A stretch of DNA of 64,000 nucleotides from the NCBI GenBank assembly GCA_965203805.1, contig OZ241917.1:2240001-2304000 (forward strand). Reading direction: 5' to 3'. Shown here piece by piece: positions 1-64,000 of the stretch; positions within the stretch are counted from its first letter, which is position 1, and each line of letters begins with the position of its first letter. A program made the position numbers and the translations under genes. The notes below the pieces were generated by a model. The model was not told the origin of the DNA. It ran no database searches and was given only the letters and a program-made list of their open reading frames with translations. The stretch comes from Candidatus Latescibacterota bacterium (lineage in GTDB: Bacteria; Latescibacterota; UBA2968; GCA-2709665).

Positions 1-996
1 ATGACCGTAGCCTCTGTCGGCGTGGGAGCGGTTGCCGTATCTCCAGGGCAGATTCTGGCCATGTTCGGCGAACGGATCGGTGTGTGGCTGCCCTGGACGT
101 TCCAGCCTCAACAGGAGGCGGTGGTAACGGCAATACGTCTCCCGCGCGTGCTGCTGAACGTGCTGGTCGGCGCCGGACTTTCGGTTGCCGGGGCGGCGAT
201 GCAGGGACTCTTCCGCAATCCCCTCGCGGATCCGGGGCTGGTGGGCGTGTCCAGCGGCGCTGCTCTGGCGGCCGTCTCCGTGATCGTGCTGGGAGCCACG
301 TTACTGGAGGGTCTCACTTCGGCGCTCGGGATGTTTACGCTTCCCCTCGCGGCATTCGTCGGCAGCGTTGTGACCACCGTGATCGTGTACAGGCTTTCCA
401 GCGCACAGGGACGTACCGTCGTGGCCACCATGCTGCTGGCCGGCATTGCCGTCAATGCGCTGACGGGTTCCGTAACCGGCCTGCTGACTTTCGCGGCGAC
501 GGACGAGCAGCTTCGAAATATCACCTTCTGGAGCCTGGGCAACATGGGTGCGGCCACCTGGACGTCCGTCGCCTCGGTGGCCCCTTTCATCCTGATAGCT
601 GTCAGCCTTCTTGTCCGGTACGCCAGGCCGTTGAACGCCTTCCTGCTGGGAGAGGCCGAAGCGGGACATCTCGGCGTGCCGGTTCAACGTATGAAACGCG
701 AGATTGTGACCCTGACCGCGCTGGCGGTGGGCGCGTCGGTTGCTGTTACCGGCATCATCGGGTTCGTGGGGCTGGTGGTGCCCCACCTGCTTCGCCTCAC
801 CGTGGGCCCGGACCACCGCTACCTGATGCCCGGCGCTGCGCTGCTCGGCGCCTCCCTCCTGATGGGGGCCGACCTTGCTGCCCGCACCGTCGTATTGCCG
901 GCCGAACTGCCTATCGGCATTGTGACAGCCATCGTCGGAGCGCCTTTTTTTCTCTATCTGCTGCTGCGAAGCAAGCAGACGATGAAACTGCTATGA
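1..996 (+). CDS. hmuU: Heme/iron-chelate ABC transporter permease (FecCD/BtuC family), probably 5'-truncated by the window edge
   Basis: Motifs IRLPRVLL, MQGLFRNPLADPGLVGVSSGA, LGEAEAGHLG, GIIGFVGLVVPH and ELPIGIVTAIVGAPFF; its stop overlaps the next ATG (ATGA). Confidence 0.9.
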   Translation: MTVASVGVGAVAVSPGQILAMFGERIGVWLPWTFQPQQEAVVTAIRLPRVLLNVLVGAGLSVAGAAMQGLFRNPLADPGLVGVSSGAALAAVSVIVLGATLLEGLTSALGMFTLPLAAFVGSVVTTVIVYRLSSAQGRTVVATMLLAGIAVNALTGSVTGLLTFAATDEQLRNITFWSLGNMGAATWTSVASVAPFILIAVSLLVRYARPLNAFLLGEAEAGHLGVPVQRMKREIVTLTALAVGASVAVTGIIGFVGLVVPHLLRLTVGPDHRYLMPGAALLGASLLMGADLAARTVVLPAELPIGIVTAIVGAPFFLYLLLRSKQTMKLL

Positions 997-1856
997 TCGA
1001 AGCGGAAGCGGTCTCAGTACATATCGGCCGAAAGGCCCTGCTGAATCGCGTCAACATCCAGGTCCGGCCGGGTGAAATCGTTGCCGTCGTGGGTCCCAAC
1101 GGATCGGGGAAGACCACGCTTTTCAGGGTGTTGTGCGGCGACCTCTCGCCGTCCACGGGCGCGGTGTGGCTCGAAGGCTGGTGCCTCGACGATTGGGCCT
1201 CGACGGAACAGGCTCGCAAACGCGGGGTGCTCCCGCAGTCCGCCACCCTGGATTTCCCTTTTACGGTACTCGAGGTCGCGGTTATGGGTCGGATGCCGCA
1301 CCTGGAGGGCTCGGAGGGATCCACAGACTACGCAATTGCGCGCGCCAGTCTGGGTCTGGCGGGGGTTGGCGATCTGGAAGACAGGATTTACCCGACGCTG
1401 TCGGGAGGCGAAAAGCAGCGCGTGCAGTTCGCGCGGGTTCTCACACAGATCGGCGAACAGCCGTCTGATGGCCGGCGATACCTTCTGCTCGATGAACCCA
1501 CATCCAATCTGGATCTCGCACACCAGCACCGGATCCTCTCCACGGCGCGCAACTTCGCCCTTGAGTCAACCGGCGTATTGGCCGTGCTTCACGATCTGAA
1601 TCTGGCCGCGCAATACGCGGACCGCGTCCTCGTATTGAAAGAAGGGGAAGAACTCACTTCCGGTGAGCCGTCGGAGGTTTTCACGGAGGGCGTCATCGAA
1701 CGGGCTTTCGACGTGCGTGTGCGGGTGATTCCCCATCCCACGATGGATTGCCCGCTCATTGTACCGCTGCCCGAGACTTCCGGGAAACCGGGACCGGCCC
1801 CCATTGCCGGCGGCCTGATGACAGGGATCGGGCCCGGAAGAGCGTACGGCCACTGA
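993..1856 (+). CDS. hmuV: Heme ABC transporter ATP-binding protein
   Basis: Start reassigned to the ATG at 993 (MIEAEAV). Walker A GPNGSGKT, signature LSGGEKQRVQFARVL, Walker B LLLDEPT, and LHDLNLAAQYADR as in HmuV. Confidence 0.92.
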   Translation: MIEAEAVSVHIGRKALLNRVNIQVRPGEIVAVVGPNGSGKTTLFRVLCGDLSPSTGAVWLEGWCLDDWASTEQARKRGVLPQSATLDFPFTVLEVAVMGRMPHLEGSEGSTDYAIARASLGLAGVGDLEDRIYPTLSGGEKQRVQFARVLTQIGEQPSDGRRYLLLDEPTSNLDLAHQHRILSTARNFALESTGVLAVLHDLNLAAQYADRVLVLKEGEELTSGEPSEVFTEGVIERAFDVRVRVIPHPTMDCPLIVPLPETSGKPGPAPIAGGLMTGIGPGRAYGH

Positions 1857-1908
1857 CGCGACCCGCCGAACACCGTTTCGAAAGTCCTGAGACGGATCCG
1901 GCGATAGG

Positions 1909-4335
1909 ATGGAAAAACCAATGTCAAGCGCGAATTCCACGGGTAATTGTCGTCAGTCCAGGCCATCGGCAGCGGTCGACGGACGGGGAGGGTATCTCGC
2001 GAACCACCTTTTCCTGAAGGGATTGAAGGGGTCCGGATGGTTCGTGTTCCTGATCTGCTTCTGTAATGTCGGCGTGGCGAACGACGCTTCGGGTCGTATC
2101 GAGGGCGTGGTGCAGACCGCGGGCGGGATGCCGCTGGCAGATGTCAACGTCTCCGTTTCAGATAAGCCATTGGGAGCGGTGAGTTCCGCCACAGGGCGCT
2201 TTTCTCTGACCGGCGTCTCCGGGGGTGAACATACGGTCGTCGCGAGTCTGGTTGGTTACAGGCGTACTCGTCTGCAGGTCAATGTTGCGGCGAACGCCGT
2301 CTCCAGGGTCCGCATTGTATTGACGCCGGAGACGACCGCGCTCCCCGCGATAGTCGTCACAGGTACCAGGTCGGCGCAGAGTATAGAAGACACGCCGATC
2401 CAGACGCAGGTCATCACCAAACATGAGATTAACGGCACCGGCGTGGTGGACCTGGGAAGTCTCCTGGCGGAACAGACCGGGATTGCCGTGATCTCGGACC
2501 ACGGCACCGGCGTTCAGATGCAGGGGTTCGATCCCGATTACACGCTCATTCTGGTCGACGGCGAACCCGTTATCGGGCGCACGGCGGGGACACTCGACCT
2601 GGACCGGTTCCTGGTGAGTAATCTCGAGCAAGTCGAGATTGTCAAGGGTTCCACGTCCTCGCTTTACGGCAGCGAGGCCCTGGCAGGCGTGATCAACCTG
2701 ATTACCCGCCTGCCGGAAAAACCGTTCTCCGCGTCCATTCGACCACGCTACGGCACCTTCGGCGCTCTGAATTTCACCGGCGAACTGGAGTCCCGACAAA
2801 AGGAATTCGGGATATCGCTATTCGTGGACCGAAGCCGCAGCAGCGGCTACGATCACACGCCGGAAACGGTGTCGCCGACCGCTCCCGAATACGTCGCCTA
2901 CACGGCGAGTCCCAAAGTGGTCTACGAACCGAGCGACCGGGTTACGCTTTCGCTGTCGGCACGGGTATTCCAGGAAAGCCAGCAAAGTCCCGAAGAGATC
3001 AGGTCGCCCGGCGGAAACGTGCTCATCGAGAGGGACGCACGACTGACAGACTGGAATATCAACCCTAGAATCACCTTTCGATGGACACCCGGTCTTCGGA
3101 TAAGCGGCAAGCTCTACACCGCCAATTACCATACCCGAAGCGAGCGGACGCGCGCCGATAGCGGCGAGCCGTACGACATGGCGGCTTTCGACCAGAACTA
3201 CCGCAAAGCCGAAGTGCAGGCCCATTCACTGGTCGGAAGAACCAGCATTGTGACGCTTGGCGCGGGGACGGTGTGGGAGTCAGTAGAGGCGGACCGCATT
3301 ACCGGGGGGCGCCAATCCTCGCGCAGCGCATTCGCTTTTCTCCAGGAAGAGTGGTTGCCCGCGACATGGCTCGACCTGGTCGTCAGCGCGCGCGTGGACG
3401 CGCACAGCGACTACGCGGCAAGGGTTAGCCCGAAAGCCGCGCTCCTTATCAAGTCCCTGCCGTGGCTGCATCTTCGAGGATCCGTAGGCAGCGGCTTCAA
3501 AGCGCCCACGTTTCAGCAGCTGTACCTGGATTTCACCAATCCTTCAGTCGGCTATTCCGTACTCGGCTCTACCTACGTCCGTGACGGGATGGCGCTGATG
3601 CAGGACGAAGGCCGGATTGCCGCCGTGCTTCAGGACACCGAAACGATGGAGCAGATTCGAGCCGAGAGCGCAGTTTCTTTCAACGCGGGCATTGAAGTCG
3701 CACCGGGAGGCCGTGCAACCGCGAAAATCAGCTTCTTCCACAACAACGTGCGGGACCTCATCGAGGCCTCGCCCATCGCCCGGAAGAAGAGCGGCCAGAG
3801 CGTGTTTACGTATTTTAATCTCAACCGTGTCTTCACCCGCGGTGTGGAAAGCGAAGTCAAACTGCGCATTTCCGAAAAGGCCGGGTTGTCGGCGGGTTAC
3901 CAGTACCTGCAGACGGCAGACAGGGACGTGCTGGACAGACTCAGTGACGGCCAGGTTGTGACGGTGGATCCGGAAACCAACAAACTTCGCCGTGTCGAAA
4001 CCCCGGAATACGGAGGACTCTTCAATCGCTCGACCCACACTGCCACGCTGCGCCTTTTCTATCGGAACGAGGTGACCGGCCTCGGCGGCAGCCTGCGCGG
4101 CGTATATCGGGGTCGATACGGCTACCAGGATCGCAACCTGACCAACATCCTCGACGCGCCCGAAGAGTACGCGCCGGGCTACGGTATCTGGCACATATCG
4201 CTTTCCCAGCAGATAAAGGACTTTGCCGCAACGATTCGACTGGGTGTCCGGAACGTGTTCGACGAAAAACGGTTGGACTATGTTCCCTCTCTGCCCGGCC
4301 GCATACTCTATGTGGATCTGACCAGAGACTTCTGA
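1909..4335 (+). CDS. TonB-dependent outer-membrane receptor with an N-terminal carboxypeptidase-regulatory-like domain (likely heme/iron)
   Basis: VVTGTRS TonB-box region, plug motifs LILVDGEP and EIVKGSTSSLYGSEALAGVINLIT, GFKAP, GVRNVFD and a C-terminal Phe. Exact start uncertain. Confidence 0.9.
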   Translation: MEKPMSSANSTGNCRQSRPSAAVDGRGGYLANHLFLKGLKGSGWFVFLICFCNVGVANDASGRIEGVVQTAGGMPLADVNVSVSDKPLGAVSSATGRFSLTGVSGGEHTVVASLVGYRRTRLQVNVAANAVSRVRIVLTPETTALPAIVVTGTRSAQSIEDTPIQTQVITKHEINGTGVVDLGSLLAEQTGIAVISDHGTGVQMQGFDPDYTLILVDGEPVIGRTAGTLDLDRFLVSNLEQVEIVKGSTSSLYGSEALAGVINLITRLPEKPFSASIRPRYGTFGALNFTGELESRQKEFGISLFVDRSRSSGYDHTPETVSPTAPEYVAYTASPKVVYEPSDRVTLSLSARVFQESQQSPEEIRSPGGNVLIERDARLTDWNINPRITFRWTPGLRISGKLYTANYHTRSERTRADSGEPYDMAAFDQNYRKAEVQAHSLVGRTSIVTLGAGTVWESVEADRITGGRQSSRSAFAFLQEEWLPATWLDLVVSARVDAHSDYAARVSPKAALLIKSLPWLHLRGSVGSGFKAPTFQQLYLDFTNPSVGYSVLGSTYVRDGMALMQDEGRIAAVLQDTETMEQIRAESAVSFNAGIEVAPGGRATAKISFFHNNVRDLIEASPIARKKSGQSVFTYFNLNRVFTRGVESEVKLRISEKAGLSAGYQYLQTADRDVLDRLSDGQVVTVDPETNKLRRVETPEYGGLFNRSTHTATLRLFYRNEVTGLGGSLRGVYRGRYGYQDRNLTNILDAPEEYAPGYGIWHISLSQQIKDFAATIRLGVRNVFDEKRLDYVPSLPGRILYVDLTRDF

Positions 4336-4491
4336 GCAAACCCGGGCTATTTCCGAGCGGACGCCAAGGCGACCTGACACGTGATGTGTCGCGGAGATTA
4401 AGCCTTACACGCTTTCAACCGGAAATAGAGCCGCATCAACGAGCTTCCCTGAAACGCCTGCAACGTCAACCCCTTTTACAGCGGGAGGTAT

Positions 4492-5733
4492 ATGAAAGGA
4501 TCTCTTGTATTCAGCGCATTTCTCCTGTTCGCGCTGCCGGCGAACGTAATGAGCGAGGACGACGGGTCGGAACCCGTAATGAGAATTACGGGATACGGCG
4601 AACTCATCTACTCGCACTTCGATTACGGCCCCGACCAGAAGAGCAGCCCGTCGGGTTCGCCGCCGGACAGCCGCGCGACCATCGACGTCGCACGTCTGGC
4701 CCTCGAGCTGGAAACCCGCCTGCTTCACGGCGTAGAGCTGGAAGTCGAACTGGAAATCGAACACGGCGGAACCGGGGGCGCACTCGAGATCGAATACGAG
4801 GAATTCGGCGAATACGAAACCGAAGTGGAAAAGGGCGGTGAAGTCATCCTCGAGGAACTCTTCATTGAACGCGAGTTCAGCGACGCCTTCAACATCCGTC
4901 TTGGCCACTTCTACGTTGCCGTGGGTCTTACCACGGAGCAATACCATCCCACGGACTTTTTCGGAACCCGCCGCCCGGAGTCGGAAACCTCAGTGATTCC
5001 CGCAATATGGCACGAAACCGGCATCGAGGTCAACGGCCGCACCGATCGTCTGAGCTACCGGATCCAACTCGTCAACGGACTCGACGCAACGGGTTTCAGT
5101 TCGCAGAACTGGATTGTGGGGGGCCACCAGACGCGCTTTGAGGAGGTCCGAGCATCGAATATGGCGCTTGCGGGCCGGTTGGACTACCGCATCGCGGATG
5201 GCCTCAGCTTTGGCGTATCGGGCTATCGCGGCGACAGCGCCGACAACCGTCCGAAACCCGACATGAAAGGTGTGGATGCCAATGTGTCCATCTTCGACGT
5301 CCACGCCGTGCTGCGGTATAATCGCTTTCGCGCGCAGGGGATGTATCTGTACGGAAGTCTGCAGAACGCGGATATCGTGAGCGAGCGCAACCGGTCGCTG
5401 TCCAATAATCTGGATGTGTTGCGCACGCCCGTGGGCAGCGGCGCCTTTGCGTCTTATGTCGAGGCCGGCTGTGACATTCTGCCCACGCTCACGTCGCGGC
5501 GGGAAGATCAGCTCTATGTGTTCCTGCGATTCGGCAGCTACGACACGATGGCGAGTGTGCCGGAGGGTTTCTTTGACAATCCACGGTTCGAACGTCGAGT
5601 ATATACGCTCGGCCTCAACTACATCCTGGACAACGCGGTGGTCCTCAAGGGCGACTATTCGATGCGTCGACTGGGCGCATCGCGATTCAACGGTGAAAAT
5701 ACCGCCAGTTTCGCAGTAGGCTTTCAGTTTTAA
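4492..5733 (+). CDS. Outer-membrane beta-barrel/porin-like protein of imelysin-associated iron-uptake loci
   Basis: Signal peptide, ITGYGE, very acidic ELEIEHGGTGGALEIEYEEFGEYE segment, IPAIWHETG and C-terminal GFQF; GGAGG RBS. Confidence 0.8.
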   Translation: MKGSLVFSAFLLFALPANVMSEDDGSEPVMRITGYGELIYSHFDYGPDQKSSPSGSPPDSRATIDVARLALELETRLLHGVELEVELEIEHGGTGGALEIEYEEFGEYETEVEKGGEVILEELFIEREFSDAFNIRLGHFYVAVGLTTEQYHPTDFFGTRRPESETSVIPAIWHETGIEVNGRTDRLSYRIQLVNGLDATGFSSQNWIVGGHQTRFEEVRASNMALAGRLDYRIADGLSFGVSGYRGDSADNRPKPDMKGVDANVSIFDVHAVLRYNRFRAQGMYLYGSLQNADIVSERNRSLSNNLDVLRTPVGSGAFASYVEAGCDILPTLTSRREDQLYVFLRFGSYDTMASVPEGFFDNPRFERRVYTLGLNYILDNAVVLKGDYSMRRLGASRFNGENTASFAVGFQF

Positions 5734-5753
5734 TTCACAAGGAGGAAACACCG

Positions 5754-6830
5754 ATGAAAGTCGTTAACGTATTTTTCGGTCTCTTGCTTGCCGTTTCACT
5801 CACCGGGTGCGGCGGCGACGACGAAAACCCCGTCGCACCCGAGCCGGAACCCGATCCGCGGTTTGATTTCTCACCTATTCTTACCGACTTCGCCGACAAA
5901 ACGGTTATCCCCATCTACAAGGACCTCTCCGACAAGGCATCGGAACTCCTCGTCGCCGTAACCAATCTCAAGACCAACCCATCGCCCGCCACGCTGTCCA
6001 CCGCCCGCGCGGCCTGGGTGGCCTCGCGCCAGCCATGGGAAAGAAGCGAGGCGTTCCTGTTCGGTCCGGTTGACTTCAAGGGTTATGATCCGGCGTTGGA
6101 TTCCTGGCCCGTAAACCGCGCGGACCTGGAAGCTGTTTTGTCGGGCAGCGATCCCTTGACCAAGACATCCGTCAATAACCTCGAGAACACGCTCAAGGGA
6201 TTTCATACCATTGAATTCCTGCTCTATGACGAGGGCGGCAGCAAGACCGTAGACGACTTTACTTCGCGACAATACGATTACCTCATCGCGGCGACGGAAT
6301 TGCTCGATGAAGCTGCCACAGCGATGCATACGGACTGGAGTGCATCCGGCGGAAACTTCCGCGATCAGGTCGTCAGTGCGGGCGCGGGCAGCAACACCTA
6401 CACCACGCGGAAAGCAGCAATTCAGGAGATGATCAACGGCATGGTCGGCATTGCCGACGAAGTTGGAAACGGCAAGATTGCCGACCCCTTCAATGAACAG
6501 GACACGCGCCTGGTCGAATCGCAGTTCAGCTTTAACTCTCTTCTCGACTTCCAGAACAACATCCGCGGGATCTGGCATGTATATACCGGCGGGTACAATG
6601 TTCAGGCAGTGGGCCTGGACTATTTCGTAAGGACGAAAAACTCCTCGCTCGACACGCGCGTGCAGGATGAAATCAAGACAGCGATTGAAGAAATCGGGAA
6701 AATTTCCTTCCCGTTCCGTGACGCTCTGGCGTCCGACGCAGCACAGATCACGGCGGCCCAGCAGGCCATTGCAAAGGTGCAGGCTACCCTCGAAGGCGAC
6801 GTGCTGCGCCTGGTCAACGCGGAACCATAG
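5754..6830 (+). CDS. Imelysin-family (peptidase M75/IrpA-like) iron-regulated lipoprotein
   Basis: Lipobox LTGC, WxxSEAFLFGP, LDSWP, GxHxxE motif GFHTIE, EVGNGKI and ESQFS; AAGGAGG RBS. Confidence 0.9.
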   Translation: MKVVNVFFGLLLAVSLTGCGGDDENPVAPEPEPDPRFDFSPILTDFADKTVIPIYKDLSDKASELLVAVTNLKTNPSPATLSTARAAWVASRQPWERSEAFLFGPVDFKGYDPALDSWPVNRADLEAVLSGSDPLTKTSVNNLENTLKGFHTIEFLLYDEGGSKTVDDFTSRQYDYLIAATELLDEAATAMHTDWSASGGNFRDQVVSAGAGSNTYTTRKAAIQEMINGMVGIADEVGNGKIADPFNEQDTRLVESQFSFNSLLDFQNNIRGIWHVYTGGYNVQAVGLDYFVRTKNSSLDTRVQDEIKTAIEEIGKISFPFRDALASDAAQITAAQQAIAKVQATLEGDVLRLVNAEP

Positions 6831-6854
6831 ACCGCCGCGTCCAAACTCCGGAAC

Positions 6855-6882
6855 GCCGATAGGGTACGTTTGCCCTATCGGC
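6855..6882 (+). other. Intercistronic stem-loop between the imelysin and DHOR genes
   Basis: GCCGATAGGGTA-CGTT-TGCCCTATCGGC forms a 12-bp stem with one G-U pair and has no U-tract. Confidence 0.55.
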
Positions 6883-6932
6883 TCCGCACTCGCGTCTTTC
6901 CAACCATTTGACCGAAGCCAGGACCGTCTCTC

Positions 6933-8318
6933 GTGAAACCTGCCGGCAAAATTCGGTGTGCCATCGGCGTTTCGCTGCTCGTTTCCGCATGCGGCAGTGA
7001 AGAGACGATTTCACCCGTGCCCGATGAAACCAGACCCCTGTCCGGCGGGCAGGCGACGGTTTTCGACGCCTCCAGTCAGGCATTCGAAATGCCCATCCCG
7101 ACGCTCTCAGCCAACGAACTGGACATGTTTCTTGCGGGCGATGCCACCTTCGAACAGGTCTTCGTCACACCTCCCGCCGAAGTGAACCCTGGCGCCGGTC
7201 CCGTGTTCAGCCACACCTCGTGCGTGGGTTGTCATCTGCGGGACGGGCGGGGGCGAGGCGCATTCGGCGCAGAGCCGCCCTTCGTCGGTTCCATGCTTAT
7301 GCGCGTCAGTCTTCCCGGTCTGTCCACGCACGGCGGCCCCGCGCCTGTTCCCGGCTTTGGCGTGCAGCTCGGAGACCGCGCAAACTATGGCGTTCAGCCT
7401 GAGGCGCGTGTTCAGGTCAGCTATTTCGAAACCGCGGAAAAACTGGCCGACGGCGAAGAGGTTTACCTGAAACACCCGGTCTATCATATCGTTGAACCCT
7501 ATCGGCCGTTGCCCGAAGGGGTGCTGCTGTCGGCGCGCATGGCGCCGCCCGTATTCGGACGCGGCCTGCTGGAAGCGATATCCGAATCTGACATCCTTGC
7601 GCTCTCGGATCCCTCGGATACCGACGGAGACGGAATATCCGGGAGGCCCAATTACGTCCACAATTTCCGAACCGGTCGGACGGAACTCGGGCGCTTCGGC
7701 CTTAAAGCCAACAATCCGGACATTCTGCAGCAGGTCGCAAGCGCGTACAACGAGGACATGGGCGTTACCAGCCCGTACTTTCCCAGAGAATCCGTATGGG
7801 GTCAGCCTCAGCACGACGGCCGCGACGACGATCCGGAAATAACGCAGAAGACGTTGGACATAACGACGTTTTATATCCAGACGCTTGCCGTACCCGCACG
7901 GCGCAACTGGGATGATCCTCAGGTCATTCGCGGAGAAATCCTCTTTGAATCGACGGGTTGCGCAGGCTGCCATACCACGACGTTCCGAACGGGCAGCCAT
8001 GAAATTCCGTCACTATCCGGCCAGGTCATCCATCCCTATACTGATTTGCTGCTGCACGACATGGGCGAAGCGCTTGAAGACAATCGCCCGGACTTCGAAG
8101 CCACGGGGCGCGAGTGGAAAACGCCAGCGCTCTGGGGCCTTGGGCTCACGGAAACCGTCAACGGTTCGCCACCGGGATTCCTGCACGACGGCCGGGCGGC
8201 AACCCTGCTCGAAGCCATTATGTTCCACGGTGGTGAAGCGGAGCGTTCGCGTGAAGCCGTACGCAGATTATCGACTGAAAACAGGGAGGCGTTGCTCTCC
8301 TTCTTACGATCGCTGTAG
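6933..8318 (+). CDS. Di-heme oxidoreductase (DHOR) family c-type cytochrome lipoprotein
   Basis: Lipobox VSAC, two CxxCH motifs (CVGCH, CAGCH), GRFGLKA, PYTDLLLHDMG, WKTPALWGLG and FLHDGRA. Confidence 0.9.
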   Translation: MKPAGKIRCAIGVSLLVSACGSEETISPVPDETRPLSGGQATVFDASSQAFEMPIPTLSANELDMFLAGDATFEQVFVTPPAEVNPGAGPVFSHTSCVGCHLRDGRGRGAFGAEPPFVGSMLMRVSLPGLSTHGGPAPVPGFGVQLGDRANYGVQPEARVQVSYFETAEKLADGEEVYLKHPVYHIVEPYRPLPEGVLLSARMAPPVFGRGLLEAISESDILALSDPSDTDGDGISGRPNYVHNFRTGRTELGRFGLKANNPDILQQVASAYNEDMGVTSPYFPRESVWGQPQHDGRDDDPEITQKTLDITTFYIQTLAVPARRNWDDPQVIRGEILFESTGCAGCHTTTFRTGSHEIPSLSGQVIHPYTDLLLHDMGEALEDNRPDFEATGREWKTPALWGLGLTETVNGSPPGFLHDGRAATLLEAIMFHGGEAERSREAVRRLSTENREALLSFLRSL

Positions 8319-8389
8319 AACGCCCGATTGGCGCGATTAAAATCGGATGGACGAATCATCCTCGGCACCCCGCCCGACGCAATGCGCCG

Positions 8390-8415
8390 AGTTGATCGGA
8401 AGATTCCGATCAACT
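8390..8415. promoter_or_regulatory. Perfect 12-bp inverted repeat upstream of the HmuY gene (operator or hairpin)
   Basis: AGTTGATCGGAA-GA-TTCCGATCAACT. Confidence 0.4.
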
Positions 8416-8543
8416 TCCACAGACCACAGTGTTCTGTCCCAGGAATACCTCACGATTCTTGTGCGGATTCATACTGCCTCAGCGGAAGAACTCTGGGAAC
8501 TCATCCCCGGGACTGAACACTCAGATGGGAGGATGTCATGTAT

Positions 8544-9815
8544 ATGCGACGTGTGTTTACCGCCTGCATTATCGTCCTTGCAGCGGCGCCGCTTCTCGCG
8601 CAGATGTCTTACGATCCGGATTTCGACGGAAGCGGCGAAGTCGACTTTTCCGATTTTGTCATGTTCGCCCGGGCATTCGGGACAACGGACCCCCAATTCG
8701 ATCTCGACGGAAACGGCAGCGTCGACTTCCCGGACTTTGTCCTTTTCGCCCGGGCGTTCGGAGGCGCGGCCGAGGCCTTAACAACCCCTATAGAGTCGTT
8801 GACGGAGGTCGATGTCCGAGACCTCCCTGCCGATCCGGACCGGCAGGATCATTTCACCTTTTACAGCTTGCGGGACAGCGCCATTGTCTCACGGGCCGAT
8901 TCCAACTCCACGAAGTGGGACCTCGCGTTCAAGTCGACGACGATCCTGATCAACGGCGGCAACAGCGGACCGGGCGAGGGCGGGGCGATCGTGCTGACGG
9001 AAACGGACTACGATACGCTGTCGATGGCGCCCGACTCCGAATACGCGGTCGACCAGGAGGGGCAAGCAGCCATCGGGCCCGCGTGGTACACGTACACCGG
9101 CCCGCCCAACCATCACATCCTGATCAACCCGAACGTGGTGCTGGTCATTCGCACGGCCGACGGACGATACGCCAAGCTCCAATTCACGAGTTATTATAAA
9201 GGCGGCGAGGCGGTTCCTTCATCGCGGGAAGCGCGCGGGCGTTTTCTGAATTTCACCTACACGTACCAGCCCGATGGCTCGCGGTCGTTTGAGGGACCGT
9301 CCATGGAGATCATGACGCTCACCGAGGTCATGGCCCGCGACGTCGCGGCCGACACAGGCAACGTGGGCGCCTTCACGTTCTACAGCCTGCGGGACAGCGC
9401 CATTGTCTCACGCGCGGATTCCAATTCCACGAAATGGGACCTCGCGTTCAGATCCACGACCGTGCTGACCAACAGCGGAACGAGCGGACCGGGAGAGGGC
9501 GGGGCGATCGTGCTGACGGCGACGGACTACGATACGCTGTCGATGGCGCCGGACGTGGCGTATATGATCGATCAGGAGGGTCAACCCGCCATCTCAAGAG
9601 CGTGGTATACGTACACGGGGCCGCCCGGCCACCAGATCCTGATGAATCCGGGCGTCGTACTGGTGATTCGCACGGCGGACGGACGATATGCAAAGCTCAA
9701 GTTCACGAGTTACTATCAGGGCGGCGAGGCAGTTCCTTCCTCCCTTGAGTCAAGATCGCGCTTCTACCATTTCACGTACACGTTCCAACCGGACGGATCG
9801 CGCTCGTTTCGTTGA
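8544..9815 (+). CDS. hmuY: Secreted protein: signal peptide, dockerin-like paired EF-hand domain and two tandem HmuY heme-binding domains
   Basis: N-terminal DFDGSGEVDFSDFVMFARAFG...DLDGNGSVDFPDFVLFARAFG. Each repeat has KWDLAF, NxGxSGPGEGG, WYTYTGPPxH and VIRTADGRYAKLxFTSYY (HmuY-family motifs). Start is ATG 8538 or 8544, after GGGAGG. Confidence 0.85.
   Translation: MRRVFTACIIVLAAAPLLAQMSYDPDFDGSGEVDFSDFVMFARAFGTTDPQFDLDGNGSVDFPDFVLFARAFGGAAEALTTPIESLTEVDVRDLPADPDRQDHFTFYSLRDSAIVSRADSNSTKWDLAFKSTTILINGGNSGPGEGGAIVLTETDYDTLSMAPDSEYAVDQEGQAAIGPAWYTYTGPPNHHILINPNVVLVIRTADGRYAKLQFTSYYKGGEAVPSSREARGRFLNFTYTYQPDGSRSFEGPSMEIMTLTEVMARDVAADTGNVGAFTFYSLRDSAIVSRADSNSTKWDLAFRSTTVLTNSGTSGPGEGGAIVLTATDYDTLSMAPDVAYMIDQEGQPAISRAWYTYTGPPGHQILMNPGVVLVIRTADGRYAKLKFTSYYQGGEAVPSSLESRSRFYHFTYTFQPDGSRSFR
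8799..9809 (+). repeat. Intragenic tandem duplication of the HmuY domain (period 519 nt, 173 aa)
   Basis: Copy 1 at ~8799-9290 and copy 2 at ~9318-9809 are colinear, with near-identical DNA stretches such as cgggacagcgccattgtctcacg and gactacgatacgctgtcgatggcgcc. Confidence 0.9.
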
Positions 9816-9841
9816 GTGACAAAACACACAGGAGGCCCGGT

Positions 9842-10174
9842 ATGATTGCTGTTGCCAATCGCATCTACATAACTCCGGAATACGCCGAACAATTCGAAGA
9901 TCGTTTTCGCAACCGCGCGCATCTCGTGGACGGCATGCCCGGATTCATTTCCAACAAGGTATTGAGACCCACGAAGAGCGATCAGCCTTACGTGGTCCTG
10001 ACTTTCTGGGAATCACGGGAGGATTTCAAGAACTGGGTGAATTCCGAGGAATTTCAGAAGGGGCACGCCAGATCCGGAACGCTGCCGAAGAAAGCGTTCT
10101 CTGACGCCAGTCACCTGGAGATTCACGAGGTCTTTCTGGATACCGAACGGAAAGCCGCGGAAACGGTTTCATGA
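9842..10174 (+). CDS. IsdG/HmoB-like heme-degrading monooxygenase (ABM family)
   Basis: ATG 9842 after GGAGG. MIAVAN (Asn), DGMPGF and WESREDFKNWVNSEEFQKGH give the Asn/Trp/His triad of IsdG-type enzymes; last gene of the heme operon. Confidence 0.82.
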   Translation: MIAVANRIYITPEYAEQFEDRFRNRAHLVDGMPGFISNKVLRPTKSDQPYVVLTFWESREDFKNWVNSEEFQKGHARSGTLPKKAFSDASHLEIHEVFLDTERKAAETVS

Positions 10175-10255
10175 GATATACGTGCGCGAATTGAACGAAG
10201 GTCAATAAACGAACCGTCACCCAGCGCACGAAGGTGGATGATTCCTGCAAGACAG

Positions 10256-10297
10256 ACAAGGGGCTACGAGCCATTACTCGTAACCCCTTGTTTATTA
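10256..10297. terminator. Stem-loop between the convergent heme operon and tRNA region (likely bidirectional terminator)
   Basis: ACAAGGGGCTACGAG-CCATTA-CTCGTAACCCCTTGT followed by TTATT on the plus strand. Confidence 0.65.
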
Positions 10298-10338
10298 TGG
10301 TCGGGGAGGCGGGATTCGAACCCGCGACCCCCTGCTCC
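10298..10338 (-). repeat. 41-bp direct repeat of the tRNA-Pro 3' half (att-like site)
   Basis: tggtcggggaggcgggattcgaacccgcgaccccctgctcc is identical to 10545-10585, and identity ends in the anticodon loop. Confidence 0.92.
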
Positions 10339-10358
10339 GTCTTTGCTATCCCAAATAG

Positions 10359-10390
10359 GAATCGCCCCCGGTTCCAACCGGGGGCGATTC
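10359..10390. repeat. Perfect 15-bp inverted repeat between the att copy and the tRNA
   Basis: GAATCGCCCCCGGTT-CC-AACCGGGGGCGATTC. Confidence 0.8.
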
Positions 10391-10544
10391 TCACCACCTA
10401 GGCACATTCGCGCTTTCAGTGGTTCGATCAAATTTAGCGTTAATTGACGATCATGTCAAGGCAAAAGGGTTGCAATTGTGACGTTTGTCTCAACCCGATA
10501 GAACAAGGGACTGCGCCAATTTGAAATAACCCCTCAGTTTTCTA

Positions 10545-10621
10545 TGGTCGGGGAGGCGGGATTCGAACCCGCGACCCCCTGCTCCCAAAGCAGGTGCTCT
10601 GCCGGACTGAGCCACTCCCCG
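10545..10621 (-). tRNA. tRNA-Pro (anticodon TGG)
   Basis: Reverse complement CGGGGAGTGGCTCAGTCCGGCAGAGCACCTGCTTTGGGAGCAGGGGGTCGCGGGTTCGAATCCCGCCTCCCCGACCA: 77 nt cloverleaf, CCTGC/GCAGG anticodon stem, GTTCGAA T-loop and encoded CCA. Confidence 0.97.
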
Positions 10622-10918
10622 TCCAATCGTGCCAGGTCAAAATATCTGTTCGGAATATCCACAAAACCACTGTTTCGAGCAAGAAAAAAGGTGGAATAGA
10701 TGGACAGGTTTTTGCCATCGACGACAAACCTGGAGGCACCCCCGACGGACAAAGACAGGTCAACCGCAATCCTCATCCAATCTGTAACGCAAGGTCCGCA
10801 GCGCCCCCGTTTCCAGGCTCCTTGAATTTCACTTGCCGCTTCCGGCACGTCAAGGTAATTTGACGTGCGATTAACCTCCGATTCGCATCTCATACCCTGC
10901 CCAGCGGTCTTTTCCCCA

Positions 10919-12052
10919 ATGCCCGACAAACCGGTACTCATCATCGACGGCCATCTGGACATGGCCTTCAACGCGCTCTTCTACCGGCGCGACCTCACGC
11001 AACCGGTGCACGTGCTGCGCGAACGGGAGGACGTTGTCCGCGCGGGCCTTTCGACACACAAGGATTCCCTCGAAAGACGCGCAGGACTCCAGGACAAACG
11101 CTACACCGTCACCGTTACGCTGCCTGAGATGCGCAAGGGTCACGTGGGCATCATGCTCTCGACGATCATGGCCCGCGTCCAGGCCCCGTCCATCGACTCC
11201 CACAACTCCGTCCGCGCCCAATCGGTCGCCTACGCCAGGGGCCAGAGCCACCTCCACTACTACAACGCCCTCGCACGCCGGGGCGAAATCACGTTCATCA
11301 GGAACGCCGGCGACCTGGACGTATGTGTCTCATCCTGGGAAAATCCGACGGACACCACGCCGATCGGCCTGATCCTCACCGCGGAGAGCGCCGACCCCAT
11401 CCTGGGTCCGGACCAGGTCGCAGAATGGTGGGACGCCGGCCTGCGCTCGGTCTCTCTCACCCACTTCGGCGCCAATACGTACGGCCACGGAACAGGCACC
11501 GTCGGCGGACTCTACCCCCCCGCCTACCCTCTGATGGACGCCTTCAAGGACGCGGGTATGGTGATCGACCTCACCCATGCGTCGGACCTCAGCTTCTGGC
11601 AGATCCTGGACTACTGGGAAGGCCCGGTCCACGCCAGCCACTGCAACTGCCGCGCACTGGTTCCCGGACAGCGTCACCTCAGCGACGATATGATCCGCGC
11701 CATCGTGGAACGCGGCGGCGTCATCGGCATGGTCTTTGCCGAACAGATGCTCAGCCCCGCCTGGAACTGGGACGATCCGTCGACGCACTACGCCACTGCA
11801 ACCCGGCCGATGAATGCCGTTGTCGAACACGTCGACCACGTCTGCCAGTTGACGGGCAACAGCAACCACGTGGCGATCGGCACGGACCTGGACGGAGGAT
11901 TCGGGCTGGAACTCTCACCCACGGACTACAACACGATCGTCGATCTCCAGCGTTTTCCCGACATCCTGGAAACCCATGGGTACAACGCAGAAGCCATCGA
12001 CAACATCTGTCACGGGAACCTTATCAGGTTCTTCAAGGAAGCGTGGACCTGA
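10919..12052 (+). CDS. Membrane dipeptidase family (peptidase M19) metallohydrolase, paralog 1
   Basis: IDGHLD, ESADPI, IDLTHAS, ASHCNCRALVPGQRHLSDD and IGTDLDGGFG; start placed at ATG 10919. Confidence 0.87.
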   Translation: MPDKPVLIIDGHLDMAFNALFYRRDLTQPVHVLREREDVVRAGLSTHKDSLERRAGLQDKRYTVTVTLPEMRKGHVGIMLSTIMARVQAPSIDSHNSVRAQSVAYARGQSHLHYYNALARRGEITFIRNAGDLDVCVSSWENPTDTTPIGLILTAESADPILGPDQVAEWWDAGLRSVSLTHFGANTYGHGTGTVGGLYPPAYPLMDAFKDAGMVIDLTHASDLSFWQILDYWEGPVHASHCNCRALVPGQRHLSDDMIRAIVERGGVIGMVFAEQMLSPAWNWDDPSTHYATATRPMNAVVEHVDHVCQLTGNSNHVAIGTDLDGGFGLELSPTDYNTIVDLQRFPDILETHGYNAEAIDNICHGNLIRFFKEAWT

Positions 12053-12119
12053 TGCCGGTTCTCTCACCGGGCGCCCGCCTATTCCGGGCGGCGGGCTGAT
12101 TACATCAAAAAGGGTTGAA

Positions 12120-13202
12120 ATGTCGAACCGTCCGTACCTCATCGCGGACAGCCACCTGGACCTCGGGTTCAGCGCCATTCAGGTCAATCGGGACCTCACG
12201 CAGCCGGCCGCGACCGTTCGCGTCCACGACGCCGAGCCCGTGATGCGCAGCTTCGGAAGCTGCACCGTCACCTTCCCGGAACTTCGCCGGGGCAACGTGG
12301 GCATCGTCTTCGGCACCATGATGTCCCGTACCGACCCCAACGACCGCTGGACACGCACGGGCATGTACTGCCAGGACCAGTGCCACGGCGTGGGCCGGGG
12401 CCACCTGGCCTATTACCAGGCGATGGAGCGCGAAGGCGTGATTCGCTTCATCCGCAATTCGCGGGACCTGGACGAAACGGTCGCCGCGTGGGAGAACCCG
12501 GCCCCCGATACGCCCATCGGGCTGGTGGTGGCCATGGAAAGCGCCGACCCCATCCTGGACCCGTCGCAGGTTCCGGAATGGTACGATCTCGGGCTCCGAA
12601 TCGTGAGTATCTCCCACTACGGCGTCAGTTCCTACTGTCACGGAACGGGCACCGAGGGCGGCCTGCTGGAACGCGGCAAACCCCTGCTCGCCGCCCTGAA
12701 GGAAGCGGGGATCATCGTCGACCTGACCCACACGACGGACCAGGCCTTCTGGGAAATCCTGGACGTCTACGACGGTCCCGTGGCCGCATCCCATCACAAC
12801 TGCCGCGCGCTCACCCCCGGACAGCGCCAGCTCACCGACGACATGATCGGCGCCATCATCCAACGTGGCGGCGTGATTGGCGCCGCATTCGATGCCTGGA
12901 TGCTGGATCCGGAATGGAACCGTGACATCCCCTGCTGGGCGCAGAACACGAGAGCCACCCTCGAGACCGTCGCCAATCACATCGACCACGTGTGCCAACT
13001 CGCCGGCAACGCACGGCACGCCGGCATCGGAACCGACCTGGACGGCGGATTCGGGCAGGAACAGTCCCCGCGCGACCTCAACACCATCGCCGACCTTCAG
13101 AACCTGGTCGGCATCCTCCAGCGCCGTGGCTACAGGGAACCCGACGTTCGCAACATCCTCTCCGGCAACTGGGTCCGATTTCTGAAGGAAGTGTGGGAGT
13201 AG
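12120..13202 (+). CDS. Membrane dipeptidase family (peptidase M19) metallohydrolase, paralog 2
   Basis: ADSHLD, MESADPI, VDLTHT, ASHHNCRALTPGQRQLTDD and IGTDLDGGFG; start ATG 12120. Confidence 0.87.
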   Translation: MSNRPYLIADSHLDLGFSAIQVNRDLTQPAATVRVHDAEPVMRSFGSCTVTFPELRRGNVGIVFGTMMSRTDPNDRWTRTGMYCQDQCHGVGRGHLAYYQAMEREGVIRFIRNSRDLDETVAAWENPAPDTPIGLVVAMESADPILDPSQVPEWYDLGLRIVSISHYGVSSYCHGTGTEGGLLERGKPLLAALKEAGIIVDLTHTTDQAFWEILDVYDGPVAASHHNCRALTPGQRQLTDDMIGAIIQRGGVIGAAFDAWMLDPEWNRDIPCWAQNTRATLETVANHIDHVCQLAGNARHAGIGTDLDGGFGQEQSPRDLNTIADLQNLVGILQRRGYREPDVRNILSGNWVRFLKEVWE

Positions 13203-13212
13203 GTTACAAAGC

Positions 13213-13956
13213 ATGTCGGCAACCTGCGAAACATCAACATCCCCGGATAGCCAATCCCCGGACCGCGCGGCTCGGAAGGCGGGGGTCCTGCTTCTGCTTA
13301 CCGTGTTGTTTACGATCTCCATGATATACACAAGGGTAACCGCCGACGCCGACCGGACAACGCTGCTCGAGTCTCTGGCGGCAATCGCGCAACGCCCGGT
13401 GATGTACAACCTTTCGGGATTCACCCGACTGTTGTCAGGCGTGACGTTCCTGGCGGCGGGCCTGCTCCTGCTGCAAACCTGGATTATCAGGGGAGGTTGG
13501 GCGACCCGGGCGGTGCCCTGCCTTTTCGTGCTGTCGGGTGCGTTAACCGCCGCTTCCGGCGCGTGCACAATCCTTTTGGCGGTTCATCCGGCAATCGGAA
13601 CCGTTTCATCCGCAGGTTCTTCTGCAGGAACCTACCTCACGGTGCTGGAGTGGACGTCGGGCCTGCGGTGGCTGACCGGCGCTGCGGGTTTCTCCGCAGC
13701 GGGAGTCGCACTGGCAGCAGCTTCCAGATATCAATGGCGGGTGGGCGGCACGCTACGCAAGATTGCGCCGGTTTCGGCGGTGCTGGGGGTGGGGATGCAA
13801 ATCATCTGGATCGATGCCGGGACGAACATTCACCCCATAGTGGGGACATTCTTTTTGATCTGGCTCATCGTTGTCGGATCCATGTTGATCAGCGGGCGGG
13901 TCGAACGCCAATACAGGACGACCTATCTTCACGAGAGTAGACCCGCACGGCGGTGA
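13213..13956 (+). CDS. Hypothetical multi-pass membrane protein (DUF4386-like)
   Basis: About 5-6 hydrophobic segments; starts 10 nt after the second dipeptidase. Confidence 0.55.
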   Translation: MSATCETSTSPDSQSPDRAARKAGVLLLLTVLFTISMIYTRVTADADRTTLLESLAAIAQRPVMYNLSGFTRLLSGVTFLAAGLLLLQTWIIRGGWATRAVPCLFVLSGALTAASGACTILLAVHPAIGTVSSAGSSAGTYLTVLEWTSGLRWLTGAAGFSAAGVALAAASRYQWRVGGTLRKIAPVSAVLGVGMQIIWIDAGTNIHPIVGTFFLIWLIVVGSMLISGRVERQYRTTYLHESRPARR

Positions 13957-14057
13957 CGCCGCCTCCGTCCAGGTAATCAACAGGATCGCGCTTCGAACGC
14001 CGAGGTCAGGCGCCACCGTAACACCATTGAAATTCCCCGTTCTCAACCCGCTACGGT

Positions 14058-15527
14058 ATGCCCTCCAGACCTAATCTGCTTCTCATTACAACCGACCAGC
14101 AGCGCGGCGACTGCCTTGGATGCGACGGCCATCCGGTACTGGAAACCCCTTATCTGGATGAGCTGGCGGAGGGCGGGGCGCGCTTCAACCACGCCTACAC
14201 CTCCGTCCCTTCCTGCACGCCCGCGCGCGCGGGTATCCTCACGGGGATGGACCAGTGGAACCACGGCCGGCTTACGATGACGGGCGCCGACCCGCTCGAG
14301 TATCCGGCCACGCTGCCTGCCGAACTCGCTCACGCGGGTTACCATACCCAGGCCGTGGGCAAAATGCACTTCCACCCCCAGCGCAGACTCTACGGCTTTC
14401 ACCACATGGTCCTGGACGAGAGCGGGCGGCGAATGGGCAACTTCGTCAGCGACTACCACATTTTCTTCGAAAAACACAAAGAGGGCGAATACGGTTACCG
14501 GGACCACAGCGTGGACTGGAATTCATGGATGGCCCGCCCGTCCCATTTGCCGGAACACCTGCACCCCACCCATTGGACGGCATCCGAGGGTATCCGGTTC
14601 CTCGAAAACCGGGACCCGACCAAACCCTTTTTTCTCTGGTTGTCGTTCGCCCGCCCCCATTCCCCGTACGACGCACCGCAGACGTACTACGACATGTACA
14701 TTGACAATCCCGATGTGCCCAAAGCGGCCGTGGGAGCGTGGTCGGCCCGGTACGACCGGCAAATCGCCGACGTAAACGCCCCGCGCACCCGCCGCACCGA
14801 TGCCGAAACCCATCGCGCACGCGCGGCGTATTACGGCAACATTACCTTCATCGACCATCAAATCGGCCGCGTCCTGCACGAACTGCGGAGACGCGACCCA
14901 GCGGCAGCGGCAAACACCCTGATCCTGTTCACGTCGGACCACGGCGACATGATGGGCGATCATCACCACTGGCGAAAAACCTACGCGTATGAAGGCTCCG
15001 CCCGAGTCCCCTTCATCCTCAAATACCCGGACACCTGGGAAATGCCCCGCAACAGAACGCTGGCTCAACCAGTAGAACTAAGAGACATCATGCCCACGTT
15101 CCTCGATGCCGCAGACGTCGCCGTCCCCGAATCCGTAGACGGCGGCAGCCTGTTGAATCTCTCTCGAGGCGACAAAGAAGGCTGGCGGGCGTTCGTTCAG
15201 GGCGAGCACACCACCTGTTACGACAGAGAACACGGTATGCAGTACGTTACCGACGGCCGGGAAAAGTACATCTGGTTCCACCACACCGGGGCCGAGCAAT
15301 TCTTCGACCTCGAGGCCGACCCACTGGAGTGCAACGACCTCGCGGCCGTTGCCGATCGACAATCACGCATCGACGTCTGGCGCGGACGCCTGGCCGAAGT
15401 CAACGAAACGCGCGGCGACCCGCGGGGCCGGAACGGCGAACTCGTGCCCCAGCCCGGCGGCGCGCTGTCGCTCTCGCCCAACTACGAGAAATGGAAACAG
15501 CGCGCGAAAGCGCTGGAACGCGGGTAG
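14058..15527 (+). CDS. Sulfatase (formylglycine-dependent, arylsulfatase/choline-sulfatase-like), no signal peptide
   Basis: RPNLLLITTDQQRGD, catalytic CxPxR motif SCTPARAGILTG, GKMH, PHSPYD and SDHGDMMGDH. Confidence 0.92.
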   Translation: MPSRPNLLLITTDQQRGDCLGCDGHPVLETPYLDELAEGGARFNHAYTSVPSCTPARAGILTGMDQWNHGRLTMTGADPLEYPATLPAELAHAGYHTQAVGKMHFHPQRRLYGFHHMVLDESGRRMGNFVSDYHIFFEKHKEGEYGYRDHSVDWNSWMARPSHLPEHLHPTHWTASEGIRFLENRDPTKPFFLWLSFARPHSPYDAPQTYYDMYIDNPDVPKAAVGAWSARYDRQIADVNAPRTRRTDAETHRARAAYYGNITFIDHQIGRVLHELRRRDPAAAANTLILFTSDHGDMMGDHHHWRKTYAYEGSARVPFILKYPDTWEMPRNRTLAQPVELRDIMPTFLDAADVAVPESVDGGSLLNLSRGDKEGWRAFVQGEHTTCYDREHGMQYVTDGREKYIWFHHTGAEQFFDLEADPLECNDLAAVADRQSRIDVWRGRLAEVNETRGDPRGRNGELVPQPGGALSLSPNYEKWKQRAKALERG

Positions 15528-15642
15528 CACCGGTTCTATGCCGAGGAGGTATGGCCGGTGATGCTCGAGGAGGTTGCGAGGGACGCCGGATAGGAAAAAA
15601 ACGGCGGGGTCGCGCCGTGCGCCAACATTGTAAGAGGAGATC

Positions 15643-16116
15643 ATGCCTGTGAAATACTGGCTGATGAAGTGCGAACTCAACGAATGCAGCTTCGAAGACC
15701 TGAAGCACAACCGGCCCGACAGCACCGGAAAGTGGCGGGGCGTGCGCAACTATCAGGCCCGGAATTTCATCCGCGACGACATGCGGACGGGCGACGTCGT
15801 CCTATTCTACCAGTCCAACTGCGACGAACCCGGTATCGCCGGCCTTGCTGAGATCGTTCGGGCGGCCTATCCCGACCCCTCGGCCTTCGACCCGGAAAGC
15901 AACTATTACGACGACAAGTCCACGCCTGACGATCCCCGATGGTTCTCGGTGGACGTAAAATGGAAAAAGGCCTTCGAGACGTACGTGCATCTCAAAGACC
16001 TGAAGGCGAATCCCAAACTGAAAGAAATGCTTGTTGTCCGGAGGGGCCAGCGTCTGTCCATCCAGCCCGTCAAAAAGAGGGAATTTGAAATCGTCTGTGA
16101 AATGGGTGGGATCTGA
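15643..16116 (+). CDS. EVE domain protein (thymocyte nuclear protein-like)
   Basis: YWLMK, WRGVRNYQARNFIRD, GDVVLFYQS, AYPDPSAFDP and RLSIQPV. Confidence 0.9.
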   Translation: MPVKYWLMKCELNECSFEDLKHNRPDSTGKWRGVRNYQARNFIRDDMRTGDVVLFYQSNCDEPGIAGLAEIVRAAYPDPSAFDPESNYYDDKSTPDDPRWFSVDVKWKKAFETYVHLKDLKANPKLKEMLVVRRGQRLSIQPVKKREFEIVCEMGGI

Positions 16117-16184
16117 TCCTCCGCACCCCCTGTTGTTTTATCCGCCTGCCCGTCCGCACAACCCGTTTATACGACACAATCCTA

Positions 16185-17018
16185 TCACGGCGCTTGTGGA
16201 ACTTCCACCGGCAGATCCAGCCGGTCGCCCCATTCCTTCCACGACCCGATATAGTTGCGCACATTCTCATATCCCAGCAGGCGCAACGCCAGGTACGAAT
16301 GGGAGGAACGGTACCCGCCCTGTCAGTAACACGCCACCGTCTGCTCCGGCATCACACCCGCCCGCTCGTACATTGTGCGCAACTGAGCCGCCGGCTTGAA
16401 CGCGCCGGACTCGTCCAGGTTGTTCAGATACTCGATATGCACGGCATCGGGCACGGCGCCGGCCCGGGCAGAGCGTGCCACCCGTCCAAAATACTCGTCG
16501 TCGCTGCGCGTATCCAGCGGCACGAAATCCGTACTTTCGAGGGAATCCCGAATCTCCTCGTAGCCGATATGGCGCCCCGCCACCGGCGCAACTTCGAATG
16601 TGGCCGCGTCCGGGACCGGGGCCTCCCGTGTCGTCGCGTATCCCGCCGCCGTCCAGGCCCCCAGCCCGCCATCCAGCACATGTACGTCCGCGTGACCCAG
16701 ATATTCGCAGATCCAGAAGCCGCGCGCCGCCCGCATCCCCGAGTCGTTCTCGTAAAACACCACCGTGGCATCGGAGTCGATCCCCCGGCTTCCCATCAGA
16801 TACGCCAGGGTCCACATGAAAGCCTCGAAAACCTCCTGTTCAGTGTTGTTCAGACTGATTCCGTAGAGGTCCAGGTGCAGCGCCCCCGGAATATGTCCCG
16901 CTACGTATTCGTGGGTGGCCCGGACGTCCACAATGCACGTCGATCCGTCGTGGAGGCGGCCCCGCAACTGCCGCGGCGTCATCAACAGTTCGGGATTCGC
17001 ATATCCTTTTTCATCCAT
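16185..17018 (-). CDS. Two-domain rhodanese/sulfurtransferase with an in-frame TGA at the catalytic position (probable selenoprotein)
   Basis: The ORF track stops at TGA 16325-16323, but the frame continues Y-[TGA][45 protein letters not shown] to TGA-TAG at 16187-16182. This restores the YCxGGxR active-site loop and the NYxGSWxEW rhodanese signature. N-terminal motifs GHIPGA and VLDGGLGAW. Confidence 0.88.
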
Positions 17019-18082
17019 CACCGTCCCTCCTGCTCGAAATAGGCGTCGATTTCAATGCATCTCCCGCCCTGCCGCGCCGAATCCCATCCGGCCAGGATCG
17101 GCGCGAGGGAAAACAGGCCGTCGTGATAATCGTTCAGGATGCCCTCGCGGCGCCCCGAACGCACGGCCTCCACGAAGATCCGGTCCTGCTCGTACCATGG
17201 GTCGAAGTCCTCGTCCCGATAGACCGTCTCTCCGTTCAAGTCGATTCGATCGTAATTGAATATCTCCATCCGCCCGCCCTCGAAAAAAAACGTGAACCAG
17301 GGCTGCGGCGTTCCCGACGGGTCCGCCCGCACAAACGTCATCGTCATCGTCGCGCCGTTATCCATCAGGAAGTGGAATGACGACGAAAGCGGTTCGCTGA
17401 AGACGTCGGACTTTTCACAATAGAACGCCTGGACGCTCTCAACCTCCAATCCGGTCATGAACCGGGTGTAATCCACGGCGTGCACGCCCCAATCCAGGGC
17501 CGGACCGCCCGACTTGCCCATCTGGTACCACCACGACGTCCGGTCGTTCCGCGACTTCAACCGGGGCAGCCCCCCCACGGACCGAAACACCGCGTGTACG
17601 ATCCGCTTCTCCGACAGAATGCGACGCGCCTCCTGGAACAGCGGCCGATACCGTTCCCGAAAACAGACCGTGCTCAACACGCCCGCTTCTCGAATCGCCC
17701 GGTCGATTTCCAGAGCCACGTCCATCCGAATCGCTTGGGGCTTTTCGCTGAACAGATGAATCCCCCGGCGCACGGCTATGACTTCGACGTCCGTGCGCGC
17801 AAAAGCCGGCACGACCGAAAAGAGAACGTCGAACCGCTCGTTCTCCACCATCTCGCGCCCATCGGCATAGACCGCCGGAATGCCAAAGCGCTCTGCCGTG
17901 CGACTCAGGGCGTCCGCGTCCACGTCGCATGCCGCCACGACGTCCACGCCCAGCTTTTTCAGGTTCGGAATATGGGTCTGGTTCGCCCATGACCCTGTGC
18001 CGTAAACCGCCGCTCGGACGGGCCTTCCGGCTATGCTCGCCGATTCCGCCGGGAGGTCGTTTTCGTTCGGTCGCCCTGACAC
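17018..18082 (-). CDS. Gfo/Idh/MocA family NAD(P)-dependent oxidoreductase
   Basis: VYGTGSWA Rossmann motif, LFSEKP and LDWGVHAVD; GTG start at 18082; TGATG overlap with the rhodanese gene. Confidence 0.87.
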   Translation of the reverse strand: MSGRPNENDLPAESASIAGRPVRAAVYGTGSWANQTHIPNLKKLGVDVVAACDVDADALSRTAERFGIPAVYADGREMVENERFDVLFSVVPAFARTDVEVIAVRRGIHLFSEKPQAIRMDVALEIDRAIREAGVLSTVCFRERYRPLFQEARRILSEKRIVHAVFRSVGGLPRLKSRNDRTSWWYQMGKSGGPALDWGVHAVDYTRFMTGLEVESVQAFYCEKSDVFSEPLSSSFHFLMDNGATMTMTFVRADPSGTPQPWFTFFFEGGRMEIFNYDRIDLNGETVYRDEDFDPWYEQDRIFVEAVRSGRREGILNDYHDGLFSLAPILAGWDSARQGGRCIEIDAYFEQEGR

Positions 18083-18086
18083 ACCC

Positions 18087-19364
18087 CTACCCCCTGGCAA
18101 GGGACTCCGCCGTCTGCACGATGGTTTGCTCCTCACCCTGGAATCTGGCCGGTTCACCGTAATAGGGGTACGCGTTGGGTTCGTACCCGCCCTCCTCGTA
18201 TTGCCGGTCGGTACAGAGGTATCCGATCTCGTCGTTCGCATATCCCACCGGCCACACGTCGTCGGCGTCCACCAGCCCCCTCAGTCGTTTTTCGATCGCG
18301 TGACCGATTTCCTGTACCGGCTCGCCCGGTATGGTGACCCACGTCAGCGGGCCCACCGCCATCAACTGCATCTCCGTCGAGCGGCTGTCGGGAATTCCGC
18401 CGTTTTCGATCATCTTCAAGACCCCGTTCGCCCACGGCCCGGTCAGCAGGCGGCCTCTTGCGCTTTCGTCGTCCGCCATCTCCCGCAGTTTTTCGATCGG
18501 ATCGTGTTCGCCGAATGCGATCTTCACGTCGGAACGCCGCGCGTTCAACTGCGAGGACCGCCGGGTCTTCAGACTCCCGGCCACGCGCACCACCTCACGG
18601 CCCAACTCCTCTCCGCACGCATCCAGTTCAGCCTTGCTGGCCGACTTGAAGCGCGCGGTGTCCGGGTCCACCACGGCCGGGCGAATATTGCCGAAGCATC
18701 CTGCCAGGTATAAGGCCTTGCATCCGATTGACTCCTCGATCACCGTGCGTGCGATTCCCGCATAGTCCGGCGAAATATAGCCCTCGGACCCGCTCTTCGT
18801 TGTGGTGTGGCAGGAATAGTGAAACAGCACCGCCAGCGGCGCCCCATCCTCCGCCTCCACAAGAAGCACGCGGACGCGACGGTCCACGATGCCGCCGAAG
18901 TTCAGCATCATGCCGGACGTGCCCGGCAGCGGCCTGCGGCAGATATTGAAGTGTGCCGAACCGCAGCCCACCCCGAACCGGACCGGTCTCAAATCCGCCG
19001 CCGCCCGCGCGATGCTGTCCGCGGTTGCGATCTCGATCCTTTCCAGCCACCCGTCGGGCGGCTCCATGCCCAGCGAAGGCAGCGTGGCGGGCGCCGAGTG
19101 CGTGTGGCTGCACGCCACCATCACGTGATCGCCCGGGATACCGCATGCCTCCCGAACCCGCGCCCGAATCCGGTCGGTGGTCTCCTTTGCCACGCCGATG
19201 ACGTCGAGGGTCGCGACCGCCGTCCTCGTCTCCCCTTCTTCGAACACGATCGCACGGACTTCCAGAGGGTACAGCACCGAATGCGAGGGATTCGAGCTCC
19301 AGTGGCCCTGAAGTACGGGACCCGGCTCGGGCGTGATGTCCGCCACCGCAACACCGCTTTTCAT
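18087..19364 (-). CDS. Neutral/alkaline ceramidase-like metallohydrolase
   Basis: GVAVADITP, CSHTHSAP, FHYSCHTT, ISPDYAG, IPGEP, GYAN and YEEGGYE; AAAGGAGG RBS. Confidence 0.82.
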   Translation of the reverse strand: MKSGVAVADITPEPGPVLQGHWSSNPSHSVLYPLEVRAIVFEEGETRTAVATLDVIGVAKETTDRIRARVREACGIPGDHVMVACSHTHSAPATLPSLGMEPPDGWLERIEIATADSIARAAADLRPVRFGVGCGSAHFNICRRPLPGTSGMMLNFGGIVDRRVRVLLVEAEDGAPLAVLFHYSCHTTTKSGSEGYISPDYAGIARTVIEESIGCKALYLAGCFGNIRPAVVDPDTARFKSASKAELDACGEELGREVVRVAGSLKTRRSSQLNARRSDVKIAFGEHDPIEKLREMADDESARGRLLTGPWANGVLKMIENGGIPDSRSTEMQLMAVGPLTWVTIPGEPVQEIGHAIEKRLRGLVDADDVWPVGYANDEIGYLCTDRQYEEGGYEPNAYPYYGEPARFQGEEQTIVQTAESLARG

Positions 19365-19435
19365 GGTTTTCTCCTCCTTTGACGTGTCGGGAAGACGAGG
19401 TTCAAGATCGACAACCCTATGGTTGCCGGGAAATT

Positions 19436-19687
19436 TTACGAAACCGCGACCGCAATGGCGTCAAGTGAATCTCTGGCGATTCAGGCGTGTGCATAGGCGG
19501 CACAAGCCCGAATATCATCCGGTTCCAGTTCGGGGTAATCCTCCAGGATGGCATCGGTCGACACGCCCTTTGCCAGCAGGCCAAGGACAATCTCGACCGA
19601 TATTCTCATATCGCGAATAATAGGTTTTCCGCCAAAAACACCAGGACGAGCAGTAATTCGACTAAGCAGATCAGTATTGCTGGTCAT
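19436..19687 (-). pseudogene. DUF433 antitoxin-like protein with a probable premature TGA and no cognate toxin
   Basis: MTSNTDLLSRITARPGVFGGKPIIRDMRISVE...ILEDYPELEPDDIRAC (DUF433). After the TGA at 19483-19481 the frame reads IARDSLDAIAVAVS to TAA at 19438-19436, resembling the usual C-terminal tail. Confidence 0.7.
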
Positions 19688-19870
19688 GTCAACTCCGATG
19701 TTTGGACGGAAAAACGGCCTGCGGCTATCGTTTCGGAATATAACACACACATAGCTGAAAAAAAAGTCCGAGGGGCCGTGATTCTTCCTGTCCGGGCCTC
19801 GCTCGAACCCACAAAAAGCCGGCCTGTCCAACTCCTGACAGGCCCGCGCCACATCTGTTTCAGGGGAGGG

Positions 19871-19963
19871 TCAGCTGGTGTGTTTCCGCACGGTGCGTTT
19901 CTCCATCCACCCGTAAATCACCGGCAGCAGGATCAGGGTCAACGGGGTCGAAGCAATTGTCAA
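19871..19963 (-). pseudogene. Relic of the C-terminus of a CusA/CzcA-type RND efflux transporter
   Basis: The minus frame reads LTIASTPLTLILLPVIYGWMEKRTVRKHTS-stop, matching the STxLTLxxLPxxY last-helix motif of RND pumps; no upstream gene body. Confidence 0.6.
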
Positions 19964-19970
19964 ATATAGC

Positions 19971-20002
19971 GACGTCGGGACGAGAGGACTCGCCCCGACA
20001 TC
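19971..20002 (-). terminator. Imperfect GC-rich hairpin downstream of the TorF-like porin gene
   Basis: GACGTCGGGACGAG-AGGA-CTCGCCCCGACATC; no clear U-tract. Confidence 0.35.
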
Positions 20003-20090
20003 GGTAACTGCCTCCGCCGCGGCTGCTTGCCGTCTACCGGCTGCGCCTCGCGCGCGGACCGCATGTTATGTCAACCGGTCAACAGCGCCT

Positions 20091-20816
20091 TTAGTACGCG
20101 AAACCGAGACCGACGCCGCCCCAGACCTGGGTTAGCTCGCCTCCGTCTTCAACGATGTCTTCGATCCTGCGAATGATGCCGATGGTCGCAGAGGCTGAGA
20201 AAAGGCTTCGACTTGCACTCAGTGAAACCGAACTGCCGACGTGATTGAATTCGAATTTTCCGGTGGTGTCGCTGTATCCGATGTCGCCGGACACCCCAAC
20301 CGAAATGTCACCCTCGGAAGTCAGTTGGACTTCATGGCCGATACTGCCGTTGAGATACCAGTAATCGAACTGGCCCACGTCGCGGTAGAGCAATAGAGAC
20401 GGTGACAGGATATTGTCCAGGTTCAGGCCGGCGAAAAACTCCGTGGTGATTCTGTCGCCTTTGTCCAGGCTCGGAAAGGTGTATTGAATCATCCCCACGG
20501 TAAGCCCGACGTCCTGGTACTGTTCTCCCAGGCTGCGGTCGTAAGTCAGCGTGAAGTCGAGTTCATCGCCCGCGTCCTGAATGCTCCGTTGTTTCAGAGC
20601 GGCGGAACCCCAGACGTTGAACGCAAATCCGGATTCGCCGAAACCAATCGTGAGCGAAGGCTGCGCGGTGGGCTTGTTCGTGAAGCCGACGCCGCGGAAG
20701 ATATAATGCGAGACAAGATCCACGCCCCCCTCGACGGAGACGTTCCCGATCTGTGCGAATGCGGGACTGGCAAGCAGGCTGAGGGTGAGAACGACGAGTA
20801 GCGTACGAGTTGGCAT
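20091..20816 (-). CDS. TorF/Gcw_chp-like putative outer-membrane porin
   Basis: Signal peptide (ASPAFA), VSHYIFRG, AQPSL, FNVWGS, ELDFTLTY, QYTFP and C-terminal aromatic residue; GGAGG RBS before ATG 20816. Confidence 0.78.
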   Translation of the reverse strand: MPTRTLLVVLTLSLLASPAFAQIGNVSVEGGVDLVSHYIFRGVGFTNKPTAQPSLTIGFGESGFAFNVWGSAALKQRSIQDAGDELDFTLTYDRSLGEQYQDVGLTVGMIQYTFPSLDKGDRITTEFFAGLNLDNILSPSLLLYRDVGQFDYWYLNGSIGHEVQLTSEGDISVGVSGDIGYSDTTGKFEFNHVGSSVSLSASRSLFSASATIGIIRRIEDIVEDGGELTQVWGGVGLGFAY

Positions 20817-21015
20817 GTTCTTGATTCCTCCATTCTGTTTCGGTGATGTCCCCAATGGATCACACCGGGACGGTATGTTGACGGTACTCTATCGGCGGTT
20901 TGAGAGGAGATCCAGGGGGAAGTCAACGTGTCTGGCCTGCAGTCCACGCGACGTGAATCGTACGGCCTGGTATGGAATTTATCAAGAACGGATGTTTTGC
21001 ACATCAAACCGTTTA

Positions 21016-21044
21016 ATCTTAGGGTCGCGAGGGTTCAATGTCAA
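21016..21044 (-). promoter_or_regulatory. Sigma70-type promoter for the TorF-like porin
   Basis: Minus strand TTGACA-N17-TAAGAT, implying a ~190-nt leader. Confidence 0.65.
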
Positions 21045-21076
21045 GATGAATTTTCGTTTGGTGGCACGGCTGTGAC

Positions 21077-21607
21077 CTATTCGGACCGGCCGCCGATTCG
21101 TGAATGTCGGGACCGGATATCCAGCAGGACGTTTCCCCGGCTGTCTTTAAGGACAAGCGTTGTCTCGTACTTGTCATCCCCCGAAAATCGATTGACGATC
21201 TCTCCTTCTATGCCCAGACCGAAATCCACGTATTTCCACGTCATTGTCTCGGTCTTTTCGTCCCACGCGCCAATCCAGAAACTGCTATTGCCTTCGGAAT
21301 CGAACGCCCACTTGTGATACTGGCCGCTCTCTGCGTCGAAACGTTGGATTTCACGTGTTTGGGTATTCCCGGTATGGCCGGATATCTGCTGGTATTGATT
21401 GCCCAGAATCCACTCTCCGGTCGACGCGCCGGGCAATTCACTGCCAACAAGCGTCCAGGCAGCGGGCTTCACATTGGTGTGATGTTTCCAGGTTCCCTGC
21501 CATCTGTTCAGGACGTTTGCATCCATCGATTCTTCAGCCGCTCCGGAACCGACAGCCACAATCACCAGGAAACCAACGGCGGCCGCCGCCCGGTATACCG
21601 TATTCAT
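21077..21607 (-). CDS. Secreted DUF1579-like beta-barrel protein
   Basis: Signal peptide, LNRWQGTW, EWILGNQY, WAFDSEG and GAWDEKTETMTW. Confidence 0.65.
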   Translation of the reverse strand: MNTVYRAAAAVGFLVIVAVGSGAAEESMDANVLNRWQGTWKHHTNVKPAAWTLVGSELPGASTGEWILGNQYQQISGHTGNTQTREIQRFDAESGQYHKWAFDSEGNSSFWIGAWDEKTETMTWKYVDFGLGIEGEIVNRFSGDDKYETTLVLKDSRGNVLLDIRSRHSRIGGRSE

Positions 21608-21736
21608 ATACCATTCCTTTCAGAAGATGATCATCAGCGCCATTTCCGAACCCGGACCCATGAAGCCATCGAAGCAAGGAGCTGTTCCATGGGTATCGAT
21701 ACAGAACCCGCGCTTCCGCCCGCTTTGACACAAGGC

Positions 21737-23929
21737 CTACCTGACGAACAGCATGTCCCGGTACGTGGGCAACGGCCACAAATCGTCCGGAATGACTTTC
21801 TCCAGGCGGTCAGCCACGTCCCGCACCGCGTCCATCGCCGGGATCACATTGTCGCGCATGTGGACCACCTTGGACGACATCTCGTCTCCGCCGAGTTCTC
21901 CGTTTTGCTCGTCGAGTTCGTCCAGCGCATCGCTCAATTCATCGATAAGGCCGGAAACCCCCTTGATGCTGCTTTCAAGACCCGTTGTGGAGCCGCCCGC
22001 CTCTTTCGTTCCGTTTCGCGCCGACGCGAGCTGCGTCAGGTAGGTGACCGCAGCAGGCAGGATCATGCAGCGGGCTATATGCGCCGCCGTTTCGCCTTCG
22101 ATGTTGATCTTGATGAAGTACTGCTCGGTGAGCACTTCCAGCCTGGCCCCCAGTTCGCGCGGCGTCAAGACGCCGTACTTGTCGAAGAGTTCCTCGTTCT
22201 TGGGCGATGCGAGCGCATCGAGCGCATCGACTGCCGATCCCGCATTGTACAGCCCTCGTCGCGCGGCTTCCTCGACCCACTCGGTTGCGTAATTGTCGCC
22301 ATTGAAAATGATCCGTTTGAAAGACGGGATCTCGTTGGCCAACAGCGTCCAGAGCGCATCCTCGATCGAGGTGCCGGCGTCGACGATCGGCTCCAGCAGC
22401 TCCGTCCAATGGTCGATCGCCTCCGCGACGATCGTGTTGAGGACCGTTGCCGGCAGCGATATATTCGCGGACGAGCCGACCGCGCGAAACTCGAACTTGT
22501 TCCCGGTGAAAGCAAACGGAGACGTGCGGTTGCGGTCGCCGGAATGGCGCGCAAGGTCAGGGAGAACATTGACTCCCAGGCCGAGGAGGCCATCGTGTTC
22601 CCGCTTCTCCGCCTTTCCGGATTCCTCAAGCTGGTTGAAGATGTCTTCGAGCTGGCTCCCCAGGAACACCGAAATGATCGACGGGGGGGCTTCGTTGGCG
22701 CCCAAACGGTGATCGTTCCCCGCGCTTGAGACGCTGGCCAGGAGCAGGTCCTGGTGCTGCTCGACCGCGCTCATCACCGCTGTACAGAAGAACAGAAACA
22801 CCAGGTTGTCGTGCGGCGTGTCGCCCGGATCCATCAGGTTACGGTCCGATGTGCCAAAGGACCAGTTCAGGTGCTTGCCGCTGCCGTTGATCCCTGAGAA
22901 GGGCTTCTCATGCAAAAGGCAGATGAATCCATAGTTGCGTGCGCTTCGCTCCAGGACCCTCATCATCAGCTGCTGATGGTCCGACGCCACGTTCGCGTTC
23001 TCGTAGACCGGCGCCATCTCGTATTGCCCCGGCGCCACCTCGTTGTGGCGCGTCTTCATCGGCACGCCCAGCCGGTACAGGTCCATCTCGATGGACTGGA
23101 TGCACGCAAGCACCCGCTCGTGGATCTGTCCGAAATAGTGGTCGTCGAGTTCCTGCCCCCTCGGAGGCTTTGCCCCGAAAAGTGTCCGGCCCGCGGTCAT
23201 AAGGTCGGGTCTACGGTAGTAGAACTCACGGTCGACGAGGAAGAACTCCTGCTCGGGACCGAGGCTGGCCGTTACCATCCCGGCGTCGATACCGAAGAGC
23301 TTGAGCGCTCGTCGTGCGACCCGGTCGAGGGCGTCCATCGACCGGAGCAGGGGGATCTTGGCATCCAGACTCTCGCCTGTCCAGCTGGAAAAGGCAGTGG
23401 GAATGCACAGGTAAGTGGCAGACTCGCCGCCCATGATGAACGCCGGCGAGGTTGGATCCCAGGCCGTGTAACCGCGCGCTTCGAAGGTGGCCCGTAAGCC
23501 ACCCGAGGGGAACGACGACGCATCCGGCTCGCCCTGGACGAGTTCCTCGCCGCCGAATTCGGTGATGGCGCGTGCATCGGCGCCCACCTTCAGGAAAGAG
23601 TCGTGCTTCTCGGCGGTGTGCCCCGTGAGCGGCTGGAACCAGTGCGTGTAGTGGGTTGCGCCCAACGAGAGCGCCCAGTCTTTCATCGCCGCCGCCACCG
23701 TGTCCGCGATATCGGAATCGAGTTGCTTTCCGTGGTGAATCGTCCGGACGAGCTGCTTGAAGACGTTTTCCGGAAGCCTGGACTGCATTTCGCGCAGTCC
23801 GAAAGTTTCTTTGCCGAAGATGTCAGGCAGGAGGTCCCGGTCGCCCGATCGGGACTCCGGCTTGCGGTCCCAGGTCTTGGCGGCGCTGACGGAGTCGAAA
23901 CGTCTCTGAATCCTCATTGTGAAGGCCAT
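21737..23929 (-). CDS. glnA: Glutamine synthetase type III
   Basis: GATHYTHWFQPLTG, AEKHDSF, GEPDASSFPSGGLRATFEARGYTAWD, HNEVAPGQYE, HEKPFSGINGSGKH, RNRTSPFAFTGNKFEFRAVG and WPLPTYRDMLF; 730 aa. Confidence 0.96.
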   Translation of the reverse strand: MAFTMRIQRRFDSVSAAKTWDRKPESRSGDRDLLPDIFGKETFGLREMQSRLPENVFKQLVRTIHHGKQLDSDIADTVAAAMKDWALSLGATHYTHWFQPLTGHTAEKHDSFLKVGADARAITEFGGEELVQGEPDASSFPSGGLRATFEARGYTAWDPTSPAFIMGGESATYLCIPTAFSSWTGESLDAKIPLLRSMDALDRVARRALKLFGIDAGMVTASLGPEQEFFLVDREFYYRRPDLMTAGRTLFGAKPPRGQELDDHYFGQIHERVLACIQSIEMDLYRLGVPMKTRHNEVAPGQYEMAPVYENANVASDHQQLMMRVLERSARNYGFICLLHEKPFSGINGSGKHLNWSFGTSDRNLMDPGDTPHDNLVFLFFCTAVMSAVEQHQDLLLASVSSAGNDHRLGANEAPPSIISVFLGSQLEDIFNQLEESGKAEKREHDGLLGLGVNVLPDLARHSGDRNRTSPFAFTGNKFEFRAVGSSANISLPATVLNTIVAEAIDHWTELLEPIVDAGTSIEDALWTLLANEIPSFKRIIFNGDNYATEWVEEAARRGLYNAGSAVDALDALASPKNEELFDKYGVLTPRELGARLEVLTEQYFIKINIEGETAAHIARCMILPAAVTYLTQLASARNGTKEAGGSTTGLESSIKGVSGLIDELSDALDELDEQNGELGGDEMSSKVVHMRDNVIPAMDAVRDVADRLEKVIPDDLWPLPTYRDMLFVR

Positions 23930-24311
23930 CCTTATGAAATGGTGTGGGTGCGCGCATGTGGTTCTCAGCCACGTCAGCGCGGCAGGTGTTTAACGCTCTG
24001 GAAGCTGAAATAGCGGCGTCCGGTTGAGCGGCGGTAGTCCTTCTGAGGACTCCGATTGTTGGACCCGAATGGCGGTAAGACGGTCTGAGAGACCGAGCTG
24101 ACCGGAGTCTGATTCATGAATAAGGCGGAATTGTCGGTTTCGCAAATACTAAGGAGCGGCGTCTGTATGGAAGTAGAGCGCATTGATCGGGTGTATTCAA
24201 ACGTGTAGTCGCCGCGTCTGAAGCGCGATTCGGGATCGTGTTCTGCATCGAATATCATCGGGCCAACAGGTGTCCTCCCTGCGCGTCCGGGCACTCACGT
24301 CCCGTGATCAG

Positions 24312-25787
24312 CTATTCGAACCAATATGAAAAGAACTCCGCCTGTCTGACGTAGAACTTGAGCCGGACTTCTCTGCCCTTCAGCGCATTCAGATCCGCCC
24401 GCTCCAGCCACGTCAGTCGGTGGGCCGTCGCGTCGGCGTCGAGCCTGGCGCACCGGACCATGGCATATTCAGGCGCGTGATACCCGTCCTGTTCGATCAC
24501 GGACGCCGAAAGTTCCCCGCCCGCGGCATCCGCGTTGACATAAAGGCATCCGCCCGGACAGACGAACGGCGCCGTCACCACCCATCCGGCCTGCTCACCC
24601 GCGCACAGACTCACGAATCCGTCTCGCCTCAGCTTGGCCAGGCCCGGAAGCTTGACGTATGACAACCCGTGGCCGTGTACGCTCATCCCGTAATAAAACC
24701 AGAGTTCGTCTCCTACGAACACCGGCGAGTTGGAGGGCCAGGCAATCCCGGAGTCCAGCCCGCCGGGCGTCGTATCCAGAAAGGGTACGCGCCCTTCCGA
24801 CCGGTTCCAGTGAACGCCGTCCCGGCTGGTTACCAGTTCGACGTAGCAGCGTCCCAGCATTGCGGAATGGGCCGGCCAATCCGGCAGCCGGTACGGAAAC
24901 CGCTTGGGTCGTTCTTCGGAATACCCTTCGTGTACGCACAGCAGTCCCAGGTACATCCCCTCGTAAAAGGAAACGCCGATTGTCTGAAACTCGGTACCTG
25001 CGGGGTCGTCGCCGTCCGGAGCAAGCACGGTCTCGAGCTCCGTCCACGCGGTCATGTCCTCGCTTTCGCTTCGTGCAATCAACCGAACCGAGGTACCTTC
25101 GGGGTCGATCGGCCCATCCGGACACGCGACCTGGGGGCGGAAATACGCCACGTACCGCCCGATGCCCCCGTCCCAACCGGCCAGGCAGTTCAACCCGTCG
25201 GAATGTCCGATCCGGCTCGGCACGCGCACCTTTTCCGGACCGGACCAGGACACGCCGTCCGGCGAAAAGCTGATGCTGGACGGGTAATACAGCATCTTGT
25301 ACCTGCGGGTTTCGTCCGCCTCGTGTTCGTCGATGACGACGCAAGGCAGGCTCCCCGGAGGCTCGAATAAGACGTTGTTTTCGGTGCTTCCGTTGATTTC
25401 GACCCGCCCCAGCGCCGGGAGCCGCCAGTGAATCCCGTTGTGCGACTCCGCGTAGGCCACCACCGGCGTCCCGCCGCCGTACCCGAAGTCCCTGATCCCC
25501 GGCGGCTTCGTCTGATAATACATCTGAAACAACCCGGAGGAGTCGCGGACGACCGACGTGGGGGTCAGGTTGTCGTTCGGTTTCTCAACGCCTCCCTCTC
25601 GTGGTACCTCGTCCTCCTCATACCTCACGCCCTCCCTCGCGTCGTGGAACCGGTTCCCCACCAGCAACGGATTCCCCACGTATTTGACCGGGGCGTTATA
25701 ATTGCGGCAAACGCGAAACGTCTCCGCGACCCCCTCGTCATCCAGAAACAACTGGCGATTGGCGCCGACATGCATCGAATATCGCAT
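24312..25787 (-). CDS. Putative five-bladed beta-propeller glycoside hydrolase-like protein (GH32/GH130-like) with a C-terminal beta-sandwich
   Basis: RQLFLDD, AYAESHNGIHW, RYKMLY, LVTSRDGVHW, ELWFYY and LAKLRRDGFVSL. Confidence 0.65.
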   Translation of the reverse strand: MRYSMHVGANRQLFLDDEGVAETFRVCRNYNAPVKYVGNPLLVGNRFHDAREGVRYEEDEVPREGGVEKPNDNLTPTSVVRDSSGLFQMYYQTKPPGIRDFGYGGGTPVVAYAESHNGIHWRLPALGRVEINGSTENNVLFEPPGSLPCVVIDEHEADETRRYKMLYYPSSISFSPDGVSWSGPEKVRVPSRIGHSDGLNCLAGWDGGIGRYVAYFRPQVACPDGPIDPEGTSVRLIARSESEDMTAWTELETVLAPDGDDPAGTEFQTIGVSFYEGMYLGLLCVHEGYSEERPKRFPYRLPDWPAHSAMLGRCYVELVTSRDGVHWNRSEGRVPFLDTTPGGLDSGIAWPSNSPVFVGDELWFYYGMSVHGHGLSYVKLPGLAKLRRDGFVSLCAGEQAGWVVTAPFVCPGGCLYVNADAAGGELSASVIEQDGYHAPEYAMVRCARLDADATAHRLTWLERADLNALKGREVRLKFYVRQAEFFSYWFE

Positions 25788-26052
25788 CGCGAATCCGTGG
25801 GAATTTAAACCACACGAGAACGTGTGCAGCCCGTGGGCATTTCGTCTATCCTACCCTGCAACGGGTAATTTGGTTTCGAAGGCGAGGCTTGTCAATGGCT
25901 ATAACCATCCACGAAAGAAAAAGGTCGGGGAAACCCCGACCTCGGAGGCGGCTGCCGCCTTGCTCTTTGCGACCGGCCGACCATTGCCTTACAATCAACC
26001 CGCACCCGACGTTAACTGAACATCACCAGCGGCGAACCGGCGGTGCGCTTTC

Positions 26053-28608
26053 TCACCCCCCGGCGCTCAGCCCGAAGACCGCGGCGAAGAGGATGAAATC
26101 CGCAAAGCTGATCTGTTGATCGCCGTTCAGGTCCAGGTTCGCGTCGTAATTCGGATCGCCCGAGCTTGTGCCGAAACTGCGGGCAAGCAGCACGAAGTCC
26201 CCGAACCCGACGATGCCGTCGCGGTCGAAGTCGGCGCGTCTGGGGTCGGTCACCGGAGCATCTACGTAGACCGGTCTTCCTCGCACCGCGATCCCCCGGG
26301 GCCCGTCTTCCAGCGTGAGCGTCTTGCGGACGAATCCCGAGGCCGCGTCGAAAAACAGGAGTTCGTTCGAATCCTGGTTGGCCGCGTAAACGGTTTTTCC
26401 GTCAGCGGACACGGCGACGTCGCGCGTTTCGCGGCCGCGCGACGCCCACTTTAGAATAACGCGATTCAGTTCGGTATTGATCACCAGAACCCTGGCATTG
26501 GTCCGGTCCGTGGCATAGAGGCGCTTCCCGTCCGGTGAAAGGGCAAGCCGGAAGACGCTTGCGGATGGCTGATCGATTTCGCTGACGACCTCGTGGGTTT
26601 CGGTATCGATAACGGAAACGCCGGCCCCGTTCCCGCTGCGTCCGAACCGGGATACGTACAGCCGTTCTCCCGAATGAGAAAGCAGCAGCGACCGCGGCGA
26701 TTCCGCGACGTCGATCCGCTCGACGACCCGACCGGCTTCGATATCCACCACCATCACCTGGTTCCCGTCGATATCCGCCGCATACAGCCACTCTTCGTCC
26801 GGCCCTACGGCGATGCCGAACGGTCCTCGTGTATTTTCCCCTTCGCCGGCGACAGGCGTGGAAATGCGTCGACTCTCTCTAAGGCTGCCCGCGTCCACCA
26901 CCGACACGGTCTGATCCGCGGCATTGCTCACGTACACACGCGACCCGTTTCGAGGCATCGCCAGGTCCAGTGGTTCGCGGCCCACCCGTGTCACCAGAAC
27001 TTCGTGCGTGGAGGTGTCGATCGCCATCAGCTTGTTCTGCGCGCCGTCAGTGTCGGCGCCGTTGTTGGCAACGTACACAAACCGCTCGTCGGGTGTCAGC
27101 AGAACGCTCAAAGGGTCGCCGCCCAGCGGTATCCGGGCCACCTCGCGATCCAGGCCCGTGTCAAACACGGCCAACTGCCGGGAGCGGCGCAGCGCCACGT
27201 ATACGACCGGCTCTCCGGAAAGCGCGAGCACTTCAAACCGGAGTTCCGGCAGTTCCTCAGCCGGATAGACCGTCTCGTTGCCCTCGCTGTCCTGCGCCCG
27301 AAACCGATAAGAAAACACCGTACCGCGTTGGCTGCCTGGAAACTCTGCGGAATAAAGCCGTCCATGTTCGGGCTGTAACGCCAGCGTCCGGACGGGTCCG
27401 CCGTCGGTCCGGTAGTCCACCTCCGCCAAGGAAATCGGATCCTCATCCAGAATGCGGACGTGCAGCCGGTACGGGCCGGCCGGGCTCGGCGTATTGTTCG
27501 GAAGAACGGTCGGTTGAACGTCCGGAAAACCCGGAAGGGCGGTTCCCAGGGTAAAGTCGACCTCCGCCACGCTCCTGCCGGGGGCTATCCGAACCGCGTC
27601 GGCGACGTCCCGAATCGCACGGTTGTCGTAATACTCCTCCGGGAAGCCGGATTCGAACTCCCTGTAGATACCGCTGAAATTCCGCGTGGTGACCGATCCG
27701 CCCACCGGCTCGATACCCACGTGATACTCACCCGGCGGCAGGCCCTTGATTTCATACTCCCCGTCCCCACCGATCCCCCGGTTTTCACCTGCAGTACCCG
27801 AAAGGACGCCCGCGGCGAACTCACCCGTATCGGCGCGGTAGGCCACCACGTGCACGCCGAATGCGCCCGCGCCGTCCCGGCGTGCCACCCGGCCCGAAAT
27901 CGAGCCCGTGGAAATTCTCGCCTCGGTGGATGGATAGAGCGCCGCAATCCCGGCACGGTCGTCCGTCGTCAGGGTACGTTCCTCTCCGAAGTAGAAGGGA
28001 TACATCGACGGACGAACGGATCGGTCTCCGGCCAGCGGCGAATGGGCAAGACCCAGCAGGTGGCCGATCTCGTGGACCAGCACATCCTGCATATCCACCA
28101 GACCGCTCTCCTGGTCGGGATTCCCCACGGAATAGGAATAGTCGCGCCCATTGAAGACGATATCCACGTCCGTAATATGTCCCTGGACGTCCCAATTCAT
28201 CCGTGCGAACGCGATCACTCCGCCGCCGCCGCGGTCCGGGAAATTCCGGGCGCTCCGGTCGAAGGTAATGACGTTCTTGCCATCAGTTGACGACACCTCC
28301 AGATCGGCGACGCCGCGGTTCCTGAACGCGGCGACTGAAATGGGAACCTCCTCCCAGGCGACGAAACTGTCCCGCACCAGGCGTTTCACATGGTCATCGA
28401 AAAAAGGAAACTGGTCGATCTCAAGCCAGAATTCGATCGCCCGTGCTTTACCGGCCGGCCAGCGCACCGTGACGATCTGGCGCTGGTTGTTCCGGTGCAT
28501 CTGGAACACGTAGGAAAATACGGGAGCAGCCAGGAAGCAGCCCGCCACAACGGCCACAATAAGCCAGACAAAAAACGGTCGTGTTCTGGTCCCGAATCCG
28601 CGTCTCAC
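26053..28608 (-). CDS. Secreted matrixin (M10-like) metalloprotease with Ig-like domains, a YVTN beta-propeller and a C-terminal dockerin-like domain
   Basis: HEIGHLLGLAHS zinc motif with Met-turn PSMYP; repeated YVAN/YVSN/YATD/YAAN blades; C-terminal DFDRDGIVGFGDFVLLARSFG...DLNGDQQISFADFILFAAVFG. Confidence 0.85.
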   Translation of the reverse strand: MRRGFGTRTRPFFVWLIVAVVAGCFLAAPVFSYVFQMHRNNQRQIVTVRWPAGKARAIEFWLEIDQFPFFDDHVKRLVRDSFVAWEEVPISVAAFRNRGVADLEVSSTDGKNVITFDRSARNFPDRGGGGVIAFARMNWDVQGHITDVDIVFNGRDYSYSVGNPDQESGLVDMQDVLVHEIGHLLGLAHSPLAGDRSVRPSMYPFYFGEERTLTTDDRAGIAALYPSTEARISTGSISGRVARRDGAGAFGVHVVAYRADTGEFAAGVLSGTAGENRGIGGDGEYEIKGLPPGEYHVGIEPVGGSVTTRNFSGIYREFESGFPEEYYDNRAIRDVADAVRIAPGRSVAEVDFTLGTALPGFPDVQPTVLPNNTPSPAGPYRLHVRILDEDPISLAEVDYRTDGGPVRTLALQPEHGRLYSAEFPGSQRGTVFSYRFRAQDSEGNETVYPAEELPELRFEVLALSGEPVVYVALRRSRQLAVFDTGLDREVARIPLGGDPLSVLLTPDERFVYVANNGADTDGAQNKLMAIDTSTHEVLVTRVGREPLDLAMPRNGSRVYVSNAADQTVSVVDAGSLRESRRISTPVAGEGENTRGPFGIAVGPDEEWLYAADIDGNQVMVVDIEAGRVVERIDVAESPRSLLLSHSGERLYVSRFGRSGNGAGVSVIDTETHEVVSEIDQPSASVFRLALSPDGKRLYATDRTNARVLVINTELNRVILKWASRGRETRDVAVSADGKTVYAANQDSNELLFFDAASGFVRKTLTLEDGPRGIAVRGRPVYVDAPVTDPRRADFDRDGIVGFGDFVLLARSFGTSSGDPNYDANLDLNGDQQISFADFILFAAVFGLSAGG

Positions 28609-28611
28609 GAC

Positions 28612-29004
28612 TCAGTCCTGTTGAATAAGCACGGGATCGGGCGATTCCTGATCCACGTACCACACCTCATGCCGGCCGTTACCGTTCAGGTCCGCCCGCG
28701 CTTCCGCAACGAACGTGGATCCCTCCACCGTTACCCGGTAACGGAATCTGCCCGGCACTTCGTTCAATTTAAGGATCTGTCCGTTTTTTTCACTGTCAAT
28801 CGGCAGATAAGTTCCGAATTCCTTCAAGTGAGCGCTTTCCAGACGATAGATCAATTCGAGGTGCATCCGTGCCCGCGTGCGTTCGCTGTCTTCCGGAGAC
28901 TGGGCGGTGAGACGGTAGATCATCAGGCCGCAGAACAGAAACAGCAGCACGACCGGTACTAGATGCTTCCTTATGAATAGACCACGTTCCGTTGTTTCCG
29001 ACAC
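28612..29004 (-). CDS. Small membrane-anchored pilin-like protein
   Basis: GTG 29004 after GGAG; one TM helix followed by an amphipathic helix (ARMHLELIYRLESAHLKEFGTY) and FVAEARADLNGNGRHEVW, as in type IV pilin globular domains; no clear prepilin cleavage site. Confidence 0.55.
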   Translation of the reverse strand: MSETTERGLFIRKHLVPVVLLFLFCGLMIYRLTAQSPEDSERTRARMHLELIYRLESAHLKEFGTYLPIDSEKNGQILKLNEVPGRFRYRVTVEGSTFVAEARADLNGNGRHEVWYVDQESPDPVLIQQD

Positions 29005-29006
29005 CG

Positions 29007-30710
29007 CTAATTCTCCGTGGCGAGTCCCGACTCCGACTGGACTTGAATGTTCAGGAGCGTCTCGGCTGCAGTCTCCCACCGGGGGACGACCTCAATCGTA
29101 TCCTGAAGCGCGGCAATGGGTTCGGCCGGGACAAAGGGACTGGCCACGCCACGGCTCCACGTACGGTTGCCGTCGACGTCTCCGAAGGCCAGCACCCGGT
29201 AACGCCCGGGCAGAAGGGCGTCGAGATAGTAGGAAGAATCGCCGGGCGCTACGACGACCGCCCGCGTCCGTTCAGACCCTGAAAGGGATTGCACCTGTAC
29301 CACGATCCGCGTATCGGAGGGTGCAACAGCACCACTGACGGCGCCCTGGTCCTCAGGCGACGCAATCGTAAACCGAAACGCAATCTCTCCTTCCGCGGGG
29401 TTTCCGGAGACATCCGAAAGCCTTTCGGCCTGACCGCGAAGTACGTAGGTCTTCCCAATGACCCAGGCGTCGGCCGGCCGAAACGCAAACCGGTTGGGCA
29501 GCGGCCACGAGACCCGTCCCTCAGGGGCGTCCGTACTGTCGGACCGCACCCAGAACTCCGGGTGCGCAACGGGCGCCATCGCCTCACTGAAATCGATTTG
29601 CAACACGACGTCTTGCGATGTATTCCGTGCGCCAATTTCAGGATGGACACGAACCGGATCGGGCGCGCGCCGGTCTGGCTGCCCCTCACCGCGCACCGTC
29701 GCCGTTTCGCCGGGAGGGATCGTATTTCCGAAGCGGTCGGCAATCCCGTCCAATTCCACGTGGTATTCCATTCCGGCGGCCTGTGGCGCGGTAACCAGCC
29801 AAACCCGGCTGGAATCCCTCGCGTCCGGATAGACACCCTCCACCTCGAGGAGCCCGTCGCCGCCGGAAATCCGGGGCGGCGACAGCAGATTCACGGGTTC
29901 ATCAAACCGGAGGGCAAGCCGTCGCCGATCGGGCGTCCGCGCCGAAACAAAACGGGGCGGTACGCTGTCGCGCACCGCCATCTTCAGCAGACCCAATTGC
30001 ACGCGGCGATCCCCCGATCCGAGGGTGACATCGCCAGGGGGTACCGCGAGCGATTCGCCCGAGGTATACGCCTGGTCGCGATCGCCGTCGCGGAATGCGA
30101 ATACACGGTACCGCCCCGCCCCTAATCGGACAAACCGATAGGTTCCGTCCGCGCCGGGCTGTGTCACATAAGCCGGAGGGTCGGCTACGGGATCGGGGTC
30201 GTTGTCTCCGGTCAGATCATACGCCCATACGAAGACCTGCCCACGCTGTCCGCCCACCGGGAGAACGCGTCCATGGATCTCGCCGCCATCCAGCCGTTCA
30301 CCGGTGGAGAATGCGAAGCTGTAGGACGCTTCCATTCGGTTGTACGACTCGTCTGAACTGGCGGCCCCCACGGACACCACGTAGGTCCGTTCCTCGCGGA
30401 GGCCTTCGTTCGGACGGATTTCAAGCTCCTGACCGCGCCATTTGAAATCCGGATCGGCGGAAAAGCGCGGAGAGATGAAAATCGCACGCGTCACCGACCG
30501 ACGGTCCATGCGTTCGCTGAACCGGATGCGGATGCGGGTCTCCGTTCCCACACCCACGGAATCGGCGGCCGGCATCGTGCGGACAACCCGCGGCGGGATG
30601 ACGTCCTTTGGCCCTCCGGGAGGCGGCATAGGGCTGGCGCACGCTCCCGCGAATAGCGGGGCGAGACCGATCAGAACGCGCGCCGCCTTTTCCCGGATGG
30701 ACTTTATCAA
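29007..30710 (-). CDS. Ig-like (Big_5) domain lipoprotein
   Basis: Lipobox AGAC followed by ASPMPPPGGPKDVIPP; repeated IRFSE/LRFDE/IDFSE Ig motifs and GRYRVFAFxDxD. Confidence 0.8.
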   Translation of the reverse strand: MIKSIREKAARVLIGLAPLFAGACASPMPPPGGPKDVIPPRVVRTMPAADSVGVGTETRIRIRFSERMDRRSVTRAIFISPRFSADPDFKWRGQELEIRPNEGLREERTYVVSVGAASSDESYNRMEASYSFAFSTGERLDGGEIHGRVLPVGGQRGQVFVWAYDLTGDNDPDPVADPPAYVTQPGADGTYRFVRLGAGRYRVFAFRDGDRDQAYTSGESLAVPPGDVTLGSGDRRVQLGLLKMAVRDSVPPRFVSARTPDRRRLALRFDEPVNLLSPPRISGGDGLLEVEGVYPDARDSSRVWLVTAPQAAGMEYHVELDGIADRFGNTIPPGETATVRGEGQPDRRAPDPVRVHPEIGARNTSQDVVLQIDFSEAMAPVAHPEFWVRSDSTDAPEGRVSWPLPNRFAFRPADAWVIGKTYVLRGQAERLSDVSGNPAEGEIAFRFTIASPEDQGAVSGAVAPSDTRIVVQVQSLSGSERTRAVVVAPGDSSYYLDALLPGRYRVLAFGDVDGNRTWSRGVASPFVPAEPIAALQDTIEVVPRWETAAETLLNIQVQSESGLATEN

Positions 30711-30799
30711 CGGGCCGCTAATGTTCTGTCCCGGAAATAAGTTGCCTGAATTCGGCCGTGGGAAAGCAACAATTCTCTAAAGGCGTTTAGACGGAAGCC

Positions 30800-30861
30800 G
30801 TGAGACGGGAGATGATATGAGTGCCTGAAGAACGGGTAGACGTAAGAAGTGAGACGGGAGA
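30800..30861. repeat. 13-bp direct repeat within degenerate heptamer-like repeats
   Basis: GTGAGACGGGAGA at 30800-30812 and 30849-30861, 49 nt apart (7x7). Confidence 0.6.
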
Positions 30862-30884
30862 GATTGTCTGCCCTGTATGGGACA

Positions 30885-31790
30885 TTAAGCTCTCGGATGC
30901 GCCTGCCGATAGGCCTTCTTTAGCCGTTCCACGCTAACGTGGGTATAAATCTGCGTGGTAGACAGGCTCGCGTGCCCAAGCATTTCCTTCACCGCATTCA
31001 GATCGGCGCCCCTGTCCAGAAGATGGGTGGCGAACGTATGCCGCAGGGTATGCGGCCCCAAACGGCCCCTGCCCGTCGCCATTTCGAGATGCCCCACAAC
31101 CCGGTCCTGAACCCCGCTGGCGCTCAACGCCCTGCCGGTACGGGTGAGGAAAAAATGCCGCCGGTCAGCCTCTCGCGCATCGGCTGGCAGCAGTTCGGAC
31201 CGGCGGGCGAGGTACCTGCGCAGGGCTTCCCGGGCCGGCGCGCCCACAGGCACGAGTCGCTCCCTTCCGCCCTTTCCGGTCACACGCACGGTCCCGCTGT
31301 CCAGATCCAGACTATCCAACCTGATGTCCGCCAGTTCACGCAGCCGGATGCCGGAACTGTAAAACAATTCCAGAATCGCCCGGTCCCGCAGACCCAACGC
31401 GGTATCCGGCGACGGATTCTCCAGCACCCGATGCACCTCCGAAAGATCCAGATGGACCGGCAGGGTCTTCTCCTGCCGGGGCGGACGAACCTGCAGCGCC
31501 GGGTTCTTTTCCAGATGGTCCAGGCGGCAGAGCCAGGCAAAAAACGTGCGCAAGGATGCCAGCTTCCGTGCGATTGAACGTCGGCCGAATCCGGCGCCGT
31601 TCAGATATCCGAGGAACGCCCGAACGTCCTCACGCGCGACCGGTCTCACGTCCGGCTGTTCAACGCGCCGGCGTACCTGCATGAAAGAAACGAACCTTTC
31701 GAGGTCCGTCCGGTAGGCCGTGCAGGTGTGCGGCGACAGTCGACGCTCGTTGGCGAGATGACGGAGAAATTCGGCGATCAACTGCTGCAT
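30885..31790 (-). CDS. xerC: Tyrosine recombinase XerC
   Basis: LSPHTCTAYRTDL, RDRAILELFYSSGIRLREL, VTGKGGRERLVP, HTLRHTFATHLL and LGHASLSTTQIYTHV...HPRA; directly downstream of topA. Confidence 0.9.
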   Translation of the reverse strand: MQQLIAEFLRHLANERRLSPHTCTAYRTDLERFVSFMQVRRRVEQPDVRPVAREDVRAFLGYLNGAGFGRRSIARKLASLRTFFAWLCRLDHLEKNPALQVRPPRQEKTLPVHLDLSEVHRVLENPSPDTALGLRDRAILELFYSSGIRLRELADIRLDSLDLDSGTVRVTGKGGRERLVPVGAPAREALRRYLARRSELLPADAREADRRHFFLTRTGRALSASGVQDRVVGHLEMATGRGRLGPHTLRHTFATHLLDRGADLNAVKEMLGHASLSTTQIYTHVSVERLKKAYRQAHPRA

Positions 31791-31910
31791 GTACGATATC
31801 TCTCCAGGGTGGACGTCCCGCTGTGCCGGAACCACGTGCGCGATCCTGCCGACGGATCTCGCGGCGGGATGCGAACCGCCGCGGCCGTTCCAGGGGGATC
31901 CCCCCGCGGG

Positions 31911-34214
31911 TTACGCTTTTTCGTCCTCGGGCGCGGAAACGGCACGCCGGCATTTCAGGCACCGGAGCGACGTCCGGCCATTCCGGCCGGTATGCTCAGC
32001 CAGAAACGGTCCTTCACATACCGGACAAGGCCGGTTCAACGGGCGGTCCCAACTCGCGAACGTACATTCAGGGTAATTGCCGCAACTGAAGAACGTCCTG
32101 CCCCGCCGGCTGCTGCGTTCCTTGAGTTGACCGTCGCAATCTTCCTGAGGGCAGGGCACCCCCGTCGAAATTGATCTCGTATTTCTGCATTCGGGGTACC
32201 CCGAGCACGCCAGAAAACGGCCATTTCGTCCGGAACGGATCATCATTTCCGATCCGCATTTCTCGCAAGTCTCGCCGGAAGACGCCGGCTCGGAATCTTC
32301 GAGCGGCTGGGTGTTTCGGCACGCCGGAAATCCGGAGCAGGCGAGAAAACGCCCATTGCGTCCCCACTTGATCACGAAGACCTTGCCGCACTTCTCGCAG
32401 ATTCTGTCGGTCTCCTCCTGAAGCGACGCCTTCAGCTGTTTTCGCTGCCCTTCCGCCCGGTCCAGGTCCCTGGCAAACGGCCCGTAGAAGTCCTCCACCA
32501 CCTTCACCCAGCCCACTTCGCCGTTCTCGACCCGATCGAGTTCTCCTTCCATCTTCGCCGTGAAATCCACGTTGAAAACGTCCGGAAACGCCTGCACCAG
32601 AATTCCGTTTACCGTGCGTCCCAGATCGGTGGGCGCGAACCGACCGCTGTTTTTGCTGGTATAGTCCCTGTCCTGGAGCGTGCTGATGATCTGTGCGTAT
32701 GTACTGGGGCGTCCGATTTCTCGCGACTCCAACTCCTTGACGAGCGTCGCCTCGGAAAACCGCGGAGGCGGTTTTGTAAAGTGCTGCTCTGGCAAAAGCG
32801 AGATCATCTTCAGGTCGTCGCCCTTCTTCAACCCGTCCGGCAACCGCGCTTCCGCTTCACGTTTCTCATCGTCCGTCGCCTCGGTATAGAGCGCCGTGAA
32901 GCCATCGAATTCCATGACGGTTCCGGTCGACCGAAGTTCATATTCACCCGCACTGATCTCCACCGTCGTTCGATTGTACACCGCCGACGCCATCTGACAC
33001 GCGATAAACCGATCCCAGATCAGTCGATACAGTTTCGCCTGATCCGCGGTCAGATAGGCCTCGACGTCTTTCGGTTGATATTCGATCCCAGTGGGTCGTA
33101 TCGCCTCGTGCGCATCCTGCGCGCCCTGACCCTTTCGGTAGCTCCTGGCACGGGGCGGGAGATAGGCTTTTCCGAATCGCTGCTGAATATAGTCCCTTGC
33201 CGCAGATACCGCCTCGCCAGCCAGCCGGGTGGAGTCGGTCCGCATATATGTGATCAGTCCCGTCGTCTCAGGCGCCCCGGTGCCGCCGGCCGGTACGTCA
33301 ACGCCTTCGTAGAGCTGTTGCGCCACCATCATTGTCTTGCGTGCCGTGAACCGCAGCCTTCGCGACGCCTCCTGCTGAAGCGAACTGGTAATGAACGGCG
33401 GAGACGGGTTGCGGCGTTGCTGCCGCCTCTTGACGTCCGCGATCCGATATCCGTGATGACGGTGCGAATCCAATCCGCCAATACGCTCGTCGCGATCTGA
33501 GGGTTCCCCCGCCAACCCCCGAAGGTCGGACAGAATCGCGTCCACTTCACTCCGGTTCTTAACTTCCAGCTTCTCGCCCCTCAACCTGAACAAACGCGCC
33601 TTGAACGGGACGGTATCCTCGCGTTTCAACTTTACGTCGACGGTCCAGTATTCCACCGGAACGAACACGTCGATGGCCGCCTCCCGCTCGCAAATCAGAC
33701 GAAGCGCCACCGATTGGACCCGCCCGGCGCTCAGACCGCCGTGAACCGTTTTCCACAACAAAGGGCTGACCTTGTACCCCACCAGGCGATCAAGGACCCT
33801 GCGGGCCTGCTGTGCGTCCACCTTCCTCAAATCGATACTCGAGGGGTTGGCCACCGCATCCCCTACCGCCCGTTCCGTAATCTCGTTGAACATCACCCTC
33901 TGGGCTTCGCCGACCCGCTTCAGCGCCTCTGCCACGTGCCAGGCAATGGCTTCGCCCTCGCGGTCCGGATCTGTCGCCAGAATCAACCGCGCTGCCTTCC
34001 GGGACGCCGCGCGAAGCTCTTTGACGAATTTGTTCCGGTCCCGGATGGTTCGGTACGTCGGCCTGAAACCATTCGCCACGTCGATGCCCAGTTCCTTCTG
34101 CGGCAGATCCCTTACGTGACCCATACTGGCCAACACCTTGAATTTCCTACCGAGTATCTTGTTGATCGTTTTCGCCTTTGCAGGCGACTCGACGACCACC
34201 AGCGCATCCGGCAT
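31911..34214 (-). CDS. topA: DNA topoisomerase I (type IA) with C-terminal zinc ribbons
   Basis: VVESPAKAKTI, ATDPDREGEAI, SAGRVQS, catalytic ITYMRTDS, AHEAIRPT, GRPSTYA and C4 zinc-ribbon repeats. Confidence 0.97.
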   Translation of the reverse strand: MPDALVVVESPAKAKTINKILGRKFKVLASMGHVRDLPQKELGIDVANGFRPTYRTIRDRNKFVKELRAASRKAARLILATDPDREGEAIAWHVAEALKRVGEAQRVMFNEITERAVGDAVANPSSIDLRKVDAQQARRVLDRLVGYKVSPLLWKTVHGGLSAGRVQSVALRLICEREAAIDVFVPVEYWTVDVKLKREDTVPFKARLFRLRGEKLEVKNRSEVDAILSDLRGLAGEPSDRDERIGGLDSHRHHGYRIADVKRRQQRRNPSPPFITSSLQQEASRRLRFTARKTMMVAQQLYEGVDVPAGGTGAPETTGLITYMRTDSTRLAGEAVSAARDYIQQRFGKAYLPPRARSYRKGQGAQDAHEAIRPTGIEYQPKDVEAYLTADQAKLYRLIWDRFIACQMASAVYNRTTVEISAGEYELRSTGTVMEFDGFTALYTEATDDEKREAEARLPDGLKKGDDLKMISLLPEQHFTKPPPRFSEATLVKELESREIGRPSTYAQIISTLQDRDYTSKNSGRFAPTDLGRTVNGILVQAFPDVFNVDFTAKMEGELDRVENGEVGWVKVVEDFYGPFARDLDRAEGQRKQLKASLQEETDRICEKCGKVFVIKWGRNGRFLACSGFPACRNTQPLEDSEPASSGETCEKCGSEMMIRSGRNGRFLACSGYPECRNTRSISTGVPCPQEDCDGQLKERSSRRGRTFFSCGNYPECTFASWDRPLNRPCPVCEGPFLAEHTGRNGRTSLRCLKCRRAVSAPEDEKA

Positions 34215-34378
34215 ACAGTCTCCCAAAAGAACGAGCCACTTCGAAAGACGTCATCGAGTGACTCACCAAGGTTCTGACGCGTTGTCGATCGCCGGAATTC
34301 CGGTTCACATGGCTCCGGAAGCGTTGTCTCAGGATCTCCCCGGGTACATCGATCAACATACGCAGCGCGTCCGATTCA

Positions 34379-34450
34379 AAAATACGCGCGACCCAATCAA
34401 AAGTCAAGACTAAACTAATAACTTATTGTAAAACAATTATTAATACTATA
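34379..34450 (-). promoter_or_regulatory. Sigma70-type promoter of topA-xerC with an AT-rich upstream tract
   Basis: Minus strand TTGACT (34407-34402)-N17-TATTTT (34384-34379), with a strongly AT-rich tract at 34411-34453 upstream. Confidence 0.55.
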
Positions 34451-34454
34451 AATC

Positions 34455-36536
34455 CTAAGACGGACGGACCCGCCGACCCTGTCTCTCCGATCGCACGACG
34501 ATGGCCTCAACGATCATCAGGATGAACGCCAGCCCCAGAGCATGCCGCCACAGTTCCCGTCCCCCACGCGTTTCTCTGACCGCGTCTGCCGGAGAAGCAC
34601 CCGGTTCCACAACTCGCAGACGGGCTCCGCCGAACACCCGACTCAGCCCTTCCTGTGAGACGGGTGAAGGATCCCCTTCGTCGGGGTCGATACGAACGGC
34701 GAACCGGTCCGCCAGCCGGTCCCTGGCGTAGATTTCCCACACACCGGGGACATCCACCTCCCCGACCGGCCAAACCGACTGAACGCCGCGCTGTTCGGGC
34801 CAGATCATCCGCGGCTCTCCGATGGGAGGCTTCAGCAGGGCCTCGCGGGCCCGGACGCCGGAACGGTTGCGGTACACCTTGTCGCCGACGGAATAATCGG
34901 CCTGACCGCGAGTGCCTGCCGCGAGGTATTGGCTCAGTCGATGGATGAACGGAACGAAGAATCCCGTAAGGGGCAGGTCTGTCCATCGCCGATCCGTATC
35001 CAGTCCGGCGGCAAACAGCATCACTCGACCAGCGCCGACACCGGTTTCGGCCAGGGCGGGGTCGCCGTTGCGGAAGCGCAGGACGGGCTTTGTCGTCTCC
35101 CCCGGTCGTATCCGGATGTACGCGTAAAACCGGGGGCTTCGCAGCCCCTCCGCTGCAGCGATGCCCGCGAATATCGAATGATCAGACGGCGGTTCACGCA
35201 GCCTGTGATAGGTGGTTTCCCGGCCTGGAGAGCCTTCAATACCCACCAGCGATGCTGGAAACAAGCCCGGAAGCAGCGCGGAATTGTAGAAACGGAAGTC
35301 CACCCGATCCCCAAGGAGAAACATCAGACCCATACCGTTCCGAACGCGATATTCAAGGACCTTCGAGATACTGGCGGGCAGCCGCGGGACGTTAAACAGC
35401 AGGGCAGCGTCGGTCCGGTTCAGAAGATCAGCGTTCAATTCGTCCGGCCGGACCGTCCGAACCGATACCGTCTGCACCGACCCGGCTTCGAGGGCCCTCG
35501 AGACAAAATAGGTCTCGTCTTCGTTCTCGGCCACCAGCAGCACCCGGATATTCTCCGGGATAGTGAGGACCGAGGTGTAAACGTTGTCCGCCGCCAGGTC
35601 GTCGTCACTCAGTTCCACGCGCAGGGGTAGCTGTCCTCCCCGCTCCGGGACGAACCGGAAGTGGAGACGACGCGAGGCGCCGGGCTCGGAACGAATCACC
35701 TGCTGACCGATCCGGCGCCCGTCAAGGTAAACCTGCACCGGCGCACGCAGCCGGGCGGGGCCGCCGTAGTCCGCCAGCGATACCCTCAGCGTCGAAGCGC
35801 TTCCGGCGGCAAGAATCCCTTCAAGAGGAGTCGCGTCCCGGATTCCTGCGTTATCCACCTCGGTTAGCCGTACCGGAATGCAAAACACGGAAATGTCACG
35901 CCCGTTAAAAAGCGTATCCGGTACCGTCGACCAGCCGTTTCGCGAAAAATCCGAAATGACGTAAAGCTCCCTGTTCTGAATCGCCGATCGGGAGACGTGC
36001 TTCAGCGCAACCTCAAGCGCCGAACGAAAGTTCGTTCCTCTGTGTGTGGACTTCAGGACCTCGAGCCGGGCCGCAAGACGGTCGGGGCGGCCGGGCCCGA
36101 TTTCCTCCACCCGGTCATCCACCTGAAACAGGCGCACGTCGTCCTGTGTATCGAATATCTGCAGGACCTCTTTTGCTCTGTCCCGGGCGCGGTCGAACAG
36201 GGTTCCTTCGGGTACCCTGTAGCTCATGCTCAGAGACCGGTCGAGCAGGAGCACGGCCGACGTTCGCAAGGCGCCGTTGCCCGCTACGCCTTTCAACGTG
36301 GGACGGGCAAATCCGAGTACCAGGAACAGAATGACCAGCGTGCGGAGAATCAGGAGCAGAATCTGCTTCAGCCTGACCCTCCGCATTCGATCCTGCTGAA
36401 GGGTCTGCAGGAGAGCCACGTTACTGAATGCGACGGTTACGGTTCGCCGACGGTTGAGCAGGTGAATCGCCAGCGGCAGCAGCGCGGCCCATAACCCGTG
36501 CAGCATGGCCGGTGATGAAAAGGAGAGACCAAACAT
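34455..36536 (-). CDS. BatA N-terminal domain/vWA membrane protein
   Basis: LLPLAIHLLNRRR...FS, LRTLVILFLVLGFARP, MIDAS DRSLSM, ISDF, DNVY, WTDLP and a C-terminal TM helix. Confidence 0.87.
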   Translation of the reverse strand: MFGLSFSSPAMLHGLWAALLPLAIHLLNRRRTVTVAFSNVALLQTLQQDRMRRVRLKQILLLILRTLVILFLVLGFARPTLKGVAGNGALRTSAVLLLDRSLSMSYRVPEGTLFDRARDRAKEVLQIFDTQDDVRLFQVDDRVEEIGPGRPDRLAARLEVLKSTHRGTNFRSALEVALKHVSRSAIQNRELYVISDFSRNGWSTVPDTLFNGRDISVFCIPVRLTEVDNAGIRDATPLEGILAAGSASTLRVSLADYGGPARLRAPVQVYLDGRRIGQQVIRSEPGASRRLHFRFVPERGGQLPLRVELSDDDLAADNVYTSVLTIPENIRVLLVAENEDETYFVSRALEAGSVQTVSVRTVRPDELNADLLNRTDAALLFNVPRLPASISKVLEYRVRNGMGLMFLLGDRVDFRFYNSALLPGLFPASLVGIEGSPGRETTYHRLREPPSDHSIFAGIAAAEGLRSPRFYAYIRIRPGETTKPVLRFRNGDPALAETGVGAGRVMLFAAGLDTDRRWTDLPLTGFFVPFIHRLSQYLAAGTRGQADYSVGDKVYRNRSGVRAREALLKPPIGEPRMIWPEQRGVQSVWPVGEVDVPGVWEIYARDRLADRFAVRIDPDEGDPSPVSQEGLSRVFGGARLRVVEPGASPADAVRETRGGRELWRHALGLAFILMIVEAIVVRSERQGRRVRPS

Positions 36537-36685
36537 GCCGATCAGACCTGGAAATGTGGAATCAGGGGTTCGCGTTACCCCACTTGCGGGGCGGCGACGA
36601 AGCTCGCGGGCCGGTCTGTTGTCCGAGTTCCGTCCTGCCGGGTCGCCGTATGCCCGGAGGAATCCCGCGATTCCGCGCCATGTAC

Positions 36686-36716
36686 AAAAAAAACCTGCTT
36701 CTCATACGATCGCAGG
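36686..36716 (-). terminator. Possible intrinsic terminator after the EIIA gene
   Basis: Minus strand CCTGC-N13-GCAGG followed by 8 T; a second 8-bp inverted repeat (CAAATTGA/TCAATTTG) lies at 36723-36745. Confidence 0.5.
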
Positions 36717-36747
36717 CAGTTGCAAATTGAGACGGGTTCAATTTGGA

Positions 36748-37209
36748 TCAGGAATGGTGTTCCTCTTCTTCTTCGATACAGGCGATCAGGGACTCCCGGT
36801 CCTCCGATGCGATGAGATGCCGGCGAAACGCCTCGCCCTTGAGCAGGCGGGAGATGCGCGCAAGCGCCTTGATGTGCGGTCCGGAAACGTCCATTGGCGA
36901 AACCAGAAGAAAGAAGATGAACGTCGGCTGGTCGTCCAGCGCGTCGAAGTCAACGCCTTCCCGCTTTATCCCCAGCACGCCGCCCAGTTCGCTCACGTAT
37001 TCGGATTTTCCGTGCGGAATGGCGATCCCGTGTCCGATGCCGGTACTCATGATTTCTTCGCGCAAAAGCACGGCGTCCAGGACCTTCCCGCGATCGGTTA
37101 TCTTGTCACCGTCTACCGCATCGACAAGCTCCTCGAGTATTTCCCGTTTGTTCCGCCCCCTCAACCCGGCAATGACCGACCTGCCAGACAGAATCTCCAT
37201 AAGGGTCAT
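36748..37209 (-). CDS. Stand-alone PTS EIIA protein (fructose/Ntr type)
   Basis: REEIMSTGIGHGIAIPHGK phospho-His motif, GVDFDALDDQP and HIKALARISRLL. Confidence 0.9.
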   Translation of the reverse strand: MTLMEILSGRSVIAGLRGRNKREILEELVDAVDGDKITDRGKVLDAVLLREEIMSTGIGHGIAIPHGKSEYVSELGGVLGIKREGVDFDALDDQPTFIFFLLVSPMDVSGPHIKALARISRLLKGEAFRRHLIASEDRESLIACIEEEEEHHS

Positions 37210-37406
37210 GAAAACGTCTCCCGCGAGCACCCCCAAAACGCCGTCAACATCCTGTTCCCGCGCCTTCTGGTCAAGCGAAGCGAAAAATAACCCATACCTG
37301 GATCGTAGTCAAGGGAAATGGCGCAGAAGAACACGGAGATGCGCCCATGCCGTCACCGGAGATTCCCGGACCGGAATCAGCGGCGCCGTGGCTTCGGATG
37401 ACGCGG

Positions 37407-39194
37407 TTAAGCACGGCCGCGAATAAGCAGTTCCCGTTCATAGCTGCGCAGCAGGTCCGAACGGGTGATGATCCCTTCCAGTTCCACCGGCGAACCGGTG
37501 CGAAATACCGGAAGTGTATCCGCATCCGTGTTCGAAAACTGAACAAGCGCGTCGGCCAGTGAACTCGAGAGCTCGAGGGCGGCCGGCGGTTTGCCCATCA
37601 CGTCCTCGGCGATGAGCAATGCGTGCATATCGTACTCGAGCATCACTTCCCGTATGTCGTGAAACCAGATCATGCCCTTGAACCCGCCCCGGTCGTCCAT
37701 GACGGGGAAGTCGTTCAAATTACTGCGGCCGATCAGGTCCACGATTTCACGCAACGGGGTGTGTTCCCTGATGAAGTCGAAATCCGGACGAACGATTCGC
37801 GAGACCGGGAGTTTCTCCAATACCGACAGGTCCCGTCCCTGGTGTATATTCAGCCCGCGGCGCCTGAGCTTGAGCGAATAGATGGACTCGCGCTCGACGA
37901 CACGCGCCATCACCACCGCAAGAACCGTGGCGAACATCAACGGCAGGATGAGGCGGTAGTTCCCTGTCATCTCCACAATAATCAGCGAGGACGTCAGGGG
38001 GGCGTGCGTGGTCGCCGCCACGAAAGCGCTCATCCCAACGACGGCATATGCTCCGGAGGGGCTGATGACGCCGGGCAGCCAGGTCTCCGCGAGGCGGCCG
38101 AAAGCCCCGCCGAGCGTGGCGCCCATGAAGAGCGACGGCGCGAACAGGCCACCCGATGCGCCGGAGCCGACCGTCAACGAAGTACTGAGCAGCTTCAGCC
38201 CCAGATACAGACCGAGCATGGGCAGCAGGATCTGACCGTGAAGCGCGGCGCCGATTGTCTCGTAACCCACACCCAGGGCGGGCGGACACCCGAGACCGAT
38301 AATCCCGACCAGCGCACCGCCGACGGCCGGTTTCAGCCATACGGGCATCCCGTAGGCGCGGCGGTTGAAGAGATCCTCCGTCCCATACAGCAGGCGTATG
38401 AACGCAGCGCCCGCGATGCCCGCGAGAACGGCCAGTATAACGTACCATCCCAACTCGTGGAGATTGACGAACTGATAGTCCGGCACCTCGAAGACCTGTC
38501 GTTCTCCCATGTACGCCTTTGCGACGACGGCCGACATCACGGAAGCGATTACCACCGGAGTAAAGGCGGCAATGGTAAAGTCCCCGAGGATGATCTCCAG
38601 GGAGAAAAGAACACCCGCGATCGGCGCGTTGAAAATGGCGGAAATACCGGCCGAAGCACCACAGGCAATCAGTGTTTTCAGGTTCGCTTCAGAGAGTCTG
38701 AAGAGTCGCCCGACAGTGGATCCCCACGCGGCGCCGATCTGGATAATCGGCCCTTCGCTTCCGGCCGACCCGCCGGACCCGAGTGTGAATGCGGACGCAA
38801 ACGCCTTGGCAACCATCACGCGTGCGCGAATGACCCCGCGCCTGGTGATGATTGCGTTCATCACTTCCGCAACGCCGGGCCCGCGCGCTTCTACCGCGTA
38901 GAAGCAGGCGATCAGACCGGCTGCCAGACCACCCATGGCCGGAATGATGGGAAACAGGAAGGATTTGCCGAGCAATGCCGGCGCGTCGACATGCAGCAGC
39001 CCGTGCACCGCATCCAACAGCCACTGAAACAGCACGGAACCGGCCCCGCAGCCGACCCCGATCAGAATGGCCAGCCCGATCAGAAAGGTCTGTTCGCTGA
39101 GGTCTAACCTTGAGAAGAACCGAACGATCCGGTTTCGGAAGCGGATTGTCGTGTTGGGGGAAGGTAAAATCGATGGCGCGGGATCAACATCCAC
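37407..39194 (-). CDS. CLC family anion/H+ antiporter with two CBS domains
   Basis: GPGVAEV, GGSAGSEGP (gating Glu), FNAPIAGVLFSLEI (proton Glu), GGLFAPSL, EMTGNY, ESIY and a C-terminal CBS pair. Confidence 0.92.
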   Translation of the reverse strand: MDVDPAPSILPSPNTTIRFRNRIVRFFSRLDLSEQTFLIGLAILIGVGCGAGSVLFQWLLDAVHGLLHVDAPALLGKSFLFPIIPAMGGLAAGLIACFYAVEARGPGVAEVMNAIITRRGVIRARVMVAKAFASAFTLGSGGSAGSEGPIIQIGAAWGSTVGRLFRLSEANLKTLIACGASAGISAIFNAPIAGVLFSLEIILGDFTIAAFTPVVIASVMSAVVAKAYMGERQVFEVPDYQFVNLHELGWYVILAVLAGIAGAAFIRLLYGTEDLFNRRAYGMPVWLKPAVGGALVGIIGLGCPPALGVGYETIGAALHGQILLPMLGLYLGLKLLSTSLTVGSGASGGLFAPSLFMGATLGGAFGRLAETWLPGVISPSGAYAVVGMSAFVAATTHAPLTSSLIIVEMTGNYRLILPLMFATVLAVVMARVVERESIYSLKLRRRGLNIHQGRDLSVLEKLPVSRIVRPDFDFIREHTPLREIVDLIGRSNLNDFPVMDDRGGFKGMIWFHDIREVMLEYDMHALLIAEDVMGKPPAALELSSSLADALVQFSNTDADTLPVFRTGSPVELEGIITRSDLLRSYERELLIRGRA

Positions 39195-39253
39195 CGTATA
39201 ATCCCTCTGTCGCGGTTGGCGGTCGCCGAAAGTGAAGCCGATATCGACAGGTG

Positions 39254-39282
39254 AGTATACCCGTCCCCACGCGCACTGTCAA
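39254..39282 (-). promoter_or_regulatory. Near-consensus sigma70 promoter for the CLC-EIIA unit
   Basis: Minus strand TTGACA-N17-TATACT. Confidence 0.72.
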
Positions 39283-39436
39283 GCGGAAAGCGGAAATTCC
39301 ATGCCACGTGAAAACTTGAAACATTCGGGATGAATCGGCGTAAAACGGGGGAAATCTGCGACCGCGGCCCGGGAACATTCCGATTCCGCAGTCGTCTGCG
39401 CCCGGCTCCGCACCGCTCGAAACCGAAAGGATCGTC

Positions 39437-41845
39437 ATGCGACCTGTTGGGACCTTAACGAGATCTGTCTCCATCGTGTGCTTTATTTTACTGTTGGCGC
39501 CGTCGGTCGTCTTCTCGCTGCCGCCGCCAACCGTGGATTCCCTCTACGCTCAGGGTCAGACGGCACAGCGGCTGCACGACGTGCGCGAAATCGTCTCCCG
39601 GCTCAACGCCGCCGTCCCGGAAACCGACCATCCGGCGGGATTGCTGGTTCGCATCGGCAACCTGTACGTGCGGCTTCAGGAGGCGGACAGCGCGAACGTC
39701 GCCTTCAACGCCGCCGTTAACCGTGACTCCACGCTGGCGGGAGCCTTTCTCGGCCTTGGCGAGGTCCAGTTGGAACTCCGGAACAGGCCCCGATCCGCGC
39801 TTGTACCGCTGCAGAGGGCCGTCGACCTGGATTCGACGTACGCGGAAGCCCATTTCATGATGGCCCGCGCATATCTGCGTTCCAGAAAAACCACGGCCGC
39901 ACGGCGTGCGGCAGACAAGAGCATCCAGGTGGATCCGAAGTTTACGGCGCCTTACCTGTTTCTGGCAAAGCTCTACCAGCGGGAAAACAACAACCGGGCA
40001 GCCCATACGTTTTATAAACAGTATCTCGAACAGCGCCCGAACGACCAGACCGCAGCCTACGAATTCGCCGTAGAACTGCTCAAGCAGAAAGAACTCGAAA
40101 GGGCCAGAGAAATCGCCGAGCGCCTGGGCGGGTTACGCGGCTTGCCGATTGTCGCCCAGGCGATGATGGCCGATCGGGACTACGAAGGAGCGATGGCGGC
40201 GTTCTCGCAATACATTGACGGCCTCGTCCCTAAGGAACAGGCCCTTTTCGAAGACATTTCGCTGGTCGGACTCCCCCGGGAGGTGAGAGCGTTTCGAACG
40301 ACGACGCCGGAGACCCGAGAGGCGTTCCTCCGGAACTTCTGGCTCAGAAAAGACCCCTTCAAATCGTCTGCCGGCGCCATGCGACGGGCCGAGCATTACC
40401 GCCGGGTGTGGTATGCGCGCACCTTCTTCGGGAGGAAGAAGTTCCCGTATGACCGGAGGGGCCAGATCTATATTCGATACGGCGAGCCGGACTTTCGCTC
40501 GAACTGGCGTGAACTCAACGCCCAGATGCCGCTGAATGTCCAGCGGGTGCAGGAGCGGATGGCCCATCAGCTTTACGGGAACAAAGCCCTGGCCCTGACG
40601 TTCGTGGGGCCGGTCTATCCCATCCGCTCCGCCCAGGCCGCCGAAAACACCTGGCGCAACTCGGAAGTGCGGGCATCCTCGAAGCCGATTCAGACCATAG
40701 ACGAAGCAGCGGTCGGCCTGGAACGCTACAAGCCCATAACCTCCAGCGGTGACTGGTCCGCCGTTCCCTGGGCGGTCTGGATATACGCGGATATCGATGG
40801 CGGCGTAGAAATCGCCTTCACGGACGAGTTCAATACGGGCAACTTCGACTACGCGCCGGAACCGGTCCTCGGCCCGGAAGACATCAACGAGTATAACATG
40901 CAGAGCCGCGGCGGCCCGTTCCGCAACATGATCAACCGGCTGAACACGCTGTCGCCCGCTGCCCGGATGACCAGGGTCGCGAGTAAAGAACCCGAACGAT
41001 TCGCCTTCGAAGCGCTGGAACCCCTGGACTTCTATTACGAAGCCCTGTCCTTCAGAGGGCAGGACGGCAAGACCGACCTTCAACTGAACCTGGGATTGCC
41101 CATTGACAATGTCGCCCGTCCCGAGGACATCGACACGACCGTCGTCGTCAATCGCCGCATCGCACTCGTCGACAGCCGGCGGGCCCGGCTCCACAAACGG
41201 AAAGACGACCTCGCCGTCCCTGTTTCGGACGCAAATCTCGGCCTGAGCCTTCTGGCGCTTGACCGCGTTGACATGGCCGCCGCACCCGGCGTGTACCAGC
41301 TCGCGGTGGAGGCATGGCGAAAAAATACAGACATGCTCCAGGTCTACCAGCAGACCCTGGATCTGCCCGATTACAGCGGCGGCGAACTCATGATGAGCGA
41401 TATCCAGATCGCGCAGAGCGTGCGGGAAGCCGGTGACGGGGCCGATCCAAAATTCGTGCGTCAGGGCTGGAACATACTTCCGGCGCCGTCCCGAACCTTC
41501 TACATCGGGAACTCCGTTTTTGTGTATTTCGAAGTTTATAACCTGGACAAAGACGCATTCGGAAACACCCGCTACGAAGTGACCTTCGAGGTCATCTCCA
41601 AGTCCACGAGCGATACATCCCCCAGAACCTTCCTGCCCAGAATCCGCAAGGACGGCGAAGCCATTGAAGTACGATACGAGCAGGTCGGTACCGATATCTG
41701 GGTCTCGGACTTTGTGGAACTGGATCTGGGACAGGCGGATCAGGGTCGTTATTCGCTCCACATGACGGTCAAGGACCTGAATGCCGACCGTACCATCAAA
41801 CGCGACAGTCTGTTCCGGATTGCATCGCCCCCGCGCCGGCGATAG
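39437..41845 (+). CDS. Secreted TPR plus GWxTD-domain protein
   Basis: Signal peptide, TPR helices, FWLRKDP...EHYRRVWYA...PYDRRGQIYIRYGEPD, and C-terminal Ig-like domains (MSDIQIA, YFEVYNL). Confidence 0.82.
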   Translation: MRPVGTLTRSVSIVCFILLLAPSVVFSLPPPTVDSLYAQGQTAQRLHDVREIVSRLNAAVPETDHPAGLLVRIGNLYVRLQEADSANVAFNAAVNRDSTLAGAFLGLGEVQLELRNRPRSALVPLQRAVDLDSTYAEAHFMMARAYLRSRKTTAARRAADKSIQVDPKFTAPYLFLAKLYQRENNNRAAHTFYKQYLEQRPNDQTAAYEFAVELLKQKELERAREIAERLGGLRGLPIVAQAMMADRDYEGAMAAFSQYIDGLVPKEQALFEDISLVGLPREVRAFRTTTPETREAFLRNFWLRKDPFKSSAGAMRRAEHYRRVWYARTFFGRKKFPYDRRGQIYIRYGEPDFRSNWRELNAQMPLNVQRVQERMAHQLYGNKALALTFVGPVYPIRSAQAAENTWRNSEVRASSKPIQTIDEAAVGLERYKPITSSGDWSAVPWAVWIYADIDGGVEIAFTDEFNTGNFDYAPEPVLGPEDINEYNMQSRGGPFRNMINRLNTLSPAARMTRVASKEPERFAFEALEPLDFYYEALSFRGQDGKTDLQLNLGLPIDNVARPEDIDTTVVVNRRIALVDSRRARLHKRKDDLAVPVSDANLGLSLLALDRVDMAAAPGVYQLAVEAWRKNTDMLQVYQQTLDLPDYSGGELMMSDIQIAQSVREAGDGADPKFVRQGWNILPAPSRTFYIGNSVFVYFEVYNLDKDAFGNTRYEVTFEVISKSTSDTSPRTFLPRIRKDGEAIEVRYEQVGTDIWVSDFVELDLGQADQGRYSLHMTVKDLNADRTIKRDSLFRIASPPRRR

Positions 41846-41875
41846 TGGCGCCGCCAGGACCGATCATCCGGCCGA

Positions 41876-42424
41876 TCATCCCACCCGCATCACCAGGGTG
41901 TCGGCCACACGATCGTGCAGCGCCTGCCGGTCCGGATGACGGCGCGTGATCCAGACGAGAACAAAACCCAACAGCCAGCCCGAGTAAAAAACGATCGACC
42001 AGGCATGGAGGCTTCCGGCATCCAATTCCGCCGGCGGCGTCAGGACGCGACCGGCGCCCAGAGCCACCTGATGCGGATCCACATACGGGTTGAGCGCGGA
42101 CAGGGCAATTACAAACCCGAAAATGGGCGTCCACTTCACCGCGGAACGAACCAATGCCCTTGCCCGCCCTATCGCGCCGCCGTCCGCGGAGATGACCTTC
42201 AGGCTCATCATAATCTTGCCCGGCGTTTGTCCCCTGCGCGCCAGAAACACGGTACCGTAGACCAGCGTTATCCCAAATTCCAGAACAAGCGCCGCAATGG
42301 GTGAGGGCGTGATTTCTCTCAATGCGCGGGAGAGCGGCAGATCCAGCAGCTTCAGCATCAGCACGTCGATCACCAACGCCAGAAACCGCTTCCCCATCCC
42401 TGCCATCTCATCCTGCATCAGCAT
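41876..42424 (-). CDS. RDD family membrane protein
   Basis: KRFLALVID, GQTPGKIMMSLKV, RALVRS and RQALHDRVADTLV; start uncertain (42424, 42418 or 42406). Confidence 0.87.
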   Translation of the reverse strand: MLMQDEMAGMGKRFLALVIDVLMLKLLDLPLSRALREITPSPIAALVLEFGITLVYGTVFLARRGQTPGKIMMSLKVISADGGAIGRARALVRSAVKWTPIFGFVIALSALNPYVDPHQVALGAGRVLTPPAELDAGSLHAWSIVFYSGWLLGFVLVWITRRHPDRQALHDRVADTLVMRVG

Positions 42425-42848
42425 CGTCTTTAACCCCTGCTTCCGACCGGGGTGCGTGAAGCTCAATCGGCAGAAATTCGTTGAAACGCCGAAAATCGCC
42501 GTCGGTGGTAAAGATCGGCATGTGATACCGATGGGAGACCGCGCAGATCAGAAAATCAGTGTTCGAACCTTGAATACCCCGCCGCCGGCTCAGGTTGAAA
42601 AAATCGGCTGCACATTCGTAGTCCGCGGCTTCGAGCGGCAGGTCCGGAAACGCACGCAGGCGGCTTCGGAGCTTCTCGAATTGACCCTGTATACGGATTC
42701 CGGAAAGGATTTCCTGGCGGATGGGCCCGATCAGCTGGACACGGAATTCGCGGACCAGTTCCCCGAACTCTTCAACGACCGGATGTTCGGCAACGGCTTT
42801 GCGCCGCAGCGAAAGGGACCACACACTCGTATCTACCACGACCTTCAT
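42408..42848 (-). CDS. vapC: PIN-domain VapC toxin
   Basis: VVVDTSVWS, IRQEILSG, TDFLICA and IFTTDGDF. Confidence 0.9.
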   Translation of the reverse strand: MKVVVDTSVWSLSLRRKAVAEHPVVEEFGELVREFRVQLIGPIRQEILSGIRIQGQFEKLRSRLRAFPDLPLEAADYECAADFFNLSRRRGIQGSNTDFLICAVSHRYHMPIFTTDGDFRRFNEFLPIELHAPRSEAGVKDDADAG

Positions 42849-43045
42849 TGCCGTTTCCGCTGTTTCTTGTAGTCGAAATCCGGATCATAGTCGATCGTAT
42901 GAAGCAACTCCAGTATCTGGTATTGCCTCCGGCGCAGGACGTATTCTTTCAGGGCCTCGGTGACAACGGCCTTTTTCGTTCTGTGCCCCCCGATGCGACG
43001 GGCTTCCTCGATCAACGCATCATCAAGCGCGAGATTGGTCGCCAC
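42845..43045 (-). CDS. vapB: VapB antitoxin (DUF2191/RHH-like)
   Basis: MATNLALDDALIEEA...TKKAVVTEAL; ATGA overlap with vapC; GGAGGTG RBS. Confidence 0.88.
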   Translation of the reverse strand: MATNLALDDALIEEARRIGGHRTKKAVVTEALKEYVLRRRQYQILELLHTIDYDPDFDYKKQRKRQ

Positions 43046-43057
43046 TTTTCACCTCCA

Positions 43058-43098
43058 TCTTTACACATAAATTTACACAATAATATGTGTAAAGACAA
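43058..43098 (-). promoter_or_regulatory. vapBC promoter overlapped by a 12-bp inverted-repeat operator
   Basis: TCTTTACACATA-N14-TATGTGTAAAGA with an extra TTTACACA half-site at 43072-43079; minus strand TTGTCT-N17-TAAATT. Confidence 0.75.
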
Positions 43099-43171
43099 GC
43101 GGGTTTCTGTCGACTGTGTCATCCGTTTCTGATTTTACGTCAGAAAGTCAATATCGAGGGAGGTGTAAGCC

Positions 43172-44209
43172 TTGCGACTTCTGCAATTTTCCGACCCATC
43201 CGCCTCGAGTCCGTCGCGTCTAGGCCTCGTTGAGGATGATATGGTGCTGGACCTCACGTCGTGCAAGCCGTACCCTGCCTCGGTCTACGACCTTTACTAT
43301 ACGCATGGAGGTGAAGCACGCGGGTTGGACAGGGCGGTCGCGGACATCGACACCGCGAACGCCCGTATCCGCAGCCTGGCGGAACTGATGAACAACGATC
43401 CGCACGCCGGACGGCCGCACCTGATCTCTCCGGTTACGCCGCCGCCAGGCCAACCCCACAGGTTGCGTGTCTGGCTGGCCGGCGTCACCCACGCCGACAG
43501 CGCCAGGCTGAGGGAGACCGAGGCGAAAGAGGCCACCGGCGGTGCCGTAAACGTATACGACCAGAAATACCGTGAATGCGCGGGCGGCGGTATTCCGGAA
43601 CTCTTCGCGAAGACGGGCGCGGACGCGCTGGTCGGACATCGCGGGCGCATCGCCCGGCCCGACGACACCCGGCGGCTCGTGCCGGAAACCGAACTGGTCA
43701 CCCTGTACGGGCTGGACTCCGGGGGACAGATCGAACGCCTGGGCTATACCGGCGGCAACGACTACACCGACAACGGGATTGAGGCCGAAAATCCGCTGAA
43801 TCTGCCCCAGGCCAAGAATTGGGCCGGCGGGTGCGCGAGTCTGGGGCCGGTTCTGGTCACGGATTCCGAATTCGACGACGCCGGCGTCGCAGTCTCGTGT
43901 GAAATCCTGAGAGAAGACGTCCGTATCGCCCGCAAGGCCGGCCATACCGGGCAGAGCCACCTCAATATGCCCGACCGCCTCTTCCACCTGGAGCGGTCTC
44001 TCTTCAGCCGTCTGCCCCTGCAGGAGAAGACACTGCAGTTGCTGTACTGGGGCACGCCCATCGTCTTTTCGGAAAGAGACCTGGCCAACGGCCTTCAGGT
44101 TGACGACGTCGTCCTGATGTTCTTCAGCGGTATCGGCTTCCTGCAGAACACGATTGCGCCGTTTCCCGACAGCCGCCAACTGGAGCGGCTGGAAGCCGGC
44201 CGGGGCTGA
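43172..44209 (+). CDS. Fumarylacetoacetate hydrolase superfamily protein (2-keto-3-deoxy-pentonate dehydratase/AraD1-like)
   Basis: VWLAGVT, PELFAK, VPETEL and GYTGGNDYTDNGIEAENPLNLPQAK...SLGP; GGAGGT RBS before a TTG start. Confidence 0.78.
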   Translation: MRLLQFSDPSASSPSRLGLVEDDMVLDLTSCKPYPASVYDLYYTHGGEARGLDRAVADIDTANARIRSLAELMNNDPHAGRPHLISPVTPPPGQPHRLRVWLAGVTHADSARLRETEAKEATGGAVNVYDQKYRECAGGGIPELFAKTGADALVGHRGRIARPDDTRRLVPETELVTLYGLDSGGQIERLGYTGGNDYTDNGIEAENPLNLPQAKNWAGGCASLGPVLVTDSEFDDAGVAVSCEILREDVRIARKAGHTGQSHLNMPDRLFHLERSLFSRLPLQEKTLQLLYWGTPIVFSERDLANGLQVDDVVLMFFSGIGFLQNTIAPFPDSRQLERLEAGRG

Positions 44210-44228
44210 CGCTGGCGGCCAATTCGCG

Positions 44229-44540
44229 CTACAGTACCCGGTCGTGACCCCACGGATCCTGTTTGACAATCTCGAATTCCTTGACCGGACTTCGTCCGCG
44301 CGGCGGGTCGTGCAGCGTTGACGGATTGTAGGAGGCCCCGGCCAGCTTCAGCAGCGATTCCAGTTGAGGTTGACCCAGAGTGAGTCCTTCAAGGAACATC
44401 TCGTCGCCGTTGATGTCCTTCACGGTTGTTCCGTCCGGCCCCACAAACACCCGGCGCAACGCCCGCAAGCCCGCACGGTGTTCGCGAAAATACGTCAGCG
44501 CGCGGGCGGGGTCTCCGCCGTCGTACCTGAGGTCGGGCAT
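44229..44540 (-). CDS. Hypothetical protein (103 aa)
   Basis: ATG 44540 with a GGAGG RBS; protein-like composition; no family recognised. Confidence 0.6.
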   Translation of the reverse strand: MPDLRYDGGDPARALTYFREHRAGLRALRRVFVGPDGTTVKDINGDEMFLEGLTLGQPQLESLLKLAGASYNPSTLHDPPRGRSPVKEFEIVKQDPWGHDRVL

Positions 44541-44874
44541 CGTTTGCCTCCGCGTTTCATTCGTGCTCATGATCCTGTAGGAGAGACCGCAGATAAGACT
44601 GAAATATGGAGGCCCCCCCGGAATCGGGCAAGCGGATTCAACGACCGCGATCGACAATTCGCCACCTGCCGCCGGCATTCACGTAAAGGAACGGGTCAAA
44701 ACAGCGCTTGCAGACCAGATTCGATTGCGTTATATTTTGCCTGTTCTATTCCAGTCGATTTAGTTTTTCTAATTGAACATATAATCAAAAATGCAACGCG
44801 TCCGATCGTGAATCGGGCCGGCGGACGGCGTCAGGATCCAATGCGCCGTGCGCCCTTTGAAGAGGAGAACCGCT

Positions 44875-46896
44875 ATGGCGGAAAGCGCCAGAATACGAAT
44901 TGACGGGCGGCCGGGTGAAGTTCCGTTTCCGGGTATCCCGGACGTGGGCGACGGGGGCGATGCCGCCATCTGGGTGGAAAAACACATCAGCCAGGGCGCC
45001 TGCGCCTACCCCATCACATCGTCCTCCATTCTGGGCGAAAAATACAGCGCGGTGGTGGCCAATGGCGGAGTCAACCTGTGGGGCGACACCCTGATCTTCA
45101 TAGAGCCCGAGTCCGAGCACAGTTCGGCTTCGGCGGCCGAAGGCTTTTCCGTGGCTGGCGGACGCGTCACCAACTTCACGTCCGGCCAGGGTCTGGTCCT
45201 GATGAAAGAGGTGCTCTACACAATCTCTGGGAAACGCCTGCCCGCGGTCTTCCATATCGGCGCGCGCGCGCTCACTTCACAATCGCTCAACGTCCACGCC
45301 GGCCACGACGACATCATGGCCGTGGCCGACTGCGGCTGGGGCATCGTGTTTGCCCGGAACACCCAGGAAGTCATGGACACAACGCTCATCGCGCGGCGCG
45401 CGGCGGAAGCCTCCCAGACGCCGTTCATGGTTGTGCAGGACGGATTCCTCACAACCCATACGGTCCAGAATGTCATGGCCATCGAGCCCGAACTGATGAA
45501 GCTCTTCGTCGGGCGCCCGGAAGACAAGATTCAGAATCTCATGGACGTCGACAATCCGATGATGAGCGGCGTGGTACAGAACCAGGACAGCTACATGAAG
45601 GGCAAGATCGCCCAGCGGTACTTCTACGATCGCGTGCCCGACGACCTTCGGGAAGCCATGCATGAATTTTACAGGATGACCGGAAGGCGTTATGACATGA
45701 TCGACGGATACCGGCTCGAAGACGCCGAATACGTCATCGTGGGCATGGGCAGTATGCTCGAGACCGCCCTCACGGCCGTCGACTGGTTGCGGGATACAGA
45801 GGACCTGAAAGTCGGCGCCCTTCACGTCACGTCGTTCCGCCCGTTCCCGGGCCTGGAGATCGTGGAAGCCCTGAAGAACGCGAAGGCCATATCCGTTGTG
45901 GAACGCATGGACAACCCCCTCGCGCAGTCCAATCCGCTGACCGCCGAAATCAAGGCCGCATTCGCCGATGCCGCGGGGGGCATGAACGGATATCCGCGAA
46001 TCGAACGTATTCCCCGGATTCTGTCGGGAATGGCCGGCCTGGGAAGCCGCGACGTCCGGCCGGGCGATTTCATTTCCACGGTCCGAAACATGCAGGCGGC
46101 CGCACCCGGACAGAAGGAACTGTTCGTTCTCAATATCGAACACGATCTGGCACTCCAGAGGGAGGCCGATCCCGCCACCCGGGAAATCGGCGCCTTTGCG
46201 ATGCGCGGGCACTCGGTGGGCGGGTACGGGTCCGTGACCACCAATAAAGTCATTGCCACGCTGCTTGCGAACCTGGGGCTTCACGTGCAGGCCTATCCGA
46301 AATACGGATCCGAAAAGAAGGGTCTGCCCACCACCTACTATCTCACCGCGGCCAACGAACACATCCGGACCCACTCCGAACTGGAAGTGGTGGACTTCGT
46401 GCCGCTCAACGACGTCAACGCCTTCAATACCGCCAATCCCCTGGCCGGCGTTGTCGACGGCGGTATGGTCTTCATCCAGAGCCCCCACACCGAAGCCGAA
46501 AGGGTATGGGACAATATACCGGGATGGGCCAAGAAGACGTTCCGCACCAAACAGATCAAACCCCTAGCCCTCGACGCCGTCAAAATCGCCCTGGAAGAAG
46601 CGCCCTCGCCGGACCTGATGCAGCGTTTCCAGGGCATTGTGCTTCTAGGTATCTTCCTGAAACACACGCCCTTTCAGCAAGACCTGGACCTCACGGAAGA
46701 CGAGCTGTTCGTCAACGTCGAAAACGCGGTCAACAAATACTGGGGCAACAAGGGCAAGGGGGTCGTGGACGCCAATATGAGCGCAATCAGGAGAGGGTAC
46801 CAGGAAGTGTTTGAAGTCCCGAGGGAACTGATCGAAAGCACCATCGACCAGGAAACGGACGAACTTCCGGCGGGCCTGGTCTCAATCGGATGTTGA
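44875..46896 (+). CDS. Pyruvate/2-oxoacid:ferredoxin oxidoreductase, fused alpha and gamma domains
   Basis: AYPIT, ESEHS, NFTSGQGL, ARALT, QDGFLTTH, gamma-domain GGYGSVT and YGSEKKG; AGGAG RBS. Confidence 0.9.
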   Translation: MAESARIRIDGRPGEVPFPGIPDVGDGGDAAIWVEKHISQGACAYPITSSSILGEKYSAVVANGGVNLWGDTLIFIEPESEHSSASAAEGFSVAGGRVTNFTSGQGLVLMKEVLYTISGKRLPAVFHIGARALTSQSLNVHAGHDDIMAVADCGWGIVFARNTQEVMDTTLIARRAAEASQTPFMVVQDGFLTTHTVQNVMAIEPELMKLFVGRPEDKIQNLMDVDNPMMSGVVQNQDSYMKGKIAQRYFYDRVPDDLREAMHEFYRMTGRRYDMIDGYRLEDAEYVIVGMGSMLETALTAVDWLRDTEDLKVGALHVTSFRPFPGLEIVEALKNAKAISVVERMDNPLAQSNPLTAEIKAAFADAAGGMNGYPRIERIPRILSGMAGLGSRDVRPGDFISTVRNMQAAAPGQKELFVLNIEHDLALQREADPATREIGAFAMRGHSVGGYGSVTTNKVIATLLANLGLHVQAYPKYGSEKKGLPTTYYLTAANEHIRTHSELEVVDFVPLNDVNAFNTANPLAGVVDGGMVFIQSPHTEAERVWDNIPGWAKKTFRTKQIKPLALDAVKIALEEAPSPDLMQRFQGIVLLGIFLKHTPFQQDLDLTEDELFVNVENAVNKYWGNKGKGVVDANMSAIRRGYQEVFEVPRELIESTIDQETDELPAGLVSIGC

Positions 46897-47028
46897 CCCG
46901 CGGTTCCGATTTCACCAACAGCGCAGTGCCTTCCGATATCGCGTTTCAGGTGCGCATTGTCGTCACGTTCCAAACCCGCAACGATCAAGCCCAATCCGAA
47001 CGTTCAAGCCGAATGGGAGTAAAAAACC

Positions 47029-48672
47029 ATGTCGACCAACGGCAAAAACGAACCCGCCACCATGCTCAGCGTCAGCTCCCTGGAGGATATGGACGAAGAA
47101 CCGGTATCCTCTTCGCCTCTCAACCTGCATACCCTGCTGGATATCGAAGACTTCAACGGGAGGGTCGTGGCGGGGTACAATACAGGCATTGCCGAACAGG
47201 GCCTGCCCGCAGACGTAGGCGTAGCCCGCAGCCTGGTGGGTCCGGGTACCGGCGCCCTTCGCGACTTCAGCTACATCGCCCCCGAGATCCCGGAGTTCAT
47301 CCAGGAAAACTGCGTCGGCTGCATGGACTGCGTTACGGAATGCCCGGATACGGCCATACTCGGCAAAATCACCACCCGTGAGGAACTGGATGCCGCACTG
47401 GCCAAGACCACCGATCCGGAAACGAGAGAATTCCTTCGCAACCAGTTTTCCGAGACCTCGAAGTACTACAAGAACTTCGAGAAAAAAGGAAAAGACGGCG
47501 CTTATTTCGGCATCTTCATAGACCCCACCAAGTGCAAGGGCTGCGCCGAGTGCGTCGAGGTCTGTGCAGATAAAGACGCCCTGAAAATGGTCACCAAGAC
47601 GGAAGAAAACCTGGAGGAATTCCGCGCCGCCTGGGACTTCCACAACGAACTGCCTGAATCTCCGAGCGAATATATCCTCGAAAAATCCGTTCAGGACATG
47701 ATGCTGGCCGAACGATCTCTCCTCTACGTGGGCGGCGCCGGGTCCTGTATGGGCTGCGGAGAAGCCACGGCCCTTCGAATGATGCTGGCATCCACGGGTT
47801 ATCTTCACGGGCCCGAAAACATCGGCCTCGTCGCATCCACCGGCTGCAACACCGTCTACACCTCCACCTATCCATACAACCCCTACACGGTGCCCTGGAC
47901 CAACTCCCTCTTCGAAAACGGGCCCACCGATGCCATGGGCGTGCGTGCCCGCTGGAATCAGATGGGCTGGCAGGATAAGAAGATCTGGGTTATAGGCGGA
48001 GACGGGGCCATGCTCGATATCGGATTCCAGGCGCTCTCGCGGATGCTCATGTCAGGCATGAACATCAACGTTCTGGTCCTGGATACCCAGGTCTACTCCA
48101 ATACCGGCGGACAGGCCTCCACCTCGAGCTACATGGGTCAGAACACCAAAATGTCCGTCCACGGTTCCGCCGTTCCCGGAAAAACCGAACGCCGGAAGGA
48201 ACTCGGCCAGATCTGCATGATGCATCCGGACACCTTCGTGGCACAGACCATATGCAGCCTGCAGAACCACTTTTACCGCGCAATCGCCGCGGCCAATGAA
48301 TTCGACGGCCCGGCCGTAATCAATGTCTTCACCACGTGCCAGCCCGAACACGGTGTGGGAGACCACCTGGCCGGACATCAGGCCAAACTCGCAATGGAGT
48401 CGCGGGCATTCCCCATTTTCATCTATGATCCACGCAAGGGTGAACGCATCAAGGAACGGCTGGATCTCCGGGGAAACCCGGCCGTCAAGGAAGACTGGTA
48501 TACCATCCGCAAAACCGGTGAAACCATCGACTTCGTCACATTCGCCCGGACCGAGGGGCGTTTCGCCAAGCACTTCGACAGAGACGGAAACCCTTCGGAA
48601 ACCCTGTTGGCCGCCCAGGAAGACCGCCGGCAGAACTGGCGCATGCTCCAGGAGATGGCCGGCATCATCTGA
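47029..48672 (+). CDS. Pyruvate/2-oxoacid:ferredoxin oxidoreductase, 2x[4Fe-4S] ferredoxin domain plus TPP-binding beta domain
   Basis: CVGCMDCVTECP, CKGCAECVEVC, GSCMGCGE, TGC and GGDGAMLDIG...YSNTGGQ TPP motif. Confidence 0.92.
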   Translation: MSTNGKNEPATMLSVSSLEDMDEEPVSSSPLNLHTLLDIEDFNGRVVAGYNTGIAEQGLPADVGVARSLVGPGTGALRDFSYIAPEIPEFIQENCVGCMDCVTECPDTAILGKITTREELDAALAKTTDPETREFLRNQFSETSKYYKNFEKKGKDGAYFGIFIDPTKCKGCAECVEVCADKDALKMVTKTEENLEEFRAAWDFHNELPESPSEYILEKSVQDMMLAERSLLYVGGAGSCMGCGEATALRMMLASTGYLHGPENIGLVASTGCNTVYTSTYPYNPYTVPWTNSLFENGPTDAMGVRARWNQMGWQDKKIWVIGGDGAMLDIGFQALSRMLMSGMNINVLVLDTQVYSNTGGQASTSSYMGQNTKMSVHGSAVPGKTERRKELGQICMMHPDTFVAQTICSLQNHFYRAIAAANEFDGPAVINVFTTCQPEHGVGDHLAGHQAKLAMESRAFPIFIYDPRKGERIKERLDLRGNPAVKEDWYTIRKTGETIDFVTFARTEGRFAKHFDRDGNPSETLLAAQEDRRQNWRMLQEMAGII

Positions 48673-48707
48673 AAAACGCAGCAGACATCGCCATGGACCG
48701 TCACACG

Positions 48708-48743
48708 AAAAGCCTCAGGAGGAGCGCCTCCCGGGGCTTTTTT
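48708..48743 (+). terminator. Intrinsic terminator after the oxidoreductase genes
   Basis: AAAAGCCTCAGGAGG-AGCG-CCTCCCGGGGCTTTTTT. Confidence 0.82.
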
Positions 48744-48795
48744 CATTATTGGTCCCGCTCAGACCGCGCGAAACAGTCCGTTGAGGGCAACAAAT

Positions 48796-48824
48796 TTGAC
48801 TTTTCGGACGTCTACCGGTAAATT
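48796..48824 (+). promoter_or_regulatory. Sigma70-type promoter of the aceEF-lpdA operon
   Basis: TTGACT-N17-TAAATT. Confidence 0.6.
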
Positions 48825-48936
48825 CAGGAGCCGATCCTGATGGAGGCCAGTCGTCACTGTGCGCCTCTAACCGCCGCTTTTCGCTCGTGCTCGGGAACTC
48901 ATCAGAAATTTGAAACAGCTTCCAGCGAGGCCGTTA

Positions 48937-51642
48937 ATGTCAGACAAAGTCGTCCGAATCCCCTCCCGAGACGTCGACCCCGCCGAAACCCGGGACTGGA
49001 TCGAATCCCTCGACTACGCCCTGGAAAACTACGGTCCCGACAGGGTGCGCTTCCTTTTCAAGAAAATCGAAGAGTGGGCGCACCGCGCCGACGTGGTCAT
49101 CCCCTTCAGCGCAAATACGCCCTACATCAACACCATTCCGGTGGATCAGCAGCACCCGTATCCCGGAAACCGGGAAATCGAACGCCGCATCAAGAGTATC
49201 ATTCGCTGGAACGCCATGGCAATGGTGGTCCGCGCCAACCGCGAATACGACGGCATTGGCGGCCACATATCCACCTACGCATCCGCGGCCACACTGCTCG
49301 AGGTGGGGTTCGACCACTTCTTTCACGGACGCGGAAACGGCTTCGTTGGCGACCAGGTTTATTTCCAGGGGCATGCCGCGCCGGGCGTCTACGCACGGGC
49401 CTTCCTCGAAGGACGGATCGACGAGCACGCCCTTGAGAATTTCCGCAGGGACCTCCGGCGCCCCGGGGGTCTGTCCTCCTACCCGCATCCCTGGCTGATG
49501 CCGGACTTCTGGGAATACCCCACGGTGTCCATGGGCCTGGCGCCCATAATGGGCATCTATCACGCGCGGTTCAACCGATACCTGGAAGACCGGGGCCTCA
49601 AAGATACTTCCGGTTCCCACGTGTGGGTCTTTATGGGCGACGGTGAGACCGACGAGCCTGAGTCTCTCGGCGCAATCACCCTGGCCTCCAGGGAAAAGCT
49701 TGACAACCTCATCTTCGTGATCAATTGCAACCTGCAGCGGCTGGACGGCCCCGTACGCGGCAACGGCAAGGTCATTCAGGAATTGGAAGCCGCGTTCCGC
49801 GGGGCCGGCTGGAACGTCATCAAAGTGATCTGGGGCGACGACTGGGACCCGTTGCTTGCCAGGGACGATGACGGCATTCTCGCCCAGCGCATGAACGAAG
49901 TAGTGGACGGCCAATACCAGAAGTATACGGTAGAATCGGGCGACTACATCCGTCGGGATTTCTTCGGCACACACCCGAAGCTGCTGGGCATGGTGGACCA
50001 CCTTTCCGACGAACAGCTTCAGAGAATGCGCCGGGGCGGGCACGACCCGGAAAAGGTCTACGCCGCCTACAGGTCGGCCGTGGAGCACAAGGGTTCGCCC
50101 ACCGTCATCCTGGCGAAGACAATCAAGGGCTACGGCGTCGGCGAGTCCGGTGAAGGCCGGAACGTCTCTCACCAGCAGAAGAAACTGAACGAAGACGAAC
50201 TGCGGGAATTCCGGTCTCGCTTCGGGATTCCGATTTCGGACGACGAGGTCGCCGCCGCGCCATTTTACAGGCCTCCCGAAAACAGTCCGGAAATCGAATA
50301 TACGAAGCAACGCCGGGAGGAACTGGGCGGTTATCTCCCGAGCCGGCAGGTCGATACGGAGCCTCTCGCCGTTCCCTCGCTGGGCCTGTTCGACGAATTC
50401 CTGAAGGGAACGCAGGGCCGCCAGGCCTCCACGACGATGGCCTTCGTCCGGATGTTCTCAAAGCTCCTGCGCGATCAGGACATCGGCAAACTCATCGTGC
50501 CCATTATCCCGGACGAAGCCCGCACGTTCGGCATGGAGCCGCTCTTTCGACAATGCGGAATCTACTCCCGCGTGGGACAGCTTTACGAGCCCGTAGACGC
50601 CGACAGGCTTCTGTATTACCGGGAAGTCCGGGAGGGTCAGATCCTGGAAGAAGGCATCAACGAAGCCGGTTCCATGTGCTCCTTCATTGCCGCGGGCACC
50701 GCCTATGCCACCTGCGGCGTGAACACCATCCCGTTCTTCATCTACTATTCCATGTTCGGGTTTCAGCGCATCGGCGACCTGATCTGGGCTGCCGCGGATA
50801 TGCGGTGCAAGGGTTTCCTGCTGGGGGGCACGGCCGGCCGTACCACGCTGAACGGCGAAGGCCTGCAACACCAGGACGGACACAGCCACGTGCTGGCCAG
50901 CACCGTACCCAACCTGCTCACCTACGATCCGGCATTCGCTTACGAAATCGCGGTCATCGTTCATGACGGGATACGGCGAATGTACGGCGAGCAGGAAGAC
51001 ATTTTCTATTACCTGACGCTCGGAAACGAACCGTACGATATGCCGGCCATGCCCCGGGGCGCCGAGGAAGGCATCATCAAAGGCATCTACAGACTCGAGC
51101 CGGACGCCCTGGAAGACGCAACGCATCACGTTCAGCTCTTCGGCAGCGGCGCCATCCTGAGGGAAGCGCTTCGCGCCCGGGAAATCCTGGCGGAAAAATA
51201 CGGTATCTCCGCGCAGGTCTGGAGCGTCACCAGCTACAAGGAGCTTCGTAAAGACGCCCTTGAGACCGAACGCTGGAACCGGCTGCACCCTTCCGAGCCC
51301 GCACGCAAACCCTACATCGCCAGCGTACTCGAAAACACACGGGGCCCGGTCGTGGCCGCGTCCGACTATATGAAAATCCTGCCCGACATGATCCGTCCCT
51401 GGGTGCCACAGGACCTGATCGCCCTGGGTACCGACGGCTTCGGAAGAAGCGATACCCGCGAGGCCCTTCGCCGGCATTTTGAAGTCGATGCAGAATCCAT
51501 CGTCGTTGCCGCGCTCCACGCCCTCTCGATAAGGGGCGGGATCGGACGAGACCGGGTTGCCGGCGCGATCGAGGATCTCGGCGTCGACCCCGAAAAAGCC
51601 AATCCGGTCGCGGCCGGTCCGACGTTGAGTTACGGAAATTAG
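48937..51642 (+). CDS. aceE: Pyruvate dehydrogenase E1, homodimeric type
   Basis: DVDPAETRDWIESL, GGHISTYAS, LSSYPHPWLMPDFW, GDGETDEPES, NCNLQRLDGPV, GEGLQHQDGHS and LGTDGFGRSD. Confidence 0.96.
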   Translation: MSDKVVRIPSRDVDPAETRDWIESLDYALENYGPDRVRFLFKKIEEWAHRADVVIPFSANTPYINTIPVDQQHPYPGNREIERRIKSIIRWNAMAMVVRANREYDGIGGHISTYASAATLLEVGFDHFFHGRGNGFVGDQVYFQGHAAPGVYARAFLEGRIDEHALENFRRDLRRPGGLSSYPHPWLMPDFWEYPTVSMGLAPIMGIYHARFNRYLEDRGLKDTSGSHVWVFMGDGETDEPESLGAITLASREKLDNLIFVINCNLQRLDGPVRGNGKVIQELEAAFRGAGWNVIKVIWGDDWDPLLARDDDGILAQRMNEVVDGQYQKYTVESGDYIRRDFFGTHPKLLGMVDHLSDEQLQRMRRGGHDPEKVYAAYRSAVEHKGSPTVILAKTIKGYGVGESGEGRNVSHQQKKLNEDELREFRSRFGIPISDDEVAAAPFYRPPENSPEIEYTKQRREELGGYLPSRQVDTEPLAVPSLGLFDEFLKGTQGRQASTTMAFVRMFSKLLRDQDIGKLIVPIIPDEARTFGMEPLFRQCGIYSRVGQLYEPVDADRLLYYREVREGQILEEGINEAGSMCSFIAAGTAYATCGVNTIPFFIYYSMFGFQRIGDLIWAAADMRCKGFLLGGTAGRTTLNGEGLQHQDGHSHVLASTVPNLLTYDPAFAYEIAVIVHDGIRRMYGEQEDIFYYLTLGNEPYDMPAMPRGAEEGIIKGIYRLEPDALEDATHHVQLFGSGAILREALRAREILAEKYGISAQVWSVTSYKELRKDALETERWNRLHPSEPARKPYIASVLENTRGPVVAASDYMKILPDMIRPWVPQDLIALGTDGFGRSDTREALRRHFEVDAESIVVAALHALSIRGGIGRDRVAGAIEDLGVDPEKANPVAAGPTLSYGN

Positions 51643-51684
51643 TGTCACGCCGGCTGCGTCTGTGGCGCCTGAAAAGGAGGAACC

Positions 51685-52977
51685 GTGGCTGAGGAATTCA
51701 GACTTCCGGACCTGGGCGAAGGCATCGACCAGGGCGACGTGGTGCGTGTCCTCGTCTCGCAAGGAGATGCGATCGCGGTGGATCAGCCCGTGATCGAACT
51801 TGAGACCGACAAGGCGCTGGTTGAAGTCCCGTCTTCAGTCGCCGGAACGGTTGCTTCGGTCAACGTCGGGAACGGCGACAGCATCTCGCCCGGAACCGTG
51901 CTCATTACCGTGGAAGCGGCGCAGGCGGCGACAGCTGGCGAATCAGCCCGGGAATCCCGCGCCGTGGACCGGCAAGCCCAGCCGTCACCCTCGGATAGGC
52001 GGGAGGTCGTACAGCAACCGCCAGGCCCGGCGAACGCGGACACGGTCGAAGAATCGAGCGGAGCAACGGCAACCGCGCAGGTCACCGTTCCGGCCGCGCC
52101 ATCCGTACGACGATTCGCGCGCGAACTCGGCGTCGATCTGCGGCGGGTTCCCGGCAGCGGCGCCGGGGGGCGGATTACCCGCGACGACGTAAAGAACTAC
52201 GTGCAGACTTCGCTGAACGAAGCGGCGACGGCCGGGCCCGTCGTCGCGCCCGACCTGCCTGACTTCACCCGATGGGGCCATGTCGAGCGCCAGTCCCTGC
52301 CAGGGGTGCGCAGAGCCATTGCGCAGAACGTCGGCACAGCCTGGGCGCAGGTCCCGCACGTCACGCAGTTCGACCGGGCCGACGTGACGGACCTGGAGGC
52401 GCTCCGGCAGCGGCACAAGGCCGGCACGGAAGCCCGCGGCGGAAAGCTCACGCTCACTGCATTCGTGCTTAAAGCCGTCGTCAACGCGCTGAGAGCCTTT
52501 CCGCAGTTCAATGCCAGTCTGGACATGGCCGCGGGTCAGCTCATCCTCAAGCACTACTACCACATCGGCGTGGCCGTCGATACCGAGAGGGGCCTGCTCG
52601 TGCCGGTGATGCGCGACGTCGACAGGAAGGACATATTCGAACTCGCCATTCAACTGGACGACCTCGCAAGCCGTACGCGGGAGGGCAGGGCCGACCTCGA
52701 AGAACTCCAGGGCGGGACATTTACCGTCACCAACCTGGGCAGCATTGGCGGCACTGCCTTCACGCCCATCGTCAACTTTCCGGAAGTCGCCATACTCGGC
52801 ATGGGGCGGTCCCGACCAGAACCCGTCGTGAACGACGGGCGCATCGAATCCCGCCTCATCATGCCAATATGCCTTTCCTACGACCACCGCGTGGTCGATG
52901 GCGCCGACGGCGCGCGACTCACCAGACATCTGGTTACGTCTCTCGAAGACCCGGAACGCATGCTCCTCGGCGGATAA
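51685..52977 (+). CDS. aceF: Dihydrolipoamide acetyltransferase (E2) with a single lipoyl domain
   Basis: Lipoyl motif ETDKA, E3-binding PSVRRFARELG...GSGAGGRI and catalytic DHRVVDGA. Confidence 0.93.
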   Translation: MAEEFRLPDLGEGIDQGDVVRVLVSQGDAIAVDQPVIELETDKALVEVPSSVAGTVASVNVGNGDSISPGTVLITVEAAQAATAGESARESRAVDRQAQPSPSDRREVVQQPPGPANADTVEESSGATATAQVTVPAAPSVRRFARELGVDLRRVPGSGAGGRITRDDVKNYVQTSLNEAATAGPVVAPDLPDFTRWGHVERQSLPGVRRAIAQNVGTAWAQVPHVTQFDRADVTDLEALRQRHKAGTEARGGKLTLTAFVLKAVVNALRAFPQFNASLDMAAGQLILKHYYHIGVAVDTERGLLVPVMRDVDRKDIFELAIQLDDLASRTREGRADLEELQGGTFTVTNLGSIGGTAFTPIVNFPEVAILGMGRSRPEPVVNDGRIESRLIMPICLSYDHRVVDGADGARLTRHLVTSLEDPERMLLGG

Positions 52978-53040
52978 CCGGCATTTCAAGACCCGACGGC
53001 CCCAAGCTGGGCCCGCCTTGAACACTCGACCGGAGCGACC

Positions 53041-54459
53041 ATGCCGGAAGACACCCACAGAACCGACCTCCTCGTCATCGGCGGCGGGCCCGGCGGCTAC
53101 GCGGCCGCTTTCAGGTCGGCGGACCTCGGCGTCCCCGTCACCCTGGTGGAGGCCGACGAGCGCCTCGGGGGCACCTGCCTGCTCCGGGGTTGCATCCCGT
53201 CCAAAGCGCTGCTTCACGTCGCGAGTCTGATTTCGGAATCGCGTGAAGCCGCGGCGTGCGGGCTGACGTTTGCCGAACCGGAAATCGATCTGGACAAGAT
53301 GAGGAAGTGGAAAGACGGAATCCTCGCCAAGCTCTCACGCGGCCTCGATGCCCTTTGCAAACGTCGAAAAGTAACGCGGGTTCGAGGCCGCGCCGCCTTC
53401 GAGTCTTCCAGCCGGATCCGCATTTCGGGGAATGACGACGTCTCTCATATTGACTTCGTCCATGCCATCGTGGCCACGGGGTCCCGACCCGCGGTGCCTC
53501 CGGTCTTCGCCATTAACAGTTCGAAGATCCTGGATTCGGACAGGGCGCTGGAACTGGATCACATTCCGGATCGTCTGCTGGCCGTCGGCGGCGGCATCAT
53601 CGGTCTGGAGCTGAGCACCGTCTACGCACAACTCGGAAGCCGGGTGACGCTGGTCGAAATCACGGGCGGCCTCCTGCCGGGTGTGGACCGGGACCTGGTC
53701 AAACCCCTGCAAAAACGCCTCCAGGGCGTGTTCGACGGCATCCATTGCAACACCGCCGTGGCCGACCTGGAAGAAGACGGCGGCGGCGTAACCGCGAGCT
53801 TCGACGGGGATTACCGGGACGGCCCACGGTCCTTCGACAACATTCTGGTCTCGGCCGGCCGGGTCCCCAACACCGAAAACCTGGGCCTGGAGCATACCCG
53901 GGTAGGGCTCTCGGATGCCGGCTTCATTGTGGTCGACGATCGTCTGCGAACGGCCGACCGCCGTATCTTTGCGCTTGGTGACGTGGTCGACGGCCCCGGT
54001 CTCGCCCACAAGGCCGCCCACCAGGGGAAGGTTGCCGCAGAAGTCATCGCGGGGCAACCCGCGGCGTTTGACAGCGTCGTCCCCTCGGTTGTCTACACGG
54101 ACCCCGAAATCGCCTGGTGCGGGCTGACCGAAACCCTGGCGCGGGAGCAGGACCGGCCCGTCAAAATCGCCCGCTATCCCTGGGCCGCTTCGGGCCGTGC
54201 CGCCACGCTGGGCCGTACCGAGGGTCTCACGAAACTGATATTCGACCCTGAGACCCGACGAATCCTGGGGGCGGGGATCGTCGGCCCCAACGCGGGCGAG
54301 CTTATCGCGGAAGCCGTTCTTGGCATCGAAATGGCCGCTGTCGCCGACGACCTGTCACACACGATCCACCCCCATCCCTCCCTTTCCGAATCCCTGGGCA
54401 TCGCCGCCGAGATCCATCTGGGCACCGCGACCGACCTCTACGTCCCCAGAAAGAGGTAG
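53041..54459 (+). CDS. lpdA: Dihydrolipoamide dehydrogenase (E3)
   Basis: GGGPGGY, GGTCLLRGCIPSK, LAHKA and HPHPSLSE. Confidence 0.95.
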   Translation: MPEDTHRTDLLVIGGGPGGYAAAFRSADLGVPVTLVEADERLGGTCLLRGCIPSKALLHVASLISESREAAACGLTFAEPEIDLDKMRKWKDGILAKLSRGLDALCKRRKVTRVRGRAAFESSSRIRISGNDDVSHIDFVHAIVATGSRPAVPPVFAINSSKILDSDRALELDHIPDRLLAVGGGIIGLELSTVYAQLGSRVTLVEITGGLLPGVDRDLVKPLQKRLQGVFDGIHCNTAVADLEEDGGGVTASFDGDYRDGPRSFDNILVSAGRVPNTENLGLEHTRVGLSDAGFIVVDDRLRTADRRIFALGDVVDGPGLAHKAAHQGKVAAEVIAGQPAAFDSVVPSVVYTDPEIAWCGLTETLAREQDRPVKIARYPWAASGRAATLGRTEGLTKLIFDPETRRILGAGIVGPNAGELIAEAVLGIEMAAVADDLSHTIHPHPSLSESLGIAAEIHLGTATDLYVPRKR

Positions 54460-54597
54460 CCGTCTTCACTCCCCTTGAACGCTCCTCTTGACCCTGTCTC
54501 ATGGGTCTCGCACTCTCACTCTGATCTTGATTCCGACGCTCAGAGCCGCGCACACAGTGCTTGAGGCGATTCAACGCTTCGACCCACAGAAATCATA

Positions 54598-54635
54598 TTG
54601 GCAAATGTCAGATTATATGATATATTTCTGACATT
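54598..54635 (+). promoter_or_regulatory. AbiE-type TA promoter with an overlapping inverted-repeat operator
   Basis: TTGGCA-N17-TATATT, with AATGTCAGA (54604-54612) and TCTGACATT (54627-54635) as an inverted repeat. Confidence 0.7.
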
Positions 54636-54648
54636 CAAGAGGTGGATC

Positions 54649-55245
54649 ATGTCCAGCCTGCCTAAACGGATTGTGAAGCTCGCTGCCGACTCACCGGAAG
54701 GCGCACCGCTGTCCCCAGGTGCTCTTCTTCACCTGGGAACCCGGGCGGCAATCGACCAGGCGTTGTCACGACTTGCCCGCAAAGGGGACCTCCTGCGGGT
54801 CTGCCACGGCGTCTATGTCCGGCCCATACAGACCCGATTCGGTCCTCGTCCGCCTGCAGTTGAGAAAGTGATCGCATCGCTGTCCACTCTATGGGGTGAT
54901 ACAATTGTACCCTGTGGGGGTGCGGCGGCGAACGCCCTTGGACTTACAACACAGGTGCCGGTGCGGTCGGTCTATCTGACATCCGGCGCCGGTCGCAAGT
55001 TGTACCTGGGCAAGTTGGCAGTGGAACTGCGCCATGCTCCGCGTTGGCAACTGGCAGCGCCGCACCGACCCGCCGGCGAGGTGGTTCGCGCCCTGTCATG
55101 GCTGGGTCCGGACGAAGTTAAGGCGGGCCTGGGCGTGATTGGGCGCAAGCTTTCAGCCGAAGACCTTGGCGAGTTGGCCGCATCGCGCGCCGTAATGCCG
55201 GCATGGATGGCGGAACCCGTAAGCGCAATGGTTGCCAATGGCTGA
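54649..55245 (+). CDS. Type IV TA antitoxin, AbiEi/DUF6088-like winged-helix protein
   Basis: LGTRAAIDQALSRL...RVCHGVY and GAAAANALGLTTQVP...YLTSG; ATG 54649 after GAGGTG. Confidence 0.85.
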   Translation: MSSLPKRIVKLAADSPEGAPLSPGALLHLGTRAAIDQALSRLARKGDLLRVCHGVYVRPIQTRFGPRPPAVEKVIASLSTLWGDTIVPCGGAAANALGLTTQVPVRSVYLTSGAGRKLYLGKLAVELRHAPRWQLAAPHRPAGEVVRALSWLGPDEVKAGLGVIGRKLSAEDLGELAASRAVMPAWMAEPVSAMVANG

Positions 55246-56254
55246 CACGCCGTTTCAAACCCTTTCCCCGGACGACCGGCGGGATGCCCTGAACGTGGCC
55301 TCCAGCCTCAGTGGGAAGCGTACCCATCTCCTGGAGAAGGATATATGGGTCGTGCACACTTTACGCGCCCTGATGGAGAGTCCTTACGGTCGAGACCTGA
55401 CCTTCAAGGGAGGCACCTCTCTGGCCAAGGCGTATCATGCCATCCGTCGATTTTCGGAAGACCTTGACGTCACCTATGGCATCCGATCCATCGCTGCCGA
55501 CCTCGTGGAGGGCGATGGGATAGACGCACTGCCATCCACGCGCAGTCAGGAGCGGAAGTGGACACGGGAAATCAGGCGACGCCTGGCCGATTGGGTGGAA
55601 ATTCATGCGCGGCCTACGATTGAGGCTAACCTGTCTGAATCCGGACTTTCCGCATGGATACGTGCCGACGGAGACCGGATATTCGTCAGCTATGAGCCGC
55701 TGTTCCCGGATTACGGATTCGTAAGGCCGGAAGTGTCGGTGGAGTTTGGGGGTCGTTCGACGGGGGAGCCTCGCGAAGAACGTCCTATAACGTGCGATGC
55801 CGCGCTATACGTATCGGAAATCGCATTCCCCTCGACCCATACGCTCGTCATGTTGCCGGAACGTACCTTCTGGGAGAAGGCCACGGCGGTGCACGTTTTT
55901 TGCCTCCAACAACGAAGCCGGGGCGAGAGGCTTTCCCGGCACTGGCATGACCTCTTCCACCTGGATGAAGCGGGTTTCGTCGAAAGGTCGCTCGTCGACC
56001 GAGGCCTGGCGATGTCGGTAGCACGACACAAAGCGATGTTCTTCCGCGAGAAGGACGCCGCAGGGAACTGGATCGACTACGAGGCTGCGGTATCTGGAGC
56101 ATTGCGGCTGGTGCCGCAAGGGTTGGCATATGAGGCGCTGGCTGACGACTACGGAAAGATGCTCAGCGATGGGATGTTGCTTGAAGACGAAGAGCGTTTC
56201 GAGACCGTAATGGACAGATGCGCCGAAATCGAGACGCGGGCGAATCGAAGATAA
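55238..56254 (+). CDS. abiEii: AbiEii/AbiGii-family nucleotidyltransferase toxin
   Basis: LEKDIWV, FKGGTSLAKAY...IRRFSEDLD, ERTFWEK and SRHWHD; overlaps the antitoxin stop. Confidence 0.9.
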   Translation: MADTPFQTLSPDDRRDALNVASSLSGKRTHLLEKDIWVVHTLRALMESPYGRDLTFKGGTSLAKAYHAIRRFSEDLDVTYGIRSIAADLVEGDGIDALPSTRSQERKWTREIRRRLADWVEIHARPTIEANLSESGLSAWIRADGDRIFVSYEPLFPDYGFVRPEVSVEFGGRSTGEPREERPITCDAALYVSEIAFPSTHTLVMLPERTFWEKATAVHVFCLQQRSRGERLSRHWHDLFHLDEAGFVERSLVDRGLAMSVARHKAMFFREKDAAGNWIDYEAAVSGALRLVPQGLAYEALADDYGKMLSDGMLLEDEERFETVMDRCAEIETRANRR

Positions 56255-56374
56255 GCATAACTGACGTGCAGGCAGATCTCGGCTCCAATACCTCGTCCTA
56301 TTTTTTGGATCGCGGCGGGAGATGGGAATGGATCCGGATGTTTGTGAACCTTTGCTACCGGTGCCGTTGCTCTA

Positions 56375-59300
56375 TCATTTCAACAGCATCATTTTCCTGA
56401 CCGCCGTGAACCTGCCGCCACCCGCCACAAGACGGACGCAGTAGATCCCGCTGGACACTTCCCTCCCCGAGTCGTCCCTCCCGTCCCAGGTAGCCTGGTA
56501 ATAGCCGGCCTGCCGGTTGCCTTCGGCCAGCACGCGGACCCGCTGTCCGAGAAGATTGTAGACGATCAGCGAGATATTGCCGGCCTCGGGTAGCTGGTAA
56601 GCGATCTGACACTCGATATTGAACGGGTTCGGGAAACTCTGGTGCAGGGCGAATTCAGCGGGTTCGGCCGGCGAATCCCGCATGAAGCGACCGCCGATCT
56701 TCCATCCCGTCACCTCTCCCCGGTCCGTCCCGACGACCACGCCGTCCCCGGTTCTCAGGATGTGGGTCGGCCGACCCGTCGTCTTGCCCACACCGCCGAC
56801 CTCTCCTGATCCGTTCAGTACGATGACGCTGCCGTCTTCGCAGCCGGCTGCGACCCAGGCGGCTTCGTTGGCGCGCAGGAACGCCAGCACGGTGGGCGGG
56901 CTGTGCAGCCGGCGGGTCCAGACCCGCGCGCACCTTGCATCCAGCGCGACCACGAATCCCTTGGACGTCGCCGCGATAATCTCCTTCTTCCCGTCTCCGT
57001 CCAGGTCCCCGATGTCCAGGTCTCGCATGTTCTGCGCGGGGATCCGATTCCCCGGGCCGAAGTTCGCGCTATAGAGGGCGACGCCGTTCTCATCCCACAC
57101 GGTCACACGGTTCCACGTGCCGTTGATCTCGCTGATTACCTCTTTCGTCCCGTCTGCGTCCAGGTCTTCGTTGAAGATGTGCTTCCGGCTCATCGAGGCC
57201 CATCCGCCGATGTACGTATGGCCTGCCGGGACCCCGGCGAACCGGCCCCGGGTCACGTTCGTCGACCGACTGTTCACTACGGACAGCGAGTGCGAATCCG
57301 TGGGCTGCCGCGCGATCAGAAGATCGGCGCCGCCCCTGGGGCTCTCGATGAGTGCGAACCGGGTCCCGGGCCCCCAGAACACCGGCAGCCTCTCCTCCAG
57401 CTCTCCCCTTCCGTTCAGGATCTCCAGCGTACACGCGCTTCCCACAAATGCCTGGCTCTGCCCGTTTCGAAAGATCCCCGTGTGCAATCCGTGGATTCCT
57501 TCGTGACCCGGCGCGGTCTTGAACCAGTAGGTCTTCCCGGCCTGAAAGACCGCCGGATGCATTTCCGACACGAACGTCCACCTTCGTCTTCCCTCCAGGT
57601 CGAACGCGATCACCTGTTCGTCTCCGCACCCGGCCAGCAGCAACTGGAACGTATCCCACCAGCGCAGAACCCGGACCGGACCGTCGGTCCCGAAGAACCG
57701 ACCCTCCCGGCCGTCCGAAGTGAGCAGATGCACCCCTTTTTCCGCGCCGACGCCGACCCAGGTCCTGCCTTCGGCATCGAATGTAATCATGTCCGTGACC
57801 GCTGCGCCGATCTGCGCCGTGAGAGACATGGGCGCGGGCGGACCGTCCGGCACGGTGGGAGACGCGGGAGTATCCGCCTCGCGTCGACGCGCCGCCAGAG
57901 CCTGCGCCAACAACTCCGCCAGGCGGTCGACCGTCCCGGAGAGCACATCCGGATCGGGCGCCGCTCCCGTAAATTCATGCCGGCCTTCCGGCACGAGAAA
58001 AACGAAGCCGCTGTCGGAATCGGCGCCGGTCGCCAGCGGATGGCCGTTCATCCGGACCTCCGACGGTTCAGCGAACGCCGCGCGAACTCGGGTCTCCTCC
58101 GGTGTCGAGAGCATGGCGGTTCTCGAGCGAAAGTCCCAGTCCAGATCCACCGGCGAGGACGCTGAGAACAGGACCGCCTCCAGGCTCGCGGTCTTCAAGC
58201 CCGTACCGAAGAGATGATCGGCGGCCAGCAGAACGACGTCGCCCTGAATGCCGGAGTATTCACCGGAAACGGCAATCGCCGGTTCGGGAAGTCCCAGTAT
58301 CGCCGCCTGCGTATCCAGCCGCAGGCAGGCGACCGGCGCTCCCGCCGTGCCGTTCCCGGCAATCAGCGAAAAGAACGCGCGCTCCTCCCCGGACGACACG
58401 GCGCCTGTCCACACCAGGGATGCCGTTCTGCCGTTGATCATCATCTCCACGGGGTCCGAGGCACGGATGCCAAACCGGGTTCCGCCGGTCTGGATGTGCG
58501 GCGTACCGCCCTCTGAAGACGAATGCCATCGCCCTGGCGCCGTCCATTCTGTCCGCACCTCGAGGTTCGCGCTGTTCACCCGGAAACTCAGTTGGTCGAC
58601 AAACAACGCATACCTTCCCACGCGTTGCACGAGGGCGCGGCGCCAATTGCAGAACGGCGCGTCGGGCACTTCGGCGACGGCAACGGCCGTCCGGCCCAGC
58701 ACGTCCCGATAACGAAGCGCCGCGTCCATCGGGCTGTGCGCCTCCACCAGTCCGTCGGCCCCCGTCAGCACCTGATTTCCGTACCCTTCGAGTACGGTCT
58801 CCCCGTCCAGGCGCAGTTCCAGAACAGCAAACGCGTGGTAGGGATTCCGGGAGGCTCCGTTCAATCCGTCGATCAGGATGAAGTCCCCCGTCGCGCCGGT
58901 TGTGCTTCGAAAGCTCCCGAATTGGAACGAGTCCGAAATCGGCAGCCCGCTCGCCCGCCGTATCCACAGCGGCTCCGGCACCTGCAGGATGCTCCACTTT
59001 TGAGTAAGATCCGTCGGCTGGACCGGAACCATGTCGGACCCGGGCCAGAAGGACTGGCCCAGCCGGAACTTATTCAGATCCACTCCGGTCCGGCGCGCGT
59101 ATTCCAGGTATCGCCCGTCGCCCGTGAGATACGCGGCTTTGTGGAGATATCCGATGGAGGCGTAGCGAAGGGCCCAGTCGGGCTCGCGGCCGGAGATCAG
59201 CATCTCCTGCCCGCGCAGCAGCGTTTCCAGTACGCCGTTCCGCAGCGCGGCCCGTTCCCCCGAAATCAGCATATACGTGAAGATGGGGGCAATGCCGGTA

Positions 59301-60490
59301 CTGTACCAATACAGATTGTCGGCTTCGCCAAACACCCACGCGTGATCACGCAACGGTGAAAAATGCCACCCGGCGGCTGCCATCGAATGCTCCCAGAGCG
59401 TGTGGGGATACCCATTCTGAAAATAGCGGCCCAGACAGTAAAGCGAAACCGCCGACCACTGACCGTGGCGTGATCCGACCATGGATGGTGGGACGTCGTA
59501 ATCCCATACCCCGTTTTGCACGTTTTCGACGATTCGCCGTCTGGGGCCCTGGTCCTGCGGGTGGGCGAACTGTTTGGAAAAGGCATTGGTCACCCGCAAT
59601 CGCTCCGCGTCCGAAAATACCGGGCTCTCTTCAATCAGGTCCCAGTAGAGAATCATCATATGCGCGTTGTAGTGATACGGACCGCTGAGCGGCTCGTCCT
59701 TGTTCTCGATTCGCTCGCCGTCGATCGCGGCAATCTCCGATCTCGCCTTCGCATCCGGAAACGCCAGCCGGAGAAACTCCCGCGCATGGTGTTCTCTTCC
59801 GGTCATGTAGTACATCGCCATATGCTTGCTGATGCTGTTCCACCCGAAATAACCCACAGACCGGTATCCGGCCGAGGCCTCCCAGGTTTCGAAGTCCTCA
59901 AGCGCTTCGGGCACGTGCATCCCGTCCCCAAGCCGGATTTCCATAAGCCGGCCGACCGACAGGCCGGTGGCTCCCCCGGAATCTCCGGTCAGCTTTCGAA
60001 TAAACACGTCCGCCGCCTGAGCCACGCCGGCTGCATCGCTCCCGCCGACCGCAATCACGTTGCGGCCGTTTCCGAAGGGATTGTGGATCGATCGCACGAC
60101 ATAGCCGCCAGGACCCGGGTATTTCAGGTCCAGCAACGTGTAGTACAGATCGTACAACGCCGCTATGGTGCGATTCGTGGACCTGTTTCCCAGCACGATC
60201 AGGTTTTCCGTGATCGGCACCGAACCGGTGGGCAAGTCATCCCGCGCCACAGGGACCTCCACGCCGGTGCGTGAGAGAATGGCCCGCTGAATACGCGCCG
60301 CGTCGGCGTCATAGATTCCGCTTGAGGGGATCACGATGGTCGCGGCCGCCCTCCCGTTCTCGACCAGTACGGTCGTCAGATGAAGGTCTTTCAGGCTGCT
60401 GTATACAGGTGGGATCGACGCCGGGTCCGCGTACAGGGGCGCTGCCGCCGGGGGAAGGAGAAGGAGAAGGGATGCCATGCGCGCGAACAT
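56375..60490 (-). CDS. Large secreted multidomain protein (glycoside hydrolase/lyase-like core, FG-GAP/PQQ-type propeller, C-terminal FlgD-Ig sorting-like domain)
   Basis: Signal peptide after ATG 60490; LIVLGN...VGGSDAAG N-domain; DLDADG and DLDGDGKKEI repeats; C-terminal FALHQSFPNPFN...WDGRDDSGREVSSGIY...KMMLLK. Confidence 0.75.
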   Translation of the reverse strand: MFARMASLLLLLPPAAAPLYADPASIPPVYSSLKDLHLTTVLVENGRAAATIVIPSSGIYDADAARIQRAILSRTGVEVPVARDDLPTGSVPITENLIVLGNRSTNRTIAALYDLYYTLLDLKYPGPGGYVVRSIHNPFGNGRNVIAVGGSDAAGVAQAADVFIRKLTGDSGGATGLSVGRLMEIRLGDGMHVPEALEDFETWEASAGYRSVGYFGWNSISKHMAMYYMTGREHHAREFLRLAFPDAKARSEIAAIDGERIENKDEPLSGPYHYNAHMMILYWDLIEESPVFSDAERLRVTNAFSKQFAHPQDQGPRRRIVENVQNGVWDYDVPPSMVGSRHGQWSAVSLYCLGRYFQNGYPHTLWEHSMAAAGWHFSPLRDHAWVFGEADNLYWYSTGIAPIFTYMLISGERAALRNGVLETLLRGQEMLISGREPDWALRYASIGYLHKAAYLTGDGRYLEYARRTGVDLNKFRLGQSFWPGSDMVPVQPTDLTQKWSILQVPEPLWIRRASGLPISDSFQFGSFRSTTGATGDFILIDGLNGASRNPYHAFAVLELRLDGETVLEGYGNQVLTGADGLVEAHSPMDAALRYRDVLGRTAVAVAEVPDAPFCNWRRALVQRVGRYALFVDQLSFRVNSANLEVRTEWTAPGRWHSSSEGGTPHIQTGGTRFGIRASDPVEMMINGRTASLVWTGAVSSGEERAFFSLIAGNGTAGAPVACLRLDTQAAILGLPEPAIAVSGEYSGIQGDVVLLAADHLFGTGLKTASLEAVLFSASSPVDLDWDFRSRTAMLSTPEETRVRAAFAEPSEVRMNGHPLATGADSDSGFVFLVPEGRHEFTGAAPDPDVLSGTVDRLAELLAQALAARRREADTPASPTVPDGPPAPMSLTAQIGAAVTDMITFDAEGRTWVGVGAEKGVHLLTSDGREGRFFGTDGPVRVLRWWDTFQLLLAGCGDEQVIAFDLEGRRRWTFVSEMHPAVFQAGKTYWFKTAPGHEGIHGLHTGIFRNGQSQAFVGSACTLEILNGRGELEERLPVFWGPGTRFALIESPRGGADLLIARQPTDSHSLSVVNSRSTNVTRGRFAGVPAGHTYIGGWASMSRKHIFNEDLDADGTKEVISEINGTWNRVTVWDENGVALYSANFGPGNRIPAQNMRDLDIGDLDGDGKKEIIAATSKGFVVALDARCARVWTRRLHSPPTVLAFLRANEAAWVAAGCEDGSVIVLNGSGEVGGVGKTTGRPTHILRTGDGVVVGTDRGEVTGWKIGGRFMRDSPAEPAEFALHQSFPNPFNIECQIAYQLPEAGNISLIVYNLLGQRVRVLAEGNRQAGYYQATWDGRDDSGREVSSGIYCVRLVAGGGRFTAVRKMMLLK

Positions 60491-60658
60491 TTCCACGATC
60501 CTTTTTCGCGCCCCGGTGCGCCTGAAGGCGCGGGGCGGTCGATGAGCCGCGAAAACGCTGATATGCAGAAATATACCCTGTTTGATGCGGAATGTATAGT
60601 CGTACCTGTTCAGTCGACGCATCGAAGAGGAGCGCCAGCGCTCGATGGTATTTTCGCC

Positions 60659-60687
60659 TTGACATCGAATGGTGCTATATGTAGTAT
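60659..60687 (+). promoter_or_regulatory. Sigma70 promoter placing the predicted transcription start at the toxin GTG
   Basis: TTGACA-N17-TAGTAT, with the GTG start 7 nt downstream at 60694 and no Shine-Dalgarno. Confidence 0.65.
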
Positions 60688-60693
60688 CACATT

Positions 60694-61122
60694 GTGGCCT
60701 CCATCAATGCCATCCTCGATACGAATGTGCTCTATGCGGGCTTGTATTCCTCTTTTGGGGCCTCGTATAGAGTCTTGAATGCGTTAGAGCAGGGCCGGAT
60801 CCAAATCGTCCTCTCGACGACCCTGGTTTTCGAATACGAAGAGGTATTGAAAAGAGATCAGGAAACACTGAATCTGACAGATAAGGAGATAGAGGTTCTG
60901 TTGGATGATCTTTGCCTGCGTAGTATTCACCAGGTCCTTTACTTTCATTGGCGACCTTGTTTATCGCATCCGAAAGACGATCATATTCTGGAATTGGCGG
61001 TGGCCTCTGCCAGCTCAACGATTATCACCCAAAATGTCAGGGATTTTAGGCAAGCGACGGCGTTCGGTATTCGAGCGATCACCCCAAGGCAATTATTGGA
61101 GGAACTGAAATGGGTGCATTGA
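60694..61122 (+). CDS. PIN-family putative toxin (PIN_3/TIGR00305-like)
   Basis: ILDTNVL, EYEEVL, DDHILELAV and IITQNVRDF. Confidence 0.87.
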   Translation: MASINAILDTNVLYAGLYSSFGASYRVLNALEQGRIQIVLSTTLVFEYEEVLKRDQETLNLTDKEIEVLLDDLCLRSIHQVLYFHWRPCLSHPKDDHILELAVASASSTIITQNVRDFRQATAFGIRAITPRQLLEELKWVH

Positions 61123-61346
61123 ACCTGCGATTGCCCGATTCTATCCATCGTCATATCAAAGAGATCGCTAAACACGAAGGGGTTTCCATCAATCAGTTTA
61201 TCTCGACCGCGGTATCGGAGAAAGTCTCAGCGATATTAACCGAGGAGTATTTGTCCGCGAGAGCCGGTCGAGCAAAAGAGGGGGCTCTCAAGAGTATCCT
61301 GGATCAGGTGCGTGACCGACCTCCTCTGCGGGAAGACAAGCTCTAA
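61110..61346 (+). CDS. RHH/HicB-like antitoxin
   Basis: LNLRLPDSIH...EGVSINQFI..AVSEK; overlaps the toxin gene; GGAGG RBS. Confidence 0.85.
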   Translation: MGALNLRLPDSIHRHIKEIAKHEGVSINQFISTAVSEKVSAILTEEYLSARAGRAKEGALKSILDQVRDRPPLREDKL

Positions 61347-61378
61347 CCTTTCCACACCTCTGTCCGGAAGGAAGGGAA

Positions 61379-62242
61379 ATGCGAAACCGTCCGTTCGGCA
61401 AGACGGGCATCCGTGTCAGCGAGGTCAGCCTGGGCGGCGCGTACATCGGCGGAACCGACCCCGATCGCCAGAGAGATAACGCGTCCGAGATCGTCCTTCG
61501 CGCGAAAGCACTCGGAATCAACTATATTGACACCGCGCCCCTGTATCGCGGAAGCGAAGCACTGTTCGGCTACGCACTGGAAGCCGCCCAAACGCCCATG
61601 CACGTCGCCACGAAGGTCGGCTATGACCCCGAAGATTTTGATTATCGCCGGGACAGTGTACTGCGCAGTCTGGAAAGAAGCCTCGAGCGACTGCGAATAT
61701 CGAAGCTCTTCACGGCCCAGATCCACCAGGTAAGCGAAGCCGGCTGGCAGCGCATCATGGAACGGGGCGGGACCCTCGAGGGATTGCGCGATGCGCAAAA
61801 GCTCGGCCTGTGCGACCATATCGGCATTACGGACAGGGCCATCCCACTTCTGGCAAAGCTCGCCCGGACAGGCGAGTTCGACTCCCTGCTCGTCTTCCTC
61901 GATTACCATCCCCTTTCGCAAAAAGCCGCCGAAGAGGTGATACCCGCCGCCGCCGAAAGCCAAATGGGTATTGTCGTTGCGACCGTGCTGGCGGGCGGGC
62001 TCTTTTCGGATGAACCCAGACGCAAGGCCGCGCTTGAAAATCTCGGAGACCGCGGGGAGCGCGCCAAAGCCGAGGGGATCATCGAAAGACTGAGTGAGGA
62101 GCCGGGGACCGTACCCCGGAACGCGTTCCGGTATGTCCTTGCGGACGCGAGGGTCAGCACGGTCTCGAGTGGTGCGGCAACGGCGGACGAACTGGAAGAC
62201 GTGGCGCGCGCATCGGACATGGAGCCGCTTGCGTGGCGATGA
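61379..62242 (+). CDS. Aldo/keto reductase
   Basis: RPFGKTGIRVSEVSLG, GINYIDTAPLY, ATKVG, SLERLR and QIH. Confidence 0.9.
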   Translation: MRNRPFGKTGIRVSEVSLGGAYIGGTDPDRQRDNASEIVLRAKALGINYIDTAPLYRGSEALFGYALEAAQTPMHVATKVGYDPEDFDYRRDSVLRSLERSLERLRISKLFTAQIHQVSEAGWQRIMERGGTLEGLRDAQKLGLCDHIGITDRAIPLLAKLARTGEFDSLLVFLDYHPLSQKAAEEVIPAAAESQMGIVVATVLAGGLFSDEPRRKAALENLGDRGERAKAEGIIERLSEEPGTVPRNAFRYVLADARVSTVSSGAATADELEDVARASDMEPLAWR

Positions 62243-62427
62243 GGTAACCGCGGCGATACGGCCCGACCCGCCTTCCGGGTTTTCAGGGAACCATCGTCGG
62301 AGTTTCCGTGTCTTTCACGGGTGTGGAGTCCCTGTCAGAGCCCTTGGCGTCCTGTTGAATTCGAAGGCCGGAATCAACCCGGCCGCCGAACGGCGAACCC
62401 CTGCGTTACCGTGCGAAGGATTTGAGA

Positions 62428-64000
62428 ATGGGATACGTTCTGGCTTTCGCGATGGCATTTGTCCTGGGTGCGGCAGGCGATACCCTTGCCGGGTCGACCC
62501 ACGCCACCCGGACGCCGATTGAAGCCCTTTACAGCGAGGGCATGCGGCTCCTCAAGGCAGGGGAGCCGGAAGCCGCGCTGATGAAATTCACGGAAGCGCT
62601 CGCTGTCGACAAGAAGCATGCGCCCTCGCTGGTGGGCATGGGTCACGTGTATCTGGAACTCCGTGAACTGGATAAGGCGGAAGACGCGTTTATGGACGCC
62701 AGGCGCAGGCAGCGGAAATTCGCGCCCGCCCACAACGGGTTGGGGCTGGTGTATATGCGGAAGGAAAAGGGATTGATGTGGGCAATCAGATACTTTCAGG
62801 ATGCAATTTCCGTGGATCGGACCTACGCAGAGGCCTACTACAATCTGGCGCGTACCTATCGGCAGATCGAAGACACCAAGGAGCTGACGACTTACCGGCG
62901 GCTCTCCAGGATCGTCCCGAACCACGCGGACGTATGGTTCCAGATCGGACGCATTCTCAAAAACGGGGAATCCGGAGAGTACGTCCAGCCGGAGAAGGCG
63001 GACGCCGCCTTCCGCAGACAGCTGGAGGTGAATCCGGACCACCCGCAATCGAGGCTGAGTCTGGGAGAGGTATTGACGGAACAGGAAAGAGCCGACGAGG
63101 CCGTCCCTATTCTGATGCCCCTTGTGGAATCGCCGAATCCCCATCAGCGGCACTCGCTCGTGGCGCTCGCCGAAGCCTATCTCAAGCAGCGTGAATACGA
63201 CCGTGCCGACGTCCTGTTCGACCGGTATCTCGAAGGCCTGGCGGCAGACACCCAGGCCGTGTATTACGACTTGCGCAACGTGGCGGAAGAACGGGAGCGG
63301 GAGCCTTTCGTAGCCGCGCCCCCTGCGGAGTGGAAAGCACTGGCCGAGACGTACTGGGCGGGAAGAGACCCGGCCCCCGTGACGGCCGCGAACGAGAGAA
63401 AATTGGAACACTACCGCCGTGTGGCCTATTCGCTGGAACATTTCGGCGCGGACCGGTTCCCGTGGGACGTGCGCGGCGACGTGTACGTGAGGTACGGCCG
63501 TCCCGCCCATGTGAGCAGTTCCGAAAATGTCCGGTTCGAGACGGACGCGAAGGCGATCCGGATCAAGGAACGGATCGCGCTCCAGGCCGGCGATGCGCTA
63601 TCCCACATGCTCAGGGTGCGAAACAGCGAAACGACGTCCCACGGCGGCAGGGACGGTGACCTGGGCGAGGCCAGTGTTCTGGGCCCCGTCAGCGAGAGTT
63701 TGCGCGAATCGGAGGAAGCGGGCGTCACCAGGACCGCGACCGGCGGCTACAGGGCGGTCCCGTTGAGCGACGGATCCGGAGACCTCTCCGGCAAGCTGCG
63801 GATGACGTCGAGCATTCTGGGCTGGCCCGTTTATCCGGTTTACGGAAAAGTCTGGGAATACTGGATTTATACGGATGTGGGTCCGGGGATAGAAATTACA
63901 TTCACCCGCACGCTGGGAAAGACGTCCTTCAAATTCGCGGATATGCCGAGCGGGAAGGGCGGGCACTCCCGCCATCTTTATACCTGGCAGCGTATGAATC
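62428..64000 (+). CDS. Secreted TPR plus GWxTD-domain protein, 3'-truncated by the window edge (absent from the ORF track)
   Basis: Frame from ATG 62428 (MGYVLAFAMAFVLGAAG): TPR repeats, then YWAGRDP...EHYRRVAY...PWDVRGDVYVRYGRP, paralleling 39437-41845. Confidence 0.82.
   Translation, partial: MGYVLAFAMAFVLGAAGDTLAGSTHATRTPIEALYSEGMRLLKAGEPEAALMKFTEALAVDKKHAPSLVGMGHVYLELRELDKAEDAFMDARRRQRKFAPAHNGLGLVYMRKEKGLMWAIRYFQDAISVDRTYAEAYYNLARTYRQIEDTKELTTYRRLSRIVPNHADVWFQIGRILKNGESGEYVQPEKADAAFRRQLEVNPDHPQSRLSLGEVLTEQERADEAVPILMPLVESPNPHQRHSLVALAEAYLKQREYDRADVLFDRYLEGLAADTQAVYYDLRNVAEEREREPFVAAPPAEWKALAETYWAGRDPAPVTAANERKLEHYRRVAYSLEHFGADRFPWDVRGDVYVRYGRPAHVSSSENVRFETDAKAIRIKERIALQAGDALSHMLRVRNSETTSHGGRDGDLGEASVLGPVSESLRESEEAGVTRTATGGYRAVPLSDGSGDLSGKLRMTSSILGWPVYPVYGKVWEYWIYTDVGPGIEITFTRTLGKTSFKFADMPSGKGGHSRHLYTWQRMN

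Follow-up and report, generated by a model that had tools for sequence, protein, structure and literature searches.

To our knowledge, all characterised hemophore-like proteins of the HmuY family are lipoproteins of host-associated Bacteroidota. Among the closest described systems, HmuY-HmuR of P. gingivalis and its Bacteroidota homologues (Tfo, PinO/PinA, Bvu and BfrA-C) have in common with the locus described here the Pfam family, an adjoining TonB-dependent receptor (TBDR) gene and an iron/heme context. HasA, a secreted hemophore that is released from the cell, has an unrelated fold and follows another secretion route, whereas the protein considered here carries a docking module. In the clostridial cellulosome the anchor is SLH or sortase, and clostridial dockerins bear a Ser-Thr pair after the loop. 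As far as the available portion of PMC6200708 describes them, HmuY of P. gingivalis is held on the outer membrane by a lipid, and HasA-type hemophores resemble our protein in its proposed working only, through extracellular heme capture that feeds a TBDR. For 'Ca. Stygibacter', of the Cloacimonadota, a cohesin scaffold with a type IX secretion system (T9SS) C-terminal domain, together with dockerin-tagged enzymes, has been inferred in the extract of PMC8542988 available to us. The literature that we searched held no paper combining a dockerin with HmuY, in agreement with the first-pass annotation of this DNA, which knew of no described example of the architecture.

The gene that we describe lies in a stretch of 64,000 nucleotides (hereafter the window) from a 5.87 Mb Latescibacterota chromosome, and it encodes a signal peptide, a dockerin module and two HmuY domains in a single reading frame (Table 1). 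The source organism is a marine Latescibacterota bacterium, of an uncultured phylum. Compared with HmuY-HmuR of P. gingivalis, the protein has a dockerin instead of a lipid anchor and two HmuY domains, not one; the receptor gene comes first in the locus, and the host is of another phylum. The start had been placed at 8544 in the first-pass annotation, but we prefer the ATG 6 nt upstream, at 8538, because GGAGG stands 5 nt ahead of it and because the same start column is used by 18 of 18 aligned orthologues. By inspection, the signal peptide runs from MYMRR through a hydrophobic core to LLA-Q, an SPase I-type site that directly precedes the dockerin, and in the alignment, also inspected by eye, ALA/LLA-Q is kept ahead of the dockerin in orthologues. 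The inspection revealed no lipobox, and so the signal peptide is of the non-lipoprotein type, as first proposed, and the lipoprotein anchor of characterised HmuY members is absent. Lipidation through Cys10 was considered and rejected: this residue lies at the start of, or before, the hydrophobic core, outside any lipobox, and it is absent in several orthologues.

Table 1. Features of the window that are discussed in the text (positions are those of the window).
Feature	Position	Strand	Remarks
TonB-dependent receptor, N-terminal CarboxypepD_reg domain	1909..4335	+	Pfam Plug, TonB_dep_Rec_b-barrel, CarbopepD_reg_2
413-aa secreted protein, no known family	4492..5733	+	signal-peptide-like N-terminus, C-terminal ...GFQF
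Imelysin (Peptidase_M75) lipoprotein, EfeO-like iron-uptake component	5754..6830	+	Pfam 222 bits; lipobox LTGC
Di-haem oxidoreductase (DHOR / DUF1111-type, cytochrome c peroxidase-like)	6933..8318	+	Pfam DHOR 352 bits
Shine-Dalgarno-like GGAGG	8528..8532	+	5 nt upstream of ATG 8538; read from the sequence
Dockerin-double-HmuY ORF	8538..9815	+	425 aa
Signal peptide, residues 1-22, SPase I type, without lipobox	8538..8603	+	by inspection
Dockerin module, residues 26-75	8613..8762	+	two Ca-binding loop + helix segments, short 6-residue linker
HmuY domain 1, residues ~89-250	8802..9287	+	Pfam HmuY
HmuY domain 2, residues ~262-425, with stop codon	9321..9815	+	Pfam HmuY; phmmer
ABM-fold IsdG/HmoB/MhuD-like heme-degrading monooxygenase candidate	9812..10174	+	Pfam ABM 80.7 bits; start overlaps HmuY stop
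Matrixin (M10) + beta-propeller + C-terminal dockerin, second tagged protein in the window (locus L133)	26056..28611	-	

We find that the module which the first-pass annotation called a paired EF-hand, dockerin-like module is, on its predicted fold, a dockerin and not a generic pair of EF-hands, because both fold and profile tests favour a dockerin; its binding to a cohesin is putative. Its two loop-helix segments are nearly identical to each other, and an AF2 model of the module (pLDDT 95.5) has helices at 14-23 and 41-50, each preceded by a 12-residue loop. When this model was compared with the PDB by Foldseek, ranks 1-14 were all dockerins (TMq 0.57-0.87; best match 2y3n_B, TM 0.87, rmsd 2.0 Å over 54 columns), whereas EF-hand proteins had a TM of about 0.3, with an rmsd above 10 Å for those of calmodulin type. 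Similarly, a profile built from 54 full-length paralogous modules of the genome gave dockerins as its top three matches, aligned over the full length at 53, 46.9 and 45 bits (best E 2.8e-13), while calmodulins scored 31-37 bits over partial alignments. Both the alignment of the 54 modules and the AF2 model contain tandem F-hands (Ca loop plus helix) without a preceding E-helix. The comparison of dockerin and EF-hand over residues ~25-75 that the first-pass annotation had suggested therefore comes out as dockerin by fold and by profile but falls short with the Pfam dockerin model: the isolated module scores 32 bits with EF-hand_1, above the cut-off for that model, and 19.9-20.7 bits with Dockerin_1 (PF00404), below the cut-off of 22.9. 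Forty-three of the 54 genome modules match Dockerin_1 at E<=0.01; in a scan of the genome with this model, 13 single paralogous modules were above the cut-off, and three more were so only if summed with same-frame neighbours.

The nearest solved structures (2y3n_B, 4u3s_B, 3kcp_A and 2ccl_B) are clostridial type I/II dockerins, which share the duplicated Ca loop-helix fold with our module at a TM of up to 0.87. Our module also resembles them in having an Asp at position 12 of the loop and two halves that are nearly identical; we take these features to be hallmarks of dockerins, the near-identity of the halves presumably reflecting a dual binding mode. It differs in its linker, which is 6 residues shorter than that of 2y3n_B, and in the F-x-D-F that follows the loop where clostridial dockerins have the Ser-Thr pair.

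The dockerin had been read in the first-pass annotation as a docking tag that may have replaced the lipid anchor of the hemophore. It was no invention for the hemophore, however: the same tag is found on 62 ORFs of the genome and is not special to HmuY. The tagged cargo is very varied and comprises one GH5, three heparinase-like proteins, peptidases such as subtilases and a matrixin, WD40 and LRR proteins, FGE-sulfatase paralogues, and proteins of unknown and other types, with the dockerin at either the N- or the C-terminus. The GH5, the heparinase-like lyases, the subtilases and matrixin are enzymes that act on extracellular polymers. A cellulosome was considered and rejected, given that no multi-cohesin CBM scaffoldin was found in the genome and that the one GH5 and three heparinase-like proteins are the only such enzymes among the 62 tagged ORFs. 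In contrast to the clostridial cellulosome, moreover, the host is diderm, the tagged set is not cellulosomal, and the anchor of the cohesins would be a T9SS tail.

A search of the genome for cohesins, as the first-pass annotation had advised, returned proteins that also carry a T9SS C-terminal domain (CTD). The Pfam Cohesin model (PF00963, cut-off 24.1) matched a 1797-aa ORF and a 360-aa ORF at 38.6 and 26.4 bits in the protein scan, and at 45.3 and 28.6 bits in the scan of the whole genome. Cohesin-like domains also occur in proteins of 794, 1080, 1052 and 967 aa, and no single protein has more than two of them. Short proteins made up of a signal peptide, a cohesin and a CTD are multi-copy and present in 31 of the 31 genomes of the order, and 17 of the 19 members of this family match Pfam Cohesin at E<=0.01. 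The family profile, when compared with PDB sequences, matched only FlgD, by way of the C-terminal domain, and no solved cohesin; it is by Pfam that these candidate partners are assigned as putative cohesins. Thirteen ORFs pass the cut-off of TIGR04183, the model of the T9SS CTD, and among them are cohesin ORFs of 281, 364 and 1797 aa. A prediction of the complex between our dockerin (residues 22-80) and the cohesin (residues 115-272) of the 360-aa protein, with two Ca, scored 0.08 and counts neither way. Cross-tabulating 101 genomes of the phylum, we found a cohesin in 47 of the 51 genomes with at least 20 dockerins, in 20 of the 38 with 1-19 and in none of the 12 without a dockerin. About 60 plugged proteins probably dock onto cohesins at the cell surface.

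This inventory resembles that of 'Ca. Stygibacter', likewise of an FCB-group candidate phylum and with signal-peptide dockerin proteins, a cohesin that has a conserved C-terminal domain for attachment to the surface of its own cell, and a non-cellulolytic mix of cargo that includes S8 peptidases, as set out in the portion of PMC8542988 at hand. The two differ in that 'Ca. Stygibacter' is described in that portion as having one scaffoldin of 3,755 aa with tandem cohesins and CBMs, whereas the Latescibacterota genome has several proteins of ~280-360 aa, mostly with a single cohesin. They also differ in that the Latescibacterota dockerins are N- or C-terminal and in the Latescibacterota cargo, which extends to WD40 and LRR proteins, FGE-sulfatase paralogues and the heme-capture protein.

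The two HmuY domains that had been recognised in the first-pass annotation are borne out by Pfam HmuY (PF14064), which matches the protein at 111.4 bits in two stretches (cut-off 27), and by a profile of 29 HmuY domains, which matches six solved chains of the family (8b6a at 112 bits, 3h8t at 98, 8b61 at 68, 3u22 at 49, 6eu8 at 43 and 4gbs at 35). The genome scan, in which this gene is the sole HmuY gene, gives the domains 54.8 and 48.0 bits, and residues 270-423 of domain 2 match 8b6a in phmmer at E 2.8e-14. An AF2 model of the whole protein, made with 18 alignment rows, is too poor for a fold search (mean pLDDT 56.9), and therefore the HmuY assignment is based on sequence profiles only. A survey of the architecture across relatives, another of the checks first proposed, showed that the gene is accessory, being present in only 10 of the 31 genomes of the order; the tandem arrangement of HmuY domains itself is not unusual, since it is common in other lineages. 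A tree of the duplicated domains (MAFFT and FastTree) is only suggestive of a tandem duplication that arose more than once in this lineage, because it carries no support values, and gene conversion is a possible alternative. In other lineages HmuY homologues are tethered in one of three ways, through an N-terminal hydrophobic segment, a T9SS tail or a lipobox, which makes it reasonable to read the dockerin in our protein as a swap of anchors. What stands of the earlier suggestion that a docking tag may have replaced the lipid anchor is the missing lipobox, the dockerin and the CTD-bearing cohesins; the tag is not specific to the hemophore.

The neighbouring genes point to iron and, in part, to heme. 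The receptor is likely the outer-membrane importer of the ligand; its best NCBIfam matches are to a heme/hemoglobin receptor subfamily (132 bits) and to a B12 receptor (130 bits), both far below the cut-offs. The 413-aa protein, possibly an outer-membrane beta-barrel, has no match in Pfam or NCBIfam, and its gene accompanies those for imelysin and DHOR in related loci, with which it is part of an iron cassette. The ABM protein encoded downstream scores 57.9 bits with NCBIfam HmuQ, for which the cut-off is 130, and matches the solved HmoB, MhuD, IsdI and IsdG at E 1e-16 to 2e-4. Its Asn, Trp and His align to those of the solved heme degraders, residues that we take to be the catalytic triad of IsdG-type enzymes. 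All 11 Latescibacterota loci compared keep the order TBDR-HmuY-ABM; of 15 loci in other phyla, 14 have a TBDR gene upstream of HmuY. The IsdG-like oxygenase gene distinguishes the locus from that of P. gingivalis, which has hmuSTUV according to the part of PMC12106395 that we could consult. A scan of 1500-10700 for sigma-70 promoters and terminators gave nothing above shuffled sequences near the gene.

From the domain identities, the conserved gene order and the genome-wide set of dockerins and cohesin-CTD proteins we infer, with moderate confidence, that this is most likely a non-lipidated, Sec-exported hemophore tethered at the cell surface. The HmuY domains would capture extracellular heme or a related porphyrin and hand it over to the TBDR encoded upstream, and after import the IsdG/HmoB-like oxygenase encoded downstream would open the ring to free the iron. 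The dockerin would plug into a cohesin, which would serve as the surface tether in place of a lipid anchor, and the same tag would serve some 60 other secreted proteins of the genome. The candidate cohesins (the 281-aa and 360-aa cohesin-CTD proteins and the 1797-aa surface protein) would themselves be sorted and anchored through their T9SS CTD.

It is also conceivable, but in our view unlikely, that the protein is periplasmic or freely released, with a module that serves as a Ca2+-dependent folding or stability unit or binds a partner other than a cohesin, and with HmuY acting as a periplasmic heme chaperone or a soluble hemophore without a cohesin tether. The export route gives some weight to this possibility. 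We found no secretin domain in the 99.8%-complete, single-contig genome, which leaves no classical type II route, and no T9SS CTD on the protein itself, a lack that it shares by coordinate comparison with most of the tagged set (61 of the 62 dockerin ORFs). The T9SS is only partly evident in the genome: SprA is above its cut-off (488 bits, 621 bits summed), a PorV-like match reaches 103 bits (cut-off 250) and a PorU-like match 213+69 bits (cut-off 420), and the GldM model has no match, being likewise silent in every control genome. Many distant HmuY homologues (~30) have an uncleaved-looking, membrane-anchor-like hydrophobic segment at the N-terminus, which would place them in the periplasm, and the scores of our module on either side of the EF-hand_1 and Dockerin_1 cut-offs point the same way. 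Against this, the fold and the profile indicate a dockerin, the genome has cohesins, which are conserved and follow the distribution of dockerins across genomes, and the tag is carried by enzymes for extracellular polymers. Characterised HmuY proteins, moreover, act outside the outer membrane, as reported in the accessible part of PMC6200708.

The ligand of the HmuY domains might also be something other than iron-porphyrin heme, for instance a porphyrin without metal, a corrinoid or some other planar molecule, in which case the operon would be a more general tetrapyrrole/iron cluster. We consider this rather improbable. In the alignment with P. gingivalis HmuY there is no equivalent of His166, which aligns to an insertion beside YTYT-G, and none of His134, the loop of which is absent or ~29 residues shorter, so that the axial ligands are not conserved. 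The receptor scores are equal for the heme and B12 models, and imelysin and DHOR belong to iron uptake and not to heme specifically. The missing histidines do not exclude heme binding, however, because proteins of the family may have His-His, His-Met or Met-Met as iron ligands, or none at all, some members binding through the ring without coordinating iron, as stated in the portion of PMC12106395 seen by us. His192 and His364, a few residues downstream of the site aligned to His166, are conserved in the clade together with a WYxY motif, and these residues could be the heme ligands. The IsdG/HmoB-type oxygenase homologue, translationally coupled downstream in all of the Latescibacterota loci, also argues for heme.

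An artefact, with a tandem repeat produced by duplication in the assembly or an ORF that is decaying or unexpressed, is already contradicted and most improbable. A DNA contig assembled from the short reads of one run does break at 9302/9344, exactly between the repeats, which shows that the repeat is hard to assemble. The identity of the two repeats is no more than 77%, however, and in another run a contig of 11.4 kb reads through both of them, with 55 differences. Five genomes of the genus have double forms, and closed chromosomes other than this one are among them. The reading frame is intact, and its conservation amounts to 63-90% identity for orthologues P0002-P0012 and to 51% for P0014, a double form that is more distant. 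Contigs from RNA libraries lie on the gene; they leave 4 of 30 bins uncovered and are thin over 8928-9521, and they are blind to transcript ends and levels and may reflect DNA carry-over.

We note the contrast between 62 Sec-exported dockerin proteins, only 13 T9SS-tailed proteins and no secretin. One speculative and rather doubtful reading of this contrast is that the cohesin-dockerin pair is the main route of surface display in this order, and perhaps of export itself: cohesin-CTD proteins would bind dockerin cargo in the periplasm, ferry it piggy-back through SprA and hold it on the surface. We know of no description of such hitch-hiking for type IX secretion. If true, the double HmuY protein would be a hemophore that owes its export as well as its anchoring to the plug.

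Near-identical DNA is present in contigs of sponge and coral metagenomes, so that heme capture may have a part in living within an animal host. The locus extends the HmuY capture domain to an uncultured phylum, where it is fitted with the plug of what would be another, modular means of anchoring, and it points to a concrete set of candidate cohesin partners. The question of how some 60 tagged proteins would cross the outer membrane, given T9SS parts and no detectable secretin, becomes a testable one. The non-cellulosomal cohesin-dockerin systems of FCB candidate phyla, in turn, gain a defined cargo that would be easily assayed, heme binding being a change of colour.

We have found that the N-terminal module of the HmuY protein is a dockerin, and not a generic EF-hand, on the strength of a profile ranking, an AlphaFold2 model and a Foldseek ranking. 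This agrees with the first-pass annotation, though the isolated module scores slightly under the Pfam Dockerin_1 cut-off (19.9-20.7 bits against 22.9), is also under that of NCBIfam dockerin_GC, and is above that of Pfam EF-hand_1 (32 bits). A profile of 54 full-length copies of the module from the same genome, searched against PDB sequences, ranked the solved dockerins 2y3n_B (53 bits, E 2.8e-13, alignment positions 3-60), 4wi0_B and 4u3s_B first; calmodulin-type proteins came next, at 31-37 bits and over part of the module. The model built from the 54-copy alignment (pLDDT 95.5) has two helices, each preceded by a 12-residue loop, and its Foldseek matches in the PDB are dockerins at all of ranks 1-14 (TMq 0.57-0.87; best 2y3n_B, rmsd 2.0 A over 54 columns), with EF-hand proteins at TMq of about 0.3 and rmsd above 10 A. 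The target's module is a short-linker form, 6 residues shorter than most copies in the genome.

The two repeats that follow, D1 and D2 (77% identical), are likewise the HmuY domains that had been claimed: Pfam HmuY matches two stretches (111 bits), and a profile of 29 domains matches six solved HmuY-family chains, 8b6a (112 bits), 3h8t (98), 8b61, 3u22, 6eu8 and 4gbs. The genome has this one HmuY gene only. In P. gingivalis HmuY the heme ligands are His134 and His166, according to PMC6200708; in the target the His166 position falls in an insertion beside YTYT-G, and the stretch bearing His134 is about 29 residues shorter. The divergence at these positions weakens the heme reading, which would still be compatible with the family, since its axial ligands may be His-His, His-Met, Met-Met or none (PMC12106395). 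The His at residues 192/364 is near-invariant within the clade, and a WYxY motif is invariant (29/29 aligned domains).

The start had been placed at 8544; we favour ATG 8538 instead, because a GGAGG precedes it (Table) and 18 of 18 aligned orthologues begin in the same column. By inspection the N-terminus runs from MYMRR through a hydrophobic core to LLA/Q, a predicted SPase I-type signal peptide. Its sole Cys sits where the core begins, outside a lipobox, and is missing in several orthologues, so the earlier assignment as a non-lipoprotein is retained. The 219-nt spacer between the DHOR and HmuY genes holds an inverted repeat, CGATT-AA-AATCG (8330-8350), directly after the DHOR stop codon.

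Features in the window and the cohesin proteins of the genome that carry a type IX secretion (T9SS) C-terminal sorting domain (CTD)
Feature	Coordinates	Strand	Length	Remarks
TonB-dependent receptor	1909-4335			upstream of HmuY gene
Protein of no known family			413 aa	upstream of HmuY gene
Imelysin lipoprotein				upstream of HmuY gene
Di-haem oxidoreductase (DHOR)				upstream of HmuY gene
GGAGG	8528-8532			5 nt before ATG 8538
HmuY protein ORF	8538-9815	+	425 aa	
ABM-fold gene				downstream, overlaps HmuY stop codon
Matrixin (M10)	26056-28611	-	852 aa	with CarboxypepD_reg-like domain, lactonase-type beta-propeller, C-terminal dockerin of target's family
Cohesin-CTD protein			360 aa	signal peptide, cohesin, CTD
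Cohesin-CTD paralogue			281 aa	paralogue of 360-aa protein
Cohesin-CTD protein			1797 aa	dockerin-like module, cohesin, CTD

The ABM-gene protein matches the solved heme-degrading proteins HmoB, MhuD, IsdI and IsdG and is under the cut-off of NCBIfam HmuQ; the receptor scores similarly with heme-receptor and B12-receptor models, far under both cut-offs. We compared 26 related loci. The order receptor, HmuY, ABM is kept in all 11 of Latescibacterota type, three of which have the three-gene iron cassette between receptor and HmuY, as in the window; in the remainder it lies upstream or beyond the range viewed. At the 15 loci of other phyla the receptor is directly upstream of HmuY in 14, the fifteenth beginning at the HmuY gene, and the ABM gene is found in none. 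The operon is spanned by long DNA contigs from one run labelled as sponge metagenome and one labelled as coral metagenome, which show about 55 differences across 7.5-8.4 kb. Contigs from an RNA library of the coral sample fall on 26 of the 30 bins, 8409-8961 among them, and hint weakly at expression, given possible DNA carry-over. A tRNA-Pro (10545-10621, minus strand) stands between the heme operon and two tandem M19 membrane-dipeptidase paralogues (10865-13202, plus strand), after which come an ORF of 247 aa resembling a multi-pass membrane protein and a sulfatase gene (14058-15527).

Among the best 120 of 139 homologues, six match through the dockerin alone; a crude motif script, which misses some lipoboxes, assigned the other 114 to a dockerin (27), a lipobox (at least 35), a T9SS tail (6) or an N-terminal hydrophobic segment without Cys (about 30). 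Only 11 of 80 kept loci match the target from its N-terminus on, and therefore the dockerin forms are all of Latescibacterota type. Relatives found with the HmuY protein are labelled Candidatus Latescibacterota, save one labelled Gemmatimonadota. The full gene occurs in 10 of the order's 31 genomes, as five single and five double forms, the latter all within the source genome's genus. Tandems of two or three HmuY domains are frequent in groups without a dockerin among the best 120. In a FastTree of separated domains, which carries no support values, this genus's D1 and D2 form sister clades; separate duplications, or gene conversion, are suggested for three other proteins. We also note, among the same 120, a large group of single-domain homologues (P0083-P0120, some named Gemmatimonas or Gemmatimonadota) whose N-terminal hydrophobic segment lacks Cys and is followed by SLRRPEPP-like motifs; this segment and a conserved CPGA...PGC pair suggest a disulfide-bonded subfamily that is anchored in the membrane and may be periplasmic.

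The tag is widespread in the source genome (one contig, 5.87 Mb, 99.8% complete), where a module-model search found 62 ORFs with the dockerin module (about 35 C-terminal, about 24 N-terminal, 3 internal) and a Pfam Dockerin_1 scan gave 54 matches with E<=1, of which 13 exceed the cut-off singly. WD40 propellers and LRR proteins are common among the cargo, which also includes six FGE-sulfatase paralogues, two subtilases, one matrixin (Table), one GH5, three heparinase-like proteins, FG-GAP/ASPIC, NHL, Big_2, Cache and PD40 proteins, and numerous ORFs without any Pfam family. A cellulosome reading was rejected, the cargo being mixed and polysaccharide enzymes few (the GH5 and the heparinase-like proteins). 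Five of the FGE-sulfatases stand in tandem outside the window (G000:C1:3943912-3949731, loci L158-L162), each with an N-terminal signal peptide and short-linker dockerin; their N-termini are 54-57% identical to HmuY protein residues 8-77, which suggests a signal peptide-dockerin cassette shuffled among proteins.

Candidate partners, which the first-pass annotation had proposed seeking, are present. Two ORFs score above the Pfam Cohesin cut-off; by a model of five hand-picked domains, seven ORFs hold a total of eight domains that are cohesins or resemble them, and three of these proteins (Table) end in a CTD passing the TIGR04183 cut-off. The short cohesin-CTD family occurs, mostly in several copies, in all 31 genomes of the order, and 17 of 19 aligned members match Pfam Cohesin. 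Among 101 genomes of the phylum at least 80% complete, 67 gave matches to the cohesin domain and 89 to the dockerin profile; cohesin was present in 47 of 51 genomes with at least 20 dockerin matches, 20 of 38 with 1-19 and none of 12 without any, the highest per-genome dockerin counts being lower bounds (at least about 63). We take these figures as a pattern rather than a statistical test, since related genomes are not independent. Two dockerin-rich clusters outside the window (G000:C1:3308731-3341919 and 3412662-3432489) look like cohesin-dockerin islands; they also contain the 1797-aa protein and another, of 1052 aa, that combines a cohesin-like domain with a dockerin, cadherin, fn3 and LRR. 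Elsewhere, a 1080-aa protein (G000:C1:4163421-4166660; metalloprotease-like N-terminus with HExxH, WD40, two cohesin-like domains, dockerin) and a 794-aa one (3834482-3836863; cohesin-like domain, dockerin, LRR) could be adaptors, or self-associating.

As to export, the genome has 13 CTD-bearing ORFs, a SprA over its cut-off and PorV-like and PorU-like ORFs under theirs; a search for secretin (PF00263) domains came up empty in this near-complete single-contig diderm genome. By coordinate comparison 61 of the 62 dockerin ORFs lack a CTD. One CTD (TIGR04183, 32.3 bits) lies in the window, at 56405-56635 (minus strand), ending a 1442-aa ORF. In the literature searched, with subscription journals outside its coverage, we found no paper joining dockerin with HmuY, or Latescibacteria with dockerin and cohesin; two unrelated papers mention Latescibacteria along with dockerin, and nine mention them along with cellulosomes. 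The closest precedent found is in Cloacimonadota, for which PMC8542988 infers a CTD-anchored cohesin scaffoldin with dockerin enzymes.

Beyond the domain identities and genomic associations that we observe for the HmuY protein, we infer dockerin binding, a surface location, a ligand and its hand-over to the receptor. Sec export and signal-peptide cleavage would expose the dockerin, which would plug into a CTD-anchored cohesin at the cell surface; the two HmuY domains would capture heme or porphyrin and feed the receptor, and the IsdG-like enzyme would free iron within the cell. The main gap in this scheme concerns passage through the outer membrane. On the boldest reading, cohesin-CTD proteins may themselves ferry dockerin-tagged proteins by way of the type IX translocon.

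Follow-up and report, generated by a model that had tools for sequence, protein, structure and literature searches.

A predicted selenocysteine-containing rhodanese gene of a Latescibacterota bacterium with a candidate split SECIS in its coding region

We present here a two-domain rhodanese/sulfurtransferase gene of a Candidatus Latescibacterota bacterium in which an in-frame UGA stands in the place of the catalytic cysteine codon and is followed, within the coding region, by two conserved RNA helices, H1 and H2. The gene lies in a 64,000-nucleotide stretch of contig OZ241917.1 (assembly GCA_965203805.1), called the window below; positions are those of the window unless a genome coordinate is given. 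Our preferred reading, to which we assign a probability of about 0.6, is that of a functional selenocysteine (Sec) rhodanese gene recoded by a split SECIS composed of H1 as a clamp and H2. A shade less firmly, we also favor the view that the RNA is a natural split bacterial SECIS, in which a SelB-binding hairpin located in the coding region some 100 nt past the UGA would be brought close by the covarying helix H1.

Gene and protein product

The full gene occupies 16185..17018 on the minus strand, as delimited by frame reading, Pfam, and PDB alignments. Its ATG (17018..17016) overlaps by one base the TGA stop of the upstream gene, and an alternative GTG lies one codon 5′, at 17021. Read through from the ATG, the product is 277 amino acids (aa) long, with Sec as residue 232. 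The internal TGA (16325..16323, minus strand) is preceded by ...TVACY and opens the active-site loop U-Q-G-G-Y-R-S. Exactly 45 sense codons separate it from the terminal TGA (16187..16185), which forms a double stop with a TAG at 16184..16182. Frame reading here agrees with the original prediction of 45 in-frame codons closed by two stops. RNA positions are counted from the U of the Sec codon, which is +1 (the codon being +1..+3), such that position +n corresponds to window position 16326 − n.

Pfam places the Rhodanese domain (PF00581) in two stretches of the product (122.8 bits). The protein has two tandem rhodanese domains, and the catalytic loop of the C-terminal one, (C/U)-x-x-G-x-R in the family, reads U-Q-G-G-Y-R. 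In PDB alignments, the catalytic Cys of solved two-domain rhodaneses falls in the TGA column ("hCQthHRS" in 1e0c against "yUQGGYRS" here), which bears out the earlier reading of Y-stop-QGGYR where YCxxGxR was expected. The best solved relatives are 8k55, RhdA of Azotobacter vinelandii (1e0c), 1uar of Thermus, and SseA of M. tuberculosis (3hzu), which align over their full length with E values of 8e-40 to 2e-36. They share with the present protein an inactive N-terminal and a catalytic C-terminal domain but carry Cys where it has the predicted Sec, in a loop that in RhdA is C-Q-T-H-H-R-S. Two more specific models scored below their curated cutoffs, namely 3-mercaptopyruvate sulfurtransferase (NCBIfam NF008557; 103.4 bits, cutoff 250) and the single-domain rhodanese_LYCAU (seleno)protein (NF041203; 38.1 bits, cutoff 115).

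Public records of the Sec-rhodanese are 231 aa long. Twenty of the best 120 clusters measure 230 to 232 aa at 83% coverage, and two NCBI records of the 231-aa form are named rhodanese-like or sulfurtransferase. Since Sec would be residue 232, these database proteins end at the internal TGA, as anticipated from the tendency of gene callers to cut such genes short.

A Sec-containing "rhodanese-related sulfurtransferase, COG2897" was predicted in 2005 from three Sargasso Sea sequences (PMC1088965) and was seen again in Olavius symbionts (PMC1976440). A 2026 review names the family "Rhodanese-like form 4, UxxG" (PMC13188914). Given these precedents, the protein described here adds a member to a family known from computational prediction. 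It shares with the COG2897 family two rhodanese domains, Sec for the catalytic Cys, the U-x-x-G motif, Cys-containing homologs, and a prediction made by computation only. The evidence supports a real, misannotated selenoprotein gene of this family, and likewise supports a predicted reading of the in-frame UGA as Sec at the rhodanese catalytic site.

The gene is flanked downstream by a gene for an EVE-domain protein (15643-16116, plus strand), beyond which lies a sulfatase gene (14058-15527, plus strand). On the other side are genes for a GFO/IDH/MocA oxidoreductase (17018-18241, minus strand), the stop of which overlaps the start of the rhodanese gene, and a neutral-ceramidase-like protein (18087-19364, minus strand). 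The GFO/IDH/MocA and EVE neighbors are conserved only within the genus and therefore offer no functional clue to the rhodanese.

Conservation of the UGA codon and alternation with cysteine

Among 40 related genomes, the full-length match contains a single TGA in 37 and none in 3. At the codon level, in a set of 40 loci that leaves out genome G031, the position is TGA in 37, TGT or TGC in 3, and another stop in 0. The 37 comprise the present locus and those of 36 of 39 relatives, a count that contradicts the private nonsense mutation against which the original prediction had been set. The peptide after the TGA is conserved across the 40 loci. A phylum-level sample of 168 genomes, with orthologs accepted at E <= 1e-70, gave orthologs in three families and 54 relatives, of which 48 have one TGA and 5 have none; that of G031 is split by a contig problem and carries the TGA on its C-terminal piece. 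Across 80 named loci, the codon is TGA in 48 (Latescibacterota, some labelled Gemmatimonadota, and many Poribacteria) and TGC or TGT in 32 (Acidobacteriota, Vicinamibacterales, Binatia, and others). Homologs have Cys in the UGA column, and conservation continues in frame beyond it, a pattern characteristic of selenoprotein genes and the one that the original prediction had proposed to look for in orthologs.

A metagenome scan with a motif for the UGA context returned 45 loci: 37 further Sec forms, 4 loci too short after the UGA, and 4 chance matches, which carry stops downstream. When 78 Sec forms are compared over the 41 codons after the UGA, the codons that differ are synonymous in 75% of cases in this frame, compared with 10% and 7% in the two alternative frames, which indicates that the 3′ part is translated. 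By this comparison of codons, the sequence after the UGA is under purifying selection.

The TGA itself, which the original prediction had proposed to verify at 16323, is kept in contigs from two other studies, which extend across the gene and show 16 and 25 differences from it, none of them affecting the TGA. A metatranscriptome library, in which DNA carry-over is possible, supplied one contig that reads across the TGA. Parts of the rhodanese gene are without cover by RNA-library contigs, the depth of which is uninterpretable either way. One such contig (X18, record 9; about 91% alike) has a 1-nt gap at 16237 (+89), in the H1 3′ arm, and a second gap in the 3′ flank; the gap at 16237 could be an assembly or alignment artifact or a strain difference.

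A gene tree rooted on Acidobacteriota places all Sec forms in one clade with one Cys group nested inside it, and parsimony requires 2 changes between Sec and Cys. On this tree, the Poribacteria Sec-rhodaneses (L072-L117, L146) form one clade nested among those of Latescibacterota (L047-L062, L113). That nesting, read from the gene tree without species-tree comparison or support values, suggests a transfer of the rhodanese gene and its RNA structure between these two sponge-associated phyla. Three Cys forms (L081, L125, and L135) keep traits of Sec forms, namely R-S-S, G-D-R-L-D-L-P, and partial or full H2 stems, which look like remnants of Sec-to-Cys reversion or preadaptations.

Selenocysteine machinery and other selenoprotein genes

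The source genome is a single contig of 5.87 Mb. A genome search found selA (477 bits), selB (371 bits), and the gene for tRNA-Sec (73 bits) adjacent to one another at 1.838-1.841 Mb (G000), together with selD (359 bits), which itself contains one in-frame TGA. All four exceed their curated cutoffs, and the expectation that the organism would have SelABCD was borne out.

The selD gene appears to be a selenoprotein gene (TCG-U-AAK; G000:C1:2775468-2776391, plus strand) and lies outside the window; its SECIS is canonical, with a 7-bp stem and the loop GGUC at +21..+24. Also outside the window is a gene for an fdhA-like molybdopterin oxidoreductase with an in-frame TGA (CSRA-U-HAPTVA; G000:C1:787610-790421, plus strand; locus L147, 211-3021). 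The Pfam Molybdopterin domain of its product (316-739) spans the Sec at residue 393, and an E. coli-type SECIS with the loop GGUCU starts at +15. A third gene outside the window, on the minus strand (G000:C1:294061-295038; locus L148, 162-1139), encodes a secreted AhpC/TSA (Prx-like) protein with U-P-T-C by way of a TGA. The Pfam domain of the protein spans the UGA, its C-terminal parts are DUF1573/Ig-like and EF-hand-like, and its gene has a hairpin from +14 with the loop CGGGU. The hairpins of these three genes begin at +14 or +15 and have G-U in the loop at about +22..+24.

A genome-wide scan by codon log-odds, narrowed with a redox motif and a filter for hairpins, left 275 candidates; 2 were checked by Pfam, and both were confirmed. 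The genome carries, as judged from its sequence, at least two selenoprotein genes beyond selD and the rhodanese gene.

Conserved RNA helices downstream of the UGA

The RNA elements are all on the minus strand. An 11-nt spacer (+4..+14; 16312..16322) is unpaired in the minimum free energy (MFE) and consensus folds. It is followed by the 5′ arm of H1 (+15..+26; 16300..16311), the 3′ arm of which lies at +85..+96 (16230..16241), with A88 bulged or mismatched. H1 is drawn from covariation, RNAalifold, the MFE fold, and the tree. Between its arms, a helix of moderate support, H3, pairs +39..+45 (16281..16287) with +66..+72 (16254..16260). H2 is a hairpin at +101..+119 (16207..16225) with a 6-bp stem, in which +101..+106 pairs with +114..+119, and a 7-nt loop, UGGAUCU (16213..16219), which is UGGAUYU in the family; it is the proposed SelB-binding part of the SECIS.

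Selection on the RNA is visible at synonymous sites. Within the genus, synonymous variability is 0.00-0.03 at codons 231-245, against about 0.2-0.4 elsewhere. Two blocks, -1..+42 and +102..+117, have lower third-position entropy in 78 Sec forms than in 34 Cys forms. The Leu35 codon (+106..+108) is CUG in 78 of 78 Sec forms and is specific to them. Within the H2 loop, G108 and G109 are invariant in 74 of 74 sequences, and G108, a synonymous site, is G in 78 of 78.

Covariation points to the same two helices. In an all-against-all scan, 18-93, 21-90, 102-118, and 103-117 were the top canonical covarying pairs. The H2 stem shows compensatory changes from C102-G118 to U-A in 11 sequences and from C103-G117 to A-U in 4, the latter by two synonymous changes. 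Across 74 distinct Sec forms, 93.3% of cells in H1 and H2 are paired, a share that drops to 34.5-51.9% once the partners are slid, and 52 cells hold double changes, against 12.8 ± 2.8 in shuffles (0/500), a kind of control that overstates significance here because the sequences are related. On a tree built from the 220 codons upstream of the UGA only, pair 18-93 alternates among C-G, U-A, and U-G through 7 changes, with 0 mismatches in 78 sequences; 6 changes fall on 21-90, and 3 each on 102-118 and 103-117.

RNAalifold run without an input structure gives H1, with A88 bulged, and H2. The MFE fold of the window sequence holds H1, H3, and H2 and leaves +1..+14 single stranded. The MFE of the 126-nt segment is not better than that of shuffles (z = -0.73), and thermodynamics alone therefore lends no support to H1 or H2.

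In the 34 Cys forms, 64.7% of cells pair (65.9% in H1 and 62.3% in H2), and several pairs are broken in most of the sequences. Part of the pairing potential of H1 stems from the conserved amino acids Y-R-S-S and W-K-E-W, and Cys forms retain pairing in 66% of H1 cells. Among the 37 metagenome Sec loci, H1 has 10 of 10 pairs in 31, 9 of 10 in 2, and 8 of 10 in 4, and H2 has 6 of 6 in 35 and 4 of 6 in 2; the four chance matches reach at most 6 of 10 and 3 of 6, respectively. The search pattern contained six bases of the H1 5′ arm, which biases these counts slightly toward H1 and not at all toward its 3′ arm or H2. From these sequence comparisons, H1 and H2 are conserved, covarying helices specific to the Sec forms.

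Short contigs of other organisms pile up in four sequencing runs on two segments of the window, 16207-16262 (H2 and the H1 3′ arm) and 16300-16332 (the UGA and the H1 5′ arm), with a word depth of up to about 1400. Such a pattern is consistent with the RNA elements being very highly conserved at the nucleotide level among abundant members of the community.

Proposed recoding mechanism

In the mechanism that we propose, the UGA at 16325..16323 would be decoded as Sec in place of the catalytic Cys, and the enzyme would presumably carry sulfur as a selenenyl-sulfide (Se-S-) rather than as a cysteine persulfide. After the 11-nt spacer, H1 would form and loop out about 58 nt of coding sequence. It would close a domain of 82 nt, with H2 following 4 nt later. 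H2 would be the hairpin bound by SelB, and H1 would act as a clamp that places H2 beside the mRNA entrance of the ribosome when the UGA occupies the A site. In size and in having G in its loop, H2 resembles hairpins to which SelB binds. Once H1 has paired, a path of about 21 nt (11 + 4 + 6) would connect the UGA with the loop of H2.

The bacterial SECIS consensus, as given in section 5 of a 2026 review, has its apical loop 16-37 nt after the UGA and G then G/U in the first two loop positions (PMC13188914). The proposed path falls within that range. The small loop of H2, with G at its second position and then G, conforms to the loop rule, but the hairpin lies 103 nt beyond the UGA in sequence, far past the 16-37 nt that the consensus model allows. 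H1 starts at +15, as the simple hairpins of the selD, fdhA-like, and Prx-like genes do. This start position, the path of about 21 nt, and the fit of the H2 loop to the rule are our grounds for reading H2 as the SelB site and H1 as the clamp. H2-like hairpins occur 27 times across the source genome, that of the rhodanese gene included, with no evident link to in-frame TGAs.

The proximal region and alternative readings

No conserved stem-loop with an apical loop 16-37 nt after the UGA was found in the rhodanese gene, and an Rfam scan of 16150-16400 (E <= 10) returned no SECIS family and only a chance match to a miRNA family. The original prediction was right that a canonical E. coli-type SECIS is not visible here. 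Its suggestion that an unusual SECIS might be specific to the lineage fails against the ordinary E. coli-type hairpins of selD and the fdhA-like and Prx-like genes in the same genome; the unusual RNA structure belongs to the rhodanese gene family, not to the lineage. The GGGUAC/GUACCU stem that it had pointed out does exist in this sequence (+10..+15 with +30..+35) but is not conserved, with 12-33 broken in 22 of 74 sequences and 15-30 in 43 of 74.

Several other local structures were tried and rejected. Covariation in hairpin 6-12/19-25 and in the triloop hairpin 5-11/15-21 was not beyond that of shuffles (400/500 and 500/500, respectively); the middle helix 29-37/77-84, taken from the MFE fold, is 79.1% paired and not better than shuffles; and hairpin 28-39/47-59 is 75.7% paired, not above shuffles.

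These structures bear on an alternative that we regard as unlikely, although it is the best of those considered: the gene would be a real Sec gene with a weak proximal hairpin as its SECIS, and H1 and H2 would serve another purpose linked to Sec, such as ribosome pausing at the UGA, mRNA shielding, or expression tuning. The candidates are the triloop hairpin 5-11/15-21, hairpin 6-12/19-25, and stem 9-15/30-36. Pairing reaches 93.2% of cells in the triloop hairpin and 84.7% in the stem, which has one covarying pair, 12-33 (AU in 28 and GC in 23), and a stable helix from +15 could pause a ribosome without binding SelB. Against this stand the shuffle results for the two hairpins and the fact that their apical loops begin 8-9 nt after the UGA, in the footprint of the ribosome and short of the 16-37 nt range. 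The stem suffers from the breaks at 12-33 and 15-30 just described. All three candidates compete with H1 for +15..+25, and none explains the frozen G108 or the Sec-form-specific Leu codon in H2.

A second alternative, which we consider improbable, retains H1 and moves the SelB site to the apex of one long hairpin from +15 to +96, made up of H1, H3, and the loop +46..+65, with H2 as an accessory. The MFE fold is indeed a single long irregular hairpin from +15 to +96, and H3 (39-45 with 66-72) shows moderate covariation, being 81.7% paired with 33 double-change cells against 13.7 in shuffles (0/500). However, pair 44-67 of H3 fails to form in 38 of 74 sequences, the middle helix 29-37/77-84 is unsupported, third positions in +46..+65 are equally variable in Sec and Cys forms, and RNAalifold finds no conserved apical structure there.

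Least of all do we credit a TGA that is a nonsense mutation or sequencing error, yielding a 231-aa product without the catalytic loop, or a UGA decoded as Cys or Trp. Gene callers and public records do end at 231 aa, and PMC13582414 mentions a Cys decoder of the tRNA(ReC) type, but the TGA is conserved in two phyla and in metagenomes and is carried by contigs of other studies, the codons after it are under purifying selection, a shortened protein would lose the whole active-site loop, and the genome has complete Sec machinery and other selenoprotein genes, such that the pseudogene form of this explanation is already contradicted.

Relation to known systems and implications

The proposed split SECIS resembles the E. 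coli fdhF-type SECIS and the bacterial consensus in its 11-nt spacer before the first helix and in the short G+C-rich H2 with G's in its loop. It differs from the fdhF type in that 103 nt, not 16-37 nt, separate H2 from the UGA, with an 82-nt domain closed by a helix in between. It also differs from the published COG2897 representative, for which a simple stem-loop just behind the UGA was reported, in having a long-range helix and a hairpin about 100 nt downstream. A search of open-access main texts yielded no description of a natural distal bacterial SECIS, and the word "selenoprotein" is absent among the matches listed for open-access literature on Poribacteria and Latescibacteria.

Textbook accounts of Sec insertion in bacteria require a hairpin immediately after the UGA. 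Su, Li and Gladyshev (2005, Nucleic Acids Res 33:2486) reportedly found that a distal E. coli SECIS worked when a flanking complement paired beside the UGA; the construct is said to have been artificial, with the SECIS in the 3′ untranslated region, and of low efficiency. H1 and H2 would follow the same logic as that engineered distal SECIS. Unlike the construct, the present arrangement would be a natural one, within the coding region and conserved across phyla.

The enzyme itself adds little, since Sec-rhodaneses of this type were predicted in 2005. Its RNA architecture, which departs from the textbook bacterial SECIS, could matter more. In the Latescibacterota and Poribacteria that are associated with sponges and corals, the Sec form is fixed, and its entries in public records are 231-aa stumps that lack the active site. 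Search tools and manual surveys examine only the 40-60 nt after the UGA (PMC13582414, PMC13188914). If the proposal is true, tools that scan 16-60 nt after the UGA would miss a whole class of such genes, and the rule that the SECIS immediately follows the UGA in bacteria would be broken, with the rhodanese gene as a natural counterpart of the design engineered in 2005. Recombinant selenoproteins could then be designed in ways that leave the residues just after Sec unconstrained. If H1 and H2 are a working SECIS, the constraint on its placement would be spatial, not linear, and a wider sequence space would be available for evolving conversions of Cys to Sec.
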